A stretch of 64,000 bases of DNA. It comes from Dudresnaya verticillata (lineage: Eukaryota). Position 1 is the first letter of the stretch. Every line of letters starts with the position of its first letter. The stretch covers positions 124,001 through 188,000 of the forward strand of contig OZ374565.1 in assembly GCA_977862235.1 (NCBI GenBank), written 5' to 3'. Shown piece after piece: positions 1 to 64,000 of this stretch. Under the pieces are notes generated by a model that had not been told where the DNA came from, searched no databases, and was given only the letters and a program-made list of their open reading frames with translations. The position numbers were made by a program, and so were the translations under genes.

Positions 1-1710
1 CTATGTATGGCTTCCGCGTCTGGAGTCATGATGTTAAACAAGCTTACTTGCAGAGCTCAGAACAAATTTTGAGAAAGGTCTATTTGAAGCCCTCAAAGGA
101 GTTCGAGCTAGCACTCAACCAGTTGTTAGAGCTTCTCAAACCATTGTATGGTCTACCAGATTCTGGAGATTACTGGAACCAGACCATGCTACTGCATCTT
201 ACAAAGGACCTGTACATGCAGCGGACTGTCAGTGATGTTTCCTTGTTCTTCAGGTACATCGACGGAAAACTCGCAGGAATGACGGGTTCCTATGTAGATG
301 ATTCGTTACACTGTGGTAACGAAAAGTTTCTGAAACTTTCCGACAAGTCTTTAGAAAAGTTCGAATCAAGAGAAAGAGAGTTCGATGATGTTGTGTTCGC
401 AGGAGTGGCCGTCAAGAACTCTCCAAATGGATTTCAGCTTGGACAAGAAGACTACATAAGGAAGCTTTCTATCCTCCCGTTAGATTGTAGTTACTCTGAT
501 TTCAGGTCCAGTCGTGCTAAATTAGCATGGGTTACTCACACTAGACCTGACATATGTTTTATGGTGAACAAATTAGCACAACAGCAGCAAAGTTCGACAT
601 CGGACAAATTAAGAAATTGAACAAGGTCGTTAAGAAGATTCAGAAGGATCCGAAGAGATGCCTACAGTATCAAAAGTTGGACTTCCGCACGTTACATCTC
701 AAGGTGTACGCTGACTCGTCATTTGCTAATAACGAAGATCAGACCTCTCAGCTAGGCTACATCGTCCTACTAGCAGATGATTCGGGCAAATGCAGCATAA
801 CTCACTACTCCAGCCACAAGAGCAGACGCGTCGTTCGGTCTGTACTTGGCGGGGAAGTATATGCCTTCGCTGATGCTTTTGATTTCTCTTTCACCCTGAA
901 GCACGACCCTGAGCGCATTCTGAAGAAGAGAATCCCACTCAAGATCTTCACGGATTCTCGTAGCTTGTTTGACGTAATCACGAAAGCGTCTTCCACTACT
1001 GAGAAAAGGCTAATGATAGACATCAGAGCCGTTCGGAATGCTTATGATGCAAAAGAGATATCTGATGTTGGTTTCATTCGTTCTCAGCATAACCCGGCTG
1101 ATTCGTTTACCAAAGAAGGAGCAAATGATGCGCTCCATGACATTGTTTCAAAGGGAAAATACGACCATCCTATCGAACAATGGGTTGTTCGAGACTGGAA
1201 TACTTCACTAAAAATGTCTTAGTCTGCAAAAGTGACCAAGAAGGATTAAGCGAAAGAGACGGGACTTTGGAAAGACTGAAGCAGACTGACTGCTGAGGGT
1301 GCCAGATTGGCGCTTAGATGCGACACAGTTTTATCTACGTCGCAATAAATCTACTTAGTCTTTATTTACTTTTGCTACAGTAAAATATTTTCTAGTGGAT
1401 AGGTCGTACATTTAGAGACTAGAGCTAGTCTTTATGTGAAGATAGAGTTAGTCTTTTATTTAGTAGACTAACGCTGCAAAACTAGCTCTAAAAGTACGGT
1501 TTTACCTGCCGGAGTCTTGGCTAGCAAGCGCTCCGGCAGAGTATAAAGGGCCTCCCTCGCCGGCCAACTCGGCGAGGAAAGGACACACATTATCAACTCA
1601 AACCACCACCCCCAAGCCACTACTTGACATTTCCATATTTACCGTCAACCGCTGTACGCATCGTGTGTATTTTTCCCGTTTTTGCTTACAGCCGCGCCGG
1701 TTCTGCCACA
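1..1710 (+). mobile_element. 3' part of an upstream Ty1/copia LTR retrotransposon copy (RT-RNase H end, PPT region, LTR), truncated by the window start
   Basis: 1-1710 is near-identical to 6921-8627. Encodes copia RT motifs (HDVKQAYLQ, LLKPLYGL, SYVDD) and RNase H (ADSSF, TDSRS, NPADSFTK) in two frames (3..620, 554..1222). Confidence 0.92.
1277..1710 (+). repeat. Copia LTR (434 bp), shared between the tandem copies
   Basis: TGAAGCAGA...TCTGCCACA imperfect inverted termini (TG...CA). Identity to the second copy ends at CA 1710/8627. Preceded by a purine-rich tract; TATAAA at 1542-1547. The start is inferred from the terminal inverted repeat. Confidence 0.85.
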
Positions 1711-1739
1711 TTGATCAATTACGCTCTACCGCCGCCGTT

Positions 1740-2468
1740 ATGCCGCTACGAAGCGTCCTAAGTAAGTTTTTCATTTAATTTTTGCCTGGGTCTTTGCTCT
1801 TGCAAGTGGTAAATTCTCTTTGCTCGATTTGGTGTGCTTGAAGTGCTATAATCCCAAATTAAGTCACTGACGATTTGCCATTTATTTTTGAACCAATCGT
1901 AATTTGGCTTGCAACAGTTCCGACCACAGCCGCCTCGACACCTGTCTTGGCGGCGGGCATCGTTGCCTCCGGCGGCGCGGCCAATCTACGGGCCCCCGTT
2001 GCGACTGTAAGTGCTACCGTTACAGTCCCGGAGTGCAACGAAATTAAAAGTGCCGCCGTGCGCACTATACGGACCAACGCCGTATCTAAGGGCCTATCTA
2101 CGTCCCCGCCTTCGTCGCACGCACTACCGCCTGTGCCGCGCAAGCCCGCCGTCGCCGCGCCGCGTCCCGCGCAGCTACAGCGGTTGAACCGGCGCAAGGC
2201 GAAAGTCCTGGCCGACAAGGTAAATAAGGCCGCCAAGAAAACGCGTCGGGCACCGCGCGCGAAGCGTTTCTGCAAGCTGTGCAAGATTTCTTGCAACGGG
2301 CCGAAACCGTGGCTCGACCATATCGAGTCACGTGCCCATATTCAAGCACGCGATAATCGGCGCGAGCTACCGCGCTGTAAACCGTGCCACCGCACATTCG
2401 AGTCTCACGGACACCTGTCCCGCCACTTGAACAGTAAGGGCCACCTCGACGTAATTTCGAAACTCTAG
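1740..2468 (+). CDS. Accessory zinc-finger protein inside the copia element, join(1740..1761,1918..2468), 190 aa, two U1/matrin(JAZ/ZFR)-type C2H2 fingers
   Basis: Fingers FCKLCKISCNGPKPWLDHIESRAH and RCKPCHRTFESHGHLSRHLNSKGH both fit C-x2-C-x12-H-x5-H and follow a Lys/Arg-rich stretch. ATG 1740, donor GTAAGT at 1762, branch-like CACTGAC at 1865-1871 and acceptor CAG ending 1917 join in frame (A+TT = Ile). Confidence 0.8.
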
Positions 2469-2558
2469 ATTCTTTTGATAAAATTTGTTGCTTTCAAAAG
2501 AATTGTCTCAACTTAACAAAAGTTTCGAAATATCGTACACGTCCAAACCCGACCTGTA

Positions 2559-4244
2559 ATGGCGGACTCTGAGGATACCACCCTGCCACCTCAAGGGCTA
2601 CCCACCCACGGTAACCAAGGTGCTCCCGTCAGCTCCGCGAACGAGTTGGAGGAAACCGACTCAGAGGCATCTTCCTTGCATACTACCGTACCGTTTGCAG
2701 AAAATACCCGCCTTCACACCGTTGCACAGAAGACGTTTGTGGATGTCATCCGCACGCATCAGGAGTGCAATGTGACTGGTTCAGACTTCCTTGACATGTT
2801 TTGGGAAGACTATCCACCTTCTTTACTATTCGATGTTGCTATTGCATGTAATTTTGCTTTGATGAGAAGACTTGCCCTATTCTTACCAAGTAAGGTTGGT
2901 GTACCGTATGCTCCACATGAGTCGGGAGATGTTCTCAACCGGCTAGCTGTATCAATCTATGAAGGTCCCTATCTTGCTTCAGCGTACCGTCATATCAGGA
3001 GCATGGTTTTGTCTCTCGGCAGTATCAACAGATCTGATTCGAGTATCGGTTCATCATCTCGCGACTCTGTTCCCAGAAGTCATGGCAGTAAATCTGAACG
3101 CCCGGAACGACACCTAGCGCTAAAAACTGAGGATGGTAACGAAGACTCGGATCAGCCATCTGGTGCTACTATAGGTGCTCGGTCACCGGCTCACAACATG
3201 GCCGTTCGCTTCAAGGATGATTCCAAGAAGTTCTCTGGTGCTTTAGGAGAATGCTGGAAGGAATACTTGGAGGACTATGTTGATGCCGCTACTGACTACG
3301 AGTTGACCGAAAAACAGAAGCTGCAGTATCTTCCCAATATCCTTAAGGCTAGTGCTAAAAGGTACTTTAACCGCAAAGTTAAGCACTCAGCTCACTCCTT
3401 CACAGCTGCAGATGATATGATGGAAGCGTATTTCAACTCCATCTCTCGACAGCATCGTATCGAGAATCATCCCAATATGCTCCGCATCGAGAAGTTCGTT
3501 TCAGGGACAGTTAACCTCAGTGATGCATTGCAGAAAGTCGATGAGCAGATCTCAACGCTCGCTCCACAAGGCCCAATGCACTGTCATGCTGAAGCTAACA
3601 TGGTCGTCTACCTTCGTCGAGCAGTCATTGGACACTCGTGGGCTAAGGAACCAATCAGCCGTGCTTCAGCTGAAAGGCTGACTTACCAAGAGTTCTTCTC
3701 TCGACTCGAATCGGCTATTCAGCAGAACAGAGAGGAGAAATCCCATAGGGCTCAGATGAATCCCCGCAGCCGTTTTATCGGAGCTCCGCAGCCTGATTTT
3801 CCTAACACTCTACTTGCTAGATACGGAAGAGACAAGACCGTGGCTTTTGCCAGAGGTAATAGTAAGCCGGTCTCTGCCCAATCAAGCAATATCGTGTGTT
3901 TCAATTGCGGAAAGAACCACATGATTAGAGATTGTAAGGAAGTCATGGACGCAGCAGCAATTGCCGCACGAAAAGTTCAGTTTTATCAGAGGAAGAAGTT
4001 CGGAAATAATCAGAACAAAGCTTTGAAGCGAGTTTTGTTTGAAGTTTGCGAACAACTGAAACCTGAGCCTGAGATTGAGGATGCCCACACATTCTTCAAC
4101 GTCAGTGAAGAAGTAGAAGAGGAGATTCAAATCCGAGGTTCGGGAGATGAAAGAGAGTCGGAAGACGAAGAAGAAGAAGAAGACTCTATCGAACAGTTCT
4201 ATCAGTCCATTGAGGGTTCCATTCCCAATGGGTTGGATTTTTAG
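2559..4244 (+). CDS. gag: Retrotransposon Gag (561 aa) with zinc knuckle
   Basis: Long ORF between LTR and protease. Capsid-like KFSG...W..YL..Y segment, CFNCGKNHMIRDC knuckle, acidic tail ending GLDF*. Confidence 0.88.
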   Translation: MADSEDTTLPPQGLPTHGNQGAPVSSANELEETDSEASSLHTTVPFAENTRLHTVAQKTFVDVIRTHQECNVTGSDFLDMFWEDYPPSLLFDVAIACNFALMRRLALFLPSKVGVPYAPHESGDVLNRLAVSIYEGPYLASAYRHIRSMVLSLGSINRSDSSIGSSSRDSVPRSHGSKSERPERHLALKTEDGNEDSDQPSGATIGARSPAHNMAVRFKDDSKKFSGALGECWKEYLEDYVDAATDYELTEKQKLQYLPNILKASAKRYFNRKVKHSAHSFTAADDMMEAYFNSISRQHRIENHPNMLRIEKFVSGTVNLSDALQKVDEQISTLAPQGPMHCHAEANMVVYLRRAVIGHSWAKEPISRASAERLTYQEFFSRLESAIQQNREEKSHRAQMNPRSRFIGAPQPDFPNTLLARYGRDKTVAFARGNSKPVSAQSSNIVCFNCGKNHMIRDCKEVMDAAAIAARKVQFYQRKKFGNNQNKALKRVLFEVCEQLKPEPEIEDAHTFFNVSEEVEEEIQIRGSGDERESEDEEEEEDSIEQFYQSIEGSIPNGLDF

Positions 4245-4315
4245 AACGGAGTACTCGCCAATGTCACCCTGAATTGCCAGAGTCAGAGCAAATTGACACG
4301 AGCTCGAACGCTCCG
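4235..4315 (+). promoter_or_regulatory. Putative -1 ribosomal frameshift signal (G_GAT_TTT slippery heptamer plus downstream stem-loop)
   Basis: Heptamer 4235-4241 directly precedes the gag TAG. The -1 frame is open 4235-4450. Nested pairings CGGAG/CTCCG, CTCG/CGAG, TGTCA/TGACA, CTGA/TCAG start 5 nt downstream. Confidence 0.7.
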
Positions 4316-4425
4316 CCTAATTTACTATCTGGCATGAAAAATCCGATTCTGTTTAGTGCGTTAAAAAAGGGGAAAAGCCAAAAAATAGAAAACAGAAAAA
4401 TCCAAGAAGTAGAAATAGACCCTAC

Positions 4426-7400
4426 ATGCATATTCTCAACACCGGTATAGAAGACATTAAGTTGGACAGTAGCTCAAATGACTTCCACGGGGCTTGCATA
4501 GACACTGGAGCTCAACGCAGTGTAATTGGAAAGCAACAGGCAAAAGCATATTGCAAGAAGGTTGGAGTCCAATTCAAGCATAAAGCTTCTCCGCTAAGGT
4601 ACCGTCTTGGAAAGGGAACATTTTCTGCAATAGGTTCAATCCCAGTTAGAATTTGTACGCCTGATGGAAAAGTTCTGAGGTTGAACGTTGACGTTATTGA
4701 TGTGAAATTCCATTCTTACTTGGTCTAGATTTTCTAGATAGAGAGAAAATATTCGCGGACAACGTTGACAATCAGCTGGTCTGCAAACTAGGATGGCATA
4801 TGCCAATCGTTCGCAAGTTCGGTCATCTTTATGTCGATTGGACGGACTACGCCGTCAACTTTACCAAAGCAGAGCTGAAGAAACTCCATCTACACTTCTA
4901 TCATCCTACTGTACAGAAGCTTTACGCTCTGCTCAAAAGAGCTAAACCTGAAGAGGTTGACCACGACACGAAGAAGCTTCTAAACAAAATTACTACAGCA
5001 TGAAGTGCAACACCCAAACACGGGGATTGCCCCAACCGTGTTCGACGCGGTCTCCCGCGGTTAGGTAGCAGGCGCCACGCGGTGAGGCGGGCGCCTGTGT
5101 GCTGGTAGAGCAGCCGAGACACGGGGTGTGCCCCGGGGATAGTGTAACCGGGGTCGACTGTAAACCCCCGATCCACCTGAAGTGCCGTAGTGCACGTAAA
5201 CGTAGCGACGGCGATACACGCCGGTAGGATGGCGCGGAAGAGGGACTCAGAACAGGGTACGTAGCCCGAGTTGCGTCCGGTGGTGACACCGGAAGCAAAG
5301 TCGGGGGTATCCTCAGGTTCCGAGACCAACTTGGCGCTTTACTGTGAGAGGGGCTCACCCCGTATACTAAGTATCCCCCGCGGGAGGTGCGCGCGCGTGT
5401 CTGGCGCCGTGCGCCTGACACTTGGCATGTGCGCGCACCGCGGGCTCACTAAAATATCGCGCAAAAATATCTAGCGTAGAAATACTACTAGCGCACTGTA
5501 AATCAGTGTAAACTAAGGGTGCGCGTTGCTGGCGTGCACCCGATCGAGGACTCCCTCGGATATGTTCGGCGCGCGTGTCGCGCGTGTAAACGTGGATGAG
5601 TGCGCATACCAGTGCGCGTGTATGTGAGCGGGCGTCCGCGCAAAAACAGGTTCCGGGCACTGCACCACACAGCATGCCAAACTTGTCAAAGATTCACTCC
5701 ACGACAACAGAGTTTCAAGGTTTCATTTCCAAAGGGAATCGTATTTAACCAAGAGCTCGCATTGGATTTAATGTTTCTTGACGGAATGGCAGTACTACAT
5801 GTCGTGGACTTGCAAACGCATTTTAGTGCAGCAACATTTTTGGCTGGTCAATCGATACAGGCTACTTGGTATGCATTCTTGGAATGCTGGGCTACCGTAT
5901 ACACTGGTTTCCCAGACTCTATTAAGACAGACCAAGGAAGCATATTTACTTCACCAAAGTGGAAAGAAATTATGGACGCCTACGGTATTGCGTTTACACT
6001 TACCGCCGTAGAAAGCCATAATTCCTTAGGTGCTGGTGAAAGGTATCACGCACCATTGAGAAGGATTTATCACAAAATCCGACATTCTCAGCCGAATATT
6101 GATGTCATGATGGCTCTTAGATTAGCTGTCAAGGCGATGAATGATACTATGAACCCTGAGGGGCTCGTTCCTTCCCTCCTCGTCTTCGGTGTTCTACCAA
6201 GGTTTCCTGGAGCATCTCAGTCCTTACCTGATCAGCAAGAAAGAATGCAGGCACTCTTGCTTGCTAGACTTGAGATGGAAATTATTTCTAACCAACTCCG
6301 TTTACGGAAGGCATTAGAATCGAGGCTTCCGCAAGCTGCTTCCCATGAGCTGGAAGTTGGACAGGAAGTTCTAGTGTATCGAGAAGATGAGAAACCGATC
6401 AAATGGACTGGCCCGTTCAAGATCAAGAGATTAGAAGGGAAGCAAGTGTTCATAGATCGAGATGGTACTGAGGCTCAACACTCAGTAGCCCAAGTCAAGC
6501 CGTTCCTTCAAGAGGAGGAAGTCGGTGAAAACTTTGTGGACGTACTACACTCAATGGTAAGGCCTTTCGTTTCCTGCAAAGGCAGGGAACAAGAACCAGC
6601 TAGAGTGTATGTCACTGAAGTTCTACATCCAAGAGACCCTAGAGGAGGCTCTCCAGAGTTCTTGGAAGCTAAGAAGAAAGAGATTAAAGGTCTCATTGAG
6701 AAGGGTACTTGGAAATTAGTACTGAGAGAAGACGTCCCCAATAACGCAAACATATTGAATGGTAGATTTGTTTTGGCTATCAAGAATGCCAATACTAACG
6801 AAGAGATTTTCAAAGCAAGATATGTGGTCCAAGGACATAAGGATAAGGAGAAGAACTTCTTGATCCACAATTCTACCAACGTGAGACAGAGTTCTACACG
6901 ACTGATGATGGCAATAGCTTCTATGTATGGCTTCCGCGTCTGGAGTCATGATGTTAAACAAGCTTACTTGCAGAGCTCAGAACAAATTTTGAGAAAGGTC
7001 TATTTGAAGCCCTCAAAGGAGTTCGAGCTAGCACTCAACCAGTTGTTAGAGCTTCTCAAACCATTGTATGGTCTACCAGATTCTGGAGATTACTGGAACC
7101 AGACCATGCTACTGCATCTTACAAAGGACCTGTACATGCAGCGGACTGTCAGTGATGTTTCCTTGTTCTTCAGGTACATCGACGGAAAACTCGCAGGAAT
7201 GACGGGTTCCTATGATGATTCGTTACACTGTGGTAACGAAAAGTTTCTGAAACTTTCCGACAAGTCTTTAGAAAAGTTCGAATCAAGAGAAAGAGAGTTC
7301 GATGATGTTGTGTTCGCAGGAGTGGCCGTCAAGAACTCTCCAAATGGATTTCAGCTTGGACAAGAAGACTACATAAGGAAGCTTTCTATCCTCCCGTTAG

Positions 7401-8139
7401 ATTGTAGTTACTCTGATTTCAGGTCCAGTCGTGCTAAATTAGCATGGGTTACTCACACTAGACCTGACATATGTTTTATGGTGAACAAATTAGCACAACA
7501 GCAGCAAAGTTCGACATCGGACAAATTAAGAAATTGAACAAGGTCGTTAAGAAGATTCAGAAGGATCCGAAGAGATGCCTACAGTATCAAAAGTTGGACT
7601 TCCGCACGTTACATCTCAAGGTGTACGCTGACTCGTCATTTGCTAATAACGAAGATCAGACCTCTCAGCTAGGCTACATCGTCCTACTAGCAGATGATTC
7701 GGGCAAATGCAGCATAACTCACTACTCCAGCCACAAGAGCAGACGCGTCGTTCGGTCTGTACTTGGCGGGGAAGTATATGCCTTCGCTGATGCTTTTGAT
7801 TTCTCTTTCACCCTGAAGCACGACCCTGAGCGCATTCTGAAGAAGAGAATCCCACTCAAGATCTTCACGGATTCTCGTAGCTTGTTTGACGTAATCACGA
7901 AAGCGTCTTCCACTACTGAGAAAAGGCTAATGATAGACATCAGAGCCGTTCGGAATGCTTATGATGCAAAAGAGATATCTGATGTTGGTTTCATTCGTTC
8001 TCAGCATAACCCGGCTGATTCGTTTACCAAAGAAGGAGCAAATGATGCGCTCCATGACATTGTTTCAAAGGGAAAATACGACCATCCTATCGAACAATGG
8101 GTTGTTCGAGACTGGAATACTTCACTAAAAATGTCTTAG
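4426..8139 (+). pseudogene. pol: Copia pol (protease-integrase-RT-RNase H), broken by frameshifts, a solo-LTR insertion and a YVDD->YDD deletion
   Basis: Protease CIDTGAQRS; integrase HLHFYH...CQTC split by the insertion; DLMF, TDQGS and GAGERYH core; RT and RNase H motifs. Frameshifts near ~4430, ~4705 and ~7495. Confidence 0.9.
5001..5669. mobile_element. Solo LTR (669 bp, GC-rich) inserted in the integrase zinc finger
   Basis: TGAAGTGCA...TGCACCACA termini and 5-bp duplication CAGCA (4996-5000, 5670-5674). Removing it restores ...KITTA-CQTCQRF. Confidence 0.88.
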
Positions 8140-8193
8140 TCTGCAAAAGTGACCAAGAAGGATTAAGCGAAAGAGACGGGACTTTGGAAAGAC

Positions 8194-8627
8194 TGAAGCA
8201 GACTGACTGCTGAGGGTGCCAGATTGGCGCTTAGATGCGACACAGTTTTATCTACGTCGCAATAAATCTACTTAGTCTTTATTTACTTTTGCTACAGTAA
8301 AATATTTTCTAGTGGATAGGTCGTACATTTAGAGACTAGAGCTAGTCTTTATGTGAAGATAGAGTTAGTCTTTTATTTAGTAGACTAACGCTGCAAAACT
8401 AGCTCTAAAAGTACGGTTTTACCTGCCGGAGTCTTGGCTAGCAAGCGCTCCGGCAGAGTATAAAGGGCCTCCCTCGCCGGCCAACTCGGCGAGGAAAGGA
8501 CACACATTATCAACTCAAACCACCACCCCAAAGCCACTACTTGACATTTCCATATTTACCGTCAACCGCTGTACACATCGTGTGTATTTTTCCCGTTTTT
8601 GCTTACAGCCGCGCCGGTTCTGCCACA
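8194..8627 (+). repeat. Copia 3' LTR (434 bp)
   Basis: Copy of 1277-1710 with two substitutions noticed by eye; ends TGCCACA, then unrelated flank. Confidence 0.88.
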
Positions 8628-9169
8628 GTCGTCCTCGTCGTCAACGCTCATGACGGATGCTCCCCAGCACGGTGGACAGGAATGCGGAGCTCACAGGGCC
8701 GGGCGTGTTTACTTCGTACAGTACTGAATCTCGACTATTTCGCTACTAATAAAAAATAACAAATAGACGTGTTTTGGGGGCATTAGAAATAGCATCTCTT
8801 TGCGGTAATTAAAAACAGCTAATAAACTAACACCAAGGCTCTTCAATGCTGGTATCGTATGCTACGCTCGTGGTGGCACCAAGAGCTCTTCTTGCCTATC
8901 GTGAAATTGTAAGCTGTACTCTTAGCCCCAACGTGAACTTTGCCACCTTCGGCATCGTTACGGTGGTAGATGAGGTCTTGCTTTTGGCAGGAATTGAGAC
9001 TGGACCACTCGGTTGGCCAATGAGGAGACGTTGAGGTGGTGGCAGCGGCGACTACTTTCGGTCAAGTGAGGAGGGTCAGCAGACCCCTCCACACTTCGCG
9101 TCACCTTCTGCGCGCAAACACTAGAGGCAGCACACCATGTGACAAGTAGTGGTGATGATTCAATTTTTA

Positions 9170-11170
9170 ATGGGTTGTTTAAACTGGTCTTACGCGGGCG
9201 GCACGGGCCCGTTAGCAGGCACACCAACCCTGAGGGTCAAGTAGCGTTACTTGGTATCGTTACAGAGCACACTGCAGGGGATCTCACTGGGGCGGAAAGT
9301 GGGAGGAGGAGGGCGAAGGGGACCATGGGAATGGGAAAGCAGGCGCGCAGAGATCGTGAATGGCACGAATCGTGGTCGAGATAGTAGCAATATCAACAGT
9401 GGTCTCGTTGGCCATTGACAATTTGTGCAGGGCCCGTGAGTGCGAGCGGAGGGTCGCGCGGTGTGATGGGCTTTGCGGTGGGATAGGGAAGGTGTAAAGG
9501 TGCCAACGGATGGCAAGGAGCTGATCGTGGTAGTCAGGGAGGAGTAGTGATGATTCATGTTTATTGTTGTTTTAGATAGTCCTGCGCAGGCAACAAAGGC
9601 CCATTTGTAGGCGCACCGGCCTTAGGGGCCAAGGTATCAATGAAGGGCGGGCAGGTGGTTACGGGGGTGACAAAGAGAACGGGGGAGGGTGGTCCACTGA
9701 GCATAGGTCACGGATCGCAGCAATCGATAATGAGACTGAGCGGATGTCCGAAGGCTGGAGGGCGTCGTGCAAGAGCTTCGTGAGCTCGAGGGCATGGGCG
9801 CGTAGCGCCCTACGAGAGGAGGGGCAACGGGGTGGGATTGGGAAGGTGCATAAGTGCCATCTGATAGCAAGCAGGCGGTCACGGTGGTCAGGGAGTAGCA
9901 GCGCCGGGGCAAAGCATGATGTGGTGGGGACTGGGGCTTTGCGCGGACCGGGAAATGCAGAGCGCCATTGGGCAACGCAGTCAGCATGCAGGGTGGATGG
10001 GGTCGTCGGGTTCTGGATCGCGTTGCCCTTGGGGAAGGGCGTTTGGGCGTGGCATCGGGACAGGGCGGCAACAGTGGTGGATTGTTGTCAAACAATATTT
10101 CTAAAGCTCACTTGGGGTAATGCGTGGTGGCAGGTAGAACAGGGGAGCATGGGCGCTGAGGGTTATTACGTCGACGGCGATCAGTGTCAGCTCTGGGGCT
10201 GGCCTGCCGGCAACTTATCCTACGGGTTAATAGTTTCTTCTTGGGCGCAAATGGGCCGGATCGACTGGAGAGCGGTTTTCTGGTAGAATGGCAGAGCGCC
10301 AACTCTCTGTAGAAATGAGAAGAGAATGGGGAACATTGCAGGAATTGCTACGGGCCTACCACGGCCCGATGGAATCAGCAACTGCACTCTATGTGTTCGA
10401 ACATTGCGTATAAGTTACGGTGCATGCGAGACCAAGAGCTGGCCATTAGCCGACAACACGAAAAGCTCTGCGGTCTGTGCAAAAAAAACTCCTACGGAAC
10501 TCGGGCGTTTTGTTGCACAGTTTAAAACTGGCCATATGCAGTCACACCGGTCTTGGGCACCAATGCAACAATGGGGGAGTTGCGTATACAGTTGGCAGGT
10601 GGTGTAATCACAGTGGTCACGGGGGCTTATGAGGACGGCGGGAAGGGCTAGTGCCCTTTGCAGAGGTCGCGAATAGCAGCAATCCATAGAGATGAGGATG
10701 TCAGCAGACTGGAGGGTATAATGCGAGAGCTTCGCAAGCTCCATTGCATTGTGGCGTAGGGCCACGCGCCTGGAGGGGCTGCGCGGCGGTATTGGGAACG
10801 TGCATAAGTGCCATTGTATCGCAATCATGCGGTCGCGGTGGTCGGGGAGCAGAAGCGACGTTGTAAACCGCAATGCTGGGACTGATGATTTTGACGGGCC
10901 ACTAATAGCGGATCGTTATTCAACAACACACTCGGCATACAGCGTCGAAGGTGTAGGCGGATTCTAGACCATGTTACACAGCTTCGGGCTGCAAACCTCA
11001 GTGAGGGCAAGGAGAGCGTTCTCGCCGGAGTTTCTCCTACTGAATTTCTTCTCCGATACACAGCTGCGTAGTGACCAATTTCCCATAGCACACCGTCAGC
11101 ACCAGGGCCAAGGACGCCATAAGTATCATAGCATAAGGGCCGTAGTGGGGCATTTATGCAGAACCGGTTC
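9170..11170 (-). mobile_element. Three head-to-tail degenerate fragments, probably 5'-truncated non-LTR retrotransposon 3' ends
   Basis: Minus-strand motifs LLLPDYHDQLLAIRWHLYTFPIP (~9480-9547), LLLPDHRDRLLAIRWHLCTFPIP (~9832-9901) and LLLPDHRDRMIAIQWHLCTFPIP (~10785-10855). Homologous 3' UTR-like segments at ~9175-9250 and ~9565-9640. Boundaries approximate; element class inferred. Confidence 0.5.
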
Positions 11171-11546
11171 GTTTTAGAATGGTTCTGAGAGGGTTCTGAC
11201 CCAGTTGATATTGCCGTTCTCTTGTTAACATACCTTCTCTCTTGGTAGTAGCGTACACTATAAGCTCTTAGTAATCCCCTATAAAGTTCCCCATCCCTCC
11301 TATGTAAACATGCGAATTGCAAGGCTGGGTTTTGGCGATGCAGTTCGAAACTGCCAAACAGGACATGAAAAGCCACGACGGAAAGCATGCTGTGTGTCTG
11401 AGAAGTTCCACTGGACGCTCTCTCTGTTACAATCTCGCTTCTAGGAACTGTTCAAGTTTCTGGAAAGAATCTGGAAGGATTGGTGCATTAGGTTGCCAGC
11501 GTCTGCAGGAGAGCTTTGAGTACATGAGTTGGCAAACGAGTCCGCG

Positions 11547-13622
11547 ATGAGATCGGCAAAACAAGAGATAGCCGCCAAAAGGTTGCCACATATCCAAGGC
11601 ATAAGAGCACTATGCCTCGTCTACGTGTTGCTCTTTCACTTTGAAATCGGGGGTGCGCAATTGGGCTTTCTTGGTGTGGACATGTTCTTCGTCATTTCTG
11701 GATATGTCATGACGAACGCAATTTGCAAGAAGCTGTTTCGGGATGAGTTTAGTATGAAACAATTCATCGTGAGTAGATACTGGAGGTTATGTCCTACACT
11801 CTTCATGACATGTGCTCTTACTCTGCTCTTCTTCTACCAAATCTTAGAGCCCGTTCAGTTTCTGGAAGTTGAATGGGCAGCGCTCTCCTCAGTTTTGGGT
11901 GTACAGAACATACGTGAAATGGTAAAGCAAGAAGATTATTTTGCAACGCCGTCAAAAGCAAAACCTTTGCTGCACGTTTGGTCCCTTTCATTGGAACAAC
12001 AGTTTTATGGGGTTTATTCGGTCGGACTGGTAGTGCTTCACAGATTTGTGCGCAATACGCGATATCCAAGGGAATGCCTTTCTGCTCTCGTGGTATTGAC
12101 ATCTGCGCTTTTCCTGGTCTTTGGAACCCTTCTCATAGACTACTACCCGAGTTGCAACTTTTACTTCTTATTCCATAGGTTTTATGAATTTGGACTAGGG
12201 TGTACTCTGTTCTTACTCCGCGCGCCAAACTTGGAAGCTGAGAATACATTCCTAGTCGCTCGCTTCCAGAGTCCCAAATTCTTGAAGGAGATTTTCGTTT
12301 GTTCTGCATTGCTAGTTCCAACCATACAGGTTTTCAACTTGTTGCCAAAGCATGAGCTTCTGCAGTTGCGTATTTGGAGTTTATTGTCTGTGTGCATTCT
12401 TATCGATTGTCCCGAAAGTCATATTTCTTCTCTTCTGCTTTCCAACAGGGTTGCCGTGGCAATTGGAGAAGCATCGTACACTGTCTATCTTCTTCATCTT
12501 CCAATATGGGTCTGGCTTTCGTCTATTTTCTCTTGTGCTAGATTTCAGCAACTTCGCCTTTCCTTCGTTTTGTTGAGTCTTATTGCATCTTCCTTGTTCA
12601 TGTTCTGGTGTATCGAAAAGCCTTTTCGGTCGAAGAAAGGCCCTCCTTTTGGTGGATTCTCTGTAGCGTGTGTCCTGCTGTTCATTGCGGTCTTCTGGCA
12701 TGCGTCTTCTCAAAACTCCGGTGGAGAGTTCCATTTCGACTCTAAACGAGTCGGTGATTTGGTTTTCGATTGGCGCACCGGACACGACGAATTGTTTCCC
12801 GTACCCGATACGATTACTCGAAAAGACCGTCTATCGCAACTGGTATACGAGAACGGCGAGTTGGTGACACAGAATCCAAACGCTTTTAACACGAACGCCA
12901 TGGTCATCGGCAACTCATTTGGGCTACACACTGCTGACGGTATGCGCATAGCTTCCGGCAAGTGGGGAAAGAAGATAATCTTTGAGACGATGCTAGGGTG
13001 TTCTTTCGATTTACCAGGCAGAGGGAAGAGCGGTGGCAATTGCGAGGCGTCAAATGAATTCATATATAATGCAGTTATGCTAGTACAGCCCAAAGTGTTA
13101 TTCATAGGTTCAAGATGGGAAGGGTATGTGAAGTCTGACAAACTGGATGCAAAGTCAGAAATGCCGCTACGAATGAAAGAGCATTTTGAGACTCTATCAC
13201 TCAACTTTTCGAGGGTAGTGTCAAAAGTGGTTTTTATTGGGACGACACCGTCGTATGCAGCTTTCCGAAAACACAAGCATTGCCGGCATTTGCAAGGAAC
13301 AATATTCAAGGATTTGGTTTCGAATGTTGAAGCTAAGAAGCGAACGTACGCCTCGCAGCCGCGTTTCTGGAAGACGAACGTCTTAATGAGGAGATACTTT
13401 GAGTCTACTGAAGCACCAAAAAATGCTGAGTTTCTGGATATATTTCAGATTGCTTGTCAGAACACAAAGAACGTTTGCAACTTTGATGTAGCGAGAGATG
13501 TTTCTGTTCCCAGTGAGGTGCAGGGTGAGAAAGACAGACTTGCACTCTGGGATGATGGGGTACACCTTTCGTTATGGGGTTCTTGGGCAGTTGGTATGCA
13601 TTTGCATCGGGTCTTACAATGA
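11547..13622 (+). CDS. Acyltransferase-3 (OafA/OatA/YrhL-like) membrane O-acyltransferase fused to an SGNH domain
   Basis: IQGIRAL..V..FH, GVDMFFVISGY, LLHVWSLSLEQQFY and IGEASYTVYLLHLP motifs, multiple TM segments; C-terminal GNS...DGVH SGNH motifs. First ATG at 11547; intronless. Confidence 0.92.
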   Translation: MRSAKQEIAAKRLPHIQGIRALCLVYVLLFHFEIGGAQLGFLGVDMFFVISGYVMTNAICKKLFRDEFSMKQFIVSRYWRLCPTLFMTCALTLLFFYQILEPVQFLEVEWAALSSVLGVQNIREMVKQEDYFATPSKAKPLLHVWSLSLEQQFYGVYSVGLVVLHRFVRNTRYPRECLSALVVLTSALFLVFGTLLIDYYPSCNFYFLFHRFYEFGLGCTLFLLRAPNLEAENTFLVARFQSPKFLKEIFVCSALLVPTIQVFNLLPKHELLQLRIWSLLSVCILIDCPESHISSLLLSNRVAVAIGEASYTVYLLHLPIWVWLSSIFSCARFQQLRLSFVLLSLIASSLFMFWCIEKPFRSKKGPPFGGFSVACVLLFIAVFWHASSQNSGGEFHFDSKRVGDLVFDWRTGHDELFPVPDTITRKDRLSQLVYENGELVTQNPNAFNTNAMVIGNSFGLHTADGMRIASGKWGKKIIFETMLGCSFDLPGRGKSGGNCEASNEFIYNAVMLVQPKVLFIGSRWEGYVKSDKLDAKSEMPLRMKEHFETLSLNFSRVVSKVVFIGTTPSYAAFRKHKHCRHLQGTIFKDLVSNVEAKKRTYASQPRFWKTNVLMRRYFESTEAPKNAEFLDIFQIACQNTKNVCNFDVARDVSVPSEVQGEKDRLALWDDGVHLSLWGSWAVGMHLHRVLQ

Positions 13623-14083
13623 TTTCAGTTGTAACGATCGGAGCTGTTTCATGAAGCAAGCTCAGGTGTGCGCGACGGGGCAGGGACTTCCATAGTGAGA
13701 GTAAATCATAACGCTTATCAGATCTTCCCACCCATCGACCCGATACGGTTAGAATAACCCACAACCCGTACGTGCGGGTGTGCTCCACACAAAGAGTTCG
13801 AAATGACAGGGTGAGAAACTGCAAATTGAATGGTCCTTTGACTTTACTCCATTACCTCCCGTCTCCAGCGCGGTCCGATTTCCCGGCTGCCTATACTATC
13901 TACCACGATGAGCTATTGGCCTGAACTGACGGTGTCTATTTCATGATTTCATTCCTCTAAACATGTTAATTCCGGGCTTTTTTAGCCTGAAGAGTTCCTA
14001 AACCCCATATTGCTAAACTGACATCACTGGGCATACGACTTCAACTTGACGTGAAAAGCATTATCCTAACCCGAATCCAAACT

Positions 14084-15037
14084 TTAGATGATCTGCCCGG
14101 CGCTTCCTTTGTGTGTGCGGACAAAGATGTCGGTACTGCCGTATTTCCTGGATATTACAGCTGGAGAAAGAGAAAAATATTCATTGATATTAACCCATGA
14201 TTTTTTCCATTGACCTTTGATCATCTCCAGATAGTAAAGCACGTTGTTGGTTCCTTTTACATACACTCGAAGATGGTTTTTGTCCCAAGAAGCCACTGCG
14301 GGACCGGAAGTTGATATCCCGCCAAGATTTTTCCAGCCTGACCACCCGCCGTTAAAGAGACTGAACGTTTGGTAGAAGAGATTACCATTGCTCGCGATTG
14401 CAAAGAGATCCGTACTTCCCCATTGCCGCGATATTGCTGCGGGCTTGTAAAGCCAGTAACGATTATTTTGGTTCGGAACCTGATACCAGGAACCCCACTT
14501 TCCACTGAAGGCAGCCCTGTTCATAATTAAGTTTTTGCTGTTAAGAGCGAAAATATCCAGATGACTTGCTCCCCAGGATGACAAAGCGGGTGCAGACCAA
14601 CATGTTCCAAAGGGACTCCAGTTGCCCCAAGTTTTGCCGTCAAAATAGAGCTGATATAAGACATTGTTATTCCCGCGAACAAAAAGATCGATAGTCCGAT
14701 AGGATCTTGAAATCGCAGCGGGATCAGAACTCGCTGTGATGAATTTGAGCTGAGTCCATATTGTCCAGCCATTTTGATCCCAAGATCTCGTTATCACTTG
14801 GCCATAGTAGCTTTTGGCAAACAAATCTAGTCGGTGTACGCCCCAGGATGAAACGGCCGGCGAAGATCTAATTTGTGTTCCCCAATCGAATAATACAGAC
14901 GAACGGCTAGAGGAAATTGGAAGAGTATCGTTACCCGGGACCTGGGCTTTGAAATTGGCTGCCTCTCCACTCGTGCATGCTGAACTGAGCACAACTGCAA
15001 TGGAAACCAGAAACATAGATTTCAATGGGTCTTCCAT
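14084..15037 (-). CDS. Secreted Trp-rich beta-propeller protein (PLL/fucose-binding lectin-like repeats)
   Basis: Signal-peptide-like MFLVSIAVVLSSAC. About six repeats of S.PA..S.....DLF..G.N..L......G.W..W. Start taken at MEDPL (15037). Confidence 0.8.
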   Translation of the reverse strand: MEDPLKSMFLVSIAVVLSSACTSGEAANFKAQVPGNDTLPISSSRSSVLFDWGTQIRSSPAVSSWGVHRLDLFAKSYYGQVITRSWDQNGWTIWTQLKFITASSDPAAISRSYRTIDLFVRGNNNVLYQLYFDGKTWGNWSPFGTCWSAPALSSWGASHLDIFALNSKNLIMNRAAFSGKWGSWYQVPNQNNRYWLYKPAAISRQWGSTDLFAIASNGNLFYQTFSLFNGGWSGWKNLGGISTSGPAVASWDKNHLRVYVKGTNNVLYYLEMIKGQWKKSWVNINEYFSLSPAVISRKYGSTDIFVRTHKGSAGQII

Positions 15038-18000
15038 TTTACGCAGAAGAACACAAATGCTCAAGGATGTTCCTGTGTAGAGTAGAATGAAGCCAGGCAC
15101 GGACTGAACTTTCCAGGTGGGAGGGTGGCATGGATTGCGGTTGCCTTCTCTCTTCCTTAAATACTGTTGTTGACAAGGATACGCAGGACAAAAAGTCTTT
15201 GGTAGTTTATGTCCGAGATATGAACCTGAAATCAGAAGGATTGGTGCTGCCGATTGTTGTTGGACCGAGTCATGGGATTTTCTTGCGGATGGAAATGGAG
15301 TCATACTCAGCAAACAATGCGATGAATTCTATACAATGCCACTGCTAATTGCATTGCGGATGAAAAGAATATTCCAATTGCCTATGCAGAAACGCTTGTA
15401 TAGCTCTGCAAATATCTTTTTCCATCTCAGGGAATCGCACAGAGAATGCAGTTCCATTGCACAGAGAGGCTGCTTTTGTCGCGTTTCACACTTGATGCTT
15501 CCAACACCCTCTGTCTAACACTACTCCTGAATAGCACTGCTATTAACATTAGTTTACTATCGACTTCAGCACAGTGTTCTACTTTTTACTGAATGATTTG
15601 AGCGGTTTCGAAGAGACTTTTGGCAACGAAGACAAGGCTGGAATACCGGCAGTAGGGAGTTTCATATGTACGACAATAGGCAGACTGAATCATATCGATA
15701 CATCTCAGAGATCGACTTGAGATTCCTTTCGACAATGCAACGCTGCGAAGCAGTGACAGTTTGGCTTTGGATTGTTTGCGTTTGTCACTTCGTACGTTGT
15801 TCCCAAGCTTCTCGTTTGCTAATGATGCTTCTGAGGAGGGTGAGAATCATCACCCTGGGCGCCCGAGCATGCTCATTCGGCTATCAAGTTTCACTGTGTG
15901 CACACGATTTTTGCGGTAGTGCCAAGGCTCGCAATGAAATGATTTGCTGGCACTAAGTCCCATGTTGTCTGTTACGTGAAGATCTCCATCATCTGTTACA
16001 TGAGCGGAGGAAGTATCTCCAAGCAACGAACCTCCAGGTTGTAATCTTCTCCACACTGTCAGGAGCCAGTGGTGCAGTTTCGTACAGAACTGTATCTGAT
16101 CGATACTACCAATAGTTTAAGGTAGACTCGCGAGAGTATCTCGAAGAAGGAAACGCCTTCTAAACATGAAGGCATCCATTCACCAAGTAGTGAAGCTTCT
16201 ACGAAATACTGCTATTAGATGCAGCTTCGCATAAAACAATACTCTAGTAGCTGACGCATTCCATCGGCGGAAATCAGGACAGAATACATATCTAGTACAG
16301 GGAAAGACTCCTTGCAGTGCGTCTCGCATTTGATGCTTCCAACAGTGTGTGCTAATGCGCTGCATGCATTGAAAAAATACTTGAACTCGATTGCTGGATG
16401 AATCTGTTCTAGCTCTCGAGACACGCACAAGATACCTTGGGCCTTAGTCGCCCGCGTGAGACCACCTTAAACAAGCAGTAAAAGTTTACCATCACAAGAT
16501 AAGAAACAAGAAACTTTCTATAGATGCAGGATACTATGGATTGTTTCTTTTGCCATACCCCACCCCTCGAACCACCCATACACACTATCAGAATGCAAGA
16601 CGCACACCGGCACGAACGTAGTAAGCATCCTCCTCTTTTTCAATCTATGAAGTTCTCCATCATCTCTTGTGATTAGCACCTAGTTCTTTAAAACAACAGG
16701 CTTATGTCAAACTGTCTTTTGGAAGGTACTTCGAGTTACTTCTCAGCATTTTCAGGTCGTTTGAGAAAGTTGCGCCGACACGGAAGGCAGCAGTGGTATG
16801 CCAGTCGTTGGGTTTTCCATATTCATGATTTACATACTGACTCTGCTAGTAATACATTTGAAATGATTTGTTGGCGACAAAAGCAAGGGGGTCTGGACTC
16901 TTAACTCTACATTGAAGTACGTATCACAATGCGCACGGCGCAACCAAGACGAAATCGACGCTGGCACACCTGCAATGGCCACTGACGTAAGTGAGTTGCT
17001 TGCGCGGGCTGCCGGTGCGAGTACGGCACTCCGTGCGCTGCTGTGTTTCAGGTGCACAGGTGTCGTTCGATTGCAAAGGAGTATTCAACACAAATAGGAC
17101 GGAGACCCAACTTACGAAGTTCCAACGCATTGAAAGCACGGAGTGAGTTGTGACTACGAATCGCACCCCTCACGAAGCTCATGATGTTCGGTGCCTTATC
17201 TTTGTTTAGGGCGTGTACGAGAGTGGGGCGGCTTCGTAGTAGAAACGTGCTTTGCGCTGAGCAAAATAAATTGCGTGGAGTTGCTGCCGTACAGCTGTTG
17301 CTTGTTTGGATATGCTGGCATTGCGTGGTCTGAACGCAAGTTAGATCAGTTCGGTGGTATATAAACAGGTCAATGTGTAGTTTAGAGTAACAGACATCTT
17401 TAGGTCCGTTCAGGACTCGGGTCGTTACAAGTGTCGTTCAGTTTCCTACTGCCCAGTCTCCCTAGATGGAACGATCACAACTTTCAGACAGCAAATATCA
17501 GGGTGAATCGAGTTGGAGGTCTTTTAAAAGCGTTTAATACTGCTCTCCTTTCCGCCACAATACAAAGACAGCATTGTTAAATCTCGGCATCACGTTTGTC
17601 CCGCTCGAGAACCACATGCTTCGTGACGAGAAAGTGTGGAAAGCAGGTATTGCGGCGGATTGTGCACGCATGTTCCGGTCTGTTCTGCGAATGTTGTTGA
17701 GTCGAATATGGGCACACGGGTCGTGGTTGGTGTTGCTTGGGTTGTTTTGGTGATAGTATACTGTTACTCAACCGGCAGCTGGGGCCTATGAGCTAACACA
17801 CTACGCGTTGGGCTAAGGAGGTTTTGGTGGCGCAAACGGGAGAAGAGCTTGTTCATTAGTACGATTCAGGACGGCATAGAGGCGTGCGGACGACCCTTCC
17901 GGCATCGTGAGCTGAGCGTCTGATTTACAATTATTTACAATTAAAAAACCGCTACCTGCGTCGGGTTCGGTGCATCATCAAGCGCGAAGGAGGTCTCCAA

Positions 18001-18519
18001 CACGTTACGCTTCCTGCTCGCGTCTCCTTTCTCCTATACCTCTCACAAAGGTATATGCTACTTCCTGATCCAACGCAAGCCTGGTCCAGGCACAGAGTCA
18101 ACGCAGCCAAAAAAAAGGCATGCTACCCGGCGCAACGGACAAACCGTGCCTTGGCTTTAGAGGCGCTCTCCTATGCTATGGACGCACGAGCTTTGCTCTA
18201 CTCCCTTGCCACATGCAGCTGCTAGGCCATATCCACAGTCTGTACTCCCGTCACACGCTTCCACAACTCGTCGATGCTTTGCAAAAAGGTGCTGGTGTCC
18301 CTCTGCCGGGCCTGCGAGCTCGCGTTCGGTAGCAACAACAAGGACAGGTGCGTGAATCCACACGTTGGGCGATACGGAGGACGCTAACAGCCACGCTCAT
18401 GTCTCGGTGTGCAGGAGCGGCAGCTCATGGCATGAGTGCTTGCGCGAATACACGGGCATAGTTGCAGTGGCGAGTTGCGAGAGCTATTGTACAAAAGCCA
18501 AAACTCGCATAGTAAGCGG

Positions 18520-19152
18520 TCAGGCTGCGGTGTAGTGGTCAGACAGGCTAGCGCGGGACGGAGCAGGGCTCGCGCGGCGCTGACAGCGGGTGCGCGGAGA
18601 GGCGGGGTTTGCTCGGCGGACGAGTGAGGCCAGGGCATTCTTGCAGGCGCGCAGCGGGGTGGTTGGGGTGCGACGCGTGTGGGAGGCGGTGGACGAGTCG
18701 GTGATGGTGGTCGGGGCGACCGGGTGCATGGTGAAGAGAGGGGCCGGGGCGGGGGCGGGGGCGGGGGCGGTTCGGGGTGTTGCGTGGGATGGGGGTGTGC
18801 TGGGTGGTGATGGGATTGATGGGGCAGAGGGCGGTGGGCTTTGGGTGTGACGGGATGGGCCAGACGGGCGGGATGGGCGCAAAGGGGTGGTTTGGGATGG
18901 TGGGGGAGGTGTTTGCGGGGGGGTGGGAGGTTGGGGTCGGCGAGGGCGGCGGGATAGCGTGCGGGTTAAGTAGCGCGTGAGGCGCGGTTGTTCGTGTTGT
19001 TGTTGTTGTTGTTGTTGTGGGGGTAGGCGGCGAGTGTGGTAGAGGTGCAAGGCGAACAGGACGAGCGGGAGGAGGACCAGGGCCTTGAGAGTCTCGCGGA
19101 GAAGGGTGTAGAGCAGGCGAAGGAGGGTGAGCAGCGCGGGGAGGAGGGGCAT
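18520..19152 (-). CDS. Hypothetical Pro/Gln-rich protein with hydrophobic N-terminus
   Basis: ATG 19152 (MPLLPALLTLL...), hydrophobic segment, polyQ from (TTG)n, Pro-rich tail. No recognisable domain. Confidence 0.5.
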   Translation of the reverse strand: MPLLPALLTLLRLLYTLLRETLKALVLLPLVLFALHLYHTRRLPPQQQQQQQHEQPRLTRYLTRTLSRRPRRPQPPTPPQTPPPPSQTTPLRPSRPSGPSRHTQSPPPSAPSIPSPPSTPPSHATPRTAPAPAPAPAPLFTMHPVAPTTITDSSTASHTRRTPTTPLRACKNALASLVRRANPASPRTRCQRRASPAPSRASLSDHYTAA

Positions 19153-19390
19153 CTGGGGGGGGGGGGGGGGGGTTGGAGGGGTTGGAGGGGTTGGAGATGG
19201 AGGGGCGGGGACGGGGACGGGGACGGGGGGGGGGGGCGAGGGGATAAGTTTGGGCTCTTTTAGTGTGGAACGCGCGGATGGAGCGGCAGCAAGGACCGGT
19301 GCACGCGTTGTAAGGCGCGTACTTGTGCGCGTGCTATTGGCTATTGGCTGACATGTGTAAGCGCCCAAAGCGGCGCCGAAGCGCAACGGC

Positions 19391-20041
19391 TCAGCGCCGG
19401 CGGCACGCGCGGTTGCGGCACACCAGACGCTTGTCGCACACGTCGAACGAGTTCTTCCCGCACCGCTGCCCGACGCTCTTCCTCCGGAAACACCGCCGGT
19501 CGCCGGCGCGCCCGACGCAGCTGAGCGGCGCCGGGCACTCGACAAAGCGCTCGTCGCACGAGCTGCCGCGCGCCACGCGCAGCGCGCGGCACTTGCCGCG
19601 CGCGCACCGCAGCCCCTTGCGGCACCGCAGCAGCGCCGGCCCGCACCGCTGCCCGCGCCGCCGCAGCGCCACGCACTGCTTGCGCCGCGCGCCCAGGCAC
19701 ACCAGCCCGCGTGGGCACCGCCGCTCCGCCTTGTCGCACGCAGACCCCGCGCCGATCGCCTCCTGGCGGCACACCCCCCGCACGCACTCCAGCCCCCGCG
19801 CGCACACCTGGAACTGCCCACCGCCGCACGCGTCGCGCAGCGACAGCGGCACCACGCACTTCTTCCGCGCGTTCCCGGCGCACACCAGCCGCCCGGCGCA
19901 GGAAACCGTCGGAGGGTCGCACGTCTCCCCGCGCCCGACACTCGTCTCCGGCTCAACCGTCGTGTCTTGACCGCGACAAACCTCAACTGTCAACATCATC
20001 GCGGCCAACACAAACATCATCGAACACATCTGCCTTCTCAT
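19391..20041 (-). CDS. Secreted cationic cysteine-rich repeat protein (216 aa)
   Basis: Signal peptide followed by six ~30-aa four-Cys repeats (G..C...C..GL.C...C); Arg-rich. Confidence 0.78.
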   Translation of the reverse strand: MRRQMCSMMFVLAAMMLTVEVCRGQDTTVEPETSVGRGETCDPPTVSCAGRLVCAGNARKKCVVPLSLRDACGGGQFQVCARGLECVRGVCRQEAIGAGSACDKAERRCPRGLVCLGARRKQCVALRRRGQRCGPALLRCRKGLRCARGKCRALRVARGSSCDERFVECPAPLSCVGRAGDRRCFRRKSVGQRCGKNSFDVCDKRLVCRNRACRRR

Positions 20042-22631
20042 CTTGACTTGTGCTCCTTTCGTTACTCACAACCCCCAGCACCACTCTTAGCAACTCTGCC
20101 TTTGGCCACCACGGATCAACCACCACCTCAGCCGGCGGAGGGCACCGTCCCTTTAAGTAGTCTTGCGTGCATCTCGCCTTTTGACTTTCTCACATTCCCG
20201 GACAAGGGCCAACTCGAGACACCCAGCAGTTGGCAAAGTGCATCTAGCGCTGCATGTCAATCGCCTCCAGCCAGCAGCCCACGTGCACCGGTTTACAGAG
20301 CGTGCGCGTCTGTGCGACCTGGTCAATCCCTTTCCAAGCGCTCAACACCCGCCACGCCCGACTAGCGAGGAAACGACAGACAGATAAGATACAGCCCTGC
20401 CTGTCTGGTGACATCACCGCCAGAACTGTCCAAGAACAGGTGTTGGCAGCGCAGCTCACCTTTCTTTACATGACGCGCGCGAGGTGTTTGCGTGCGCCGG
20501 AAGCACCCGAGCGGAAACGCTCAGCAAAGTGGTGCGTGCACACCAAGTGAAACTGTTCGCGATAGCAATTCAGCCGCAAATTTGCGCTATTATGGCCCGA
20601 GTTGGCACCTAATAAGCCTCATTCGCAGGCAGTGATCCCCTTCATATTGCTAGTCGCTATTCTGCCCTTCTGTTGTCTGTCAACAGACCACCAAATCCGC
20701 CTGCCCTCGTCCCTGCTCCGCACGTGTAACCGCGATGACGTCGCCCGATCCTCACTGATTGCTTTGCCTCCGTCTTGCGCCAATTGTGCTCAAAGCCCTA
20801 CTTCATCACTTTACCCCCCTCACCCCATACAGAACCTGTTTCGGACACCTGCCCATCCTTTTTCTTTTCTCGATGTCTTCGGTTTACACGCATCGCTGTC
20901 AACTCTACACTCACAGTTTTTGAAAACCGTCGTCGCTGACGCTAAGCCTTAACCATTTGTACCATTCAATCGAACATGCACGGAACCGCCATAAAAGTTG
21001 CAGCCAAGGGGTATCTATCTCACCTGCGTCCGTTTAATTATCCGTCAAGTGCATCTCGAAGGTGGGGAATCATTGCTGTTGATGTGTAAACATGACATCC
21101 ACATAACCGTCGTCTCTTACGACGAGTGCCACTTTGTAACCAACTTGGACATGATACAGTATGGCTGTATAGGGCAACTTTTGTCCCTTTTTGGGACTCC
21201 GCGAACTGCACGAGCAATGCAATCGGAAGAAAAGCGCTTTTCGGCGAGAAGCTGAAAAAAAAAGAACAGTTGGGGACCATCCTTGCGATGGGCGATACCT
21301 GCAGAGTGCATCACACGCGCAGTCATCAGTGAATATTCGCACTTGTAGGGGTGGCTGAATTCAACCACGGCACATCTCAGCAAAAAAAAAGAAATGTCGG
21401 CACCCTCAAAGACATCCACAGGACGGCTATTCTATGAGAACTGTTACAGAACGATGTAGCTCAACGATGATGTATACGACATCTGAGATGCAACAGGATC
21501 CCCCTCCGCGGGACAACACACAGAGCCCCTCTTCTAGGGTCTTTCCAGGTGTGCAGGTCAATTTGCGACAACTACAGGTTGTGCTTTAGGTGGTTAAGGA
21601 AGCCCTCCTTCAGGAGGGTACCAGAATGCAAACCTCTCTGGTCTTGAAGTAATGATGCAGTAGCTGGTCAGGGCTTGGTAGCGAAGGGTTTAGGTTCTGG
21701 GCGGAGCTCGGACACACTTGACTTGATGGGCCATATGGTCAGAGCTTGGAACGCGGCGGATCGAGTGTATCGCATCAGATAGCTGGCTGAAGTATTGTAA
21801 CAATTGCAGCTTCCTTAGAAGGCATGCTGTTTCTTTTATCAATGGCTTCCTGAATAATATCAAAGCTATGTCCTGGGCAGTTGCTCAAGGGACCTCTGCC
21901 GCAGAAGAACAGATCATGTCTCGCTAGTGGAAACTTTGAACGACCGGGGGCGTGCACAGCACTATTACGAGGATAAGAACTTTACCCAAATGAGGCTCGG
22001 TAACAATAAACTGTTAAGAACGCAGAACGGTGTTGGAGAAGTCTCACGGGTAGGCTAGCGTACGACTGTGTGCTTCGCGTAGGGTGAAAATGATAAGCTG
22101 GCACCAGAAGCATCGAATGTGTTGACGTTTTGGACGACTGTCGTAGTGACAAGCAGAAGGTGAGAGCAGCGGGTCTCGCCATGCCGCGTAGAAAATAAGA
22201 AATTACAAAAAATAACATTAAATTAATGCAGTATGAGGGCGCTCAATTGCCGCGTAAAGTGCTGTACACTTCGTACACCCGTAACTCTTCCCGGAAACCA
22301 CCGACGAAGGCCGTCACAACACATATATATAGAGAGAGAGAGCCGCCCCAAAAGTCAACCCACATGCTCCTCTCCACAGCCGGTCTCGATCAAACCTCCC
22401 TCGTGTCTACAAGCAAATCCTGCTACTCACCTCTCTCGGCTCCAACTCTCCACTGCCGACGCTCCCACAGCACTCCTGGTCAGCAAATACAGCATATCTT
22501 CTATCTATTGCAATTTGCAGCTGACGGAATACGACACCAGCAGTCTCTCAGCTGTTGAAAAAAGAAACTCCAACCAACAAGCACGGCACTCTGCGGCAAA
22601 ACCCCCATTTTTCCGAGCACTTCGAGGGAAC

Positions 22632-23399
22632 ATGGCCCGTAGCCCGAAAAATAATCTCGTGCGCGAAGAAGATCACTTGGTAAGGACACATTCCCACAAG
22701 TGTCCAGGAAGTATGAAGAGACGCCTCTCTCTTCGAAGAAGCACAGAGACAAGTCGTTCTCCTCGAGCAAGTTTAGAAACACTTCGTTCTCTTCGAAAAA
22801 GCTCTTCAATTCGAGGGTTGCGAACTCTCAGTAGGAAGAGGTCACTGTCAAGTAACTCGCAGCGCTCCCGAGCTGCATCTACTGCCACCAACGAGGAATC
22901 CTACGATAACCAACTGTTTAACTCTGGGCGCGAGAGCGTGGTTAGTTCATGGCCAACATTGATACCTCTAGCGCTGGATATGGACAGGGACGCCATCTTG
23001 CATGGCGCGAAAACAACAACCTGGGAACAAATATTCTCAGCAGTCCTTGAAATATTCGATGATGATGACGATTTATTCGCAGAAGAAAGAGAGCTGGACT
23101 GGGAATCCTCCGTTGCCTTAAGGGATGCTCGCAGAATTCGCAGATCTAGCACAAGTAGTTTTGTGAAAGAAGAAGGAGTATTAGAGCAAATAGAGAGATT
23201 CGCAAGCACGAGGCATATGTGTCCAGTATGCAACATGGGGTTTACCAAAGAAGTTAATCGTGACACTCACCAGAAGAGGGTGCATGGGGCTCAACTATCA
23301 TCCGCTTCAAATCGATTGCCGGACCGGATAGTGACTCGAAGAAACTCGCACGAGCTGCCCTTTTCCACGCTACAACGCACACTATCAGTCGGCTATTAG
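22632..23399 (+). CDS. C2H2 zinc-finger protein with Ser/Arg-rich N-terminus
   Basis: HMCPVCNMGFTKEVNRDTHQKRVH classical finger. Start chosen at MARSPK (22632) within ORF 22233..23399. Confidence 0.7.
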   Translation: MARSPKNNLVREEDHLVRTHSHKCPGSMKRRLSLRRSTETSRSPRASLETLRSLRKSSSIRGLRTLSRKRSLSSNSQRSRAASTATNEESYDNQLFNSGRESVVSSWPTLIPLALDMDRDAILHGAKTTTWEQIFSAVLEIFDDDDDLFAEERELDWESSVALRDARRIRRSSTSSFVKEEGVLEQIERFASTRHMCPVCNMGFTKEVNRDTHQKRVHGAQLSSASNRLPDRIVTRRNSHELPFSTLQRTLSVGY

Positions 23400-23626
23400 C
23401 AGTTTCGATGCTAAAACATTTATAGGCACAAGTACTTGAGTAAATTGCACATCACCTCGTGCCAGCCTTTATCTTGATGATACACATTGCAATGACGCAT
23501 GCTGCTACCTTGGCCGTGCCGGTACATGGCGCTGACCTTCTGCACCCAAACCATTGCTCGGACACCGTGCAGGTGCAGAGGTATTGCAACACCTAGACAC
23601 GAAGTACGCAGAGCGTGCAGCGAAAA

Positions 23627-24514
23627 TCAACAACATTGGAAACTGACCCATACCGGGAGAGACTCGCACTGCTCGCAGACGAAGATGTAAACGATGCCCA
23701 TGTCGCCCAGACACAGATTGGAACCCTTAATAGAGTCGAGAACAAGCTTGCCGTTTCCCAACCGCCGGACATCACTGGGGGCCCAACGGTAACCGGAAAC
23801 AACATCGCCGATATCAGAGCTCGAAATGGAGAGCATGAGGGTCATATTGCTGCCACAGGCGCACTTGTTAGGCTCAAAATTCTGAATCACACTGACATAG
23901 CCGCCGACCTTGGTCCCCGGCGAACTCGAAAACATTGACTCGTACGCATATTCCTGGCAGTCTCCCGGGACCTTGAGCTCCTCAAAGTCATCGATGGCCT
24001 TCTCTTGGACCCAGTCGTTAACCGCATCGAATAGGTCACCGACCTCAGAATCGGTCTCCTGAACGCGCTCCGGGAAGAGCGCGCACTCAGCAGGGACCTG
24101 CGAGCGGTTGTAGTACTCGCCGTGGAATGGTGGTGGGCGCACGGAGCCGATCTCGCTTGCAGTGCGCCAGAAGGTGGCCACAATCGGCCCGTAGACGGTT
24201 TCTTCGTGGTCCTCCGGACACCATAGCATATTGAAGAGGTCGGTGCGCGGCGGGAACGGGAGTTCGGGGACGTCTGCCTTGCGCAGCTGGACTACCGGAA
24301 CGTACGGGCAGTTGTGTTCGGAGCAGTTCGGCCACTCGGCGTCCGACGGCCAGGCAGGCCGGCCACCTAGCTTGGAGGCGAATGGATCTGGGACTGGGCG
24401 GCAGCGCGGGTGGAGCAGGACAGCGGTCTTTTTGGGAAGGTTGAAGTGGGCGGCGACATCCATTTTGGGGATGTAGGTCTTGGGTGGGGTAATCGACGGG
24501 TCCGAGGTCGACAT
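23627..24514 (-). CDS. YwqG/DUF1963-like (PDCD2_C-related) protein, paralog A
   Basis: SKLGGRPAWP, CSEH..VQL, TKVGGY..IQ, CACG..M.L and LGDMG.VYIFVC motifs. Colinear with 42073-42966. Confidence 0.75.
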   Translation of the reverse strand: MSTSDPSITPPKTYIPKMDVAAHFNLPKKTAVLLHPRCRPVPDPFASKLGGRPAWPSDAEWPNCSEHNCPYVPVVQLRKADVPELPFPPRTDLFNMLWCPEDHEETVYGPIVATFWRTASEIGSVRPPPFHGEYYNRSQVPAECALFPERVQETDSEVGDLFDAVNDWVQEKAIDDFEELKVPGDCQEYAYESMFSSSPGTKVGGYVSVIQNFEPNKCACGSNMTLMLSISSSDIGDVVSGYRWAPSDVRRLGNGKLVLDSIKGSNLCLGDMGIVYIFVCEQCESLPVWVSFQCC

Positions 24515-25053
24515 GACGTGATTTCGTGGTGGAGAGGGTGTGTCGGGCGGTGGGAATGCTGCTCGGGGAGCATGCGATGGTCCCAGCGGGAGGGGTTACG
24601 TGCTATAAGGATCCATAGCGTCTTGCGCAAGACTGTGAATGCATCTGCATGCGAGGCCTCAGGGGGTCAGCCAGGGAGGCGGGCGCAGCGCGTAACTCGC
24701 GGACCTCGAACGGAGCGATGCGGGGCTTGTCGTTACCATGGGAACAACGATGGCGGTGAAGGTAGCGAGCGTTGCCCACCGTGCATGGCATGCTGGCCAT
24801 CGTCAGCAGAGCGGAAGACTGCTCTCCGGCCGCCTGCGCGCAGTCGCGAAAATATGTCCGATATGGCGCAGTGAGGTGACGTGGCCGCGCCGCGAAAATG
24901 ACGTGGCCGCAGCCCCAAAAACGAACGAGAGAGCGGATCACCGCGCCACGCCGCGTCACTCCCGCTTTCCGCGTCGACTCCGCCCCGATCGACTCCTCGC
25001 CGACTCCGCACCGACTCCGCACCGCCCGCTCCCGGAGCGCACGTCTACGCGCC

Positions 25054-26493
25054 ATGGCCGGCCCCTCGACCATCGCAATGAGTGACTTGCTGCTCGCGCT
25101 ACGCCTGCATCTGCAAGAGTCCGGCGCAGGAAACGTCCCAACCCGCGCGCTGCTCGACCTTCCACAGCATGCTGCCCCACACCCCATGGATCGCGACGCC
25201 GCCGCCGCCTGCGTGATCACCGACATCGCCCTCTTGGTCGCGCGTGACAGTGCAGTCGCCCACACCGTCGCCGCCCAGGAGGCTGGACATCTCTCGTCGC
25301 CCGTCTCTACGTCGGCCGCGCCCGCCCACCCCACCGATGTCTCGCTGGACACCCAGTCCATCCCGCCACACACCTGCCCCATATGCCTCGAGCTCACCCC
25401 CGCGGCAACCTGCTTCGTGTCCGGCACGTGCGGACATGCGTTTTGCACGCACTGCATGCGCTCGTATCTCACCGTGGTCGCCATGGAAACCAAAAAGTTT
25501 CCCATCCGCTGCCCTTCCTGCCGCGCCAACCTCGACCCTCCCACTTGTCTTTCCTTCCTCTCCGGTGTGGGCGACGCTTACTTTGCCTTGGAGAGGCTCA
25601 TTCTTGAGAAGCAGCATTGTGATAACATTCGCTACTGTGCGAATGAAAAGTGCGCATCCCCGTTTGACTGGTTTGATGATCCGGATTTCGCCGCCTATTC
25701 CGACCGCTACCGCATCCAATGTCCGCTGTGCGACGAGGCAACCTGCGTCCAGTGCAGGGCCCTCTGGCATGACGGTCAGACCTGCGACCAATTTCAGCAG
25801 GAGAAGGAGGATACCGATGCACTTGTTGCCCTAGCAAGGAATAATGAGTGGCGGGCCTGTCCGGACTGTGGCCAGGTTATTGACAAAGTCGTCGGCGATT
25901 GTAACTTCGTCAAGTGTCGATGCGGATGCGGTTTTTGTCACCATTGCGGCAAGAAGTATATCTCGTTGGCTGCAACTGCCGAAAACATACATGGACGTCC
26001 TGATTGCACCTGTGGTTTGTTTCCCGAAGGTCGCCAACAGAATGTGTTCGAAGGCGTGGCCGCTCTCGAGATGCCCGTTTTTCATATGCAGGTGGATCAT
26101 TGGATGGAGGGTCCCGTCCATGTCCAAGCGGAGTACGGGGCACCCATCATCGCCCAAGAGCGGATAGTTCAGGTTCCGCCCAACGACTACATGCGCAACG
26201 AGCTCGACAGTTATGAGATTGGGCCTAACGGCTATGTGTCCGTGCAGGACTGGTTGCAAGGCGCAGGTCTGAGGCGAAAGAAATTGCCGCCGCGTTTGCA
26301 CGGAGAGCTTAGCGGGAACCGATGCCCTTACGACGAGTGCCAAGCGACATTTGCCAATGTCCGCGCACTTAATCAGCACCTTGCAAACGTGCGAAGGCAC
26401 CGTGTTTATCTCTGCTGCGGGCGTCCGTTCACTACATATCATGGTTTAGCAATGCATCAGCGAGCTGTGCATGGTCGTCGCTTTGAGAACTAA
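25054..26493 (+). CDS. RBR (RING1-IBR-RING2) E3 ubiquitin ligase with C-terminal C2H2-like fingers
   Basis: RING1 CPIC...CGHAFCTHC...CPSC; IBR CANEKC...CPLC...CVQC..WH..TC; RING2 CPDC...CNFVKCRCG..FCHHC; tail CPYDEC...H...H. Start MAGPS (25054). Confidence 0.9.
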   Translation: MAGPSTIAMSDLLLALRLHLQESGAGNVPTRALLDLPQHAAPHPMDRDAAAACVITDIALLVARDSAVAHTVAAQEAGHLSSPVSTSAAPAHPTDVSLDTQSIPPHTCPICLELTPAATCFVSGTCGHAFCTHCMRSYLTVVAMETKKFPIRCPSCRANLDPPTCLSFLSGVGDAYFALERLILEKQHCDNIRYCANEKCASPFDWFDDPDFAAYSDRYRIQCPLCDEATCVQCRALWHDGQTCDQFQQEKEDTDALVALARNNEWRACPDCGQVIDKVVGDCNFVKCRCGCGFCHHCGKKYISLAATAENIHGRPDCTCGLFPEGRQQNVFEGVAALEMPVFHMQVDHWMEGPVHVQAEYGAPIIAQERIVQVPPNDYMRNELDSYEIGPNGYVSVQDWLQGAGLRRKKLPPRLHGELSGNRCPYDECQATFANVRALNQHLANVRRHRVYLCCGRPFTTYHGLAMHQRAVHGRRFEN

Positions 26494-26963
26494 CTGTGGG
26501 TGTATGAATACAGCGGAGCGAAAATGTAGATATCGGCAGGTTGTAAAGACAAGGTAAGACGCCTTCGAGAGCTCCTAAGGTCATACATACGTTATATTGC
26601 GCTGCTCATACGTGTCGCAATCGCTGCTATACTGCACTACTATGCAATCAAGCGGCGATGTTCTGCGTCTTTTAAACGACAAGGAAGTGAGAAGCCGTTG
26701 AATCTTTGCAGCTCCTGATTCCCGCTACAGCCCGCTAAGGCTGCGGCGCTTTAACAAGTCAGACGTTTAATGAGTCGTACAAATGCGATGACTTCCTCTT
26801 GAGCTCGCATTGGAATGAGTGGATCAAAGTGAATCCATTCGCAACTCGCATGAAGGCTGCAAACCGACGCAAGCCGCTGCATTGCGTTAAGTTGAACAAG
26901 TTACTGTTAGTATGTAACATAAAAGCGTTATTAAAGGCTTGTCGACTCTCGCAAGAGATGTCG

Positions 26964-28853
26964 TTAGATCGGAGTAGGCGTCGATGCCTTCGCAAGAACG
27001 ACCGGGACTTCCCGCATGGCGAACTTGCGTACCATATCGTAGAAGTCTTTCTCGTCGCCAGTCTTAGACATTCTCACCACATTGCTCAGCTCGTCCATGT
27101 ACAGGATCACACAGTCATCATGTACTTTAAACAAGATCGACAAGCTGAACAACATCGCATACAACGGCATGTCCATCGCCAAGTTGATCGACTTGATCTC
27201 GGTTTCGAACTGAGCCTTCAGGCAAACAGTTTCGGTCGCATCGCCTTCATCAGGTGTAGGCGACATGTCGCCAAGGTCACCAATGTTCAAAATCCTGACA
27301 CCCTTCTTGTTCAGCGCACGAATCCTGGTCGCTATCCTCTTAGCATCGGGCTCAGGCTCCGGGGAAGGTACCCGAGGTCTGGACGACGGTGCAGGGATAA
27401 AGACGGGCGGTCTAGTGACGACCTGTGGGCGCGCAGACGCGGCCGAGCCTTTCGGGGCTGCCATAGTCGAGGTTGCTGGGGCTGCCGTGGTGGGGGCTTC
27501 TGCGGCTGTCGCAGTTGAGCTTTTTTCGGCAGCCGCGGTGGAGCTTTTTGCGGCTGCCGCGGTCGAGCTTTTTGCGGCTGCCGCGGTCGAGCTTTTTGCG
27601 GCTGCCGCAGTCAAGGTTTTCTCGGCTGCGGCGGTCGGGGTTTTCACGGTTGGGGCAGGAGTGGGAGCTGAAGTAGGCTCCGCTGTGGCCGTCAGGGCTG
27701 TCGTGGGGGCTGGACCCGGAGCTCCTCTGTTGGTGGGCGCGGGCATTGGTGTGGGAATTTGGGTAGGGGTGGATGGCGGGGCGGGTGCTGGAGGGACTTT
27801 CGCCTGATCCGCAGAGGGCGCCACTTGCTTCAAAGTCTGTGGGACCGCTGGTGGTGACAGCGAGACAGCTGTGTCGCCCCTCGTGAGATCTGCGTCATCA
27901 CGCGTATTCTCCTTCCCAGATGCGGGTCCTATCGACCCTACGCCACTGCTCTTGAGAGAGTCGCTTCCATCATCTGCAGAATCATCATCTTCGACGTAGC
28001 TGGCGGGATCCTTTTTCGCAGCATTGCGCTTGGGCCTTAAGGGGCGGGACGGCATGGAACGTCCCGGGTGAGCAGCGGGAGTGGCAGTGAGGGCGAGTTT
28101 GCCCCGCTTGTAGCGAACACCGCAGGCATTACACAGATTGCGGCTGCCGTCTGGACCTTGGCGCCACCTGGGGGTCTTGATGGTGCTGCAATTCATGCAC
28201 TGCAGCCTCGCTGACAAGCGGCCGCGCTTCTTTGCCGGACGAGGAATGTGCTTTCCTACGGAAGATATCATCTGCGGTGATTGGACGTCATCGTCAGGCG
28301 AAGATGGAACTGGGTGGTTGCGGCGAGCAACCGACGACGCGTGCATCTTCGCGGTTTGCTCGTCTGGCGAAGCGGGCTCCACTTCACCGTCCAGCGGGGG
28401 CGTAAAATCCCTGGACGAAGCATCGTCCCTGTTTGCTTGCGGTGGCGACGGGGTCTCCACGCGGAGACGGTCCTTCCTTCGTGCTGCGGCCGGCGCGGCC
28501 GAAGCCGTGGGCTTTCCACGAGACGACGCGAGCGTACCACGCTTGTAGCGGGTACCGCATGCATTGCACAGGGTCTTCGGGCCCGTGGGGCCGTTGCGCC
28601 ACATCGGGGTTTCCGAGACGTCGCAGTTGGCGCAGCGCTTCGGCAGCGCCATGACGGACAGAATTTCCGGCGGGAGCGTGACGCCATCGTGCGGCGACGA
28701 CGGCATGCGAATGACGCGAGGGCGTGGCTTTGGAGTGCTGAAGCGGGCGGCACAGCGGGCGCAAAGGGCGTCGGCCGCGACAGAGGGGCTGGACGAGCCG
28801 CACACGGAGCACCGCGCGCGCGAGCGCGTGCTCGGATCGGAGAGCCCCGCCAT
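26964..28853 (-). CDS. GATA transcription factor with two C-x2-C-x18-C-x2-C fingers
   Basis: CANCDVSETPMWRNGPTGPKTLCNACG and CMNCSTIKTPRWRQGPDGSRNLCNACG. Start MAGLSD (28853). Confidence 0.9.
   Translation of the reverse strand: MAGLSDPSTRSRARCSVCGSSSPSVAADALCARCAARFSTPKPRPRVIRMPSSPHDGVTLPPEILSVMALPKRCANCDVSETPMWRNGPTGPKTLCNACGTRYKRGTLASSRGKPTASAAPAAARRKDRLRVETPSPPQANRDDASSRDFTPPLDGEVEPASPDEQTAKMHASSVARRNHPVPSSPDDDVQSPQMISSVGKHIPRPAKKRGRLSARLQCMNCSTIKTPRWRQGPDGSRNLCNACGVRYKRGKLALTATPAAHPGRSMPSRPLRPKRNAAKKDPASYVEDDDSADDGSDSLKSSGVGSIGPASGKENTRDDADLTRGDTAVSLSPPAVPQTLKQVAPSADQAKVPPAPAPPSTPTQIPTPMPAPTNRGAPGPAPTTALTATAEPTSAPTPAPTVKTPTAAAEKTLTAAAAKSSTAAAAKSSTAAAAKSSTAAAEKSSTATAAEAPTTAAPATSTMAAPKGSAASARPQVVTRPPVFIPAPSSRPRVPSPEPEPDAKRIATRIRALNKKGVRILNIGDLGDMSPTPDEGDATETVCLKAQFETEIKSINLAMDMPLYAMLFSLSILFKVHDDCVILYMDELSNVVRMSKTGDEKDFYDMVRKFAMREVPVVLAKASTPTPI
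27515..27640 (-). repeat. 24-bp coding tandem repeat (TAAAAKSS)n in the GATA gene
   Basis: About five copies of GAGCTTTTTGCGGCTGCCGCGGTC-like units. Confidence 0.85.
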
Positions 28854-29185
28854 GCGGTGGGCGGGGTGCGGCGACAGCGCGAGGGGCTTGCGGTTGTCTT
28901 CCTCGAGAGACGGGGGGCGGAGGGTTCTACGGTGGCTCGCGTCGCCTTGGGCGGCGCGGTCGGGTCGGGCGGGACGGCGGGCGGAACTTGACGGTAGACG
29001 AACGGCGGGTAAATGCAAGCCACAGGCGGCTTTTTTCTCGAAATTTAGGTTTCCGCCCTCCGCGAAGTGAAAATATGCGCGCCCTTTCGAATTGGCGCGC
29101 TGCGCTTCAAGCGCCTTCCGACCGCAACGTCTCCTCCGTTGTCAGCAGACTCTTTAAGTCTTTTTACTGAAAACGAGCAAGCAGT

Positions 29186-31270
29186 CTACACCGGCATCAG
29201 AGTAACATACACATTGTCCGGCTCAACTACAACATTAACTATTCCAACCAGCGTCTGGGCACATCCAGTCTCCATTCCCGGCGAGATTGCAATCGACAGT
29301 CTGCTATCTGTCACCTCCCGCTGCGTCACAGAGTCTCGCAGCACAACAGTCACTGCCGCCGGCTCCCGCGACCTCATCTCATGCCATCCGGCCTTCAACG
29401 TGATCACGGCCTCGTCCGTCCACAGGCCCTGATTCAGAGCATCCCCGACCTTGACTACTGTCGTCTCCACCCCTCCACTTTCTCCTAAAAACATGACCAC
29501 GTTGCCTGAGCCCACACATCCTTCCCCTCCACTCTCACTTGCAAACTCGGTGGCAGTGTTCAGGTCATGCATTCCACCCTTCCACGCGTAGTGAACCACT
29601 AGTTCCATGCCTTCGACGCTCCCCACTACAGCAACAAAGTCCTGCAGCCTCTCATCCATAGTAGTTGAAGCTGGTTGAACTTCAATAGCTTTCTCCAACG
29701 TAACTGCGTATTGTGAGTCCTTCATTTCTCTTCCAGAGATCACCGGAACTGCCGAAAACCCTAAAATCGCGAAATCGGAGTCCTCTCGGAAGGGTATGAG
29801 GTTACTGAACACATAATCACCTTCCTGTTCATCGCGCGTTAAAGCCTTTCCATCATCTCTCAACTCAAACGACGTTTCTTCTCCCCCAAGTGCCTCCATA
29901 GCGCCGGACTGATACACCACAAACTTCTCTATCTCATCTCTTGCGCTCATCTCCAGTTCTGATGCGTTAACAGTTACGAATACGTTAGATGAAACCCCCG
30001 TTGTGACAATCCTAGGCTCCAACTTAAAGATTACAGGCCCAATTGTAGGCAACGAAGTATAGCTAGGAAGAGGTTTCCAACTGGGTTTCGAACTAGAGCT
30101 CGGCTTGGGCGTGTGTGACGGTTCGTATTGGTAAGATGGTTTTGCACTCTCACTAGGTCGAGGTTCATAGCTCGGCTTCACGCTTCTGCTCGGATCAGCG
30201 CTGTGGCTTGGCTTGGCGCTCATGCTAGGACGAGTGTCTTCCGTAGGCTTTGGACTCCTCGACGGCTCACCCTGGAAAGACGGTCGTGGGCTCATACTGG
30301 GGCGAGTATCCTCGCTCGGTTTAGGGCTCCTCGACGGTTCACCCTGGAAAGACGGTCGTGGGCTCATGCTGGGGCGAGAATCTTCGCTAGGCTTAGGGCT
30401 CCTCGACGGCTCACCCTGGAAAGACGGTCGTGGGCTCATGCTGGGGCGAGAATCTTCGCTAGGCTTAGGGCTCCTCGACGGCTCACCCTGGAAAGACGGT
30501 CGTGGGCTCATGCTGGGGCGAGTATCCTCGCTAGGCTTAGGGTTTCTCGATGGCTCACCCTGGAAAGACGGTCGTGGGCTCATACTGGGGCGAGTATCGT
30601 CGCTAGGCTTAGGGCTTCTCGACGGCTCACCCTGGAAAGACGGTCGTGGGCTCATACTGGGGCGAGTATCGTCGCTAGGCTTAGGGCTCCTCGACGGTTC
30701 ACCCTGGAAAGACGGTCGTGGGGTCATGCTGGGGCGAGAATCGTCGCTAGGCTTAGGGCTTCTCGACGGCTCACCCTGGAAAGACGGTCGTGGGCTCATA
30801 CTGGGGCGGGAATCCTCTGTGGGCTTCGGACTCCGGCTAGGCTGACTGCTAGGTCTTGGCGTCATCGTAGGTGAAGCAGTCGGCCGAGATGTGCGACTGG
30901 CACTTGGTTTGGGACTCCGACTCGGTTGAGTGCTAGGCCTTGGCGTCATGGTGGATGAAGCGCTCGGCCGGGGTGAGCGGCTCGCAATAGGCTTTCCGCT
31001 TCGAGATGGGCTGGGCGATGGTTTGGGTGAAACGCTCACGTTGTTTCGTGTGCAGATCCATCCACGAGTGGGCCGCCCCCACCGGTTTACTCCTTGGCAT
31101 GATTGCACCTCGCAGTACCCGAAGTTGTACCATCTCTGGCAGGTTTTTTCGACGAAATTCCTACGGCGAAGGCATGTTTCGCCGCAGTTAGGAAGTATCT
31201 GTGCCTGTACTTGAGCGAGAACGACACAGATGAAGATGATGATGGTGCCTGTGAGATTCCACCGCTCCAT
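29186..31270 (-). CDS. Secreted Ser/Pro-rich repeat protein (694 aa) with Cys-rich N-terminus and conserved C-terminal domain, paralog A
   Basis: Signal peptide, N-terminal Cys motif, 24-aa repeats. C-terminal ~280 aa (LRDDG...D...GDYVFS) are homologous to 33500-34579. Confidence 0.85.
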   Translation of the reverse strand: MERWNLTGTIIIFICVVLAQVQAQILPNCGETCLRRRNFVEKTCQRWYNFGYCEVQSCQGVNRWGRPTRGWICTRNNVSVSPKPSPSPSRSGKPIASRSPRPSASSTMTPRPSTQPSRSPKPSASRTSRPTASPTMTPRPSSQPSRSPKPTEDSRPSMSPRPSFQGEPSRSPKPSDDSRPSMTPRPSFQGEPSRSPKPSDDTRPSMSPRPSFQGEPSRSPKPSDDTRPSMSPRPSFQGEPSRNPKPSEDTRPSMSPRPSFQGEPSRSPKPSEDSRPSMSPRPSFQGEPSRSPKPSEDSRPSMSPRPSFQGEPSRSPKPSEDTRPSMSPRPSFQGEPSRSPKPTEDTRPSMSAKPSHSADPSRSVKPSYEPRPSESAKPSYQYEPSHTPKPSSSSKPSWKPLPSYTSLPTIGPVIFKLEPRIVTTGVSSNVFVTVNASELEMSARDEIEKFVVYQSGAMEALGGEETSFELRDDGKALTRDEQEGDYVFSNLIPFREDSDFAILGFSAVPVISGREMKDSQYAVTLEKAIEVQPASTTMDERLQDFVAVVGSVEGMELVVHYAWKGGMHDLNTATEFASESGGEGCVGSGNVVMFLGESGGVETTVVKVGDALNQGLWTDEAVITLKAGWHEMRSREPAAVTVVLRDSVTQREVTDSRLSIAISPGMETGCAQTLVGIVNVVVEPDNVYVTLMPV
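30255..30830 (-). repeat. 72-bp coding minisatellite (~8 copies, PSMSPRPSFQGEPSRSPKPSEDSR)
   Basis: GACGGTCGTG recurs at 30279, 30351, 30423, 30495, 30567, 30639, 30711 and 30783. Confidence 0.95.
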
Positions 31271-33029
31271 GTTGTTGTGCAGCCGTCACATCAAACCAAG
31301 ACAGGAACTGCTCTGATTAGCAGCCTGCAATGGCTGTTAACGATAAAACGCTCTACGACACACTGCCGGTGATGGGTTGGTGATGTTCGACTTTTTTTAT
31401 TGGGGTCTTAAAACGCCCAGAGGCAGCAAAGTATCTTTTACCTTGAAACACACTCGACCTCGTTACAACTTGAGTCTTGCTTTGCCCCGCTTTCCCGTAT
31501 CTTCTGTATCTCACAGAATGTGTTTGTGACAATGGATTTGAAGGACGTCACAAAAATTTGTATGGTTGCAACAGTCTTAGAAAGTTCTTCGGAAAAATGG
31601 GAAACCTGCTGTTCATTCTCTTATCATGAATCCGTGTTCGTCTCAAGCACGAATCTTGCTGCAGCACGTTTGTTTCCAAGAAGCCCGTTCAAGTTTGAGT
31701 GCCATGAGGACTGCTTGAGTACTTCAAAACAGAAATTTTTTCAGCTCTGAATCAAAGACGTCCGTTCCCTGCTTGCGAACGAGAGCAATTCTCGTCGTGC
31801 TCATTCCGACCAAAATGACATATATGTGGGAACTGAACATGAACAGAGAACCCAGGCAGTCACACAAACAGAACAAATCCCAGATGTGAGCCTCTGCTAT
31901 TGTTTTATAATGTTGTCTTGCCATGTTCATCTTTCTTTCTTTCTTTTCCGTGATGAACCATATATGTACGTCTATAAGGCTCTCATCTAGCTACATGCAG
32001 TAGCAGAAAACAATGCCCCTTTCTTTTGAGCAGTGCTTGGGAATATATCTACTATGTTGCCTTGAACAGATAGTAAAAAGCTTCCCCTGCTCCGCGCCGA
32101 TATTAGAATCCCATAAAGTGAGGTACTGTAGAGCACTATAGCTGCCAGCTTAAGGAATGGTAATCGAGAGAAAACGTTACAGGGGCTTAGGATCTAGATT
32201 CTGGTGGAAGAATATGCAATCGCAAGATGACTCGTTGCAATGCTAGGTCTGGTGTGCTGACCCTGAAATGACATGGTTTCCCTGTGGTTGGAAAACTTAA
32301 TGTTTCCATGACGGTTGCAACAAAACATCGGCATTTTCCCTATACTCTTTTTGTATCCTGATCGGAACCCGTACAGTTGTGATAACAGTTGCAAATTCCA
32401 TATGGAACAGTTCTTGAACTACTCCATGAAATGGTTCAGCATTATCGTCAACGCATGTTTCTAGAGCCAAAGAACTATTGGATTCAGAGAAGATGAGTAT
32501 TAATGATAAGTTAATCCCTTCGATCTGTGCCCGTGTTCGAGTCCTGTACGAAGATGTTTATCCTGTCTATTCTTTGCAGACTGGTACAGAAATCTCTCGG
32601 AAACAGACGTTCAGCTCAATAAAACTAGAAGAAGATAGGGAAAACCAATTCCTTCTTTGATGGACGTGTTGATGGAGCTGCAAGTCCGCGCGAGCTGGTA
32701 TGAAAACTGCACCCGCTTGAATTGCCAGGATTGTCTTGTTTACCGGCTCTTCTTGAACGTCCTTAATTCTCTGGAGGCCTGAAAGAGTCTTTTTCGAACT
32801 CGGAACGATGCTGATGGGCAGTGCTATTTACAATATCATTGAAATCTAGACCAGGTGTTGTTAAAACAGTTCGTTACGTAGAGGAACTCTGCATTTCGAG
32901 AGCAACGTAAGATGCTAAACAGCTCAAGATATTAACGGTATTCTGCTATGATTTTTGTTGCACAGTCTAAGAAACAACAAGAGCAGTACGGGGCGACCTA
33001 GCGCCCCTCTCCACTTTCCGAATAAATTT

Positions 33030-33080
33030 TCTCTGTCTATCTGTCTGTCTATCTGTCTATCTCTCTCTCTATCTCTCTCT
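33030..33080. repeat. Compound CTGT/CTAT/CT microsatellite
   Basis: ctctgtctatctgtctgtctatctgtctatctctctctctatctctctct. Confidence 0.85.
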
Positions 33081-33499
33081 AAGAGATTCAAAAGGACGGC
33101 GAAACGGGTACTGTTGTGAGAATAAGAGTATGGTCAACCATTTGAGCAAGGCACTTCTTCGGAGAATCTCCGTGATAGAACATAAAACAGAGGTTGCCAA
33201 CATAAGGCGCTGTGATAGGGGAATTTTATTCAAGCCGTGCGTTTCGAATATATCAAGAAGACCAGCTTTGAGATATTCTTGGATTCTGTGCCAGAACCCG
33301 GCCTACCTCGAACTGGCGGCCTTTTCCTGTAGCATATCCTACTACATCAGTTGAAGGAAGTGGGACAAAGCTATTGCATCAGCAAGGACGTGAAACCAAG
33401 TTGCGAAAAGGATTATTTTCAAAACAAGAGATACCTCTCAGGCGTGGGAGCAATGAGGAAAGGGGTGGCGGAAAACATAGTATCGGAGTATAGATATCA

Positions 33500-34579
33500 C
33501 TAGAACAGCAACATCGGCGACAAAGTGACCGTAGTCTCTTCAGCCCCAGCGTCAACATTAACGACGGCAACAATAGCGTCTGCACACCCAGTCTGACTTC
33601 CTGGCGCAATAGGGACAGAAATCCTGTTCCCAATACTCTTGCCTCTGGACCCAGCCCTCCTCAACACAACAGAAACGACAGCCGACTTCTCAGAGCTGGT
33701 CCCCTCCCACCCAGCGCGCAGAACAATACTTGTCATACCCTTCCACAAGCCTTTCCGATACGCTTCTCCAACCCGCACAATAGCCTTTGAATGGTCCTTC
33801 CTACTTTTTCTGCTGACGTAACTCGAACGCGCCTTGCACTGTTCCCCAACTTGCTTCTCTAGAAACTTGGTGTTCGTGTGCAGCTTCATCCCTTTCTCGC
33901 CCAGCCACGAGTACACAATGCCCAGTTCCAAGCCATCCACAGAATCCACACTCGCTGTGGCGTCACCGATGTCCGGCCCTTCGCCCCGCGGACGCGGCAA
34001 CACGGTCAACGCTTTATTGCGCTGGAACACGAGGGCGGAGTCAGGTTCCTCCACGCCGTTGAAGACGGGAATGGCAATGAAGCTGAGGCGTTCAAACTCG
34101 ACGGCCTCGCGGAAGGACACATCACCGGAGTATACCAAATTGCCCTTCACCTCATCGGCATTCTCGCCCGGTCCGTCATCGAACAACTGAAACTCCTTGT
34201 CGAGATACTCACCGGTCTTGCGGTCGACCTCGCACACGACAAAGTGCTCCGGGGCAGCGGACTTGTCGCCCGTGCGGGCCCGCGAGAGGTCGAGCGAGAC
34301 GCGGATGGTGGCGATGGTATCGACGTAGACGAAATCCGGGGCGAAGACAAAGCCGCGGCTAGACGGCTTTTGCGTGGACGCAACGGGGGAGCAGGTCCAG
34401 GCCTTCTTGGAGTCGAGCCGACACGGGCGCAGCACGCAGGCGGAGGTGTTGCAGGCGCGCTTGGCGGTAGAGCGCTTTGCCACGCACTTTGCGGGACAGC
34501 CGGCGGTCTGGGCCGAGGCGACGTGCGTGAGCAGCAGAAGGAGCGCTACGGAGCGGAGGAGAGTCACGGACGGCATCAT
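33500..34579 (-). CDS. Secreted protein (359 aa), paralog B of 29186-31270 without the Ser/Pro repeats
   Basis: Signal peptide and Cys motif; LFDDGPGENADEVKGNLVYSG, SVDGLELGIVYSW, VRVGEAY.KGLW and IAPGSQTGCA match paralog A. Confidence 0.85.
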   Translation of the reverse strand: MMPSVTLLRSVALLLLLTHVASAQTAGCPAKCVAKRSTAKRACNTSACVLRPCRLDSKKAWTCSPVASTQKPSSRGFVFAPDFVYVDTIATIRVSLDLSRARTGDKSAAPEHFVVCEVDRKTGEYLDKEFQLFDDGPGENADEVKGNLVYSGDVSFREAVEFERLSFIAIPVFNGVEEPDSALVFQRNKALTVLPRPRGEGPDIGDATASVDSVDGLELGIVYSWLGEKGMKLHTNTKFLEKQVGEQCKARSSYVSRKSRKDHSKAIVRVGEAYRKGLWKGMTSIVLRAGWEGTSSEKSAVVSVVLRRAGSRGKSIGNRISVPIAPGSQTGCADAIVAVVNVDAGAEETTVTLSPMLLF

Positions 34580-35229
34580 TGTGGGGATGGGAGAGGTGCT
34601 TGCGGTGGGCCGGGGGTTCGACGGGGGCAGCAGCTACGGGCTGGGCCGGTTAGGTAAAGGTGGGAGGGCATGGCGATGCGGAAGCGACGGGTGTGGGGAG
34701 AGGGGGGCATGCTGTGGATTGCGACTGGGTGAGACTGGATTGGTGCTAGACGGCGGGTAAATTCGAACGGACGCAATGTCGGACTGGGGCGTGGGTTCTG
34801 TTTTGGGCGCGCGGGCACGGAGTGCAAGTTGGTAACGGAGACGAGTGCGGGCGGGACGAAGCGGCAGGGTGCAGGGTGGCGCTCGCCGGCGGGGTGCAGC
34901 GTGGCGGTCGCCGGCGGGGGGTGCGGGAATGCGATGGGAAGGCGCTGTGTTGGAAGCACGGGAGTGTGGTACGTTCGGATGAAGGTGAGGCCTGATGCGT
35001 CCTGATTCTGCATTGAATGCCATCTTGATACGCGGCGCTTCGGTATTGGACGGTTTTACCGTTGCTTACGACTCGTACCGAACGCGTCCACCCAATCATC
35101 ATGGACAAAACGTGCGATTTGTGCGTTTCTCAGCCCCCCTTGCACTTCGCTCCACGGGGTATGCCTTGCACTGCAGCTTATTTCGAGAAGCGTCCATCCT
35201 ATCCACATTAGCTTCCCATCTCAACAACC

Positions 35230-37480
35230 ACCGTCTCGTAACCTCAGCCCTCTCCGCCCGGTCGTCCGTCTTGAGGAAACGTCAATAACATCGTACGCAT
35301 TCGGCAGCCTGCCCTTCGCGCCCTTTTGCTTCACATTCACAGTCTCGAACATCCCGGAACGATGCAGCAGCAGAAAGTACAGCATTGAGTATTTTGTGCC
35401 CATCCCATTTCCTCAAATTTCTCCAACAAGTCCGTCCACAAGGTCTTATCTGTAGTCCCCCCACCCATGCGCATCCCCAATCCCCACCTCCGTTAAAATG
35501 CCATCGCAAACTGCCCCGGGCGTAACGGAAACCCAATCTCGCACCCCAATCGACGTCGCCACATACGGCACCATCTTCTCATAATGCTCCTACAGCACTG
35601 CGTCCTCAACTGATGCGATCTCTGCCAGTAGCTCCATTGCACTTGTAGTCTGTTGCGGTCGCAGCACCAACCCCACCCGGCGCGGGTGCTTCACCAATTG
35701 CGTTGCTTCGTTTGCAGCCCTCCACTAACGCACCGCGTCCCCAATGTCCGACCAGTCCTGCAGCACCGCCGCCGCACCGTCACGTGCACCCCATCGCCAA
35801 ACCACACGCTCCCCTTCGGTGAATCCCGCTTGCGCAATGATTCCTCGGTGGAGAAAAAGTCCTTCCAGAGCAACGAGAACGGCGCTCGGAGATGAGTCGT
35901 GTACGGTCGCGACACGTAAGTTGCCAATCGTGCGCGGTGCTCGTCCGAGAGTGAGAAGAGCTCATCTGCCTTCGGTGGCTCGTTTTTCATCCCAATGCGT
36001 AGATACCAGAACTGCGGAAGCTTTCCATGGAGTAGCGGAAGCCGGTGCATTAGTGCCCATGCAAAAAGGAGCGAAAAACAAAGCGTTGCAGCTGCTTGCA
36101 CTGCCGGGAGTAGCCCAGGAAGCGTAATAGCGAATGCGTCAAGCGAGATACCTCTCAGCATCGTCAAAACAGTACCTGCTAATCCGCATCCAATGCATGC
36201 GAGAGAGAATAGTGGAGACAATGGCACCTCCAAGAGAGGCTTGTACTTAAACAGGCCATCTGAGAAGTTCGCAGCGATTGATAGCAGTGTTGAGACTAGC
36301 ACCAAAATTTCCAAATAGCAGCAGACCGTCGCTTTCGCTGCTCTCATGCATCGACTTCTCAGCAGCGAGCAGGTTACATCCAAAAGAAGTGCAGGGTTGA
36401 GGAAGGGTTCATTTTCCTTTCGCGAAAACGAAGAGGAATGTATGCAGATCCCAGCTTGAGCTCACACCGAACGAGATTGACAAAACAGCGCATGCCGGAT
36501 AGCTGCAGAAGCGAGCTAGGTAGCCGCGTTGTGGGTTCCAAGCTATGGGGCGCGTGTGAATAGCGGTGGTATGGCGACGTGGCGATTGCAAACGCGTACC
36601 AGGACATCCGTGCAGTACGACGATATCGGGGCGCTCCAGAGAGTTGAAGGGGACGATGGGGATTTGGGCACGGTTGGGTACAAATGGCCCATACTCGCAC
36701 AAGTTCCGTGGAGCAGAGCCAAGAATGCGGGAGGGACAGAATCCGGCAAATGAGCGCGCTGCCTTTTTCCGACAAACTCGTGCCAGGGAACTTAACGGTG
36801 CTTGCTCAGCTGCTAAACGCAACCAACGCCTAGAGGAAATACTCAGAGGGGCCTACGACATCTGAGCTACAGAGTCAGGGAATTGCTTCCACAGTGCGCC
36901 AGGATCATGTGGCAGCAGCGGAATACAGCCTGCAACAACAGCCTGTATCCAGTACCCAGCAGGAGCAAAGGGCTTCAAAGGCTTTTGATTTCGACGAGAG
37001 GTCTCAAACTGCGGCGTTGGTTGCCCCTGCTTATCGGCGAAAGCCAGACGGCGTTGCATGCACAGCACGCAAGTAATTTCCACACACGTTGCACGATCAG
37101 TTGGCGCTGTGCCCAGAGCTATTTGTCTGGGCGGGCTGCTAGAAGCAGCGCCGGGGCAGTGCACGCAAGTCGCCCCGAATCATGAGCGCGGGAAGACGAT
37201 GGCATGGCAGGCTCCCGCCAGTGTCAATGAGGAGCCGGTAGAGGGTGCGTCGTGCAGCCGGCCGCAACGTAGACCAGCGGGAGCGGCCTGCGAGCTCGAA
37301 TTGTGCTTGTGGGAAATGATTCGCCCCAGTGCGGGCGCCAGAGAGCCGAGGCGGTCGGCTGCGCTTGTGCAGGATCGTGCGAGAGGGCTAGGGTGCGTAG
37401 GCGCTGCATTGTTGAGAAACGGAGCATTGGCAGCGCAGGCTGCGCGTGGTGAGCGGACAGCGGTGGCTTCGGCGTGCGCA
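35230..37480 (-). pseudogene. Probable decayed membrane-protein gene
   Basis: Hydrophobic 230-aa ORF 35691..36383 flanked by protein-like frames with in-frame stops and frameshifts. No family recognised. Confidence 0.3.
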
Positions 37481-40400
37481 TGGTGAGCTACTCTGGGGCG
37501 GGGTGAGCGGGGCGAAGGAGGTTCTGGCAAAGGTCGAAGCGAAGGGACGGGGGAGGTGGTGAGCGGTTGCGGATCGTGCGGCGGCGCAGAATGGTGTGAG
37601 TGAACGAAGAAGCCACGTGTCTCACACTCAACGGATGCAGCGGCGGATGTTGACATTGGGAGAATTTGGGAATTTTGAAGACGGTAGCGCTCGCGAGATG
37701 CGTGTTGGCTGATGTCGGCAGTGCGAAGGCATCGTTCATTTTCCACCAATCTGATGGCGCCCTCCATGCCGCCGATGCCGCCATGCCGCCGCCGCGCGCT
37801 CTCGCCCTCTTCCGACAAGACAAAAGCATTAAACGATTGCCTCTTTCGTCTTCCTCTCTCGACTTCCGAAGGCACAGAACACAATTGCAACGTTTCTGTC
37901 TTGTTCCTGGCTGGGTGGGACCTTACTGGGCACCTACAGTAGGCACTCCGGCATCCATGCCGCCATGCCGCACGGCGCTTTCCCTCTCCCTGTTCCTGTT
38001 TCTACACTGGCAGCAGGTTGTTTCATATCCGTGATATCTTCCCTGGTGGAGCCTTGATGCTGGGTAAGTGCTGCCCTGGAAGTCTCAGATAGATCAAAGC
38101 ATGAAGGAAAATCGCAATGACTTTCCCCTGTATGCAGCCCTGTGTCTCAAGCAGAGAGCCACGCACTCTTTTGGTCAATAATGGTGACGAGACCGTAGCC
38201 TAACCTGAACTGCACTGCCCGTAAACACCATACACCTAATCCATCTCGACCACCCTTGTTCAATCTCCATCGCTTCTTCTGAACATGTTAACCGACGCCG
38301 TAATGCTGTTCAAAACAGCTCTCCAACCCTCGGGTGAGCTCCGCAGAGCTCTCTCCTTTTATGAGATACATCTATGATACAACGCACCTGAGACAAGCAA
38401 ATGTACAGTCCGAGCGCTGGGGGCATACCCCTGCAGGCATTGTAGCTCCTTTGTACAGTAGGAAGCGCACAGGAGGAGCGCAAGTGGACCCGAAAGGGCT
38501 CATCATGTCCCAGTCGGGATCTTTCGCATCGTCCATTTCGTGCCGCTAGTTTAATTTCTCTATTTTTTTTTGGTCGGGCGCATCCTGCCGCTTCCCTTTT
38601 CATGCCCCGTGGGCCCAAGCCGCGTAGACCTCGGGGCCCACATCGCCTACGATAACACGAGTGATTATTAGGGACATTGTCTGAGGGTTGAATCACGCCC
38701 AGTCGGAAGTCGTGAAGCAGCTATAAATTGTCTTTCTTCCTAGCTAGAGCTCAAGATTGCTTAGACATGGAATGCATGCAGCTAATGCAAGAGTGCTAGT
38801 TTAGTATCCATGCTATAATAGTCAGATCCTCCTACGGCGTGGTAAGCTGCTAACCTTTGCTATGCTAAAGAATGCTGTGCTCGCTGATGACACTCGACAA
38901 CAAGTGGAGCTTCTTCTCCACAAAAATAGTGGTGCACTCCATGCCGTGATTCCCGAAAAGAAGCTCCGGTCTCAATCATTGTTTTGTTCTAATTTTCTTT
39001 CAATTCAAGGTGGTGCATTCGATCCCTTGAAAGACCTGCCAGGACTGGCAAAATTCTTCAATCGTTCCAAGGACAAGAACTCCGAACCATTTTGAGAACA
39101 TCAACACGCATTTGTCTTGAATGATTGCTTGGAATCTAGTCACCAGTACGCACCTGAATAATTGTAAAATACTATTGAAACCCTGACTGGTCTGACTTAT
39201 TGTAACAGAGCTCGCAATTCCAACAGTACCTTTCCATTCTGTTTTTCTAACATATTGCATCGTTGCAGTACCCCGAATACGGGGCAGCGAGGCTCAGTAA
39301 GTCCTTTAAAACTGCACGCTATCGAATCCACTGGTTGGAAAATGGATGCAATTCCGGGACAACTTTTTCACGCGCTAGCGATATCCAAATGAAGAAGTGG
39401 AAAATTCGTGTGGTGGGTAGCATGTCGGCTTATCGGATCCCCTTCAACAAAACAGAATGAGAACAGAACGCAATGCCCGCCCAAAGAATGAAGCACAGAA
39501 GAATTTTCTTGGCACTTCGTAAGCACACCAATTATGCATTGTTAAAATGCCCACGCAACACTACCCGCCCCACATGCAAGAGCTCTAATCTGTCGAGAGA
39601 TTATCCCGGGTCCGATAAGTCAGTTGGGTTTTCTCGTTTCTCAGGCTTCTCGAGGAGATGGCTATTCTTCGATACTAAAACGAGTCGTGCGAATGAAGGG
39701 CATTTGTTCCAATAATTACTGGACGCATTGTCTTTGAACTAATAAAAACACCTTTATCGAGAGGAATCGTGCTGTTCGTGTGAAAATCTTTCTATGATGG
39801 CCACGGGCAATCGCAACCATACATATAGAAATCTACAGCGGTCGGGCTTAACTCTTGTGTGCAGATACAGTACCGTATAATCTGAGCAATCGCAAACGGC
39901 AGTATCATACAGAATTCGCCGACCGTAGCTGATTAATTAACAGCAGGTCGTCGGACGCGCCGCCCTACCACATCATTCAATAATAACAATCATATTCATT
40001 GGAAAGAGAAATAGACAGTTTGCCTACTACCACCTGCAGGAGATCCAACTGATGAGTTCGGATATTATTACCTCGCTTTCGCGACCTATTTGCAAGCTTT
40101 TTTTTTTTTTTTGGAATCGCATTTTTGGCCCATGCATCTTGTCGATTCTATCAACACACCCGGCCTTTCCCCAAGCCAGTCTACCCCGCGACACGCAGAA
40201 TGCATACCACCACGTCCGGGCCGCACCGTGCCGCCTCGTGCCGTCTCGCGCCGCCGCATGCCGCCGCATGCCGCCGCGCCCCGAGGAGACCTGTACGTAA
40301 CTTCATCTGTTTGTCTTTTGAATTATTCTGTAGACTATAAGTAGATATCCCTCTCACCTTCGTCTGGAGGTTCGAAGCTTAAGACCTTTTACACATATCT

Positions 40401-42072
40401 ATAAACCCTTTGATCATCAAAAAGCCCAGATATATCTTATTCGCTTTCCACAGGCTGTAGTTGCAGCCCAACAGAAATATTGACTAGTCCATATCTAATC
40501 CCTTCAAGGAAATCTGGGCATATTGCCTTCGCGTTGTGTTCTGCACGCTGTTCTGTAGTCTTGGAAGATGCATTGTAGACCTACTGGGCCAAACAGGAGA
40601 ATAATAATGTCCTCATGCATGAAACACTCATGCGTGTTGCTACGGTAGGTCATTCTGTTGTTGAGTGCCCTCCGTGTGATATATGCCTCAGATTGAAGTC
40701 CGTGTTTCTGGTAAACGCTACGAGTCGTTTATTTACCTTGCGAACGCCTACTGCATGCACACTTCGGGCTCTCTTCTGAGCTCTGAAAAACAGAACTGTC
40801 TATCCGAGTAACATAATGAAGTTGTCCTGATCCTTCGACAACATCATAGTCTGAAGGTTTTGACCATGCAAAAGAGTCGCCTAAAGCATGGAACGAGACC
40901 CTCTACTTTATTCGTGCCATCCTCTGAATCTTGGGAAAGGGGAGAATGGTTCCAAGAGTGCATGCTGCCTTTAGAGTCAAGAGAGGGAGAGGGGAGAGAG
41001 AGATTGGGAGAATGGGCAACATTATAGAGGGGCAACGAAGTGGCAAACTTTGTAGAGCTGATGGGGATTGCTGTTACCCGAGTTTCTGTGCGGGCGTTTG
41101 GCAGATCGCGATCTCGCGGGTCCAGATTACATTTTTCTCCGGAGAGTAAAAGTCCGAGTGTATGAGTTGATAACTGCCATGCAGGCACGTACGTGCACAC
41201 ACACCCACACACGTATGGGACTGGCTTTGATTTGTACGTTAATTTTTTCGTTGACTGGGGCTATGAAAAGCTTAGACAGTCGCATCGTTATGTGATTGCC
41301 TTATCAAAGTGTGGCAGTTTGGACGCTGTCAGCAGAAGGGCTTACAGACGCGCACTCCTTTTCGCGGGACAGACTGTCCCTTAATCAAGACAGCTGTCCT
41401 TTCATCGTCATACACGTGTGTACACGTGGCCTTACAGCTGTATACGTGGCTCGCACGTGGCATTATAATGACGCCAGTTGGACGCCTCGTATTGGCTGAT
41501 TTATGACGCGCGGCGAACGCGGCGTGCACCAAATGCCCTCGCGTTGTACAGATGTGTAGACTCAACCGCATCGGAGTTTCCGTCAACGGCAACAACTGCT
41601 GACCAGGTCGGCCTGTGCCCGTGCGTAGCATGGAGGCCCGTGCCCGTCATCTCCTGCACTCCAGCGTGCAACTCCGGCAGCGGCCGCATCGCCGGAACTG
41701 CACAACTTGCTTTGCGCAAATGAACATGCCAGGTCGCTGACGCCGGCAACGCACCTACAGACCGATCTCGCCTGGTGCAAGGGCTTGTTGGTTGCTAACT
41801 TTATCCGCGCTGAGCTTTCAAGGTCTCGGCGGCGCTACACTCAACAAATCTACTTCAAGCATCGCGCGTTGTTGACACTACTGCGGCGAAGAAACTATCT
41901 TCCGCGCCCGAAACTCACCGCAGCCAACACGCACACCTTCGCTCTCCGCGCTCCAAGCAAAGCCCGACACCCTTGCTCATCACGACCACTGCTGTCAGTT
42001 GCTTACCAAGACCACCACAGCTGCATATCTCACCACTACCACCACGCCCAGGTTACCACTGCCACCCACAAG

Positions 42073-42966
42073 ATGCCGCCATTCGAGCCGCCGCTCTTCC
42101 CACCGCGTACCTACATGCCACAGATCGACCCCGCCACGCAGTTCAACCTGCCCAAAAAGACTGCCGTGCTGCTACACCCGCGCCGTCGCGAGGTTCCCGA
42201 CCCGTTCGCGTCCAAGTTTGGCGGCCGTCCTGCCTGGCCGCGCGACGAGCCGTGGCCGTATTGCACGCAATGCGAGTGTCCGTTCGTCGCTATTGTGCAG
42301 CTCACCCGTGCCGACATCCCGGAGCTGCCCTTCCTGGAAGGTAAGGACCTGTTCCAACTGCTGTGGTGTCCCGGCGATCACGGCGAGGACATCTGCGGCC
42401 CGCTCCCCACCACGCGGTGGCGCGCCGCTCGGGAGATTGGTCCTGTTACTGCGCCGCCGTTCCATGGCGAGTATTACAACCGCGGACATGTACCCCTAGA
42501 ATGTGCGATCTTCCCGGAGCGAATCGAGGAGACTAATGCGTTTGCCGACGATGAAGAGCGTGCCGAGGTCATCAATGCGTGGGTGGCACAAAATGCTTCA
42601 GAGGATTTCGAAGTGCTGCACGTGCCCGAGGACTACCGAGATGATGCATACGAAACCTTGTTCTCCGTAGCACCCAGTACGAAGGTCGGTGGGTACGTCT
42701 CCTTTGTGCAAGATCTGGAACCGGAGACTTGCAGCTGCGGGCGCGAGATGACTCTGATGCTCTCGCTCTCGAGCTCAGATTTTGGTGATGGTACCAGTTG
42801 GTATCGATGGGCGCCGAGTGACTACCCGCGCCAAGCTGATGGTAGCGTCCTCGCTCGAAACAACGCAGGTACTGGCTTCTGCCTTGGGGACATGGGAATG
42901 GTGTACGTTTTCATCTGCAAGCACTGCAAGTCACTCCCGATTTGGACCATCCTTCAGTGCGGTTGA
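42073..42966 (+). CDS. YwqG/DUF1963-like protein, paralog B
   Basis: MPPFEPPLFPPRTYMPQID...FNLPKKTAVLLHPR, SKFGGRPAWP, TKVGGY and LGDMGMVYVFICKHC, colinear with 23627-24514. Confidence 0.78.
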   Translation: MPPFEPPLFPPRTYMPQIDPATQFNLPKKTAVLLHPRRREVPDPFASKFGGRPAWPRDEPWPYCTQCECPFVAIVQLTRADIPELPFLEGKDLFQLLWCPGDHGEDICGPLPTTRWRAAREIGPVTAPPFHGEYYNRGHVPLECAIFPERIEETNAFADDEERAEVINAWVAQNASEDFEVLHVPEDYRDDAYETLFSVAPSTKVGGYVSFVQDLEPETCSCGREMTLMLSLSSSDFGDGTSWYRWAPSDYPRQADGSVLARNNAGTGFCLGDMGMVYVFICKHCKSLPIWTILQCG

Positions 42967-43717
42967 GGATGCGGCGGGGCGCGAGGCTTGTTGTGTTTTG
43001 GTTTCTCGATAGGGGTGTTGTAACGCGGGATAAGAGGTGATAGAATGGTAGCATCTCTTTCGGGGGCGTTAGAGGCAGAGTGCATTTGGGGGCGGTGCGT
43101 TTGTTGCGTGGATGTGTTTGCGGTGGGGTTTTGGCAGTGTTCCAAATTCTGAAAGCGTTGTTGTCGCCGTTGTAAATAAGCAGCAACATCGCCTCAAGCG
43201 AGCACTGCACCGAACTTTGAGAGCGTTCTTGACCAAGTTGCTTCAGATACGACCTCCACGACGCGGACTGAGAAACAGGCAGCGCAGCGGTTGCACTGGA
43301 GAGAAGGCTGTCCCGCAGAGGATGCGCCGCGGCGCAAGAAGGAGCGGCGCAGCGCGAGCTACGGGTCGGAACGCGCGCTCCGCGCTCCACTGCAGCGGCA
43401 GATCGGCGCGAAGCGGGGCGGGCGCCGCGGCGGGACACATGGGGCAGCCGCGGACGCGCACGCGCAATGCCTATCTCCCGCGCGTGTGGGCAAGCGCGTG
43501 CGTGGCGTCACGCGCTGCCACTTGCGCAGGCGCGGCGACGCGCGTGCATGGCCCCGTCATCAGCGCGCAGCTCGACAAACGCGGCAGTAGCCAGTCGTCG
43601 CCCCTGTCCCGACCGTCGCGCTGCGTCCGCGCCCCAATGGGCCGCGCGCAAAGTAACTTGTTGTACTCTGTCCGCAAGCGCGCATGCACAACCCCATCAC
43701 GCTATGCCATGCCTCCT

Positions 43718-43758
<41 letters not shown>

Positions 43759-43841
43759 CATACCGCCGCGCCCCGCACATAACACCGCGAGTGTCGCGCC
43801 GTCGCTCCGCACAACGCATCCTCCCTACCCTCCGCCCCCCA

Positions 43842-44900
43842 ATGCAGCCCCACCAGAACAACCCAAACGGCTTCTACCCGCCCACCTCGTCGCACTACTA
43901 CTCGTCAGACGCTAGTGCCGTGTCGTCCAAGGACGCCCCCTCCGCACCACCTCCGGATACCACCAAAGCCACCTTTCCCGTGCCGAGCCCCATGCATCCG
44001 CAGATGCAACAGCCTATGCAGCAGCCTATGCAACAGCCTATGCAGCAGCCTATGCAACAGCCTATGCAGCAGCCTATGCAGCAGCCTATGCAGCAGCCTA
44101 TGCAACAGCCTATGCAACAGCCCATGCCCATGCAGCAGCCCATGCCCATGCAACAGCCCATGCCCATGCAACAGCCCATGCCCATGCAACAGCCCATGCC
44201 CATGCAACAGCCCATGCCCATGCAACAGCCCATGCAACAGTCTATGCATCAACCCATGCAGCAGCCGATGATGGCGCAACAGCAACTACCCACCATGCAA
44301 CAGCAGTACCCGGGAATGATGCAGCAGCCAGGTATGACGCAACCTGCCATGGGCTACATGACGCAGCCGGTGGCACAGCCGCAGATGAACATGATGCAGC
44401 AGCCGAACGCTTCCTTCACCTCCATGTCTGCCGGCTCCGGCATGCAGTCCGGCCACATCGACGCTATCAAGGCGCATTACCCTGCCGTCGGCTCTTTCAA
44501 GGATATGACCAGCAACATTGCGGGGCTGCACGAGGAGACGATTTTCATGGTTGAGGACGCCATCAGGCGTGTCGTCAATCTCAAGACAAAGATAAACGAA
44601 TTGCAGGCCAAGCGCTCAAGCTACTGGGCCAGACAGGCCGCCAATGGTGGCGTCGCCGTTGCTAGTGCCGTATTTACGTTTGGTACGTCGCTCCTGGTGC
44701 AGGGACCCGGCGCCGTGCATCAGAAGAACAAGTTGGACGCTTTGAAGAGAGAGATTCGGGCGATGCTCGGTCAGCTCAACCAGCTGCGTGATAGCTTTGG
44801 CCACGATTCCAGGTTTAAGGGTGCAGACAATAGTGTGCGCATTGTAGATAGCGTCTTCAAACATGGCATTTCCAGGACCGAGTTGAAGGGTGAATATTGA
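43842..44900 (+). CDS. Gln/Pro/Met-rich low-complexity protein with conserved C-terminal coiled-coil/hydrophobic domain, copy A
   Basis: ATG 43842 (MQPHQNN), (QQPM)n and (QQPMPM)n repeats. C-terminal ~160 aa are nearly identical to 52236-52712. Confidence 0.8.
   Translation: MQPHQNNPNGFYPPTSSHYYSSDASAVSSKDAPSAPPPDTTKATFPVPSPMHPQMQQPMQQPMQQPMQQPMQQPMQQPMQQPMQQPMQQPMQQPMPMQQPMPMQQPMPMQQPMPMQQPMPMQQPMPMQQPMQQSMHQPMQQPMMAQQQLPTMQQQYPGMMQQPGMTQPAMGYMTQPVAQPQMNMMQQPNASFTSMSAGSGMQSGHIDAIKAHYPAVGSFKDMTSNIAGLHEETIFMVEDAIRRVVNLKTKINELQAKRSSYWARQAANGGVAVASAVFTFGTSLLVQGPGAVHQKNKLDALKREIRAMLGQLNQLRDSFGHDSRFKGADNSVRIVDSVFKHGISRTELKGEY
44003..44265 (+). repeat. 12-bp and 18-bp coding repeats (QQPM / QQPMPM)
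   Basis: Arrays of ATGCA(A/G)CAGCCT and ATGCAACAGCCCATGCCC. Confidence 0.9.
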
Positions 44901-46470
44901 CCTCCTCTATTGATGCTTCTTCTTTACGCTGTGTTCACGCTGCACCTATGTGTAGCTCACGCTGTCCCCTTCTTACTTGGCGCCTGGCTTCTTTGCTCTG
45001 TTCAATAAAAAAAACCCGCTGTATGAGGCGCTTGTGCGTGAGCAATGTTGACGAGGGTTTTTGCGAGCATGTCCAAGTTTGGGCGCAATGCTGTGCATCT
45101 TTCCAGGCCGGCCGAAGCCGAATACACTGCCCGTAGCCAGAAACATTTGCAATGAGCCATAGCACACTTGCCCCGCTGTAGTCATGCGAGCCGGTAGCGT
45201 ACTTTTTGCAAGTCAAGGATGGGCCTTCCGATTCTCTAAGTGCTATCACGCCGCAGTATAATGAAGTTATTGGCCGGAGAGATTCTCGCTCATTGCAAAT
45301 ACCGCCAGGCCTGCATGTAGAGGAGAGCACGTTACGTTGCTGTCACGAGTAAAGCAGCGTCTAGACCTTCTTTCACACGTTTGCGACAAGTAAGGTATTA
45401 TTTGCGAGCGGGCTGGCAACCATAGTGGGACCCTCTTTCCCTCTTTCCCTATTGATCGTGAAGGTTTAAGATTTACTGTTTTGTTTAAAGTGGTCCTATG
45501 CGGGCCGGTGACAGGGGCCCGTATCCGAACATTGCGAGATAAGGCCAGCGGGAATGGGCATGGTGACGGGCACTCGTGACACGAGGCTCGCTCGTGGCCT
45601 CTATGTCGCTGAGGACAGCAGGGCAGTCGTGTAGTAGTACTGTAGGTCAGGACCCGGACATCTGAGCCCTCGGATCTTTGTTCATCTTGTGAGTCTCGAG
45701 GTTAGCAAAACTTAGACGTCGCCCTCGCCCTTGCACTAACCTGTTACTGCGAGCCCTCTACGGTCTACCACTTATCGCGGTGTGCAGATTTCGTGCTGGC
45801 TTATTGGCGAGAGCAAATACATCCGCTTGAGCGGAGGATACCAACTTCTAGACAAACTAAAACAAATAAACATTGATCAAAAGCAACAACATAACAAAGA
45901 TAGAGTGACTATAGAAACGCCACAGAGAAATAAACATGCCTCTTCGGGCTCCTGCCAACCGCAGCCCCGCCGTTGATAACTACCACCTTCCTGGCGCGGC
46001 TGCCGCTTGCGCAACGGGATGGTACTTACAGGTTCTGGGTAGCAGACGCTCGAACGGCTACTCTCGGCCAAAGTGATACAGGCTGTAAGTGCTGCCTCAG
46101 ACCCTCTCTCACTGCTCGCTATTCCCCATTTTCACTCTTCACAGGTATACACTCCTTGGCTAAAGTGATGTTTCCCCCAGGTATACATGTAGTTTACCCA
46201 AGTGTGATGGCTGGAGGGGACTCCGAGCCAGGTGACTTGCGGTAACCTACAGGGTGAAGGCAAAAGCTTCGGCTGCGATGCCGGGAGTTTAGTGAGAGTG
46301 ATATCCGAGACGGTATAAGTACTACAGAACCGTGGAGGGAGAGCGACGGCGGCGAGTCCATGACACATGGCCACGTTGCCACGGGGCGGACGCCGTATCG
46401 GAGTCCTCAAAGAGGTGCAACGCCATTCCGGTGAAATAGCCAAGCGCACAGCTGGCTACACTCCCCTCTT

Positions 46471-49400
46471 TCAAAGTGCAAGAAGGCTTCGTGCTTTCTC
46501 AACTAATCCGTTCGGAGTATTCTTGCGCTGGAGAAGGCGGAGCAGCATTGCGGGAACATCCTCGTAGACGCGCTCCAGTGGCTCTAGGGAATCTTCCGAG
46601 TGCGGAAGCCCTTTCCAGCGGACAAAAACCTTCATTCCGTTCGGAGTATCAACCAGACGCATTAAGCGCGCGACTGGCATTCCCATTTCGGAGGACAGGA
46701 CGTGCGACATGATGACGTCCGTGTCCAGTGAGGCGTCATGGTAGAACTTTAGCCGGCAAGCGTGCACGTCCTCAAGAACACCGTTGCGGAGATCTTCGAC
46801 TTGAAAAACCCAGTCGGAGATTGCGTTGATAATCCGACGCGGTCCGCGCCAGCGAAGGGCGAGCTTTTCACCCTTGAAGAAGTCCTCTCGTGCGACGAGG
46901 ACGAAATCACCTTCGGTGAATTTTGGCAGCTCCTCGCGGGAGACTGCGGCACGCTTTCGTTGTCGTGCAATCCGTACGGTGTTTTCAATAACCGGATGGA
47001 GTTCTGCAATTCGGTTCTTGAGCTCGGCGACGTTGATAGCACGCTCGAGCGATACTTTGTCCACCGTAACGGGAGTAGTCGTTTCTGTTCTGAGAAACGT
47101 AGAGATTGGGAGCGTGGGCGCCATGCTCGTAAACGCCGTGATGGGCGCAACTTCTTTCCGTGACGGTGAAGGCACGTTGTTGAGCGCACTCTGAACCAAC
47201 GGGAGAATGTCCGGCCATTCTTCAAACCGCATTTGGAGTTCAGAAACCACCGAACGGAATACGCGTAGGAGCTCCTTACCAAGTCGTTCGACTGCCCCAT
47301 TGCTCCACGGAGAGTAAGGTAGCGTGAAATGGTGGGGAACCTTGAGCCCTTTTGACACCGATCGGAGTACCTCATTCTTGAAATGAGTTGGTCCATCGGA
47401 CATCCATCCGGACGGAACACCAAAAGCAGCAGACCAGTCAATGAGAGAAATTGCTGCTGTTTCCGCTGCGGTGTCGGCGGTGGTGAAGAACCATGCATAC
47501 GCGGAATGATCATCCCGCAGCATCCGGATGTATTTGGCACCGTCACGGCTTGGCCCGACTTCAATATAGTCGAACTGCACTAACCGATTCGGAGCGGTAC
47601 CAAATACGGAGGGTCCGAACAGGCGGGGTATCTTCCCCCCTCCGACTGTCGAAAGACAGTGGATGCAAGCCCGAACGAAGGATCTGACGTCGGCATGAAG
47701 CGTGGGCCAGTAGAACTGCCCATGCCCACGCAACACCTTGGCGTTGGATTTGCGGCCACGGTGGCCGCTCGGTCCGATGTGCGCGATGATGCACGCGCGG
47801 AGTTGTAAGTCCGTAGCGGAGTCAGGAATCCAAATAGCTCCGTTACGGTGTCGCCAGAGTCCGTCCGTTAGGGAGAGGTGTGCCGGCCGCTCTTCATGAC
47901 AGGCAGCCTGCGCGTCGGCGAAGAGCTGGGACGACGGCCATTCGAAATCCGATGCGGAAGAGGAAGGTAACTCCGGAATGTGGACGAGGCGGTGGATTGT
48001 GCGCGGGGCAGACCACCGTCCGAGGAGTTCGGCCCACACGTTATCCACACCCTTGATGTGAAAACACATGTAGCAGTACATACTGAGACGTACCGCCCAG
48101 CGCAATACCTTACGGAGTGTAGTAGCCGAAAGGTCGGGGACAACCGAAAGCGGATCGAAGAGGAAGATGAGGTTGTTTTGGTCGGTGTAGAGATCAAATC
48201 NNNNNNNNNNNNNNNNNNNNNNNNNNNNNNNNNNNNNNNNNNNNNNNNNNNNNNNNNNNNNNNNNNNNNNNNNNNNNNNNNNNNNNNNNNNNNNNNNNNN
48301 NNNNNNNNNNNNNNNNNNNNNNNNNNNNNNNNNNNNNNNNNNNNNNNNNNNNNNNNNNNNNNNNNNNNNNNNNNNNNNNNNNNNNNNNNNNNNNNNNNNN
48401 CGTCCGGAGTAGCAGCGAGCCAGTGCATCCTTTCGAGGGAGGCGAGCACCGCGTAGGCTTCCTTCTCGAGAGTTGACCAACCAAATTGGGTGCGGTTGAA
48501 CCGACCGGAAAGAAACGCGAACGGCTCGTGACGTTGTTCAGCGTGAGATTTCGCAAGGTCCTCGCGAGGAACTTGGGTCATGATCCCTGACCACACCGTA
48601 TCGGAAGCATCTGTGTAAACACACAACCGTTTGGAGTCATCGCGATGTGCGAGGGTGACTTGATGTGCCAAAGCGGTTTTGCATGCCCCGAAAGCGGTTT
48701 CTTCTGTAGCACTCCAACCCGTGAGTGACAGTTGGGTGCGTGCGACGGCGCGTTTCATGCGCTTTCCGACTCGGTTGTAGATGCGCTCCATGGCGTCGTG
48801 GAGAGGTTGTACCAACTCTGCGAATTGCGGAATACCGTTGCGGAGCCACTGTAACGCGCAGAGGAACTGCTGTAGGTGGGCACCGGTTGTCGGAGATTCC
48901 ATTCGGAGTAGGCCATTAAGGCGGGCTGGATCGTAGCGAATACCGTCTGCGGAGATGAGACGGCCACACCACCGTACGGATTTGCTGAAAAGCATGCACT
49001 TCGCAGGGTGCAGCTTGAGGTTGAGTTGCGCGCAGAGCTCTAGAAAAATCCGAATGGCTTCGAGCAGTCCTGCAATCGTCTTGTGATGTAGCAGGATGTC
49101 GTCAAGCCAATGAAGAACTGTCTTGCACAACCGTTTCGGAAGTACCTCAGCCAGGGACGACTGGAGGTGTGTCACAGCATTCGTCGTGCCGTGTAAAACC
49201 CGTGTAGGTGTGTAGATTCCATCCGGAGTAATGAACGACTGCAGCTCCTGGGAGCCCTTGTCCAGTTGGAGTTGCCAGTACCCGTGCGACAGGTCGAAAG
49301 ACGCAAAATACCGGGAATCGGAAAGCTTCGTTAGCTCGTGCTCCAGATTCGGCATCGGGTACTGGTGCTTGACGGTGAATTTGTTCACCGGGCGGAGGTC

Positions 49401-51467
49401 GACCGTGAAACGGAATCGGGCAGGTCCCGGTTTTGGAACCAGTAGGGGAGCGCACGCCCACGGCGATGTGGGGTTCGCGTACGCTAGACCGTTACGGAGT
49501 AGTTGGTCGACGAATCCTTCTAGGAACTCGCGTTGTTCACGCGAGTAATTCCGTAGACGGACTTTGACGGGTCGTGCATCGGGGGTGAGCTCGATCTTGA
49601 GCGGCTTGATTTCGGCTGGGCGTCCAGCAGAAAATCCGGTTCGGAATATATTCACGTGGGTGTCCAGGAGATCAGCTAACTCCTGTTGGTGTTCACCTAG
49701 AAGACCATTCTCCGTTGCGGATTTCTTCATCCCTTCAACTCCGTTGCGGATTGCGTGCTCTTGATCGAGGTCCACTGGGTCGAGTAGGGACTGGTCTGGG
49801 AAGGGGTCTTCTTCATTCCGGGCGGTGTAGTAGTTCACGCGCGGCCTATTATGGGCCGGTTCGCGCTTACCGTTTTCGGAGGTGTCATCCATTTCGCGGA
49901 TGCGGTTGAGGCGTGCGATCATCATGCGACTAATCGCTCCGCCACGGTGTACAGCAGTCGGGTTCCCGACGCTGCTGCAGTCAGCCCCGTCTAACTCCGA
50001 TCGGTTTTGTTCCAGGAGGGTACGGGTGTCCACCTGTAAGTGCTGAAGAACTGGAAGACCGATAAGGAGGTCTTCGCAGGCCAAGTCATCGTCCGCAATA
50101 AGGAACGAGACGTTAGCCAGCGCCAGCTCACCACTTGACAGATGTAAAACCGTTCGGGGAGACGTCCACTTTCGGGAGAATGAAAACTTCTGCGCCTCCG
50201 TGTCGGACTTCAGAGCCACGCTTAACCGTATCGGTGTAATGGCAGTAATCTTGCCTATACCCCGGATGACGGCTCTCTCGGCAAGCTTGGACGACACGAT
50301 GCTGTCGTCGCTGCCGTCATCACAACGGCCTGTCCCGTCGAGAGACGTTTGGCCATCGGAAACGGTTACGGAGCAAGACGGATGAGCATGAGAACTATAA
50401 TCCGCTTCGGTGTGATTCTCCTTCTTGGGAGAAATCCTTCCGGTTAATCCGCCTCCTTTGCTCTGGCTCCTTTCCGTATCGGTTGTCTTGGAGGTATTGT
50501 CTCCTTGTTTGCTCCGTGTGGAGCGTGCGGGTCCGCCGGACGCCCGTTGTGCGGCCAAATCGGAAAACATCTTGTCCTTCTCCTCCTTTGTGGATGCGGG
50601 ACAGTCCTTAATAAGGCGTTTCTTCCCTTTGGACTTGCAGGGACCAAACGGACAGTCGGGCAGCGGGCGTTGAGAGCCGCTATTGCTACTCTTGGTCGCA
50701 CGACCTGTACCGGACGGAGTCTTGTCAGTAGAATTTCCCGATCGGTGTTGTTTGTTATTTCCGTCACGGTGTTCAGAACGCTTCTTGTTCTTTGGACCAC
50801 TGTCCACCAACTGGAAGGCGTCGGACAGCTTGACGGCGTGTCGCATGAACCCCTTGAAATCTTTCTTGAGTTCATGGTGGGCGAAATCCAGATCGGATTT
50901 GAGGCGCTCTTTGAGAGACACCGGTCGGACTGCAGACATAACGTGGCTGACAGCGACCTTCTGGTTGCTCTTAAGCAACCAGGAAATTCCGTTACGGCGT
51001 AATAGGGAGTGGTAGGACACAAAAAGAGACTCCATTCGGGATCGGGCGTTTTTGTCGCTCATATCCATACGACGTTCTTGTCCCACTAGGGTATCCAGAG
51101 TCTCGAGAGTGACAGTCTCCTCGGACTCCTTAGCCTTCTCAGCGAGGTAGTCCCGAAGCACCGTATCGGAAAGTTCCTCGTAGGAGTCTACGCCCTCAAT
51201 GAGGTCGAGGGCGATTGCCGACTCGAGGTATTCGGGGTCAACGCAAAACTTGAGGTTGACCGGACGGACTGCTTCCATCGTGGTGTACCCGGTAGATGTG
51301 AGCTGCCTAGCGCGGGCTGTTACTTCCTGGCTGTACTGATCGTACAGGCGAAGGAAAACGCGGATCGACTCCGCATCCGTTCGGTTTAGACGCGGGTGAT
51401 CAACCGATGTGTCCACAAAAGACGCGCCTTGCGTCGTGACAGGCGGCGTAGAGGATGCCTGTGACAT
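46471..51467 (-). CDS. gag-pol: Gypsy Gag-Pol polyprotein (1598 aa if the 200-N gap is removed)
   Basis: RT (FTVDLR, DLSHGYWQ, WLDD), RNase H (YTDASD, EKE), integrase (H..H...CIHC, FDY, SDG, GAVER), chromodomain (VRWKG...DSLEP). The gap flanks join in frame as ATPD-G-FDLYTD. Confidence 0.9.
48201..48400. other. Assembly gap (200 N)
   Basis: Run of N. Confidence 1.
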
Positions 51468-51874
51468 GATGGTGTCAACTCCGTTTCGGTTTGGAGCCCT
51501 GTGAGGCGATCGGTGGGTGATCGTAGCTCACTTTCGTGAACCTTGTAGGTGACCAGGTTTGATCCGTTACGGATCGTGCACTCCTTAGTCGTAGTGATCA
51601 CTGTGATGGCTGGAGGGGACTCCGAGCCAGGTGACTTGCGGTAACCTACAGGGTGAAGGCAAAAGCTTCGGCTGCGATGCCGGGAGTTTAGTGAGAGTGA
51701 TATCCGAGACGGTATAAGTACTACAGAACCGTGGAGGGAGAGCGACGGCGGCGAGTCCATGACACATGGCCACGTTGCCACGGGGCGGACGCCGTATCGG
51801 AGTCCTCAAAGAGGTGCAACGCCGTTCCGGTGAAATAGCCAAGCGCACAGCTGGCTACACCAAGGAGCCAATTT

Positions 51875-51925
51875 CCCGTCCCGTCCCGTCCCGTCCCGTC
51901 CCGTCCCGTCCCGTCCCGTCCCGTC
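51875..51925. repeat. (CCCGT)n pentanucleotide microsatellite (~10 units)
   Basis: Seen directly. Confidence 0.95.
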
Positions 51926-52235
51926 AATTGGAAGGCCCATCCTTTACATGCAGAAGGTACGCTACGGACTCGCATGGCTACAGCGGGGGACAATTGTGCT
52001 ATGGCTCATTGCAATTGTTTCTGACTACGAGCAGTGCAGTCGGCTTCGGCCGGCCTGGAAAGATGCACAGCATTGCGCCCAAACTTGGACATGCTCGCAA
52101 AAGCTCTGGTAAACATTGCTCACGCACAAGCGCCTCACGCAGCAGGCCTTTATTGAACAGAGCAAAGACGGCAGCAGCCAAGCAAGAAGGGTACAGCGTG
52201 AACATAGCGTAAAGAAGAAACCTCAATAGAGGAGG

Positions 52236-53423
52236 TCAATAATCACCCTTCAACTCGGTCCTGGAAATGCCATGTTTGAAGACGCTATTTACAACGCGCA
52301 CACTATTGTCTGCATCCTTAAACCTGGGATCCTGGTCGAAACATTCACGCAGCTGGTTGAGCTGACCGAGCATCGCCAGAATCTCTCTCTTCAAAGCGTC
52401 CAATTTGTTCTTTTGATGCACGGCGCCGGGTCCCTGCACTAGGAGCGACGCACCAAACGTAAATACGGCACTAGCAACGGCGACGCCACCATTGGCGGCC
52501 TGTCTGATCCAGTAGCTTGAGCGCTTGGCCTGCAATTCGTTTATCTTTGTCTTGAGCTTGACGACACGCCTGATGGCGTCCTCAACCATGAAAATCTGCT
52601 CCTCGTGCAGCCCCTCAATATTGCTGGTCATATCCTTGAAAAAGCCGACGGCAGGGTAATGCGCCTTGATAGCGTTGATGTGGCCGGACTGCATGCCGGA
52701 GCCGGCAGACATGGAGGTGAAGGAAGCGTTCGGCTGCTACATCATGCTCATCTGCGGCTGTGCCCCCGGCTGCGTCATGTAGCCCATGGCAGGTTGCATC
52801 ATTCCTGGCTGCTGCATCATGGCCGGTTGCATCATACCTGGCTGCTGCATCGTGGCGGGTTGCTGCTGCACCATTCCCGGGTACTGCTGTTGCATGGTGG
52901 GTGGTTGCTGTTGTGACATCATCGGCTGCTGCTGCTGGAGCATCATTCCGGGGGCAGAGCCCATTCCACTGTGCGAAGAGCCGGCGGAGCCCGACGGGGC
53001 TGATGTTGGGGTAGCTGGGATTTGCATGGGGTACTGCATGGGTTGATGCATAGACTGTTGCATGGGCTGTTGCATAGGCATGGGCTGTTGCATAGGCATG
53101 GGCTGTTGCATCGGTTGTTGCATCGGTTGTTGCATCGGTTGTTGCATAGGCATGGGCTGTTGCATGGGCTGTTGCATCGGTTGTTGCATCGGCTGTTGCA
53201 TAGGCTGTTTCATTGGCTGTTGCATGGACTGTTGAATAGGCTGCTGCATAGGCTGTTGCATCTGCGGATGCATGGCGTTCTGCACGGGAAAGGTGGGTTT
53301 GGTTGTACCCGGGCGTGGTACGGAGGGGGTGTCCATGGACGACGCGGCACTAGCGTCTGGGGAGTGGTAGTGTGACGAGGTGGGCGGGTAGGGGCCGTGA
53401 GGGTTGTTCTGGTGGGGCTCCAT
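52236..53423 (-). pseudogene. Inverted copy B of the Gln/Pro/Met-rich gene with a premature stop
   Basis: Colinear with 43842-44900. ATG ATG CAG CAG in copy A reads ATG ATG TAG CAG at 52737-52739; the same frame continues to 52236. Confidence 0.82.
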
Positions 53424-53587
53424 TGCGGGGTGGAGGGGGGGATTGCGCCGAACGACCGTACGACACTCGGGGTGTTATACGCGCGGCACGGCGGCAGGCC
53501 GGCGCGGGAGTTGAAAAGCGAAGGGGCACGCTGAGGAAGGGAATGCTGACGAAAGGGAAGGTGGTGCAGAACAGGATGAATGGGTAC

Positions 53588-54512
53588 TGATAAGTTGGTA
53601 GGTGTTGTTGTGGTTCGATGGCTAGAACTACCAGATCTTGAGAAGACCAGTATATATAGACCAAAGTCTGCACCACAATGTGGTCTGTAGAACGAATACA
53701 ACTGTGGTACTAGACACAACATAAACATAACAAACAGCTAGTTATATCAGACCGTAGCCGTGAACCGGTGGAATAATTGTAACAACATATCTAGAATAAT
53801 TGTAACAACATATCTAGTATGTAACTGCTCAACTGCTTGAACAATGAACAGTAAAACATATACTTGAACGGCAGTGCTTGAACGATAAACAGTAAAACCA
53901 ATAGTAATGGTTCAACCATGAGTGAACAGCTCTTCAAGCCAAGTTATGCAGACAGAATGTTGAATGCAATACAACATATGTTGAAAAGACATCCTCAAGT
54001 CTGCCGGCGTGCATTAACCGATGACTGGTTTAACGGAAAGAGAGTAAACGGCAATATTTGACGGAGGGTACTTCTGATACAGCCAGGTAACAAGTAGAAG
54101 TTGTCGCCCTGGTTCGATGGGCGTGATAATGGACTGAGTATCAATGAGTACACGAGGCGGAGCCGAGTGGTCCCATATGATGCGAGGTCGTGTCAAATGA
54201 GGTCGTACGACCTCGTACGATGTCTCAGGGTAAAATGGTCAGTGACGATCGCGGTCAATCTGGATTAAGGGTGGAATGCCGCAATCTGCAGTCGTGCGAC
54301 TAGCAAGTTGTCACCCTGTCCTCCAGCACTCAATAGACAACTGGGAGAGTCTGACCTCTCTCCCTGTACCACGCAATGCTGCCAAATAGTATGAGGCACT
54401 GTGGGGCAATACTTAAGGAGCACAGAGCGTCAAGTTTTTGTAGAAATAAGATAGCAACCCACAGGACAACAAGTAAAGGGAACTTGTACCAGACCTACTG
54501 TACCAAATAACG
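53588..54512. mobile_element. LTR-like insertion (~925 bp) in the promoter of copy B
   Basis: Absent from copy A upstream region; homology resumes at ~54520 versus ~43710. Imperfect inverted ends TGATAAGTTGGTA/TACCAAATAACG, internal 23-bp tandem duplication at ~53771-53817. No clean TSD. Confidence 0.4.
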
Positions 54513-57500
54513 GAGAGTGGGCATGGCGTGATGGGGTTGTGCATGCGCGCTGTCGAACAGAGTGCAACGAGTTACTTCGCGCATGGCCAATTGGGGCGCG
54601 GGAGCGACGTATTGTTTTCTCGGGAGCGGCGTATTGTCTTGTCGCAATGTGGGGAAAGCGGAAATGCAATATCGCACTGCGGGGCAGTGCTGATATGGGA
54701 TCTATCAGCACCGCAGAGCAACGTTTGATATCACAAGCTTTTTGCCGCCGACTGGGACATGCTGGGCCCTTTCGGATCTTGAACGGTTCTCTCAAGTCCT
54801 GCAGCGCTTTGTAAAGTTTCTACCAACCTCTTTCGCATGCTTCACCCTAATGCAACGCAAAACCGGAGAGCTGCTGCAGCATGAGACAAGGAAAACCAGA
54901 GCTTGCAGGTGTGCATTTCCAGTTCCTGGCGTGCTGCTCGAGTCAATGCTCGAGTGGAATGCTGCCTCCGCGGTAGGTCGAAGGCAAATTTCGTGCGTAC
55001 CCTTTGAGGGTACAGGGTGTGGGCAACCTTTCTTTTGCGGGCTTTGAAAGCCCTATGTAGCCGGGAAGTATGCAGGCACAACTATCCTCAGCACGTCGAG
55101 GGATAGAGGAATTCCGCCACACGTGCCTCTGGGGCACGTTGCTTGAACTTTTGCGTTAGTCTATTGGGGGAAGGAGGGCGGAAGGCGGAATCTTCGCTTT
55201 GCTACCAGCCACCCAGGAGCTGACCACTACATGCTTAAAGAGGAAAGGATCAAAATAGATTGACTTCTGCAAGCGCCTACAGCACCATATTGAAGCGAAT
55301 GTATCCTGAGTGGACCGTGGCAACCGCCGAGCAGAGCGACAAAAACACTTCTGTATTACACAATACAACTTCACATTACTCGTCGCCCATCTTGTCCACA
55401 TCTGCGCACGCTCTATTGCTCTGTACATAACTGGAAAGACTGAGCTTTTGCGTATTAAAGAAACAAAAGATGTTGGAATGCTCAGTATGTTTGGGTCAGC
55501 ATTCACCCAAAAGCGTCTCCCTGCTGCATATAAAGGACTGTGAGTTGCTAGCGTGCGTAAAATCTTGTGGTAGGTATCATGAGATGCTTTGAAACACATC
55601 CCTTTGAGTCTGCCAGGGCCGTATCAAGGCAGACATAAAGGAGCAGGGACGACAAATGGTCTATAGATCATGCGGACAGACGGGTACAGCATAGAGAGCT
55701 GGACTTTTGCCAGTCAGCTGCGATTTATGGCAGCTTGTGCTCGCATTTAAAAATATGCTATTGCGCTCGACACTGCTGCTTATCTGGTTTAGCCATTTTT
55801 TCCCATTCTCGGACTGCAAGCTCTGCCATGAGTCGAGCATCAGCGGTATGTTGAACAGTAGTAAACATTTACTTAAAGGGTACGAAATATTGATTAAGCC
55901 TCTTGTCAAGCTTTGGGATAGTTTTAGCGGTCTTGAAGCCTAACAACTTGTCACCGCTAGTTACGATTTGATATACTGTGATAAGCGTAGTAGCGGAACG
56001 TTCAAGTTGTATCATTCGATATGTGTGCCGTGCAACTTCTAAGACAAGTTGTATCACACAAATTTGGTTTTTCGGGACGGAGAAAAGCAGACTTGCCTTC
56101 AAATCCTAGATGCAAAAAGTTAGAACAGAATGACCCAAATGTTGCACTGTGGTATGGTGGGAGCGAGAGGAGAAGCGAGCTAGAAATTTTTGCAACTCAG
56201 GAGCTCGAGTGATGGGCGATGTCTTCCGTAGAGAGGCCTTGGTTTGAGAATCTTTTCGAAGGCGCCGGCAAGCAAGAACTAGGATGGAAAAAAGACGCAA
56301 AAAGCACACCCTAGTTGAGGCGTCGACGGAGTTTTACGTAGTTCTTCCTGTTGAGAGAAGAGTACCGATATGAACCAAGACGTCGTTGTATAGTACTCTG
56401 CAACTACAGTGGATTTCAAGAGTTCGGAGTAAGGCTTCTCTTCCAGCTATATCTGCAATGTGCGTTTTTAGTGCTTGTGTGTACCCAGATCGAACAAATG
56501 AGGGTGTTGCCACTGTTGACCGAGAACCCTTCCGTGACAACGTAAGAAATGCAGGGAGGAGGCTTGGGTATGCTCTGAAGAACCTTGAAGGCGAGTTTCG
56601 AGACCGGCAATTGCGAGAATCCGCTTCATGGTCAAGATATATTTTGGCACTTAGCTCGCTCATCGAGCTTGTGTGTTGCGAACAATCATGGCTGGATAGT
56701 ATGTCAATGGAAAGGATCGTGCGGGGGAGACAATGACCCTACTACATGTGGCCGGAGTGAGCATCTACTTCAAGGGCGTGGATGGGAGTCTCGCAGCGGC
56801 AATGTTTGATATTGGTGACGAAGGAGACTGGGCAGCTATTGTCGTTCACAGGTGGATCCCGGCTGGAGGTGTCGGGCTTTTCAAAAACATGTCAGGAAAG
56901 CAACTACTTGCTACAAGAAGAGAATTTTGAAGGCCATTGAAATGGACTTACAGAGTTAAGGAAAGAAACGAGGCGAAGGTAGAAGATGAGGAAGCAAGCG
57001 TTTGAACAAACGTGACAGTAATATGTGGGACTGAACACCGAACGGTCTGTTGCGACTAAGTTTATTGAAGAAGCAACGAAATGCAATAAAGAAATGAATC
57101 GGATACCCGGGCGAGACTCAGTGTGTCGCAATAGGGTTGAATCAGCGCAAGGAACTGGGAAATGGCTATCAGGAGTGCTGGGCGAGCGTAACCAATGAGC
57201 ATTGGATTCTTGGCAACGGGAGCGCGGTTGGCAGAAGAACAGAGTGTTCGTGACGAAGAATGCGAAGACTCTCTTGCGATTGGGCACCTATGACAATGTG
57301 CTTTGAGGACGTGGCTTGCAGCGTCCGAAGCATCCTTGGTGCCTTACTTGTTGGAGCAAATGCAAGAGCGCTTTTTGGGATGGCTTGGACGTGTGCTCAC
57401 CCTGTAGCGTTTTTAAGGCCTACCTAGGTCCTTCCGCAATCGGAGCGGAGCAAGCAGCGGTTTCGGACGAATTGTGCGCTACCGACCTCCTGATCTTGCC

Positions 57501-58958
57501 GAATACTAACAATAATAGGTCCTGAGAGAGGAGATGCTGAGGCCTGACGAAATAGCAAGGAGGGAATTGTTGGCGCTCCAAGTTGGTCAGAAGAAAGCAT
57601 TTCTTAGTCTTCAAAGTCGATCAACGCGGCATATTTGTCGCGAGGGTTTTCTGAAAGTGCGGAGAACTGTGCATTTAAGTGGCACTGCTTGCACGACTCC
57701 ATTAAAGTGACCCTTTCCCTCTTTCTGGGGTGAGTCTGGGAGGCTTCATATTTTTTGGGCACTACGCAGCCTTGTCGATATCACGAGATGTCGGTTAATG
57801 CTGACGGAGAGTAGAAAGCTCCCCCTTCGGGCAGCGTGGTATCCCTTACTAGTCCTGTGCAGTATAATGCGAGATTCTTGTAGAGACTGCAACTCCTGAA
57901 AAGAGCTAAGGTTGTGACTGAGAGTAGAATTGTAACTGATCAATTCGGTTTATCGTAAATGGACAGAGAACAGATGACAAGCCTGGCTGTGATTATCGTT
58001 GCAAGCGCGTTGCAATGCACACCTTGTATGATGGGACATGGTGCCGCAGATGTTTGTCTGCCAAGGCAGACGGAAAGTTGATCCGTGCCAAAATGAGCTA
58101 CCGGACAGGAACAGCAGCCTCAGTTACCAACGGAGAAGGTTTGAGAGCCGCACTGGTGTGCAAAGCTGAACAGGTCTGGGAATGCGTCAACCAACCAGCA
58201 GCGCTAGTTGCGAGGCATTGTGACACGATATTTCTCGGTGGCGATTTAAACGCTGCTGGCACAACATCGCACAAGGTTTGATCTTGGAGGAGGAGGAGGA
58301 GGGCAACAGGTTCCATCTGGGGATGGAATGTTTGCCCTCTGAGAAAAAAACGAAATGCATTGGAGAACGGTTTCAAAGCAATCATGTGTGTGGTGGTGGT
58401 TGGTGGTGGGGGTGGTACCCTCCGTCCGGAGATGGCACAGACGTTCAAACTGGGAGCGCGTTGCGCGGGAACAGTGCCAATGCTTCATTTCTCTTGCCGT
58501 CTTTGACAGTGGGCGTATGCGAGAAGCATGTGGTGTGTGTGCAACGTGCATTAGATAGATACTTGTAGGTTGTTACGTTGCTGCATGCTCAGGTTGAGTC
58601 GCTCCTCCCGAGACGCAATGCGGCATCCTGGCACCTCTTGCGAGCCGTTGCGCAAAGCCATTTCTGCGGTCTATCAATAGCGGGCGCTATCACTAACGTG
58701 CGCTCTCGAAGACGATGGCAATACACAGTCGCGAGCTGACGACGGTTTCTTGTGTGATTGCGGCGGTGCCCCAAAGGCCCCATATTTATAAAATTACAAT
58801 AAAAAAATAACATACGCTGAGCATCAGCAAACACGCAGCCAATCATAAAAAAGACACGCTCTCCCTCCCACGGCCTTCAAACAGACAAAGAAGAGAAGCA
58901 GCGCGCAACAAAACGGCACAAAACGCACAAAGCAACTACGCAACCCCTCCCATTCGCC

Positions 58959-59907
58959 TCAATCCCCTTCCAAACCCGGCCGGTACCCGCCGTCACCGTC
59001 GCCCCTCTCAACGTCCGAGTCGGTCTCGGCCTTCGTCGTTTTCTCGTCCTCCTCGTCCATCGCGGCCCCCGCCTCGGCCCGCCCAAGAGCGTCCTTTGGC
59101 TTGTGTGCCTCTTTGTCCTTGCCCTTTGACAGTCCCTTCCATCGCTTCCAGAGCAGCATCACCAGGATTGAGCACAGCAAGGGCGGAACGACAAGCGACA
59201 GGCATGGGATCAGGATGATCATCGGCCCGATGTCCGTCTTCACTGCGTTGGTGCACGAAAAGTCCCCGACTTCATTGTAAACCAGGCGTCGTATCTATGT
59301 CACATATTCAACGCAGAAGAAACAGACCGAGGGAGAGAGGAAGAGGGAAGAGAGGAGTGAACAACTCGGTGTTAGTTCGATCTCACAAGCACGCAAACAA
59401 GAGGGAGGGGGGCATCAGCACGAGAAGACGATTCAATTTCAACGCTACTTACTGTTCCGTCTATCCGGAGCGAGACCAGTTCTCGGTCTATTTGCATCCT
59501 TCGCTGTACGTTGACTTGGCTATTGTACAACCAGCCTGCGTTGAACTGGTACAAAATGTCTTGCGTGTCGAAGATGGTCAAGTCGTCTTTTTGCAAGGTA
59601 AAAAACAAAGGCACACAAGAGATATAACAAGTCTCACCCGTCAGTTTGCACAGCCATGACGTATGTCCCTTAATGAAATGTTGGATGGTGACAACATACC
59701 ACATGAAGACTTGGTTTTCAGAAGATACCTGCCGACGACCTCGAATGTGACAGCAAAGTTGACCGGATGGCCGGGATCTGCGGCCCACTCGATGCACTTT
59801 GTGGCAGTAGAACACTGTCGCCAAGGTGGCTTATCACCTGTTCCTCGATTGCCCTCTGGATCGACTGTTGATGAATATTTGGCAGCGTTTGCGCGCGCGC
59901 GCGAGGT

Positions 59908-59939
<32 letters not shown>

Positions 59940-61293
59940 CGCAAGAAGAAGAAGAAGACGCAAGAAGAAGAAGAAGAAGAAGACGCAAGAAGAAGAAGAA
60001 GAAGAAGACGCAACAAGAACAAGAAGAAGAAGACGCAAGAGAACAACGGGTTAGTTTTTCAAGTGACTGGTGGTGGTGTGCAAAATGGATGACAAGACGA
60101 GTGGCAAGAAGACCGTGACAGACTGACTGACACATACCTGTGGCTGCCCAGACGTTTTCCAGGGCCGAGTTGTTGAGGACCGAGTATTGGGCAAGCTCTG
60201 TGACGGAAAGGGATTTGACGCTCTTGGTGATTGCAACGGCCGACTGGTTGAAGATAAAGTTGACGACAGCGACTTCGTAGAAGAGCAGGAAGATGGCGAA
60301 GAAGGCGAGGATGGAGAGGCGGTAGAGGGAGATGGCGAGTCCATACTTTGTGGCAAAGGTCATGGTCTTCTGTGCCGACTTGTGGACGTGTCCATTGGCG
60401 GCGAGCTCATGGGCCATGGCCTCGTCGCGCTCACCGGCAAAGATGAAGAAGGCTGTGAGGAGGGAGCGTCCGCGAAAGACGTGAAAGCGCCAGGCGATGC
60501 AGATGCAGACGAGGATGAAGAGGGCGATGGTGGCGGCGAGGATGGTCCAGGCGGCCCAGTGGAACGGGCGGGTGAGCTGGTGGAAGGCCGAGCGCACGGT
60601 GGACGGCGAGGTGGGCGAGGCCTTGCGGCCGATGATGGTCATGCTGTTGTCGATGAAGGCGGCCGACGCGGTGTGGTGGCACTGGCGCTGCGGGGTCTCC
60701 AGCAGCAGGCCCGTGACTGCAAAGCGGTAGCGGTGGTCGGGCGCGGCCATGACGTGCGTAAAGTCGACCAGGGCGTTGAACGAGCACGCGCTGGCGTGGC
60801 CGGCCCACATGCACAGGTCGTCGCGCGACGACGTGAGCGCGTGCAGCTCAAACGCAATGCCGCCCAGGCTCGGGTGGGCCGCGGCAAAGTCTGCGCAGCG
60901 GAACGGGGCCTGCAGGCGGTCGGCGGCCGCGCGCGACGCGTCGTACGCCGATGGGTCGAGGTGGATGAACGGCGGCTCCTGCAGGAAGAGGAAGCACGTG
61001 GTGTTGGCGGCCGGGTCGCGGCACGGCTCGTAGTCGCGTGGCGACGCGCGCAGACGCGACAGACAGCCGCGCGGCGACGCAGGTGGCGACGCGGGTGGCG
61101 ATGCCGCGGCGGCCGCGGCCGCGCGCGTGGCGTTGTCGTACGCCGCGCAGTCGAACGACGCGGAGACCGGGGAGGAGGACGCGGAGGAGGAGGCGGGGGA
61201 GGACGCCGACGCGGGCGCGCATGCCAGCAGCAGCGGCAGCAGCGCGAGCAGCGCGCGCGCGGGAGGGCGGCGTGGCGCGGCGGCGCGTGGCAT
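58959..61293 (-). CDS. Ionotropic glutamate receptor-like (GLR/IR-type) protein A, complement(join(58959..59294,59453..59586,59700..59864,60138..61293)), 596 aa
   Basis: Signal peptide; S1 (LQEPPF; LLETPQR..SAAFID); M1 (RPFHWAAW); M3 (FLLFYEVAVVNF); S2 (KSVKSLS..YSV..S); pre-M4 (DGTIRRL..C) and M4. Three GT-AG introns with consistent phases give 1791 nt. Confidence 0.8.
59908..60042. repeat. (GAA)n-rich microsatellite in intron 1 of GLR-like gene A
   Basis: Seen directly. Confidence 0.9.
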
Positions 61294-61568
61294 GGCGGGC
61301 GGGCGCGGCGGCGCGGCGGGGGGAGCGACGGACGGGGGGGGGCGTCGGACGGTGCTGCGGCGGCGGTCGCGCCGGGTCATGCGCTGCGCGCGGCGGGGGC
61401 GGGGCGGCCGCGGCGCGTCATGCGGCGGCGCGGCGCGTTTGTTGGCGGCGCGGCGGTGCGTGGGCGGGTGCGTGCGTGCGTGCGTGCGTGCGCGCGTGCG
61501 TGCGCGAGCGGTGGGTGCGCGTGCGCGCGAGCATTGGTGGCGCGCGCGGGGGGCGCGGCGGGAGCGGC

Positions 61569-61640
<72 letters not shown>

Positions 61641-62281
61641 AGCGCGGCAGCGCGGCAGCGCGGCAGCGCGGCAGCGCGCACGCGGCGTGCGGCGCGCGGC
61701 GCGCGGAGACGGTGTCTGGCAGGGAGCGCAGCGCGCGCGGCGCGGCGCGGCGCGCGGTGGCAGCGAGGGCGGCGCGGTATAATGCGTGCGGCGCATTTGT
61801 GCGCTGCCGGCGCTTTTGCGTGAGGTCACGCGAAATGGCGCGGCGCCGTACCGCGGCGCGCTGGCGGACGGCGCGGCCCACGCAGCGCGCGCGCGGCGCG
61901 GCCCGGCACGGCACGGCACGCATCGAACCGCATCGCGTCGCGCCGCGCCGCGCCGAGCATTGGGTGTTTCGCGTGCCGTCGCCGCCGGCCAGCACCCACC
62001 GCTGGCGCCGGCTCAACGGCGCCTCGGCGCCACGTCGCGAAAACAAAATCCGGAAAGCGCCGCTTTCGGACCGGCAGCCGGAGCGCGGTGGTGCCGCCGC
62101 GCGCGCACATCCGCGCGCCTCCGCGCGCCGCCAGGCACGCCCGCGCCACCCGCGCCCCATCCACCCATCCCTCGCTCCTCTTCCGCCGCCGCTACAACAC
62201 CCGCAGCCCCGCCGCCGCCGCCGCCAGCAACCTCCCACCCCCACCCCCACCCGCACCCGCACCCGCACCCGCACCCACACC
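61294..62281. promoter_or_regulatory. Very GC-rich putative bidirectional promoter with (GCGCGG)n, (GCGCGGCA)n and (GTGC)n repeats
   Basis: 988 bp between two divergent ATGs; CpG-dense; TATAAT at 61778. Confidence 0.55.
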
Positions 62282-64000
62282 ATGCCGCTCCTCCACCTCC
62301 GTCCCCGCCTCCGTCCCCGCCTCCGTCCCCGCCTCCTTCCCCCCCTCCTCCCCCCCCTCCTCCTCCTCCTCCTCGCGCCCCCCCGCCCCACGCTCGCATC
62401 CTCCTCCCAAGTCTCCGCCGACTACGACTGCGCCAACCACAAGTCGCTCTTCTCCCTGCCGCCGCGCCGCGACGCCGACTGCCTGCAACTGCTGCGCGAC
62501 CCTGCGCACGTCGCGCGCTTCGACATCTGCAAGTCCACCACGTGCTACCTGTTCCTGCAAGAGCCGCCGTTTGTCAAGTTCTCCACGGCCGCTCTGTCGT
62601 CGTCGCGCGCCGCGCTGCTCTCCTACCAAAGGCCGTTTGCCTGCGCAGCCCCAAAGTCGCTGCACGCGTCGCTGGGCGGCGTGGCCTTCTCGCTGCACGC
62701 GGCCACGTCGTCGCGCGACGCCCAGTGCGTGTGGGCGGGCCCCATCTCGGCGTGCTCGTTCAACGCGCTGGTGGACTTTGCGCACGTCATGTCGGCCCCG
62801 CCGCCGCCGTCGTCGTCGGACGCCCAGCCCTACCGCTTTGCCATCACGGGCTTGCTGCTGGAGACCCCGCAGCGCCAGTGCGTGCACGAGCCGTCGGCCC
62901 CGTTTATCGACAACTCGATGGTTGTCATCGGCCGCAACACCGGCGATGACCCGGCCGCAAAGGGCCCGTTCTACCAGCTCATGCGCCCGTTTCGCTGGAC
63001 CACGTGGGGTATCTTTGGCGCCGTCATCGCGCTCTTCATGCTTGTCTGCTTTGCTATCGCAGTCAGGTTTCATGTCTTTCGCGGACGCTCGCTTGTGACC
63101 GCCTTTTTCATCTTTACCGGCGAGCGCGACCAGGCCATGGCCCATGAGACTGGCCATCGCGCATACCATGCTGCCCACCCGTCGTCGTCGTCGTCGTCGC
63201 ACCAGCCCCACAACAACAACAACAACAACAATAATAATAATAATACTTGTACTACTAATAACCCCGCCCACCCCACCACCACCGCCGCCGCCTTGCCGTC
63301 CTCCATGCGCAAGCTGTTCTTCCGCCCGCGGAGGGGCCGTGTTGTGGAACGCGTCATAACCACCGCTCCACCTCCACCTTCACCTTCACCTTCTGCTGCT
63401 GCAAACGCAAACGCAGCTACTGCTGCTGCTTCTGTATCGCTCCCGCTACCGCCGCCGTCGGACCACCACCACCACCGCCACCGCAACCACGCACAACACC
63501 AACACTCGCTGCAGCCGCTGCAGCCAATGCCCTCAGAGGACGAGATGCTCAAGAAGAGCATGTCGTTTGCAACAAAGTACGGCCTCGCCATGACGCTGTT
63601 CCGCATCTCGCTGCTCGCCTTTGTCGCCGTCTTCATGCTCTTCTACGAGGTTGCCGTCGTCAACTTTCTGTTCCAGCAGCAGAGCCTCGAACTCAGCAAG
63701 AGCGTCAAGAGCCTCTCCATCTCAGAGCTCAACGAGTACTCGGTCCTCAAGGACTCGGCCCTCGAAAACGTCTGGAACGCCACAGGTAAGTCTTTTTTGT
63801 TGCGCTTTGTATCTTGTTGTTGTTGTTGTTGCTGCTGTGTTTCTCAACGAGCTGACCGACAAAAATGTCTCTAAAATAACAATGGCATGGCTCTCTCGAC
63901 AGTCAACCCAAAAGGCCTCAAGTACGACGGCCTCAACCCGAATGCCATCCCGTGGGAGCGCTGCTCCAGCGCGGCGCAATGCATCGAGTGGGCCGATGAC
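62282..64000 (+). CDS. Ionotropic glutamate receptor-like protein B (partial), join(62282..63785,63903..>64000)
   Basis: Paralog of A (LQEPPF, FNALVDF, LLETPQRQC, RPFRWTTW, FYEVAVVNF). Same intron position after ENVW.AT (GTAAGT at 63786, CAG ending 63902). Long His/Asn/Pro-rich loop insertion. Confidence 0.82.

Follow-up and report, generated by a model that had tools for sequence, protein, structure and literature searches.

A covarying palindrome at the primer-binding-site position of copia and gypsy retrotransposons from Dudresnaya verticillata and of related elements

Introduction

A perfect palindrome stands at the primer-binding-site (PBS) position of certain LTR retrotransposons; its letters are free and its symmetry is kept in two superfamilies, copia and gypsy. 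Two such elements lie in a stretch of 64,000 nucleotides from Dudresnaya verticillata (NCBI GenBank assembly GCA_977862235.1, contig OZ374565.1, positions 124,001 to 188,000 of the forward strand), hereafter the window. As a first-pass annotation of the window had observed, neither element has a TGG-type PBS, and in each a perfect 10-bp palindrome begins on the last A of the LTR, at 1710–1719 in the copia element and at 51593–51602 in the gypsy element. The self-complementary site is conserved and covaries in both superfamilies, being present in all nine relatives with readable upstream DNA, which bears out the enrichment and covariation expected by that annotation. We consider it an evenly balanced proposition that the palindrome replaces the tRNA PBS, with two packaged genomic RNAs pairing there and one of them, after a cut, serving at the LTR edge as primer for its partner.

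The closest known case was absent from the established priming modes listed in the first-pass annotation. According to excerpts of Donnart et al. (2017, PMC5445492), fungal GalEa elements have no PBS; a sequence termed CHSeq1 (CTGATCAGT) follows the 5′ LTR and is palindromic with the final A of the LTR, and a downstream near-complement, CHSeq2, is its inverse complement with an A/A mismatch. In the same excerpts, this Conserved Hairpin Site (CHS) is termed a singular feature of fungal GalEa that no known priming model fits, and metazoan GalEa elements are described with a tRNA-Met PBS. In Tf1-type cis priming, the start of the transcript pairs with the PBS through a complement of about 11 nt, and a novel priming was proposed for Cryptococcus Tcn2–5 (available parts of PMC7175516).

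Materials and methods

The site set comprised 15 sites, namely 11 non-fungal sites (two in the window and nine in relatives) and 4 fungal-type sites; 14 of them are 10-mers. For the two window elements and locus L035, comparison with a second LTR copy set the LTR end; the remaining sites were recognised ahead of gag by a CA joined to a palindrome. The contig survey covered 25 contigs; 13 of other or unassigned clades without a placed junction were left out, and L074, L075 and L043 lay outside the survey. Three loci were not counted: L033 (no LTR–leader junction found), L071 (no junction and no upstream DNA) and L103 (no upstream DNA). Among the metagenome gypsy loci, 3 of 29 reach upstream of gag, and 26 are without such DNA.

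Results and discussion

Elements in the window

The copia LTR (445 bp) was located at 1266–1710 on the plus strand, and its 3′ copy, with 2 mismatches, at 8183–8627. The LTR end was fixed at 1710 by the second copy, which has the same end at 8627, beyond which the DNA is unrelated and has no palindrome; the putative start at 1266 was placed from the purine tract and from relatives. After position 1710 the sequence reads TTGATCAAT, with no TGG start, and the palindrome ATTGATCAAT, of the CHSeq1 type, occupies the PBS position at 1710–1719 on the plus strand, its first base being the last A of the LTR. Positions 1–1710 repeat 6921–8627 with 99.7% identity over 1710 bp. Two tandem copia units have the LTR at 1266–1710 in common, which serves as the 5′ LTR of the described element (the second unit) and as the 3′ LTR of the upstream copy. 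The units differ by 3 bases in the reverse transcriptase (RT) and 2 in the LTR. The second unit is also short of one codon at the RT motif, which reads YVDD in the upstream copy and SYDD in the second. A putative promoter, TATAAA, was noted at 1542–1547 on the plus strand.

The internal region of the copia element, all on the plus strand, begins with an extra element-borne gene at 1740–2468, in which domain matches indicated two C2H2 zinc fingers (zf-met and zf-C2H2_jaz) and a predicted GT–AG intron at 1762–1917 joins in frame. This gene is followed by a gag reading frame (2517–4244, stop to stop) with a CCHC-like knuckle and by pol (4245–8139) with protease (DTGA), integrase, RT and RNase H, GalEa-type motifs, frameshifts and one insertion. 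The insertion, a GC-rich segment of ~674 bp at 5003–5676 in the integrase region with the 8-bp direct repeat ACAGCATG on both sides, has no clear terminal inverted repeats and was taken as a mobile element. A zinc-finger gene between palindrome and gag was also present in L032 (about 677–868, 58% over the fingers) and was not seen in L034 or L077. One of the fingers in the window element matches the dsRNA-binding zf-C2H2_jaz family, and the protein could, judged from its domains, have a duplex-RNA-binding or anti-silencing role. A GTAAGT splice-donor motif lies 43 nt (position 1762), 19 nt and 6 nt past the palindrome in the three closest copia elements (window, L032 and L034, respectively) and is absent from the other 12 sites.

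The pol motifs of the copia element (DTGA, KARYVV, DVKQAY, YVDD, TRPDI and ADSFTK) agree with the GalEa motifs given in the available text and supplement MOESM5 of PMC5445492 (protease DTG(A/C); RT KARLVA, DVKAAY and YVDD; RNase H TRPDI and ADxxTK), two of them only as near matches. On these pol motifs, the element is classified as GalEa-like. Two other GalEa features are not shared: the GalEa LTR has the form 5′-TGT...CA-3′, and the copia LTR ends in CA with a putative start of TTT in both copies; the single large GalEa reading frame is also not present, gag stopping at 4244 and pol being separate and degenerate. Among named organisms, pol has its best relatives in Chondrus crispus (42%) and Porphyra umbilicalis (35%), with filamentous ascomycetes next. 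In a tree built from 43 RT rows (one dropped as too short), whose references exclude metazoan GalEa and CoDi, the element groups with the Chondrus and Porphyra proteins (support 100/96), and a larger 33-row group that adds the CHS-bearing fungal elements has a support of only 82/86.

The gypsy element lies on the minus strand. Its 5′ LTR (51602–51859, TG...CA) and 3′ LTR (46203–46460) have 258 bp each and 1 mismatch, and a 5-bp target-site duplication, CTTGG, stands at 46198–46202 and 51860–51864. The 5′ LTR end is fixed because the 3′ LTR ends at 46203. The minus strand from 51602 to 51593 reads A followed by GTGATCACT, with no TGG start, and the perfect 10-bp palindrome AGTGATCACT thereby starts on the last A of the LTR at the PBS position. 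The gag-pol region (46471–51467) contains RT, RNase H and integrase and a 200-N assembly gap at 48201–48400, and a polypurine tract was found at 46461–46475. An RVT_1-type RT, the order RT–RNase H–integrase, the LTRs, the polypurine tract and the target-site duplication place the element in Ty3/gypsy. Its named relatives are in Gracilaria changii (56%) and in the oomycetes Aphanomyces and Achlya. In a quick tree of 41 rows (one dropped), among which there are no named gypsy clade references, all five palindrome-bearing gypsies fall in one group with the Gracilaria and oomycete proteins (SH-aLRT 100) and the tRNA-primed gypsies fall outside it; some proteins of the group carry chromodomains. 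The named relatives of both elements point to a red-algal host.

The copia and gypsy palindromes stand in the same register, and in both cases this rests on an LTR end set by a second LTR copy, in agreement with the first-pass annotation of two unrelated elements. The (T)ACG that had been reported after both palindromes is likewise present in both. The window contains 81 palindromes of at least 10 bp. Both strands together contain 8809 CA dinucleotides; in 9 cases the A belongs to a palindrome that continues past the dinucleotide, and these LTR ends account for 2 of the 9. No tRNA genes and no Rfam matches were found in the window, and no other primer site was visible in its two elements.

Several further features of the window were recorded. 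The gypsy insertion is flanked by an inverted segmental duplication (43627–45233 and 51926–54601, about 80% over 1.6 kb) that contains proline/glutamine/methionine-rich repeats, and a second inverted pair lies at 60132–61003 and 62536–63791. Host genes encode an acyltransferase-3/SGNH protein (11520–13622), an IBR/RING ligase (24880–26493) and a GATA zinc-finger protein (26964–29141), and a 72-bp tandem array lies inside a long reading frame at 30074–30937.

Palindromes in relatives and controls

Where the upstream DNA could be read, a CA-anchored palindrome was found in 4 of 4 gypsy relatives and in 5 of 5 non-fungal GalEa-like relatives; counting 10-mers only, the figure is 8 of 9, the 12-mer definition having been added after the 12-mer of L095 was seen. 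The non-coding interval of each of the nine holds a single palindrome of this kind, compared with such a site in 14–72 per 1000 dinucleotide shuffles. The gypsy relatives L003, L008 and L013 (30–56% identity) all read A followed by GTGATCACT. In the gypsy locus L081, from a bacterial bin with eukaryotic repeat contigs, A is followed by AAGCGCTTT about 55 nt ahead of the likely gag start. Among the copia relatives, the final A is followed by TTCCGGAAT in L032, the closest (67% in pol), by TTCGCGAAT in L034 and L094, by ATCCGGATT in L077 and by GTTATATAACT, forming the 12-mer, in L095. The fungal-type loci L001, L002 and L035 all read CA followed by CTGATCAGT. A second fungal-type junction in L035 (1501–1512) agrees with the window copia in all ten letters, with its CHSeq2-like partner changed to match; it is weak evidence because a RIP-like C-to-T change is possible there. 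The feature is not peculiar to the host of the window, in which the first-pass annotation had placed it; it occurs in gypsy relatives, in GalEa-like relatives and in fungal GalEa.

Seven elements that come from the same bins but belong to other clades served as controls. The sequences at their PBS positions were TGGTCTCCCGACCTAG in four, TGGTAGCA-type in one and GGTTATGGGCCCAG in two, which we take to be tRNA and half-tRNA sites. A CA-palindrome was absent from the intervals of six of the seven, and a single one lies ~900 nt from the PBS in the seventh. Two CA-palindromes were set aside as chance occurrences: one at position 346 of L101, in a bacterial-looking flank about 990 nt upstream of the tRNA-type site of this locus, and one at position 12 of L091, about 900 nt upstream of a TGG site.

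Scans of viral contigs gave no matches with the gypsy alignments or the narrow copia alignment, and the broad copia alignment returned 2 fungal-type loci. A family-wide search of 257 genomes gave no further junction. Six loci (L008, L081, L094, L095, L001 and L002) assemble as single-LTR, circularly permuted units, which are collapsed repeats, tandem arrays or one-LTR circles. The bacterial bins G001, G002, G003, G109 and G216 hold eukaryotic LTR-retrotransposon contigs, a sign of contamination; G001 has 15 gypsy-type and 26 copia-profile matches.

Covariation within the palindrome

In the 14 aligned 10-mer sites, all 70 of 70 cells pair, 19 of them through change on both sides. Four of the five pairs change on both sides (pair 2–9: TA, GC, CG and AT; pair 3–8: TA and AT; pair 4–7: GC and CG; pair 5–6: AT, CG and GC), and only the LTR-derived A–T outer pair is invariant. 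The covariation score was reached by 0 of 500 shuffles. Perfect pairing is partly built in because most sites were located by being palindromic, and the interval shuffles given above (14–72 per 1000) are therefore the fair test. Eight distinct palindromes occur among the 15 sites, five of them in the single bin G001 (L032, L077, L094, L081 and L095).

The inner pairs all vary in a compensated manner, so that the TGATCA common to the two window elements is not the invariant. The cores differ among sites, being GATC, CCGG (in the closest copia relative), CGCG, GCGC or TATA. A shared host primer or a sequence-specific nuclease, which the first-pass annotation had offered for TGATCA(-ACG), is therefore unlikely; ACG occurs within 5 nt after the palindrome at 6 of the 11 non-fungal sites, or 4 of 9 without the window elements, and its offset varies. 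The other half of that proposal, a tRNA-independent role of a self-complementary site, is partly supported, in that neither window element shows a TGG start and the self-complementarity is conserved and covaries.

Priming model and alternatives

The following mechanism is proposed. Two packaged genomic RNAs would form a 10-bp intermolecular duplex through the palindrome; the duplex itself is predicted by folding, and a dimer within the particle is presumed. In this duplex, position 10 of one RNA would stand opposite the last A of the LTR in the other. Cleavage just 3′ of the palindrome, behind position 9 or 10 and possibly by the RNase H of the RT as in Tf1, would leave a 3′-OH placed to copy the U5-R of the partner, which is the normal primer geometry, and minus-strand synthesis may begin there. 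Through copying of the primer, plus-strand synthesis would regenerate the site as its own reverse complement, which would account for the fixed A1–T10 pair and would turn a single mutation into a compensated pair within one cycle. For second-strand transfer, this copy of the primer and the site as copied into the minus strand would have to match. Such a match would be true only for a palindrome, and the scheme would account for the fixed register, the A–T outer pair, the free sequence and the compensatory change.

Folding provided evidence on the pairing of two RNAs. With 100 nt of upstream context, the minimum-energy homodimer fold contained the full palindrome duplex in 9 of the 11 non-fungal sites; L081 keeps 7 of the 10 pairs and the window gypsy 0. 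Any perfect palindrome tends toward such a duplex in silico. Complementarity is higher between a flank and its own partner than with shuffled flanks (over 11 sites, combined z −5.1) or swapped ones (p 5e-5), a signal that comes mainly from copia sites, some of them related, with the window gypsy flanks at null level. This result is not specific to mutual priming because U5–leader stems are common in retroelements. In the window copia, imperfect inverted-repeat arms at 1691–1738 on the plus strand (about 1691–1706 and 1723–1738) are predicted to form a stem whose 16-nt loop presents the palindrome (z = −1.8, for a single element).

Such a loop is also the placement of a retroviral dimer-initiation site (DIS), and the palindrome may be only a dimer-initiation or packaging signal of the DIS or Ty1 PAL type, with the primer elsewhere and not visible in the sequence. 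By prediction, the palindrome lies in a 16–17-nt hairpin loop in L032, L034 and the window copia, and not in the window gypsy; free letters under strict palindromy fit this explanation, and palindromic dimer signals are described for HIV-1 and proposed for Ty1 in the available parts of PMC3592414. We judge it unlikely all the same. No alternative primer site is visible, known DIS come in addition to a PBS (excerpts of PMC5445492), and the palindrome always starts on the last base of the LTR, a fixed start that, on our reasoning, is required of a primer but not of a signal for dimerisation alone.

Priming by folding back, in which the palindrome forms an intramolecular hairpin with a downstream near-complement as between CHSeq1 and CHSeq2 of fungal GalEa, appears quite unlikely. 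The fungal-type sites speak for it, since all 4 are predicted to fold into a hairpin with downstream sequence instead of the homodimer, and CHSeq2 is conserved in most fungal families, with a blank entry for 5 of 44 (PMC5445492, in excerpt). Outside the fungal-type sites, a CHSeq2-like partner above shuffle level was found at 0 of 11 sites, in a test of low power, given that even the known-type CHSeq2 of L002 did not rise above null. None could be seen in the window copia. In the window gypsy, a CHSeq2-like 9-mer stands 25 nt downstream with 6 of 9 positions pairing, but this 9-mer was not seen in L003, L008 or L013. A hairpin, moreover, offers no reason for CHSeq1 to be palindromic.

Self-priming of the Tf1 type was rejected, the complement of ~11 nt between LTR and PBS not having been found. 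The match with the element's own transcript, which the first-pass annotation had put forward as a check, yielded no complementarity above null: the longest anchored Watson–Crick run was 3–6 nt in all 15 sites, the null level, four of these sites having only 63–108 nt of upstream DNA. In both window elements, for which complete LTRs were searched, the longest anchored run was 5 nt, or 6 nt with G–U pairs.

The symmetry of the site could also have arisen at the DNA level, as a copying by-product (snap-back or template switch at the LTR edge) or as the binding site of a dimeric protein, without a role in RNA dimers. Perfect symmetry at all inner pairs is what copying would be expected to give, and the symmetry is longer by one C–G pair in 5 of the 14 sites. 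The outward course of the symmetry is nevertheless RNA-like. At 9 of the 11 non-fungal sites, it stops at the A–T pair, the first position outside being unpaired (in 8 of these the first two both are), and beyond the outer pair it often resumes as an imperfect stem containing G–U pairs. The varying inner letters argue against a sequence-specific protein, and an origin at the DNA level is very unlikely in our view. Priming by an RNA of the host, such as a tRNA half or an snRNA, with incidental palindromes, is highly improbable: internal-tRNA priming does exist (available parts of PMC3592414; FunCo1 in excerpts of PMC5445492) and ACG does follow 6 of the 11 non-fungal sites, but the eight palindromes would need equally many self-complementary RNA ends, conservation among the gypsy relatives stops about 9 nt past the LTR, and a single primer end cannot pair with both window sites, which have T and G, respectively, beside the LTR.

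Relation to known systems

Four described systems come closest to the proposed mutual priming of two genomic RNAs at the palindrome. Fungal GalEa elements, in the excerpts of PMC5445492, appear to belong to the same copia lineage and have no PBS, as the window elements show no TGG-type one; alike in both are the nine nucleotides after the LTR that are palindromic with its final A in the same register, and the letters of their CHS, CTGATCAGT, are nearly the same as TTGATCAAT in the window copia and GTGATCACT in the window gypsy. They differ in an almost fixed sequence accompanied by CHSeq2, whereas here the inner pairs covary, one site has 12 bp, and the site extends to GalEa of red-algal type and to a gypsy clade. 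The copia half of the finding accordingly has close prior art in fungal CHSeq1, as judged from sequence. Tf1/sushi elements (Schizosaccharomyces pombe Tf1; PMC7175516, in part) resemble the elements studied here in tRNA independence, a primer from their own RNA and a primer end at the LTR edge, a role that is presumed here; in Tf1, however, the first 11 nt pair with a non-palindromic PBS in cis, and in the model proposed here the site itself would act in trans.

The retroviral DIS and Ty1 PAL sequences (available parts of PMC3592414 and PMC5445492) are self-complementary and able to pair two genomic RNAs, and the hairpin-top position is predicted in several elements here. They coexist with a tRNA PBS, and the Ty1 PALs have 6 nt and lie off the LTR edge, whereas here 10–12 nt would take the place of the PBS. 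The biv-TRIM elements of bivalves (PMC6934838, in excerpt) have no canonical PBS and carry inverted repeats and palindromes in the inner domain, which their authors likened to the CHS; they are non-autonomous, and no fixed LTR-anchored palindrome is described in that excerpt. In the literature covered, which included few subscription papers and the available parts of PMC2806351, PMC3587641 and PMC3350952, no report was found of an LTR-edge palindrome in red algae or in gypsy elements. On the sequence comparisons, what appears new is the site outside fungi, its presence in a gypsy clade, the full covariation and the finding of no conserved CHSeq2 outside fungi.

Conclusions

The priming of PBS-less GalEa elements has been an open question since 2017. 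Covariation reduces the possible answers to self-complementarity, not sequence, at the LTR edge, and this self-complementarity is kept in a second superfamily, gypsy, as well as in copia. Whether mutual priming amounts to a third route to reverse transcription of LTR elements, beside tRNA priming and Tf1 cis self-priming, is a proposition to which we lend slightly less than even credence; the route would extend over copia and gypsy lineages in red algae, fungi and probably oomycetes, and would have had several origins or moved between superfamilies. If priming in trans is true, dimerisation and priming would be one step. No host tRNA would be needed, control of the PBS by tRNA fragments would not reach these elements, and jumps between hosts would be easier. 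Annotation that demands a tRNA PBS would then miss whole clades of LTR retrotransposons.

Follow-up and report, generated by a model that had tools for sequence, protein, structure and literature searches.

The stretch of DNA analysed here, called the window, comprises 64,000 nucleotides (64 kb) of Dudresnaya verticillata contig OZ374565.1 and contains a 5.66-kb Ty3/Gypsy LTR retrotransposon on the minus strand (46203-51859). The features that define a Gypsy element are present, namely LTRs, TSD, polypurine tract (PPT) and the domain order PR-RT-RH-IN (Table 1). The only mismatch between the two LTRs is at 46425/51824 (1/258), which corresponds to a divergence with a 95% interval of 0.01-2.1%. 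The gag-pol ORF starts at 51467, 134 nt past the 5' LTR. RNase H is split by an assembly gap (48201-48400, 200 N), with the ORF open on either side; homologs cross this gap with about one residue between both sides, which suggests that almost no coding sequence is missing there. The C-terminus matched the chromodomain family PF00385 with E=0.0014 and 18.9 bits, which is under the curated cut-off of 25.1. The match in L010, a related element described below, is likewise under the curated cut-off (E=0.00024), and precomputed PF00385 annotations are present in several homologs. One close homolog is from Gracilaria changii, and Phytophthora proteins are 42% identical, which makes a red-algal host likely.

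The ORF of the window element deviates at 9-11 of ~285 positions at which 20 relatives do not vary, the third highest number among 22 sequences (the relatives have a median of 4 and a range of 0-21). The deviating residues include one position of the Gag zinc knuckle and two positions of RNase H. Because the ORF departs from otherwise invariant residues, the window copy, although young, may not be fully autonomous, and other copies may have assisted its mobilisation. Even with such assistance, functional cis signals of its own would have been needed. The earlier note on this DNA had argued from the youth of the insertion that its unusual primer site is likely a working one; the LTRs are indeed nearly identical, but in view of the deviating residues this argument is weaker than the comparison with relatives.

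Inverted gene copies with PMQQ-type repeats (43749-45233 and 51926-53508; 80% identical) lie on either side of the Gypsy insertion, and a (CCCGT)n microsatellite (51870-51925) adjoins its target site. Elsewhere in the window, 23630-24595 (-) and 41629-42963 (+) are inverted paralogues, the second of which matches DUF1963, and 11520-13619 (+) encodes a protein with Acyltransferase-3 and SGNH domains in a eukaryotic context, an architecture that we take to be OafA/OatA-like.

Table 1. Coordinates in the window of the Gypsy element, its junction features and the comparison site of the Copia element
Feature	Position	Strand	Description
5' LTR	51602-51859	-	258 nt, TG...CA; 257/258 positions identical to 3' LTR
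3' LTR	46203-46460	-	258 nt, TG...CA; direct repeat
TSD CCAAG, left copy	46198-46202	+	
TSD CCAAG, right copy	51860-51864	+	
Polypurine tract (PPT) GAAAGAGGGGAG	46461-46472	-	12 nt, directly before 3' LTR
gag-pol region	46474-51467	-	Gag, protease, RT, RNase H, integrase, chromodomain-like C terminus
10-bp palindrome A/GTGATCAC/T = AGTGATCACT	51593-51602	-	LTR terminal A plus first 9 nt of PBS position
14-nt junction ACA/GTGATCACTAC	51591-51604	-	Invariant in three Gypsy families, including AC after the palindrome
GTGCAC	51576-51581	-	Predicted monomer partner masking the palindrome, 11 nt downstream
Second inverted repeat GATCCGT-A-ACGGATC	51561-51575	-	Predicted 6-bp hairpin; family-specific
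U5 arm of predicted U5-leader stem enclosing the palindrome	51640-51652	-	
Leader arm of predicted U5-leader stem	51541-51554	-	
Comparison palindrome A/TTGATCAA/T	1710-1719	+	LTR end of the GalEa-like Copia in the window

Reading past the 5' LTR of the Gypsy element gives CA/GTGATCACTACGACTAAGG. Canonical tRNA-primed elements have a TGG 0-5 nt from the LTR that is complementary to the 3' end of a tRNA. The window element does not belong to this type, and no TGG is present within the first 25 nt after its 5' LTR. No tRNA gene was found within the 64-kb window, and Rfam gave 0 matches at E<=1 across 51300-52000. In the place of a PBS is a 10-bp palindrome that spans the last A of the LTR and the next 9 nt. 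Palindromes and inverted repeats of this size are not rare per se, since perfect 10-bp palindromes number 81 in the window and inverted repeats with two 7-bp arms, 0-1 nt apart, number 19; the second inverted repeat of the leader belongs to the latter class. The palindromic form CA/N8/T occurs in eight cases in the 64 kb with both strands counted, and two of the eight fall exactly on the LTR ends of the two LTR elements of the window. By an arithmetic estimate, the chance of completing a palindrome at a given LTR end is ~(1/4)^5. It is the position of the palindrome, rather than its mere presence, that exceeds chance. These results agree with the earlier note, which had reported a palindrome in place of a PBS, LTRs that differ at about one of 258 positions with intact TSD and PPT, and the absence of a TGG-type PBS.

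A metagenome scan gave five loci related to the window element, with a readable leader in two (L002 and L003); L001 and L004 begin inside gag and L005 has no gag start or site. The gag identity of the two leader-bearing families to the window element is 44% and 53%. Both have ACA/GTGATCACTAC upstream of gag, with a palindrome identical to that of the window element, and ACAGTGATCACTAC is common to all three close Gypsy families. Pairwise blastn of the LTR/leader regions of the three families gave a single segment with E<0.01, the 14-17-nt junction, which is also the only conserved block in their alignment. The LTR ends of L002 and L003, with 110 and 121 nt of LTR available, were placed by the junction match. 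Among 110 loci, the 14-nt junction was found in two, L002 and L003. The second inverted repeat, to which the earlier note had also pointed, does exist, but a role for it in the mechanism is not supported: besides being one of 19 such repeats in the window, it was found in 0/110 loci at <=2 mismatches, few of these loci being relatives with a leader.

A more distant member of the clade, L010, is a Gypsy element on a circular contig within a bacterial genome bin, and is 42% identical in RT/RNase H. In a quick tree L010, the window element, L002 and the Phytophthora proteins form one clade of 41 of the 48 rows (SH-aLRT 100). Its layout, PPT/TGTTC...GAACA/AAGCGCTT/T, has 5-bp inverted termini and again contains an A/N8/T palindrome; the LTR end was set at one of the two GAACA in the region. 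Three of the four inner pairs differ from the window core, with both sides changed, and shuffles of the 675-nt region of L010 produced such a palindrome in 2.6% (0.026). The palindrome is present in all four readable leaders of the Gypsy clade, with two independent cores. This comparison upholds the view of the earlier note that the site is not a product of decay: it is identical in both related families (2/2), and the more distant clade member has a palindrome of other letters. A canonical PBS in sister copies had been named there as counter-evidence; the relatives, which are other families and not sister copies, show no canonical PBS.

Genome searches added only L010 as a leader of the clade, with L058 consisting of pol only. 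Neither viral contigs, scanned with gag, gag-pol and Copia queries, nor genome contigs, scanned with gag, yielded a relative. Gypsy matches on stray eukaryotic contigs were found in 2/257, 1/401, 2/401 and 0/301 genomes, and Copia matches in 1/257. In the same contig sets, L034 and L101, which fall outside these clades, have ordinary TGG sites, and no palindrome was found in 5/8 scanned non-coding regions of other elements (L007, L034, L099, L100 and L101). The pattern CANTGATCANT had 10 matches in G001, all in bacterial-looking sequence, and was discarded. Bacterial bins that hold eukaryotic LTR-retrotransposon contigs are G001 (L006, L007, L010, L034-L047, L098-L100), G002, G003 and G216; in G001 there were 24 matches of Gypsy type and 21 to the Copia query. 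These contigs are evidently contamination, and one such retrotransposon protein carries the name of a Chlamydiota bacterium.

The second LTR element of the window is a GalEa-like Copia (1-8627, +), a head-to-tail array that shares an LTR and has a frameshifted pol. The repeat 1-1710 / 6921-8627 (99.7%) fixes its LTR end, and in both copies the LTR starts with TT, not TG. The motifs TRPDI, YVDD and ADxxTK are present as described for GalEa elements. At its LTR end is the comparison palindrome of Table 1. Similar sites were found in two Copia relatives with LTR ends placed by inference: in L098, A/TTCGCGAA/T goes together with inverted termini of 4 bp (shuffle rate 0.036), and L006 has A/TTCCGGAA/T (shuffle rate 0.076) and a second such palindrome further downstream. 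The scanned LTR-leader regions of L007, L099 and L100 contained no CA/N8/T palindrome; the leader of the Copia relative L099 was readable and free of the palindrome, and L099 and L100 are circular contigs. The Copia relatives L008 and L009 came without a leader. As read by eye, an extra short frame with a C2H2-like zinc-finger end lies between LTR and gag in the window Copia (~1950-2470, +) and in L006 (287-874), and apparently also in the 5' part of the unrelated Gypsy L034; it is possibly an accessory gene common to the superfamilies.

Taken over Gypsy and Copia, seven junctions are available (six distinct), in which all 30 cells of the five pairs are paired, a count that is partly circular and overstated because three junctions were located via the palindrome. 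Four of the five pairs changed on both sides, and 0/500 shuffles matched the score. The register is the same in 7/7 junctions, and slid registers pair just 17-46%. In L010, L006, L098 and the window Copia, 2-6 of the 8 core positions differ, and every core is palindromic. LTR ends were seen as two copies for the window Gypsy and the window Copia, and were deduced for L002, L003, L006, L010 and L098; independent support comes from the two ends seen in duplicate, from the shuffle rates and from the inverted termini. Judged by these junctions, it is the symmetry that is conserved and not the sequence. A sequence that changes freely yet stays self-complementary would best be read as one that pairs with a second copy of itself.

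Folds were computed as predictions for naked RNA. LTR and leader together fold with no unusual stability (z -1.5). For the 10-mer, a self-duplex of -13.6 kcal/mol is predicted, and in dimer folds of the Gypsy leaders the palindrome pairs between strands in three of four (L002, L003 and L010). The free dimer fold of the window element leaves the palindrome unused, because the monomer pairs the site with GTGCAC in the U5-leader junction (palindrome positions 1-3 and 6-8 are paired at a probability of ~0.95-0.98). This GTGCAC partner was not seen in the junction sequences of L002 or L003. With an opening-energy estimate, the net energy of dimer formation via the palindrome is predicted to be favourable in all seven elements (-2.8 to -9.0 kcal/mol). 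In the window element opening costs 5.4 kcal/mol per strand and the net energy of -2.8 is the smallest of the seven; the remaining six have -5.3 to -9.0 kcal/mol. The two-fold symmetry continues in the flanks past a small internal loop (positions -2:+10 and -3:+11 are unpaired in 7/7 elements), with further pairs in most elements. Flank shuffles gave p values of 0.37 for the window element, whose flank symmetry is thus no better than shuffles, and then 0.14, 0.024, 0.059, 0.23 and 0.012, with a Fisher p of 0.002 over the six elements and 0.038 over the three Gypsy elements tested. When the symmetry was extended with a bulge, just 3/12 outer cells were paired.

The LTR boundary is the start point of minus-strand synthesis, and the 3' end of the primer pairs with about the first bases after CA. 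With roughly even confidence, we propose that the palindrome pairs two genomic RNAs, one of which, cut there, primes the other without a tRNA. The two packaged RNAs would pair across the palindrome, as the folding suggests, and one of them would be cut at the 3' edge of the palindrome by analogy with Tf1, in which the primer-releasing cut is made by RNase H. LTR elements are described to package two RNAs (PMC4974528), and for Tf1 RNA a cut site that frees the primer has been described (PMC4600332). The upstream piece of the cut RNA would then prime minus-strand DNA on the partner RNA. The new DNA would be complementary to the primer's own R-U5 RNA and would fold back on it; fold-back and RNase H could trim the primer to a short stub, where plus-strand copying would stop. 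The model places the cut after position 8 or 9 of the site, with 3' fragments that would begin at or near UAC. On strong-stop DNA the primer RNA would in this model be the element-derived GUGAUCAC. The site would then have two sources, being copied directly from the template and in mirror image from the primer. With both contributing, its symmetry would be kept while the letters drift, which would also account for the invariant A:T outer pair. The observations behind this proposal are the position and conservation of the site, its paired letter changes, and the lack of TGG and of a Tf1-type complement. The AC that follows the palindrome is invariant in three families, and a palindrome does not demand it; it could stem from protein binding or from pairing with some outside RNA. 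Besides this AC, several observations speak against the proposal: the predicted monomer fold of the window copy masks the palindrome, its net gain is the smallest and its flank symmetry is at shuffle level, the Gypsy leaders that could be read number four with two independent cores, and the leader of L099 has no such site.

Of the other readings, it seems unlikely, though deserving of weight, that the palindrome is a dimerisation or packaging signal (DIS- or Ty1 PAL-like) that abuts the LTR, while another primer acts at or beside it. Palindromes mediate genome dimers in Ty1 (PMC4974528), and the GalEa authors draw the comparison with DIS (PMC5445492). All of the covariation observed here fits pairing without priming, and a plain dimerisation signal would equally look like a palindrome. 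However, as far as the available text of the GalEa paper goes, the palindrome in those systems comes on top of a PBS (PMC5445492), while here no other primer site is visible and the register is identical in 7/7 junctions. Moreover, the LTR end is flush with the palindrome and the 3' end of the primer must therefore pair within ~9 nt, which argues against dimerisation only. Quite improbable in our view is that a fragment of a host RNA, such as the half tRNA-Ile used by Bianca Copia elements, serves as primer through imperfect pairing, and that the palindrome is partly incidental. The invariant 11-mer in three families, with its AC outside the palindrome, does resemble the complement of a host RNA. 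A eukaryotic half tRNA-Ile would pair at ~9/11 positions of the site, with mismatches opposite tRNA positions 37 and 32. It would presumably be within two mismatches of the window core, but not of the other cores. A possible match to the D-arm of tRNA-Val, with a 3-nt bulge, was dropped, as it would leave the other cores unexplained. In a rule-based test for perfect pairing, with rules taken from general tRNA structure, no register that ends the primer at tRNA positions 38-43 combined complete pairing of GTGATCACTAC with U33, Y32, R37 and an intact anticodon stem. Half-tRNA-Ile priming as such is known, and in the available text of the plant survey half-tRNA priming is confined to Copia lineages (PMC6317226). 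A host RNA is also made less probable by the further cores (L010, L006, L098, window Copia), which remain palindromic despite differences at 2-6/8 positions: no one RNA of the host would be able to pair with four or five different cores.

We consider improbable, too, and a little more so, a cis hairpin as proposed for the fungal CHS, in which the 9-mer would pair with CHSeq2 or GTGCAC and a cut in the loop region would give the primer. The monomer fold does pair the site with GTGCAC 11 nt downstream inside the U5-leader junction, and a stretch pairable at 7/9 positions lies 35 nt downstream of the site. Against this hairpin, no stretch within 45 nt comes closer to the expected CHSeq2 than 6/9, 5/9 and 5/9 in the three Gypsy families, L002 and L003 do not show the GTGCAC partner, a downstream arm does not require the 9-mer to be palindromic, and CHSeq2 is absent from 5/44 fungal families in the published table (PMC5445492). 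Self-priming of the Tf1 type, from the 5' end of the transcript, is very improbable and already largely refuted. A U5-leader stem is predicted, and ATCAC, the complement of site positions 1-5, occurs 95 nt before the LTR end of the window element and 36 nt before that of L002, with ATCAA likewise in the window Copia. A Tf1-type complement, which the earlier note had named as evidence that would speak against its reading, was looked for in the window LTR and not found: over the full 258 nt the longest match is 5 nt (6 with G-U), against a criterion of 10 nt in the available text of the survey (PMC6317226). L010 gets to 8 solely with G-U pairs and an offset, and in 3/6 elements the first five bases have no full match of 5 nt at all. 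That the palindrome arose by chance, or is a decayed tRNA site, can practically be dismissed. The window has 81 perfect 10-bp palindromes and some ORF decay, but the conservation of the junction refutes this explanation, as the same 14 nt recur in three families whose leaders otherwise do not align; palindromes are moreover found at both LTR-element ends of the window.

Priming between two paired genomic RNAs would come in addition to the types of LTR primer recognised so far, which comprise, in the available text of the survey, whole tRNAs, half tRNAs and the 5' end of the transcript itself (PMC6317226). The closest known system is that of the fungal GalEa Copia elements of the Pezizomycotina, in which a palindromic CHSeq1 after the 5' LTR was proposed to replace the PBS, by a mechanism unexplained since 2017 (PMC5445492). 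As described there, the fungal CHS shares with the window element the lack of a tRNA PBS and a 9-nt site right after the 5' LTR that is palindromic together with the last A of the LTR. The TGATCA core is common to the CHS core CTGATCAGT and the window core GTGATCACT, with the outer pair swapped. In contrast to the described fungal elements, the window element is a Gypsy, probably red-algal, and not a GalEa-clade Copia of Pezizomycotina, it lacks CHSeq2 (complementary save for an A/A mismatch), and its type of core varies in paired fashion among relatives. The fungal system is further characterised by an extended CHS of 33-62 nt that elements of one host species have in common (PMC5445492). In the table of that paper a second fungal form, CTAATTAGT, is restricted to elements with a GC content of 20-43% (PMC5445492), and because of this restriction it is probably a RIP product of CTGATCAGT and not natural covariation.

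The proposed priming resembles that of Tf1, Sushi, Tcn1 and TAR in being independent of tRNA, in using the element's own RNA as a primer that needs a cut, as we propose here, and in a predicted U5-leader pairing (PMC4600332, PMC6317226). The Tf1-type primer, however, is the 5' end of the transcript with >=10 nt of complementarity, compared to 5-6 nt for the best match in the window LTR (PMC6317226), and the Tf1 site, as described, is not self-complementary, whereas the window site is (PMC5445492). Short palindromes that join RNAs are likewise known from the retroviral DIS, the Ty1 PAL and the palindromic 5' end of tRNA-iMet in Ty1 and Ty3 (PMC4974528, PMC5371799), but in the accounts available these sit beside a tRNA PBS and not instead of one. 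The half-tRNA elements Osser, Bryco and Bianca also have no TGG, but their site is described as the complement of a tRNA anticodon arm and not as a palindrome (PMC6317226). The Skipper chromoviruses of Dictyostelium, which are chromodomain Gypsy elements, have no TGG either and their priming is unexplained, but according to the text available their site is a polypyrimidine run, not a palindrome (PMC5006619). Other papers concern, in the parts available, tRNA sites, bivalve TRIM inverted repeats or the Skipper pyrimidine run (PMC3350952, PMC3587641, PMC6934838, PMC5006619, PMC5371799). In the open literature, to the exclusion of subscription journals, Repbase reports and older oomycete papers, we found no description of a palindromic PBS in Gypsy elements, and an oomycete Gypsy PBS had no literature match.

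The site is real and conserved, and it is probably functional as a primer site that does not depend on tRNA. A palindrome at the LTR-flush position is already published for fungal Copia, and the case in the window adds a Gypsy clade, probably of red algae, as well as Gypsy and Copia elements with different cores in one genome. The same register in the Gypsy clade, together with paired changes and no CHSeq2, points to the palindrome and not to a downstream hairpin as the working part. Tentatively, and at slightly less than even confidence, we propose a fourth mode of LTR priming. A red-algal Gypsy clade with relatives among oomycete elements would use it, and GalEa-like Copia elements in the same hosts would do so independently. 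This mode would also explain the fungal CHS, and the symmetry of its site would be self-repairing. If this is true, dimerisation of the genome would be tied directly to the initiation of reverse transcription, and many elements annotated as having 'no PBS' would be explained.

Follow-up and report, generated by a model that had tools for sequence, protein, structure and literature searches.

A head-to-head gene pair of Dudresnaya verticillata and a red-algal family of ATD-less iGluR homologues with glutamate in the M3 gate motif

Structure of the gene pair

Two genes, here called A and B, lie at the end of the 64,000-nucleotide stretch of Dudresnaya verticillata DNA that was analysed (hereafter the window). 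A preliminary description had read them as a head-to-head pair of glutamate-receptor-like channel genes, which raises the question of whether they belong to the iGluR superfamily and, if so, what kind of channel they would form. The start codons are located at 61293 on the minus strand (gene A) and 62282 on the plus strand (gene B) with 988 bases between them, and the arrangement is therefore as described. Gene A has four exons; the introns between them measure 273, 113 and 158 nt, have GT..AG borders and contain a CTRAC-like branch motif in every case, and the spliced sequence is an open frame of 596 residues followed by a stop; gene B comprises an exon, a 117-nt intron and a second exon cut at the window end. 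The features are listed below.

58959..59294, minus strand: gene A exon 4, end of S2 (Cys499), M4, acidic cytoplasmic tail and stop
59453..59586, minus strand: gene A exon 3, S2; 76% identity to residues 416-460 of the homologue P0002
59700..59864, minus strand: gene A exon 2, S2, with Glu427 at the position of the amino-group-binding acid
59865..60137, minus strand: gene A intron 1, 273 nt, phase 1, filled with GAA repeats; position common to B and the relative L001
60138..61293, minus strand: gene A exon 1, signal peptide, short N-terminus, S1, M1, M2 loop, M3 and start of S2; 56-57% identity to P0002, 55% by tblastn
60256..60282, minus strand: gene A M3 gate motif FYEVAVVNF, residues 338-346; Glu340 at the gate-Thr position, Asn345 at the Lurcher position
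60430..60462, minus strand: gene A M2 pore helix and tip, residues 278-288, ending Phe-Ala-Gly-Glu
60685..60687, minus strand: gene A S1 Arg203, at the alpha-carboxylate-binding position by alignment
61294..62281, no strand: divergent intergenic region between A and B, 988 bp, 82% G+C, many short tandem repeats
62282..63785, plus strand: gene B exon 1, signal peptide, S1, M1, M2, insertion, M3 and start of S2
62873..62875, plus strand: gene B S1 Arg198, from sequence and alignment
63149..63545 (approximate limits), plus strand: gene B low-complexity insertion in the cytoplasmic M2-M3 loop
63641..63667, plus strand: gene B M3 gate motif FYEVAVVNF, residues 454-462
63786..63902, plus strand: gene B intron 1, 117 nt, phase 1
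63903..64000, plus strand: gene B exon 2, part of S2; the exon leaves the window, so M4 of B lies beyond view

The two products are 63% identical over 316 core positions, and both contain FYEVAVVNF and ETPQR. By hydropathy, both products have M1 and M3, and A in addition a signal-like segment and M4; together with a colinear alignment to GluD1, this bears out the proposed S1-M1-loop-M3-S2 topology with M4 in A. A low-complexity insertion lies between M2 and M3 of B, where the Gly-to-Tyr distance is 175 residues, versus 52 in A. The N-terminus is indeed short, as had been claimed, but Cys residues are not confined to it and are scattered through S1 and S2 as well. Intron 1 is in phase 1 in both genes and interrupts the equivalent codon by alignment, so that its position is shared, as claimed; however, the position is found family-wide, including in L001 at 30% identity, and is not specific to the pair.

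Homology to iGluRs and the missing ATD

That the family of A and B is homologous to iGluRs is virtually certain. Its profiles matched GluD1 (E 7.6e-12, colinear from S1 to M4), AtGLR3.4 (E 2.3e-8) and GluN2A (E 4.7e-8) in PDB, where only the 43- and 103-row profiles reached iGluRs, and both a 10-row profile and a phmmer search with A exon 1 gave 0 hits. In the HMMER alignments the family's YEvavvnfl aligns without gaps to YTANLAAF of GluN2A and GluD1, in keeping with the placement of FYEVAVVNF at the SYTANLAAF position in the preliminary description, and a family Arg aligns to the S1 Arg. The Pfam check proposed there (Lig_chan, SBP_bac_3) turned out negative: none of five window segments scored above the curated cut-offs for Lig_chan, Lig_chan-Glu_bd or SBP_bac_3, and of 103 members a single one matched Lig_chan (E 0.0037; 17.5 bits, with the cut-off at 30.8). 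The miss is a detection limit, since fold and profile show the homology. Atlas features gave Lig_chan clusters for A exon 1 (0.91-0.92) and for a Porphyra member (0.96).

The fold was examined on an AlphaFold model of a monomer of the homologue P0002, not of A or B (pLDDT 83.9, pTM 0.74). The modelled chain is a bilobed S1/S2 clamshell of the periplasmic-binding-protein fold, split by a pore module, and it thus contains the ligand-binding fold on which the preliminary description had staked its reading beforehand. Its helices span residues 209-235, 241-248, 280-324 and 484-517, with a short M2; M1, M2 and M3 lie between S1 and S2, and M4 follows S2, which is the order of segments in iGluRs. 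All Foldseek matches listed were iGluRs (best E 4.5e-11). In an unbiased comparison with 48,161 chains, the LBD of AvGluR1 came out on top (Z 21.6, rmsd 3.1 A over 232 residues, model residues 64-475), about tied with the GluN1/GluN2A LBD (Z 20.6), and GluR0 (Z 19.3-19.9) and AtGLR3.4 (Z 18.1) also matched. A separate comparison gave Z 20.4 for an ATD-deleted NMDA receptor, with an rmsd of 4.6 A over 294 residues. Identity in the structural alignments to animal iGluRs is just 10-16%, and against complete iGluR chains the TM-scores, normalised by query, are low at 0.31-0.38. An earlier model from 10 rows was poor (pLDDT 50.9) and is superseded; searches with it gave weak iGluR matches. A predicted complex of four copies of A residues 232-354 scored 0.00, the alignment not being used and the partner fold being uncertain, and it is given no weight for or against.

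The family comprises 390 representatives at E<=0.001 and 115 at <=1e-30. Nine members among 30 looked up are named, and all nine are red algae. Two members labelled hypothetical were found in Porphyra umbilicalis, and relatives in the transcriptome sets of Gracilaria changii and Eucheuma denticulatum. Pattern scans, by which close relatives only are detectable, gave 36 and 43 matches in prokaryotic genomes and viral contigs, none confirmed, while 172 matches in metagenome contigs yielded 2 loci with one gene copy each. In all 93 rows with a Met start and the S1 column, at most 113 residues precede S1 (median 61), so that by its sequences the family lacks an ATD throughout; an M4-like segment is present in 43 of 43 full-length rows. 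Profiles, fold and N-termini together uphold the earlier view that these are divergent members of the iGluR superfamily, without an ATD and with the M3 motif rewritten. In the paper listings and passages covered we found no description of the family, and no paper with its motif or the Porphyra identifiers.

Gate, pore and ligand pocket

SYTANLAAF is the most conserved element of glutamate receptors, and its Thr lines the gate. The GluA2 gate residues are T617, A621 and T625 (PMC13153358). At the gate-Thr position the family has Glu in 117 of 129 rows, at the gate Ala position Val in 91 of 125, and at the following gate Thr position Phe in 107 of 129; the pore-facing stripe, Thr/Ala/Thr in animal receptors, thus reads Glu340/Val344/Phe348 in gene A. 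The Lurcher Ala position is Asn in 87/125. Conservation of the motif is possibly inflated, the family having been gathered with a profile containing it; among the full-length rows, most of them 17-30% identical to P0002, it amounts to 38/43. Glu340 ranks 10th in conservation among 244 well-filled columns. No conserved basic residue near Glu340 within the membrane was seen in the family alignment. The model is a monomer of a homologue, and the direction of Glu340 rests on the alignment register; on this basis the side chain quite probably faces the pore, and a tetramer would carry a ring of four Glu in the gate.

Closure of the clamshell would pull M3 open. The closed gate would be sealed by Phe and Val, beneath which the four Glu would draw in cations, perhaps with a preference for Ca2+. 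It is likely that the channels conduct cations, and the Glu may raise Ca2+ permeation, though we think this somewhat doubtful; according to two reviews, ion selectivity is not predictable from pore sequence (PMC3483616, PMC11479355). The same residues could be read as those of a channel standing open or regulated by protons, in which Asn at the Lurcher position destabilises the closed state, the Glu ring titrates with pH and the ligand merely modulates. Mutation of the Lurcher Ala gives constitutively open channels, and this Ala is fully conserved even in placozoan receptors (PMC12226733); moreover, mutual repulsion of the four Glu would be expected in a closed gate, unless they are protonated or a cation bridges them. 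However, Val and the conserved Phe on the same stripe could seal the pore, and the near-invariant S1 Arg (125/128 rows) suggests selection on ligand binding, so we regard a standing-open channel as quite unlikely.

The M2 segments of 129 rows do not contain the TXVGYG potassium-filter motif, and neither the Gln/Arg/Asn filter tip nor the SYTANLAAF of canonical animal iGluRs is present. The M2 tip is hydrophobic and poorly conserved, with a hydrophobic residue two before the Gly in 124/130. The Gly-to-Tyr spacing of GluA2 is 28. As the model helix ends two residues before the Gly, and the shortest Gly-to-Tyr distance in the family equals that spacing, a register with the Gly at the loop tip is preferred, although uncertain; the HMMER register, with the Gly inside the M2 helix, is disfavoured. 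The M2-M3 loop varies from 28 to 175 residues across the family. Such an unconserved filter region and its long insertions, the bulky Val and Phe in the gate, and GluD1 as the best sequence match would suit a non-conducting or GluD-like receptor that binds ligand and signals via its tail or M2-M3 loop, with a structural Glu. Against this, M3 is the most conserved membrane segment whereas the cytoplasmic loop and tail are unconserved, and plant GLRs conduct cations despite a divergent pore loop (PMC3483616); a non-conducting receptor is thus very unlikely.

Given the signal peptide, the S1/S2 clamshell would lie outside the cell, with the ligand carboxylate on Arg203 and its amino group on Glu427. 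The Arg of TPQR, said to be retained from S1, does align to the S1 Arg; the Thr of TPQR is not the ligand-binding Thr, for which A and B, identical in their S1 pocket residues, have Leu. This position is Leu or Phe in 84/128 rows, Gly, Ala or Ser replaces the S2 Tyr in 39/43, and the S2 acid (Glu/Asp), kept in 30/43 and accompanying the Arg in A, is absent in 13/43, for which reasons the pocket may not bind amino acids. The S2 Cys pair is kept in 40/43 and 38/43. On balance an amino-acid-type ligand is slightly favoured. The Ala-Leu side-chain site, similar to the Ser-Ala-Val of GluD1, would argue against glutamate specificity, and small or neutral amino acids are the predicted ligands.

The side-chain site is variable (Leu 44, Thr 22, Ser 12, Gln 11 of 130), as it might be in a chemosensory repertoire analogous to insect IRs, that is, expanded and fast-evolving ATD-less channels for varied non-amino-acid cues in seawater. 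The many deep paralogous clades, the at least four members in Agarophyton chilense and the neighbouring copies fit this possibility, and insect IRs likewise have short N-termini, strong divergence and tandem arrays (PMC2924276). It is nevertheless unlikely, as the near-invariant Arg fits carboxylate ligands and no ATD-bearing co-receptor was found in word-limited searches reaching 1,105-1,117 residues. IRs are of protostome origin and have N-termini of about 200 residues (PMC2924276), unlike the family's. Since all named members are red algae, membership in the protostome IR clade is unlikely, and the likeness is probably convergent.

The pair arrangement and related receptors

By quick IQ-TREE runs, A and B fall in different subclades (AU p 0.036 against sisterhood) and are evidently old paralogues. 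Little weight is placed on their dN/dS of 0.44, since dS (0.68) is probably underestimated given 84% G+C at third positions. The two genes could share a bidirectional promoter and form an obligate heteromer, which is compatible with the explanation favoured below: they lie 988 bp apart and are old yet still adjacent, a B-like and possibly an A-like sequence occur under one Eucheuma transcriptome prefix (P0012, P0017), and heteromers are common among iGluRs and GLRs (PMC11479355). On the other hand, the identical gate motif and S1 pocket residues reveal no division of labour, the placement of P0017 beside A is unstable between trees, an A-type/B-type head-to-head pair was not found in a second genome, and other neighbouring family pairs (P0001/P0004, P0021/P0029) are close sisters. 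Inverted duplicates are common here, with two further inverted paralogue pairs in the window; comparison of the two halves of the intergenic region revealed no long inverted similarity. The head-to-head arrangement looks ordinary and the pair-specific claims are weak. An obligate heteromer is rather improbable, and the proposal that the pair encodes co-regulated subunits of a single channel is unsupported, given the family-wide intron, the different subclades and the other inverted pairs.

The family shares with plant GLRs the S1-M1-M2-M3-S2-M4 order, the S1 Arg and S2 Glu, a hydrophobic pore-loop tip (Phe662/Phe663 in AtGLR3.4; PMC11479355) and tolerance of non-Thr residues at the S1 amino-binding position (Ala/Thr in GLRs). 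Plant GLRs are defined by an ATD and the SYTAxL motif (PMC11479355), whereas the family lacks the ATD, has FYEVAV for SYTAxL and lies below Pfam detection; in place of Arg666 of AtGLR3.4 it has an acidic residue (69/130), provided that the M2 register is correct. Animal iGluRs (GluD1, GluN1/GluN2, GluA2, GluK2) are the best profile matches and share the S2 Cys pair, and the pocket, Ser-Ala-Leu, resembles that of GluD1. Unlike them, the family has no ATD, no Gln/Arg/Asn filter tip, the four substitutions in the gate motif (Thr to Glu, Ala to Val, Lurcher Ala to Asn, Thr to Phe) and seven additional conserved Cys in and before S1. Prokaryotic GluR0 also lacks the ATD (PMC11479355); in contrast to GluR0, the family has M4, and its M2 differs from the TXVGYG type of GluR0 and of the Adineta vaga receptor AvGluR1 (PMC3483616), whose LBD is the closest in structure. 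For Porphyra, Gracilariopsis and Pyropia, two or three GLR homologues per genome have been mentioned, connected with ACC, glycine, glutamate and wound responses and described as uncharacterised (PMC7028691, PMC8969420); those descriptions come without architecture or motifs, and the homologues could be members of the present family.

We favour, with reasonable though limited confidence, the explanation that A and B are ATD-less red-algal iGluR paralogues, likely subunits of tetrameric, amino-acid-gated cation channels with a predicted acidic M3 ring. More tentatively, and in our view improbable as a whole, the family might be an expanded and so far unrecognised class of multicellular red algae in which ion selection has shifted from the M2 loop to the M3 Glu ring, giving Ca2+-preferring ACC/glycine receptors behind reproduction and wound responses in nori. 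A family in which the gate Glu is retained at about 20% identity and the Lurcher position holds Asn is a natural test of how the gate affects opening and Ca2+ flow. Since it escapes Pfam, surveys of algal ion channels have likely undercounted it. For red seaweeds, among them nori and the agar and carrageenan crops, it supplies candidates for the receptor of ACC or amino acids (PMC7028691).

Gene models and surroundings

Genes A and B, the head-to-head glutamate-receptor-like genes at the right end of the window, are real, and the starts of these diverging spliced genes are separated by a spacer of 988 bp with 82% G+C. This spacer (61294-62281) carries arrays of GGCGCG, GCGCGGCA, GTGC and CACCCG. 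All four exons of gene A align to consecutive parts of P0002, a full-length database homologue, at 41-76% identity, which supports its splice model. Both genes contain ETPQR and FYEVAVVNF and they are 63% identical across 316 core positions; no further copy was found within the 64-kb window. Short introns and the red-algal names among the relatives suggest that the DNA comes from a florideophyte.

Features of the window and of locus L001
1-1710 and 2517-8627: Copia-type element carrying rve and RVT_2; its final 1.7 kb recurs at the window start with 99.7% identity
11520-13622 (+): acyltransferase-3 plus SGNH frame, 700 residues, intronless; a layout known from bacterial O-acetyltransferases, here in an algal genome
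14084-15328 (-): probably secreted Trp-rich-repeat protein; the repeats resemble those of a beta-propeller lectin; Pfam gave no match at E<=0.001
23627-24595 (-) and 41629-42966 (+): DUF1963 inverted pair, 68% identical across 425 bases
24880-26493 (+): RING-IBR ubiquitin-ligase-like gene
26964-29141 (-): gene encoding two GATA zinc fingers
29186-31285 (-) and 33500-34633 (-): a pair of probably secreted proteins with what looks like a common C-terminal domain; the former has a Pro/Ser-rich tandem repeat of 72 bp
43272-45233 (+) and 51926-53508 (-): inverted duplicate genes, tail to tail around the LTR element, about 80% identical, with Gln/Met/Pro-rich repeats; no Pfam match
46203-51860: LTR retrotransposon, terminal repeats 259 bp and 99.6% identical; minus-strand RVT_1/RNase H frame, interrupted by a 200-base N gap
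61293 to 58959 (-): gene A, four exons, three GT..AG introns, 596-residue open frame
From 62282: gene B, one 117-nt intron, running off the window within S2
L001, 3100-5055: distant family member, first intron placed as in A and B, at least three more introns

Relationship to iGluRs

The HMMER search of Pfam suggested in the preliminary description was negative: none of five window segments matched an iGluR family, and Lig_chan was reached by one of 103 family members, at a sub-cut-off E of 0.0037. A 43-row family profile matched the solved GluN2A (E 4.7e-8), and a 103-row profile matched the solved GluD1 (E 7.6e-12) colinearly from S1 to M4, which bears out the topology proposed earlier. The AlphaFold model of P0002, built from 103 rows, has a pLDDT of 83.9 and a pTM of 0.74. 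With this model every Foldseek row was an iGluR (best E 4.5e-11); the TM-scores were low (0.31-0.38) and the rmsd was high, a result that would be expected if the membrane part and the clamshell were oriented differently. When 48,161 chains were searched with Foldseek left out, the top rank went to the ligand-binding domain (LBD) of AvGluR1 (Z 21.6, rmsd 3.1 A over 232 residues). Next came domains from GluN1/GluN2A, ctenophore, GluN3A and GluR0 receptors; bacterial binding proteins scored Z 16-19; the bilobed LBD fold on which the preliminary description depended is thus present in the model. Atlas features agree with iGluR homology. By profile and predicted fold, A and B are placed in the iGluR superfamily, outside the canonical animal, plant GLR and GluR0 groups as judged by the defining features of those groups.

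The family lacks the amino-terminal domain (ATD), as had been claimed: at most 113 residues precede the first S1 strand (median 61; 99 in gene A) in the 93 rows that have an initial Met and span that strand. Among full-length rows, 31/42 have a hydrophobic N-terminal stretch and 43/43 an M4-like segment. Of seven Cys located in S1 or ahead of it, six are conserved in 95-100% of rows and one in 54/73; they probably form disulfides.

Gate, pore loop and ligand pocket

Ungapped alignments to GluN2A and GluD1 set the M3 register and place FYEVAVVNF at the SYTANLAAF position, in agreement with the earlier reading. The M3 Tyr is retained and the gate Thr is Glu (each in 117/129 rows), the seventh-position Ala is Val (91/125), the Lurcher Ala is Asn (87/125) and the Thr after the motif is Phe (107/129), counts that, like those for M2, may be inflated by gathering the family with a motif-bearing profile. 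By GluA2 numbering, Glu340, Val344 and Phe348 of gene A would correspond to T617, A621 and T625. These three are named as gate residues in PMC13153358. In placozoan receptors both the Lurcher Ala and the Ala-Thr residues of a gate site linked to Ca2+ permeation are reported to be fully conserved (PMC12226733).

The Glu340 column ranks 10th in conservation among 244. No conserved basic residue was found near it within the exon 1 membrane segments, M1 to M3; the nearest basic position, Arg325, is 15 residues off on the same helix and is basic in 55%. Taken with the M3 register, these observations suggest, as the simplest reading, that four Glu340 residues would form a ring beneath a Val/Phe seal in the gate.

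In the P0002 model M2 is predicted as an eight-residue helix that stops ahead of Thr-Gly-Glu. With the same possible inflation, the Gly is kept in 93/130 rows, a hydrophobic residue stands two positions ahead of it in 124/130 and the next residue is acidic in 69/130; the loop from M2 to M3 spans 28-175 residues. The hydrophobic residue at the pore-loop tip is shared with AtGLR3.4, whose tip is described as Phe-Phe with an Arg three residues on (PMC11479355).

The Cys pair of S2 is retained in the family. Its pocket columns were presumptively assigned by GluA2 numbering. Arg is kept at R485 in 125/128 rows and Glu or Asp at E705 in 30/43 (Glu427 in gene A). T480 is replaced by Leu or Phe in 84/128 rows and S654 by Ala in 99/130, T655 is variable (Leu in both A and B), and the family 'nsal' pairs with 'DSAV' of GluD1 in the HMMER alignment. 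Together these residues fit an amino-acid backbone site that would have no partner for the side-chain carboxylate of glutamate.

Distribution and pairing of family members

Gene A exon 1 as query recovered 19 relatives. A 10-row profile reached 390 representatives of clusters formed at 50% identity when E was limited to 0.001; 257 of them remained at <=1e-10 and 115 at <=1e-30, and the best 150 of the 390 were examined. Because the set includes numerous fragments and single-exon gene calls, and its lower-ranked tail may contain ordinary iGluRs, 390 is no gene count. None of 30 members looked up bears a functional name. Nine carry organism names, all of red algae: Agarophyton chilense (4), Porphyra umbilicalis (2), Gracilaria domingensis, Gracilaria changii and Eucheuma denticulatum; the remaining 21 could include other lineages. 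One more Gracilaria domingensis member was recovered besides.

A quick tree of 103 rows placed A and B in separate subclades, with B beside P0005, a 69% identical database relative (SH-aLRT 98). A 31-row exon 1 tree gave the same separation with lower support, and sisterhood of A and B was modestly rejected (AU p 0.036). The intron position reported as shared does fall at the same codon in A and B, but the 30% identical L001 has a donor at that codon too, so that the intron position is not peculiar to the pair. In database proteins the residue following the junction is Gly in 48/125 versus Val in 40/125, as expected from read-through of intron 1. Family members lie near one another elsewhere too: CAN8071743 and CAN8071745 share a 36,977-bp contig, and P0001 and P0004, two database relatives, share one of 66,996 bp; the window itself holds two further inverted paralogue pairs. 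A bidirectional promoter shared by A and B is possible at 988-bp spacing but unsupported.

Two uncharacterised GLR homologues each are recorded for Porphyra umbilicalis, Gracilariopsis chorda and Pyropia yezoensis, with a proposed role as ACC receptors (PMC7028691); a second paper gives three per Pyropia genome, one of them wound-induced, and spore release responding to glutamate (PMC8969420). Some of these homologues may belong to the present family. Neither an ATD-less family of red algae nor FYEVAVVNF was found described in the literature covered, mostly outside subscription journals and including PMC8618852, PMC13246513, PMC11085791, PMC2924276, PMC3483616 and bioRxiv 10.1101/2024.02.19.579948.

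The interest of the locus lies in the receptor family and its gate, rather than in the head-to-head layout. Most likely, and with moderate confidence, A and B are predicted to function in the manner of GLRs and to pass cations on amino-acid binding, with a gate that is unusual in being acidic.
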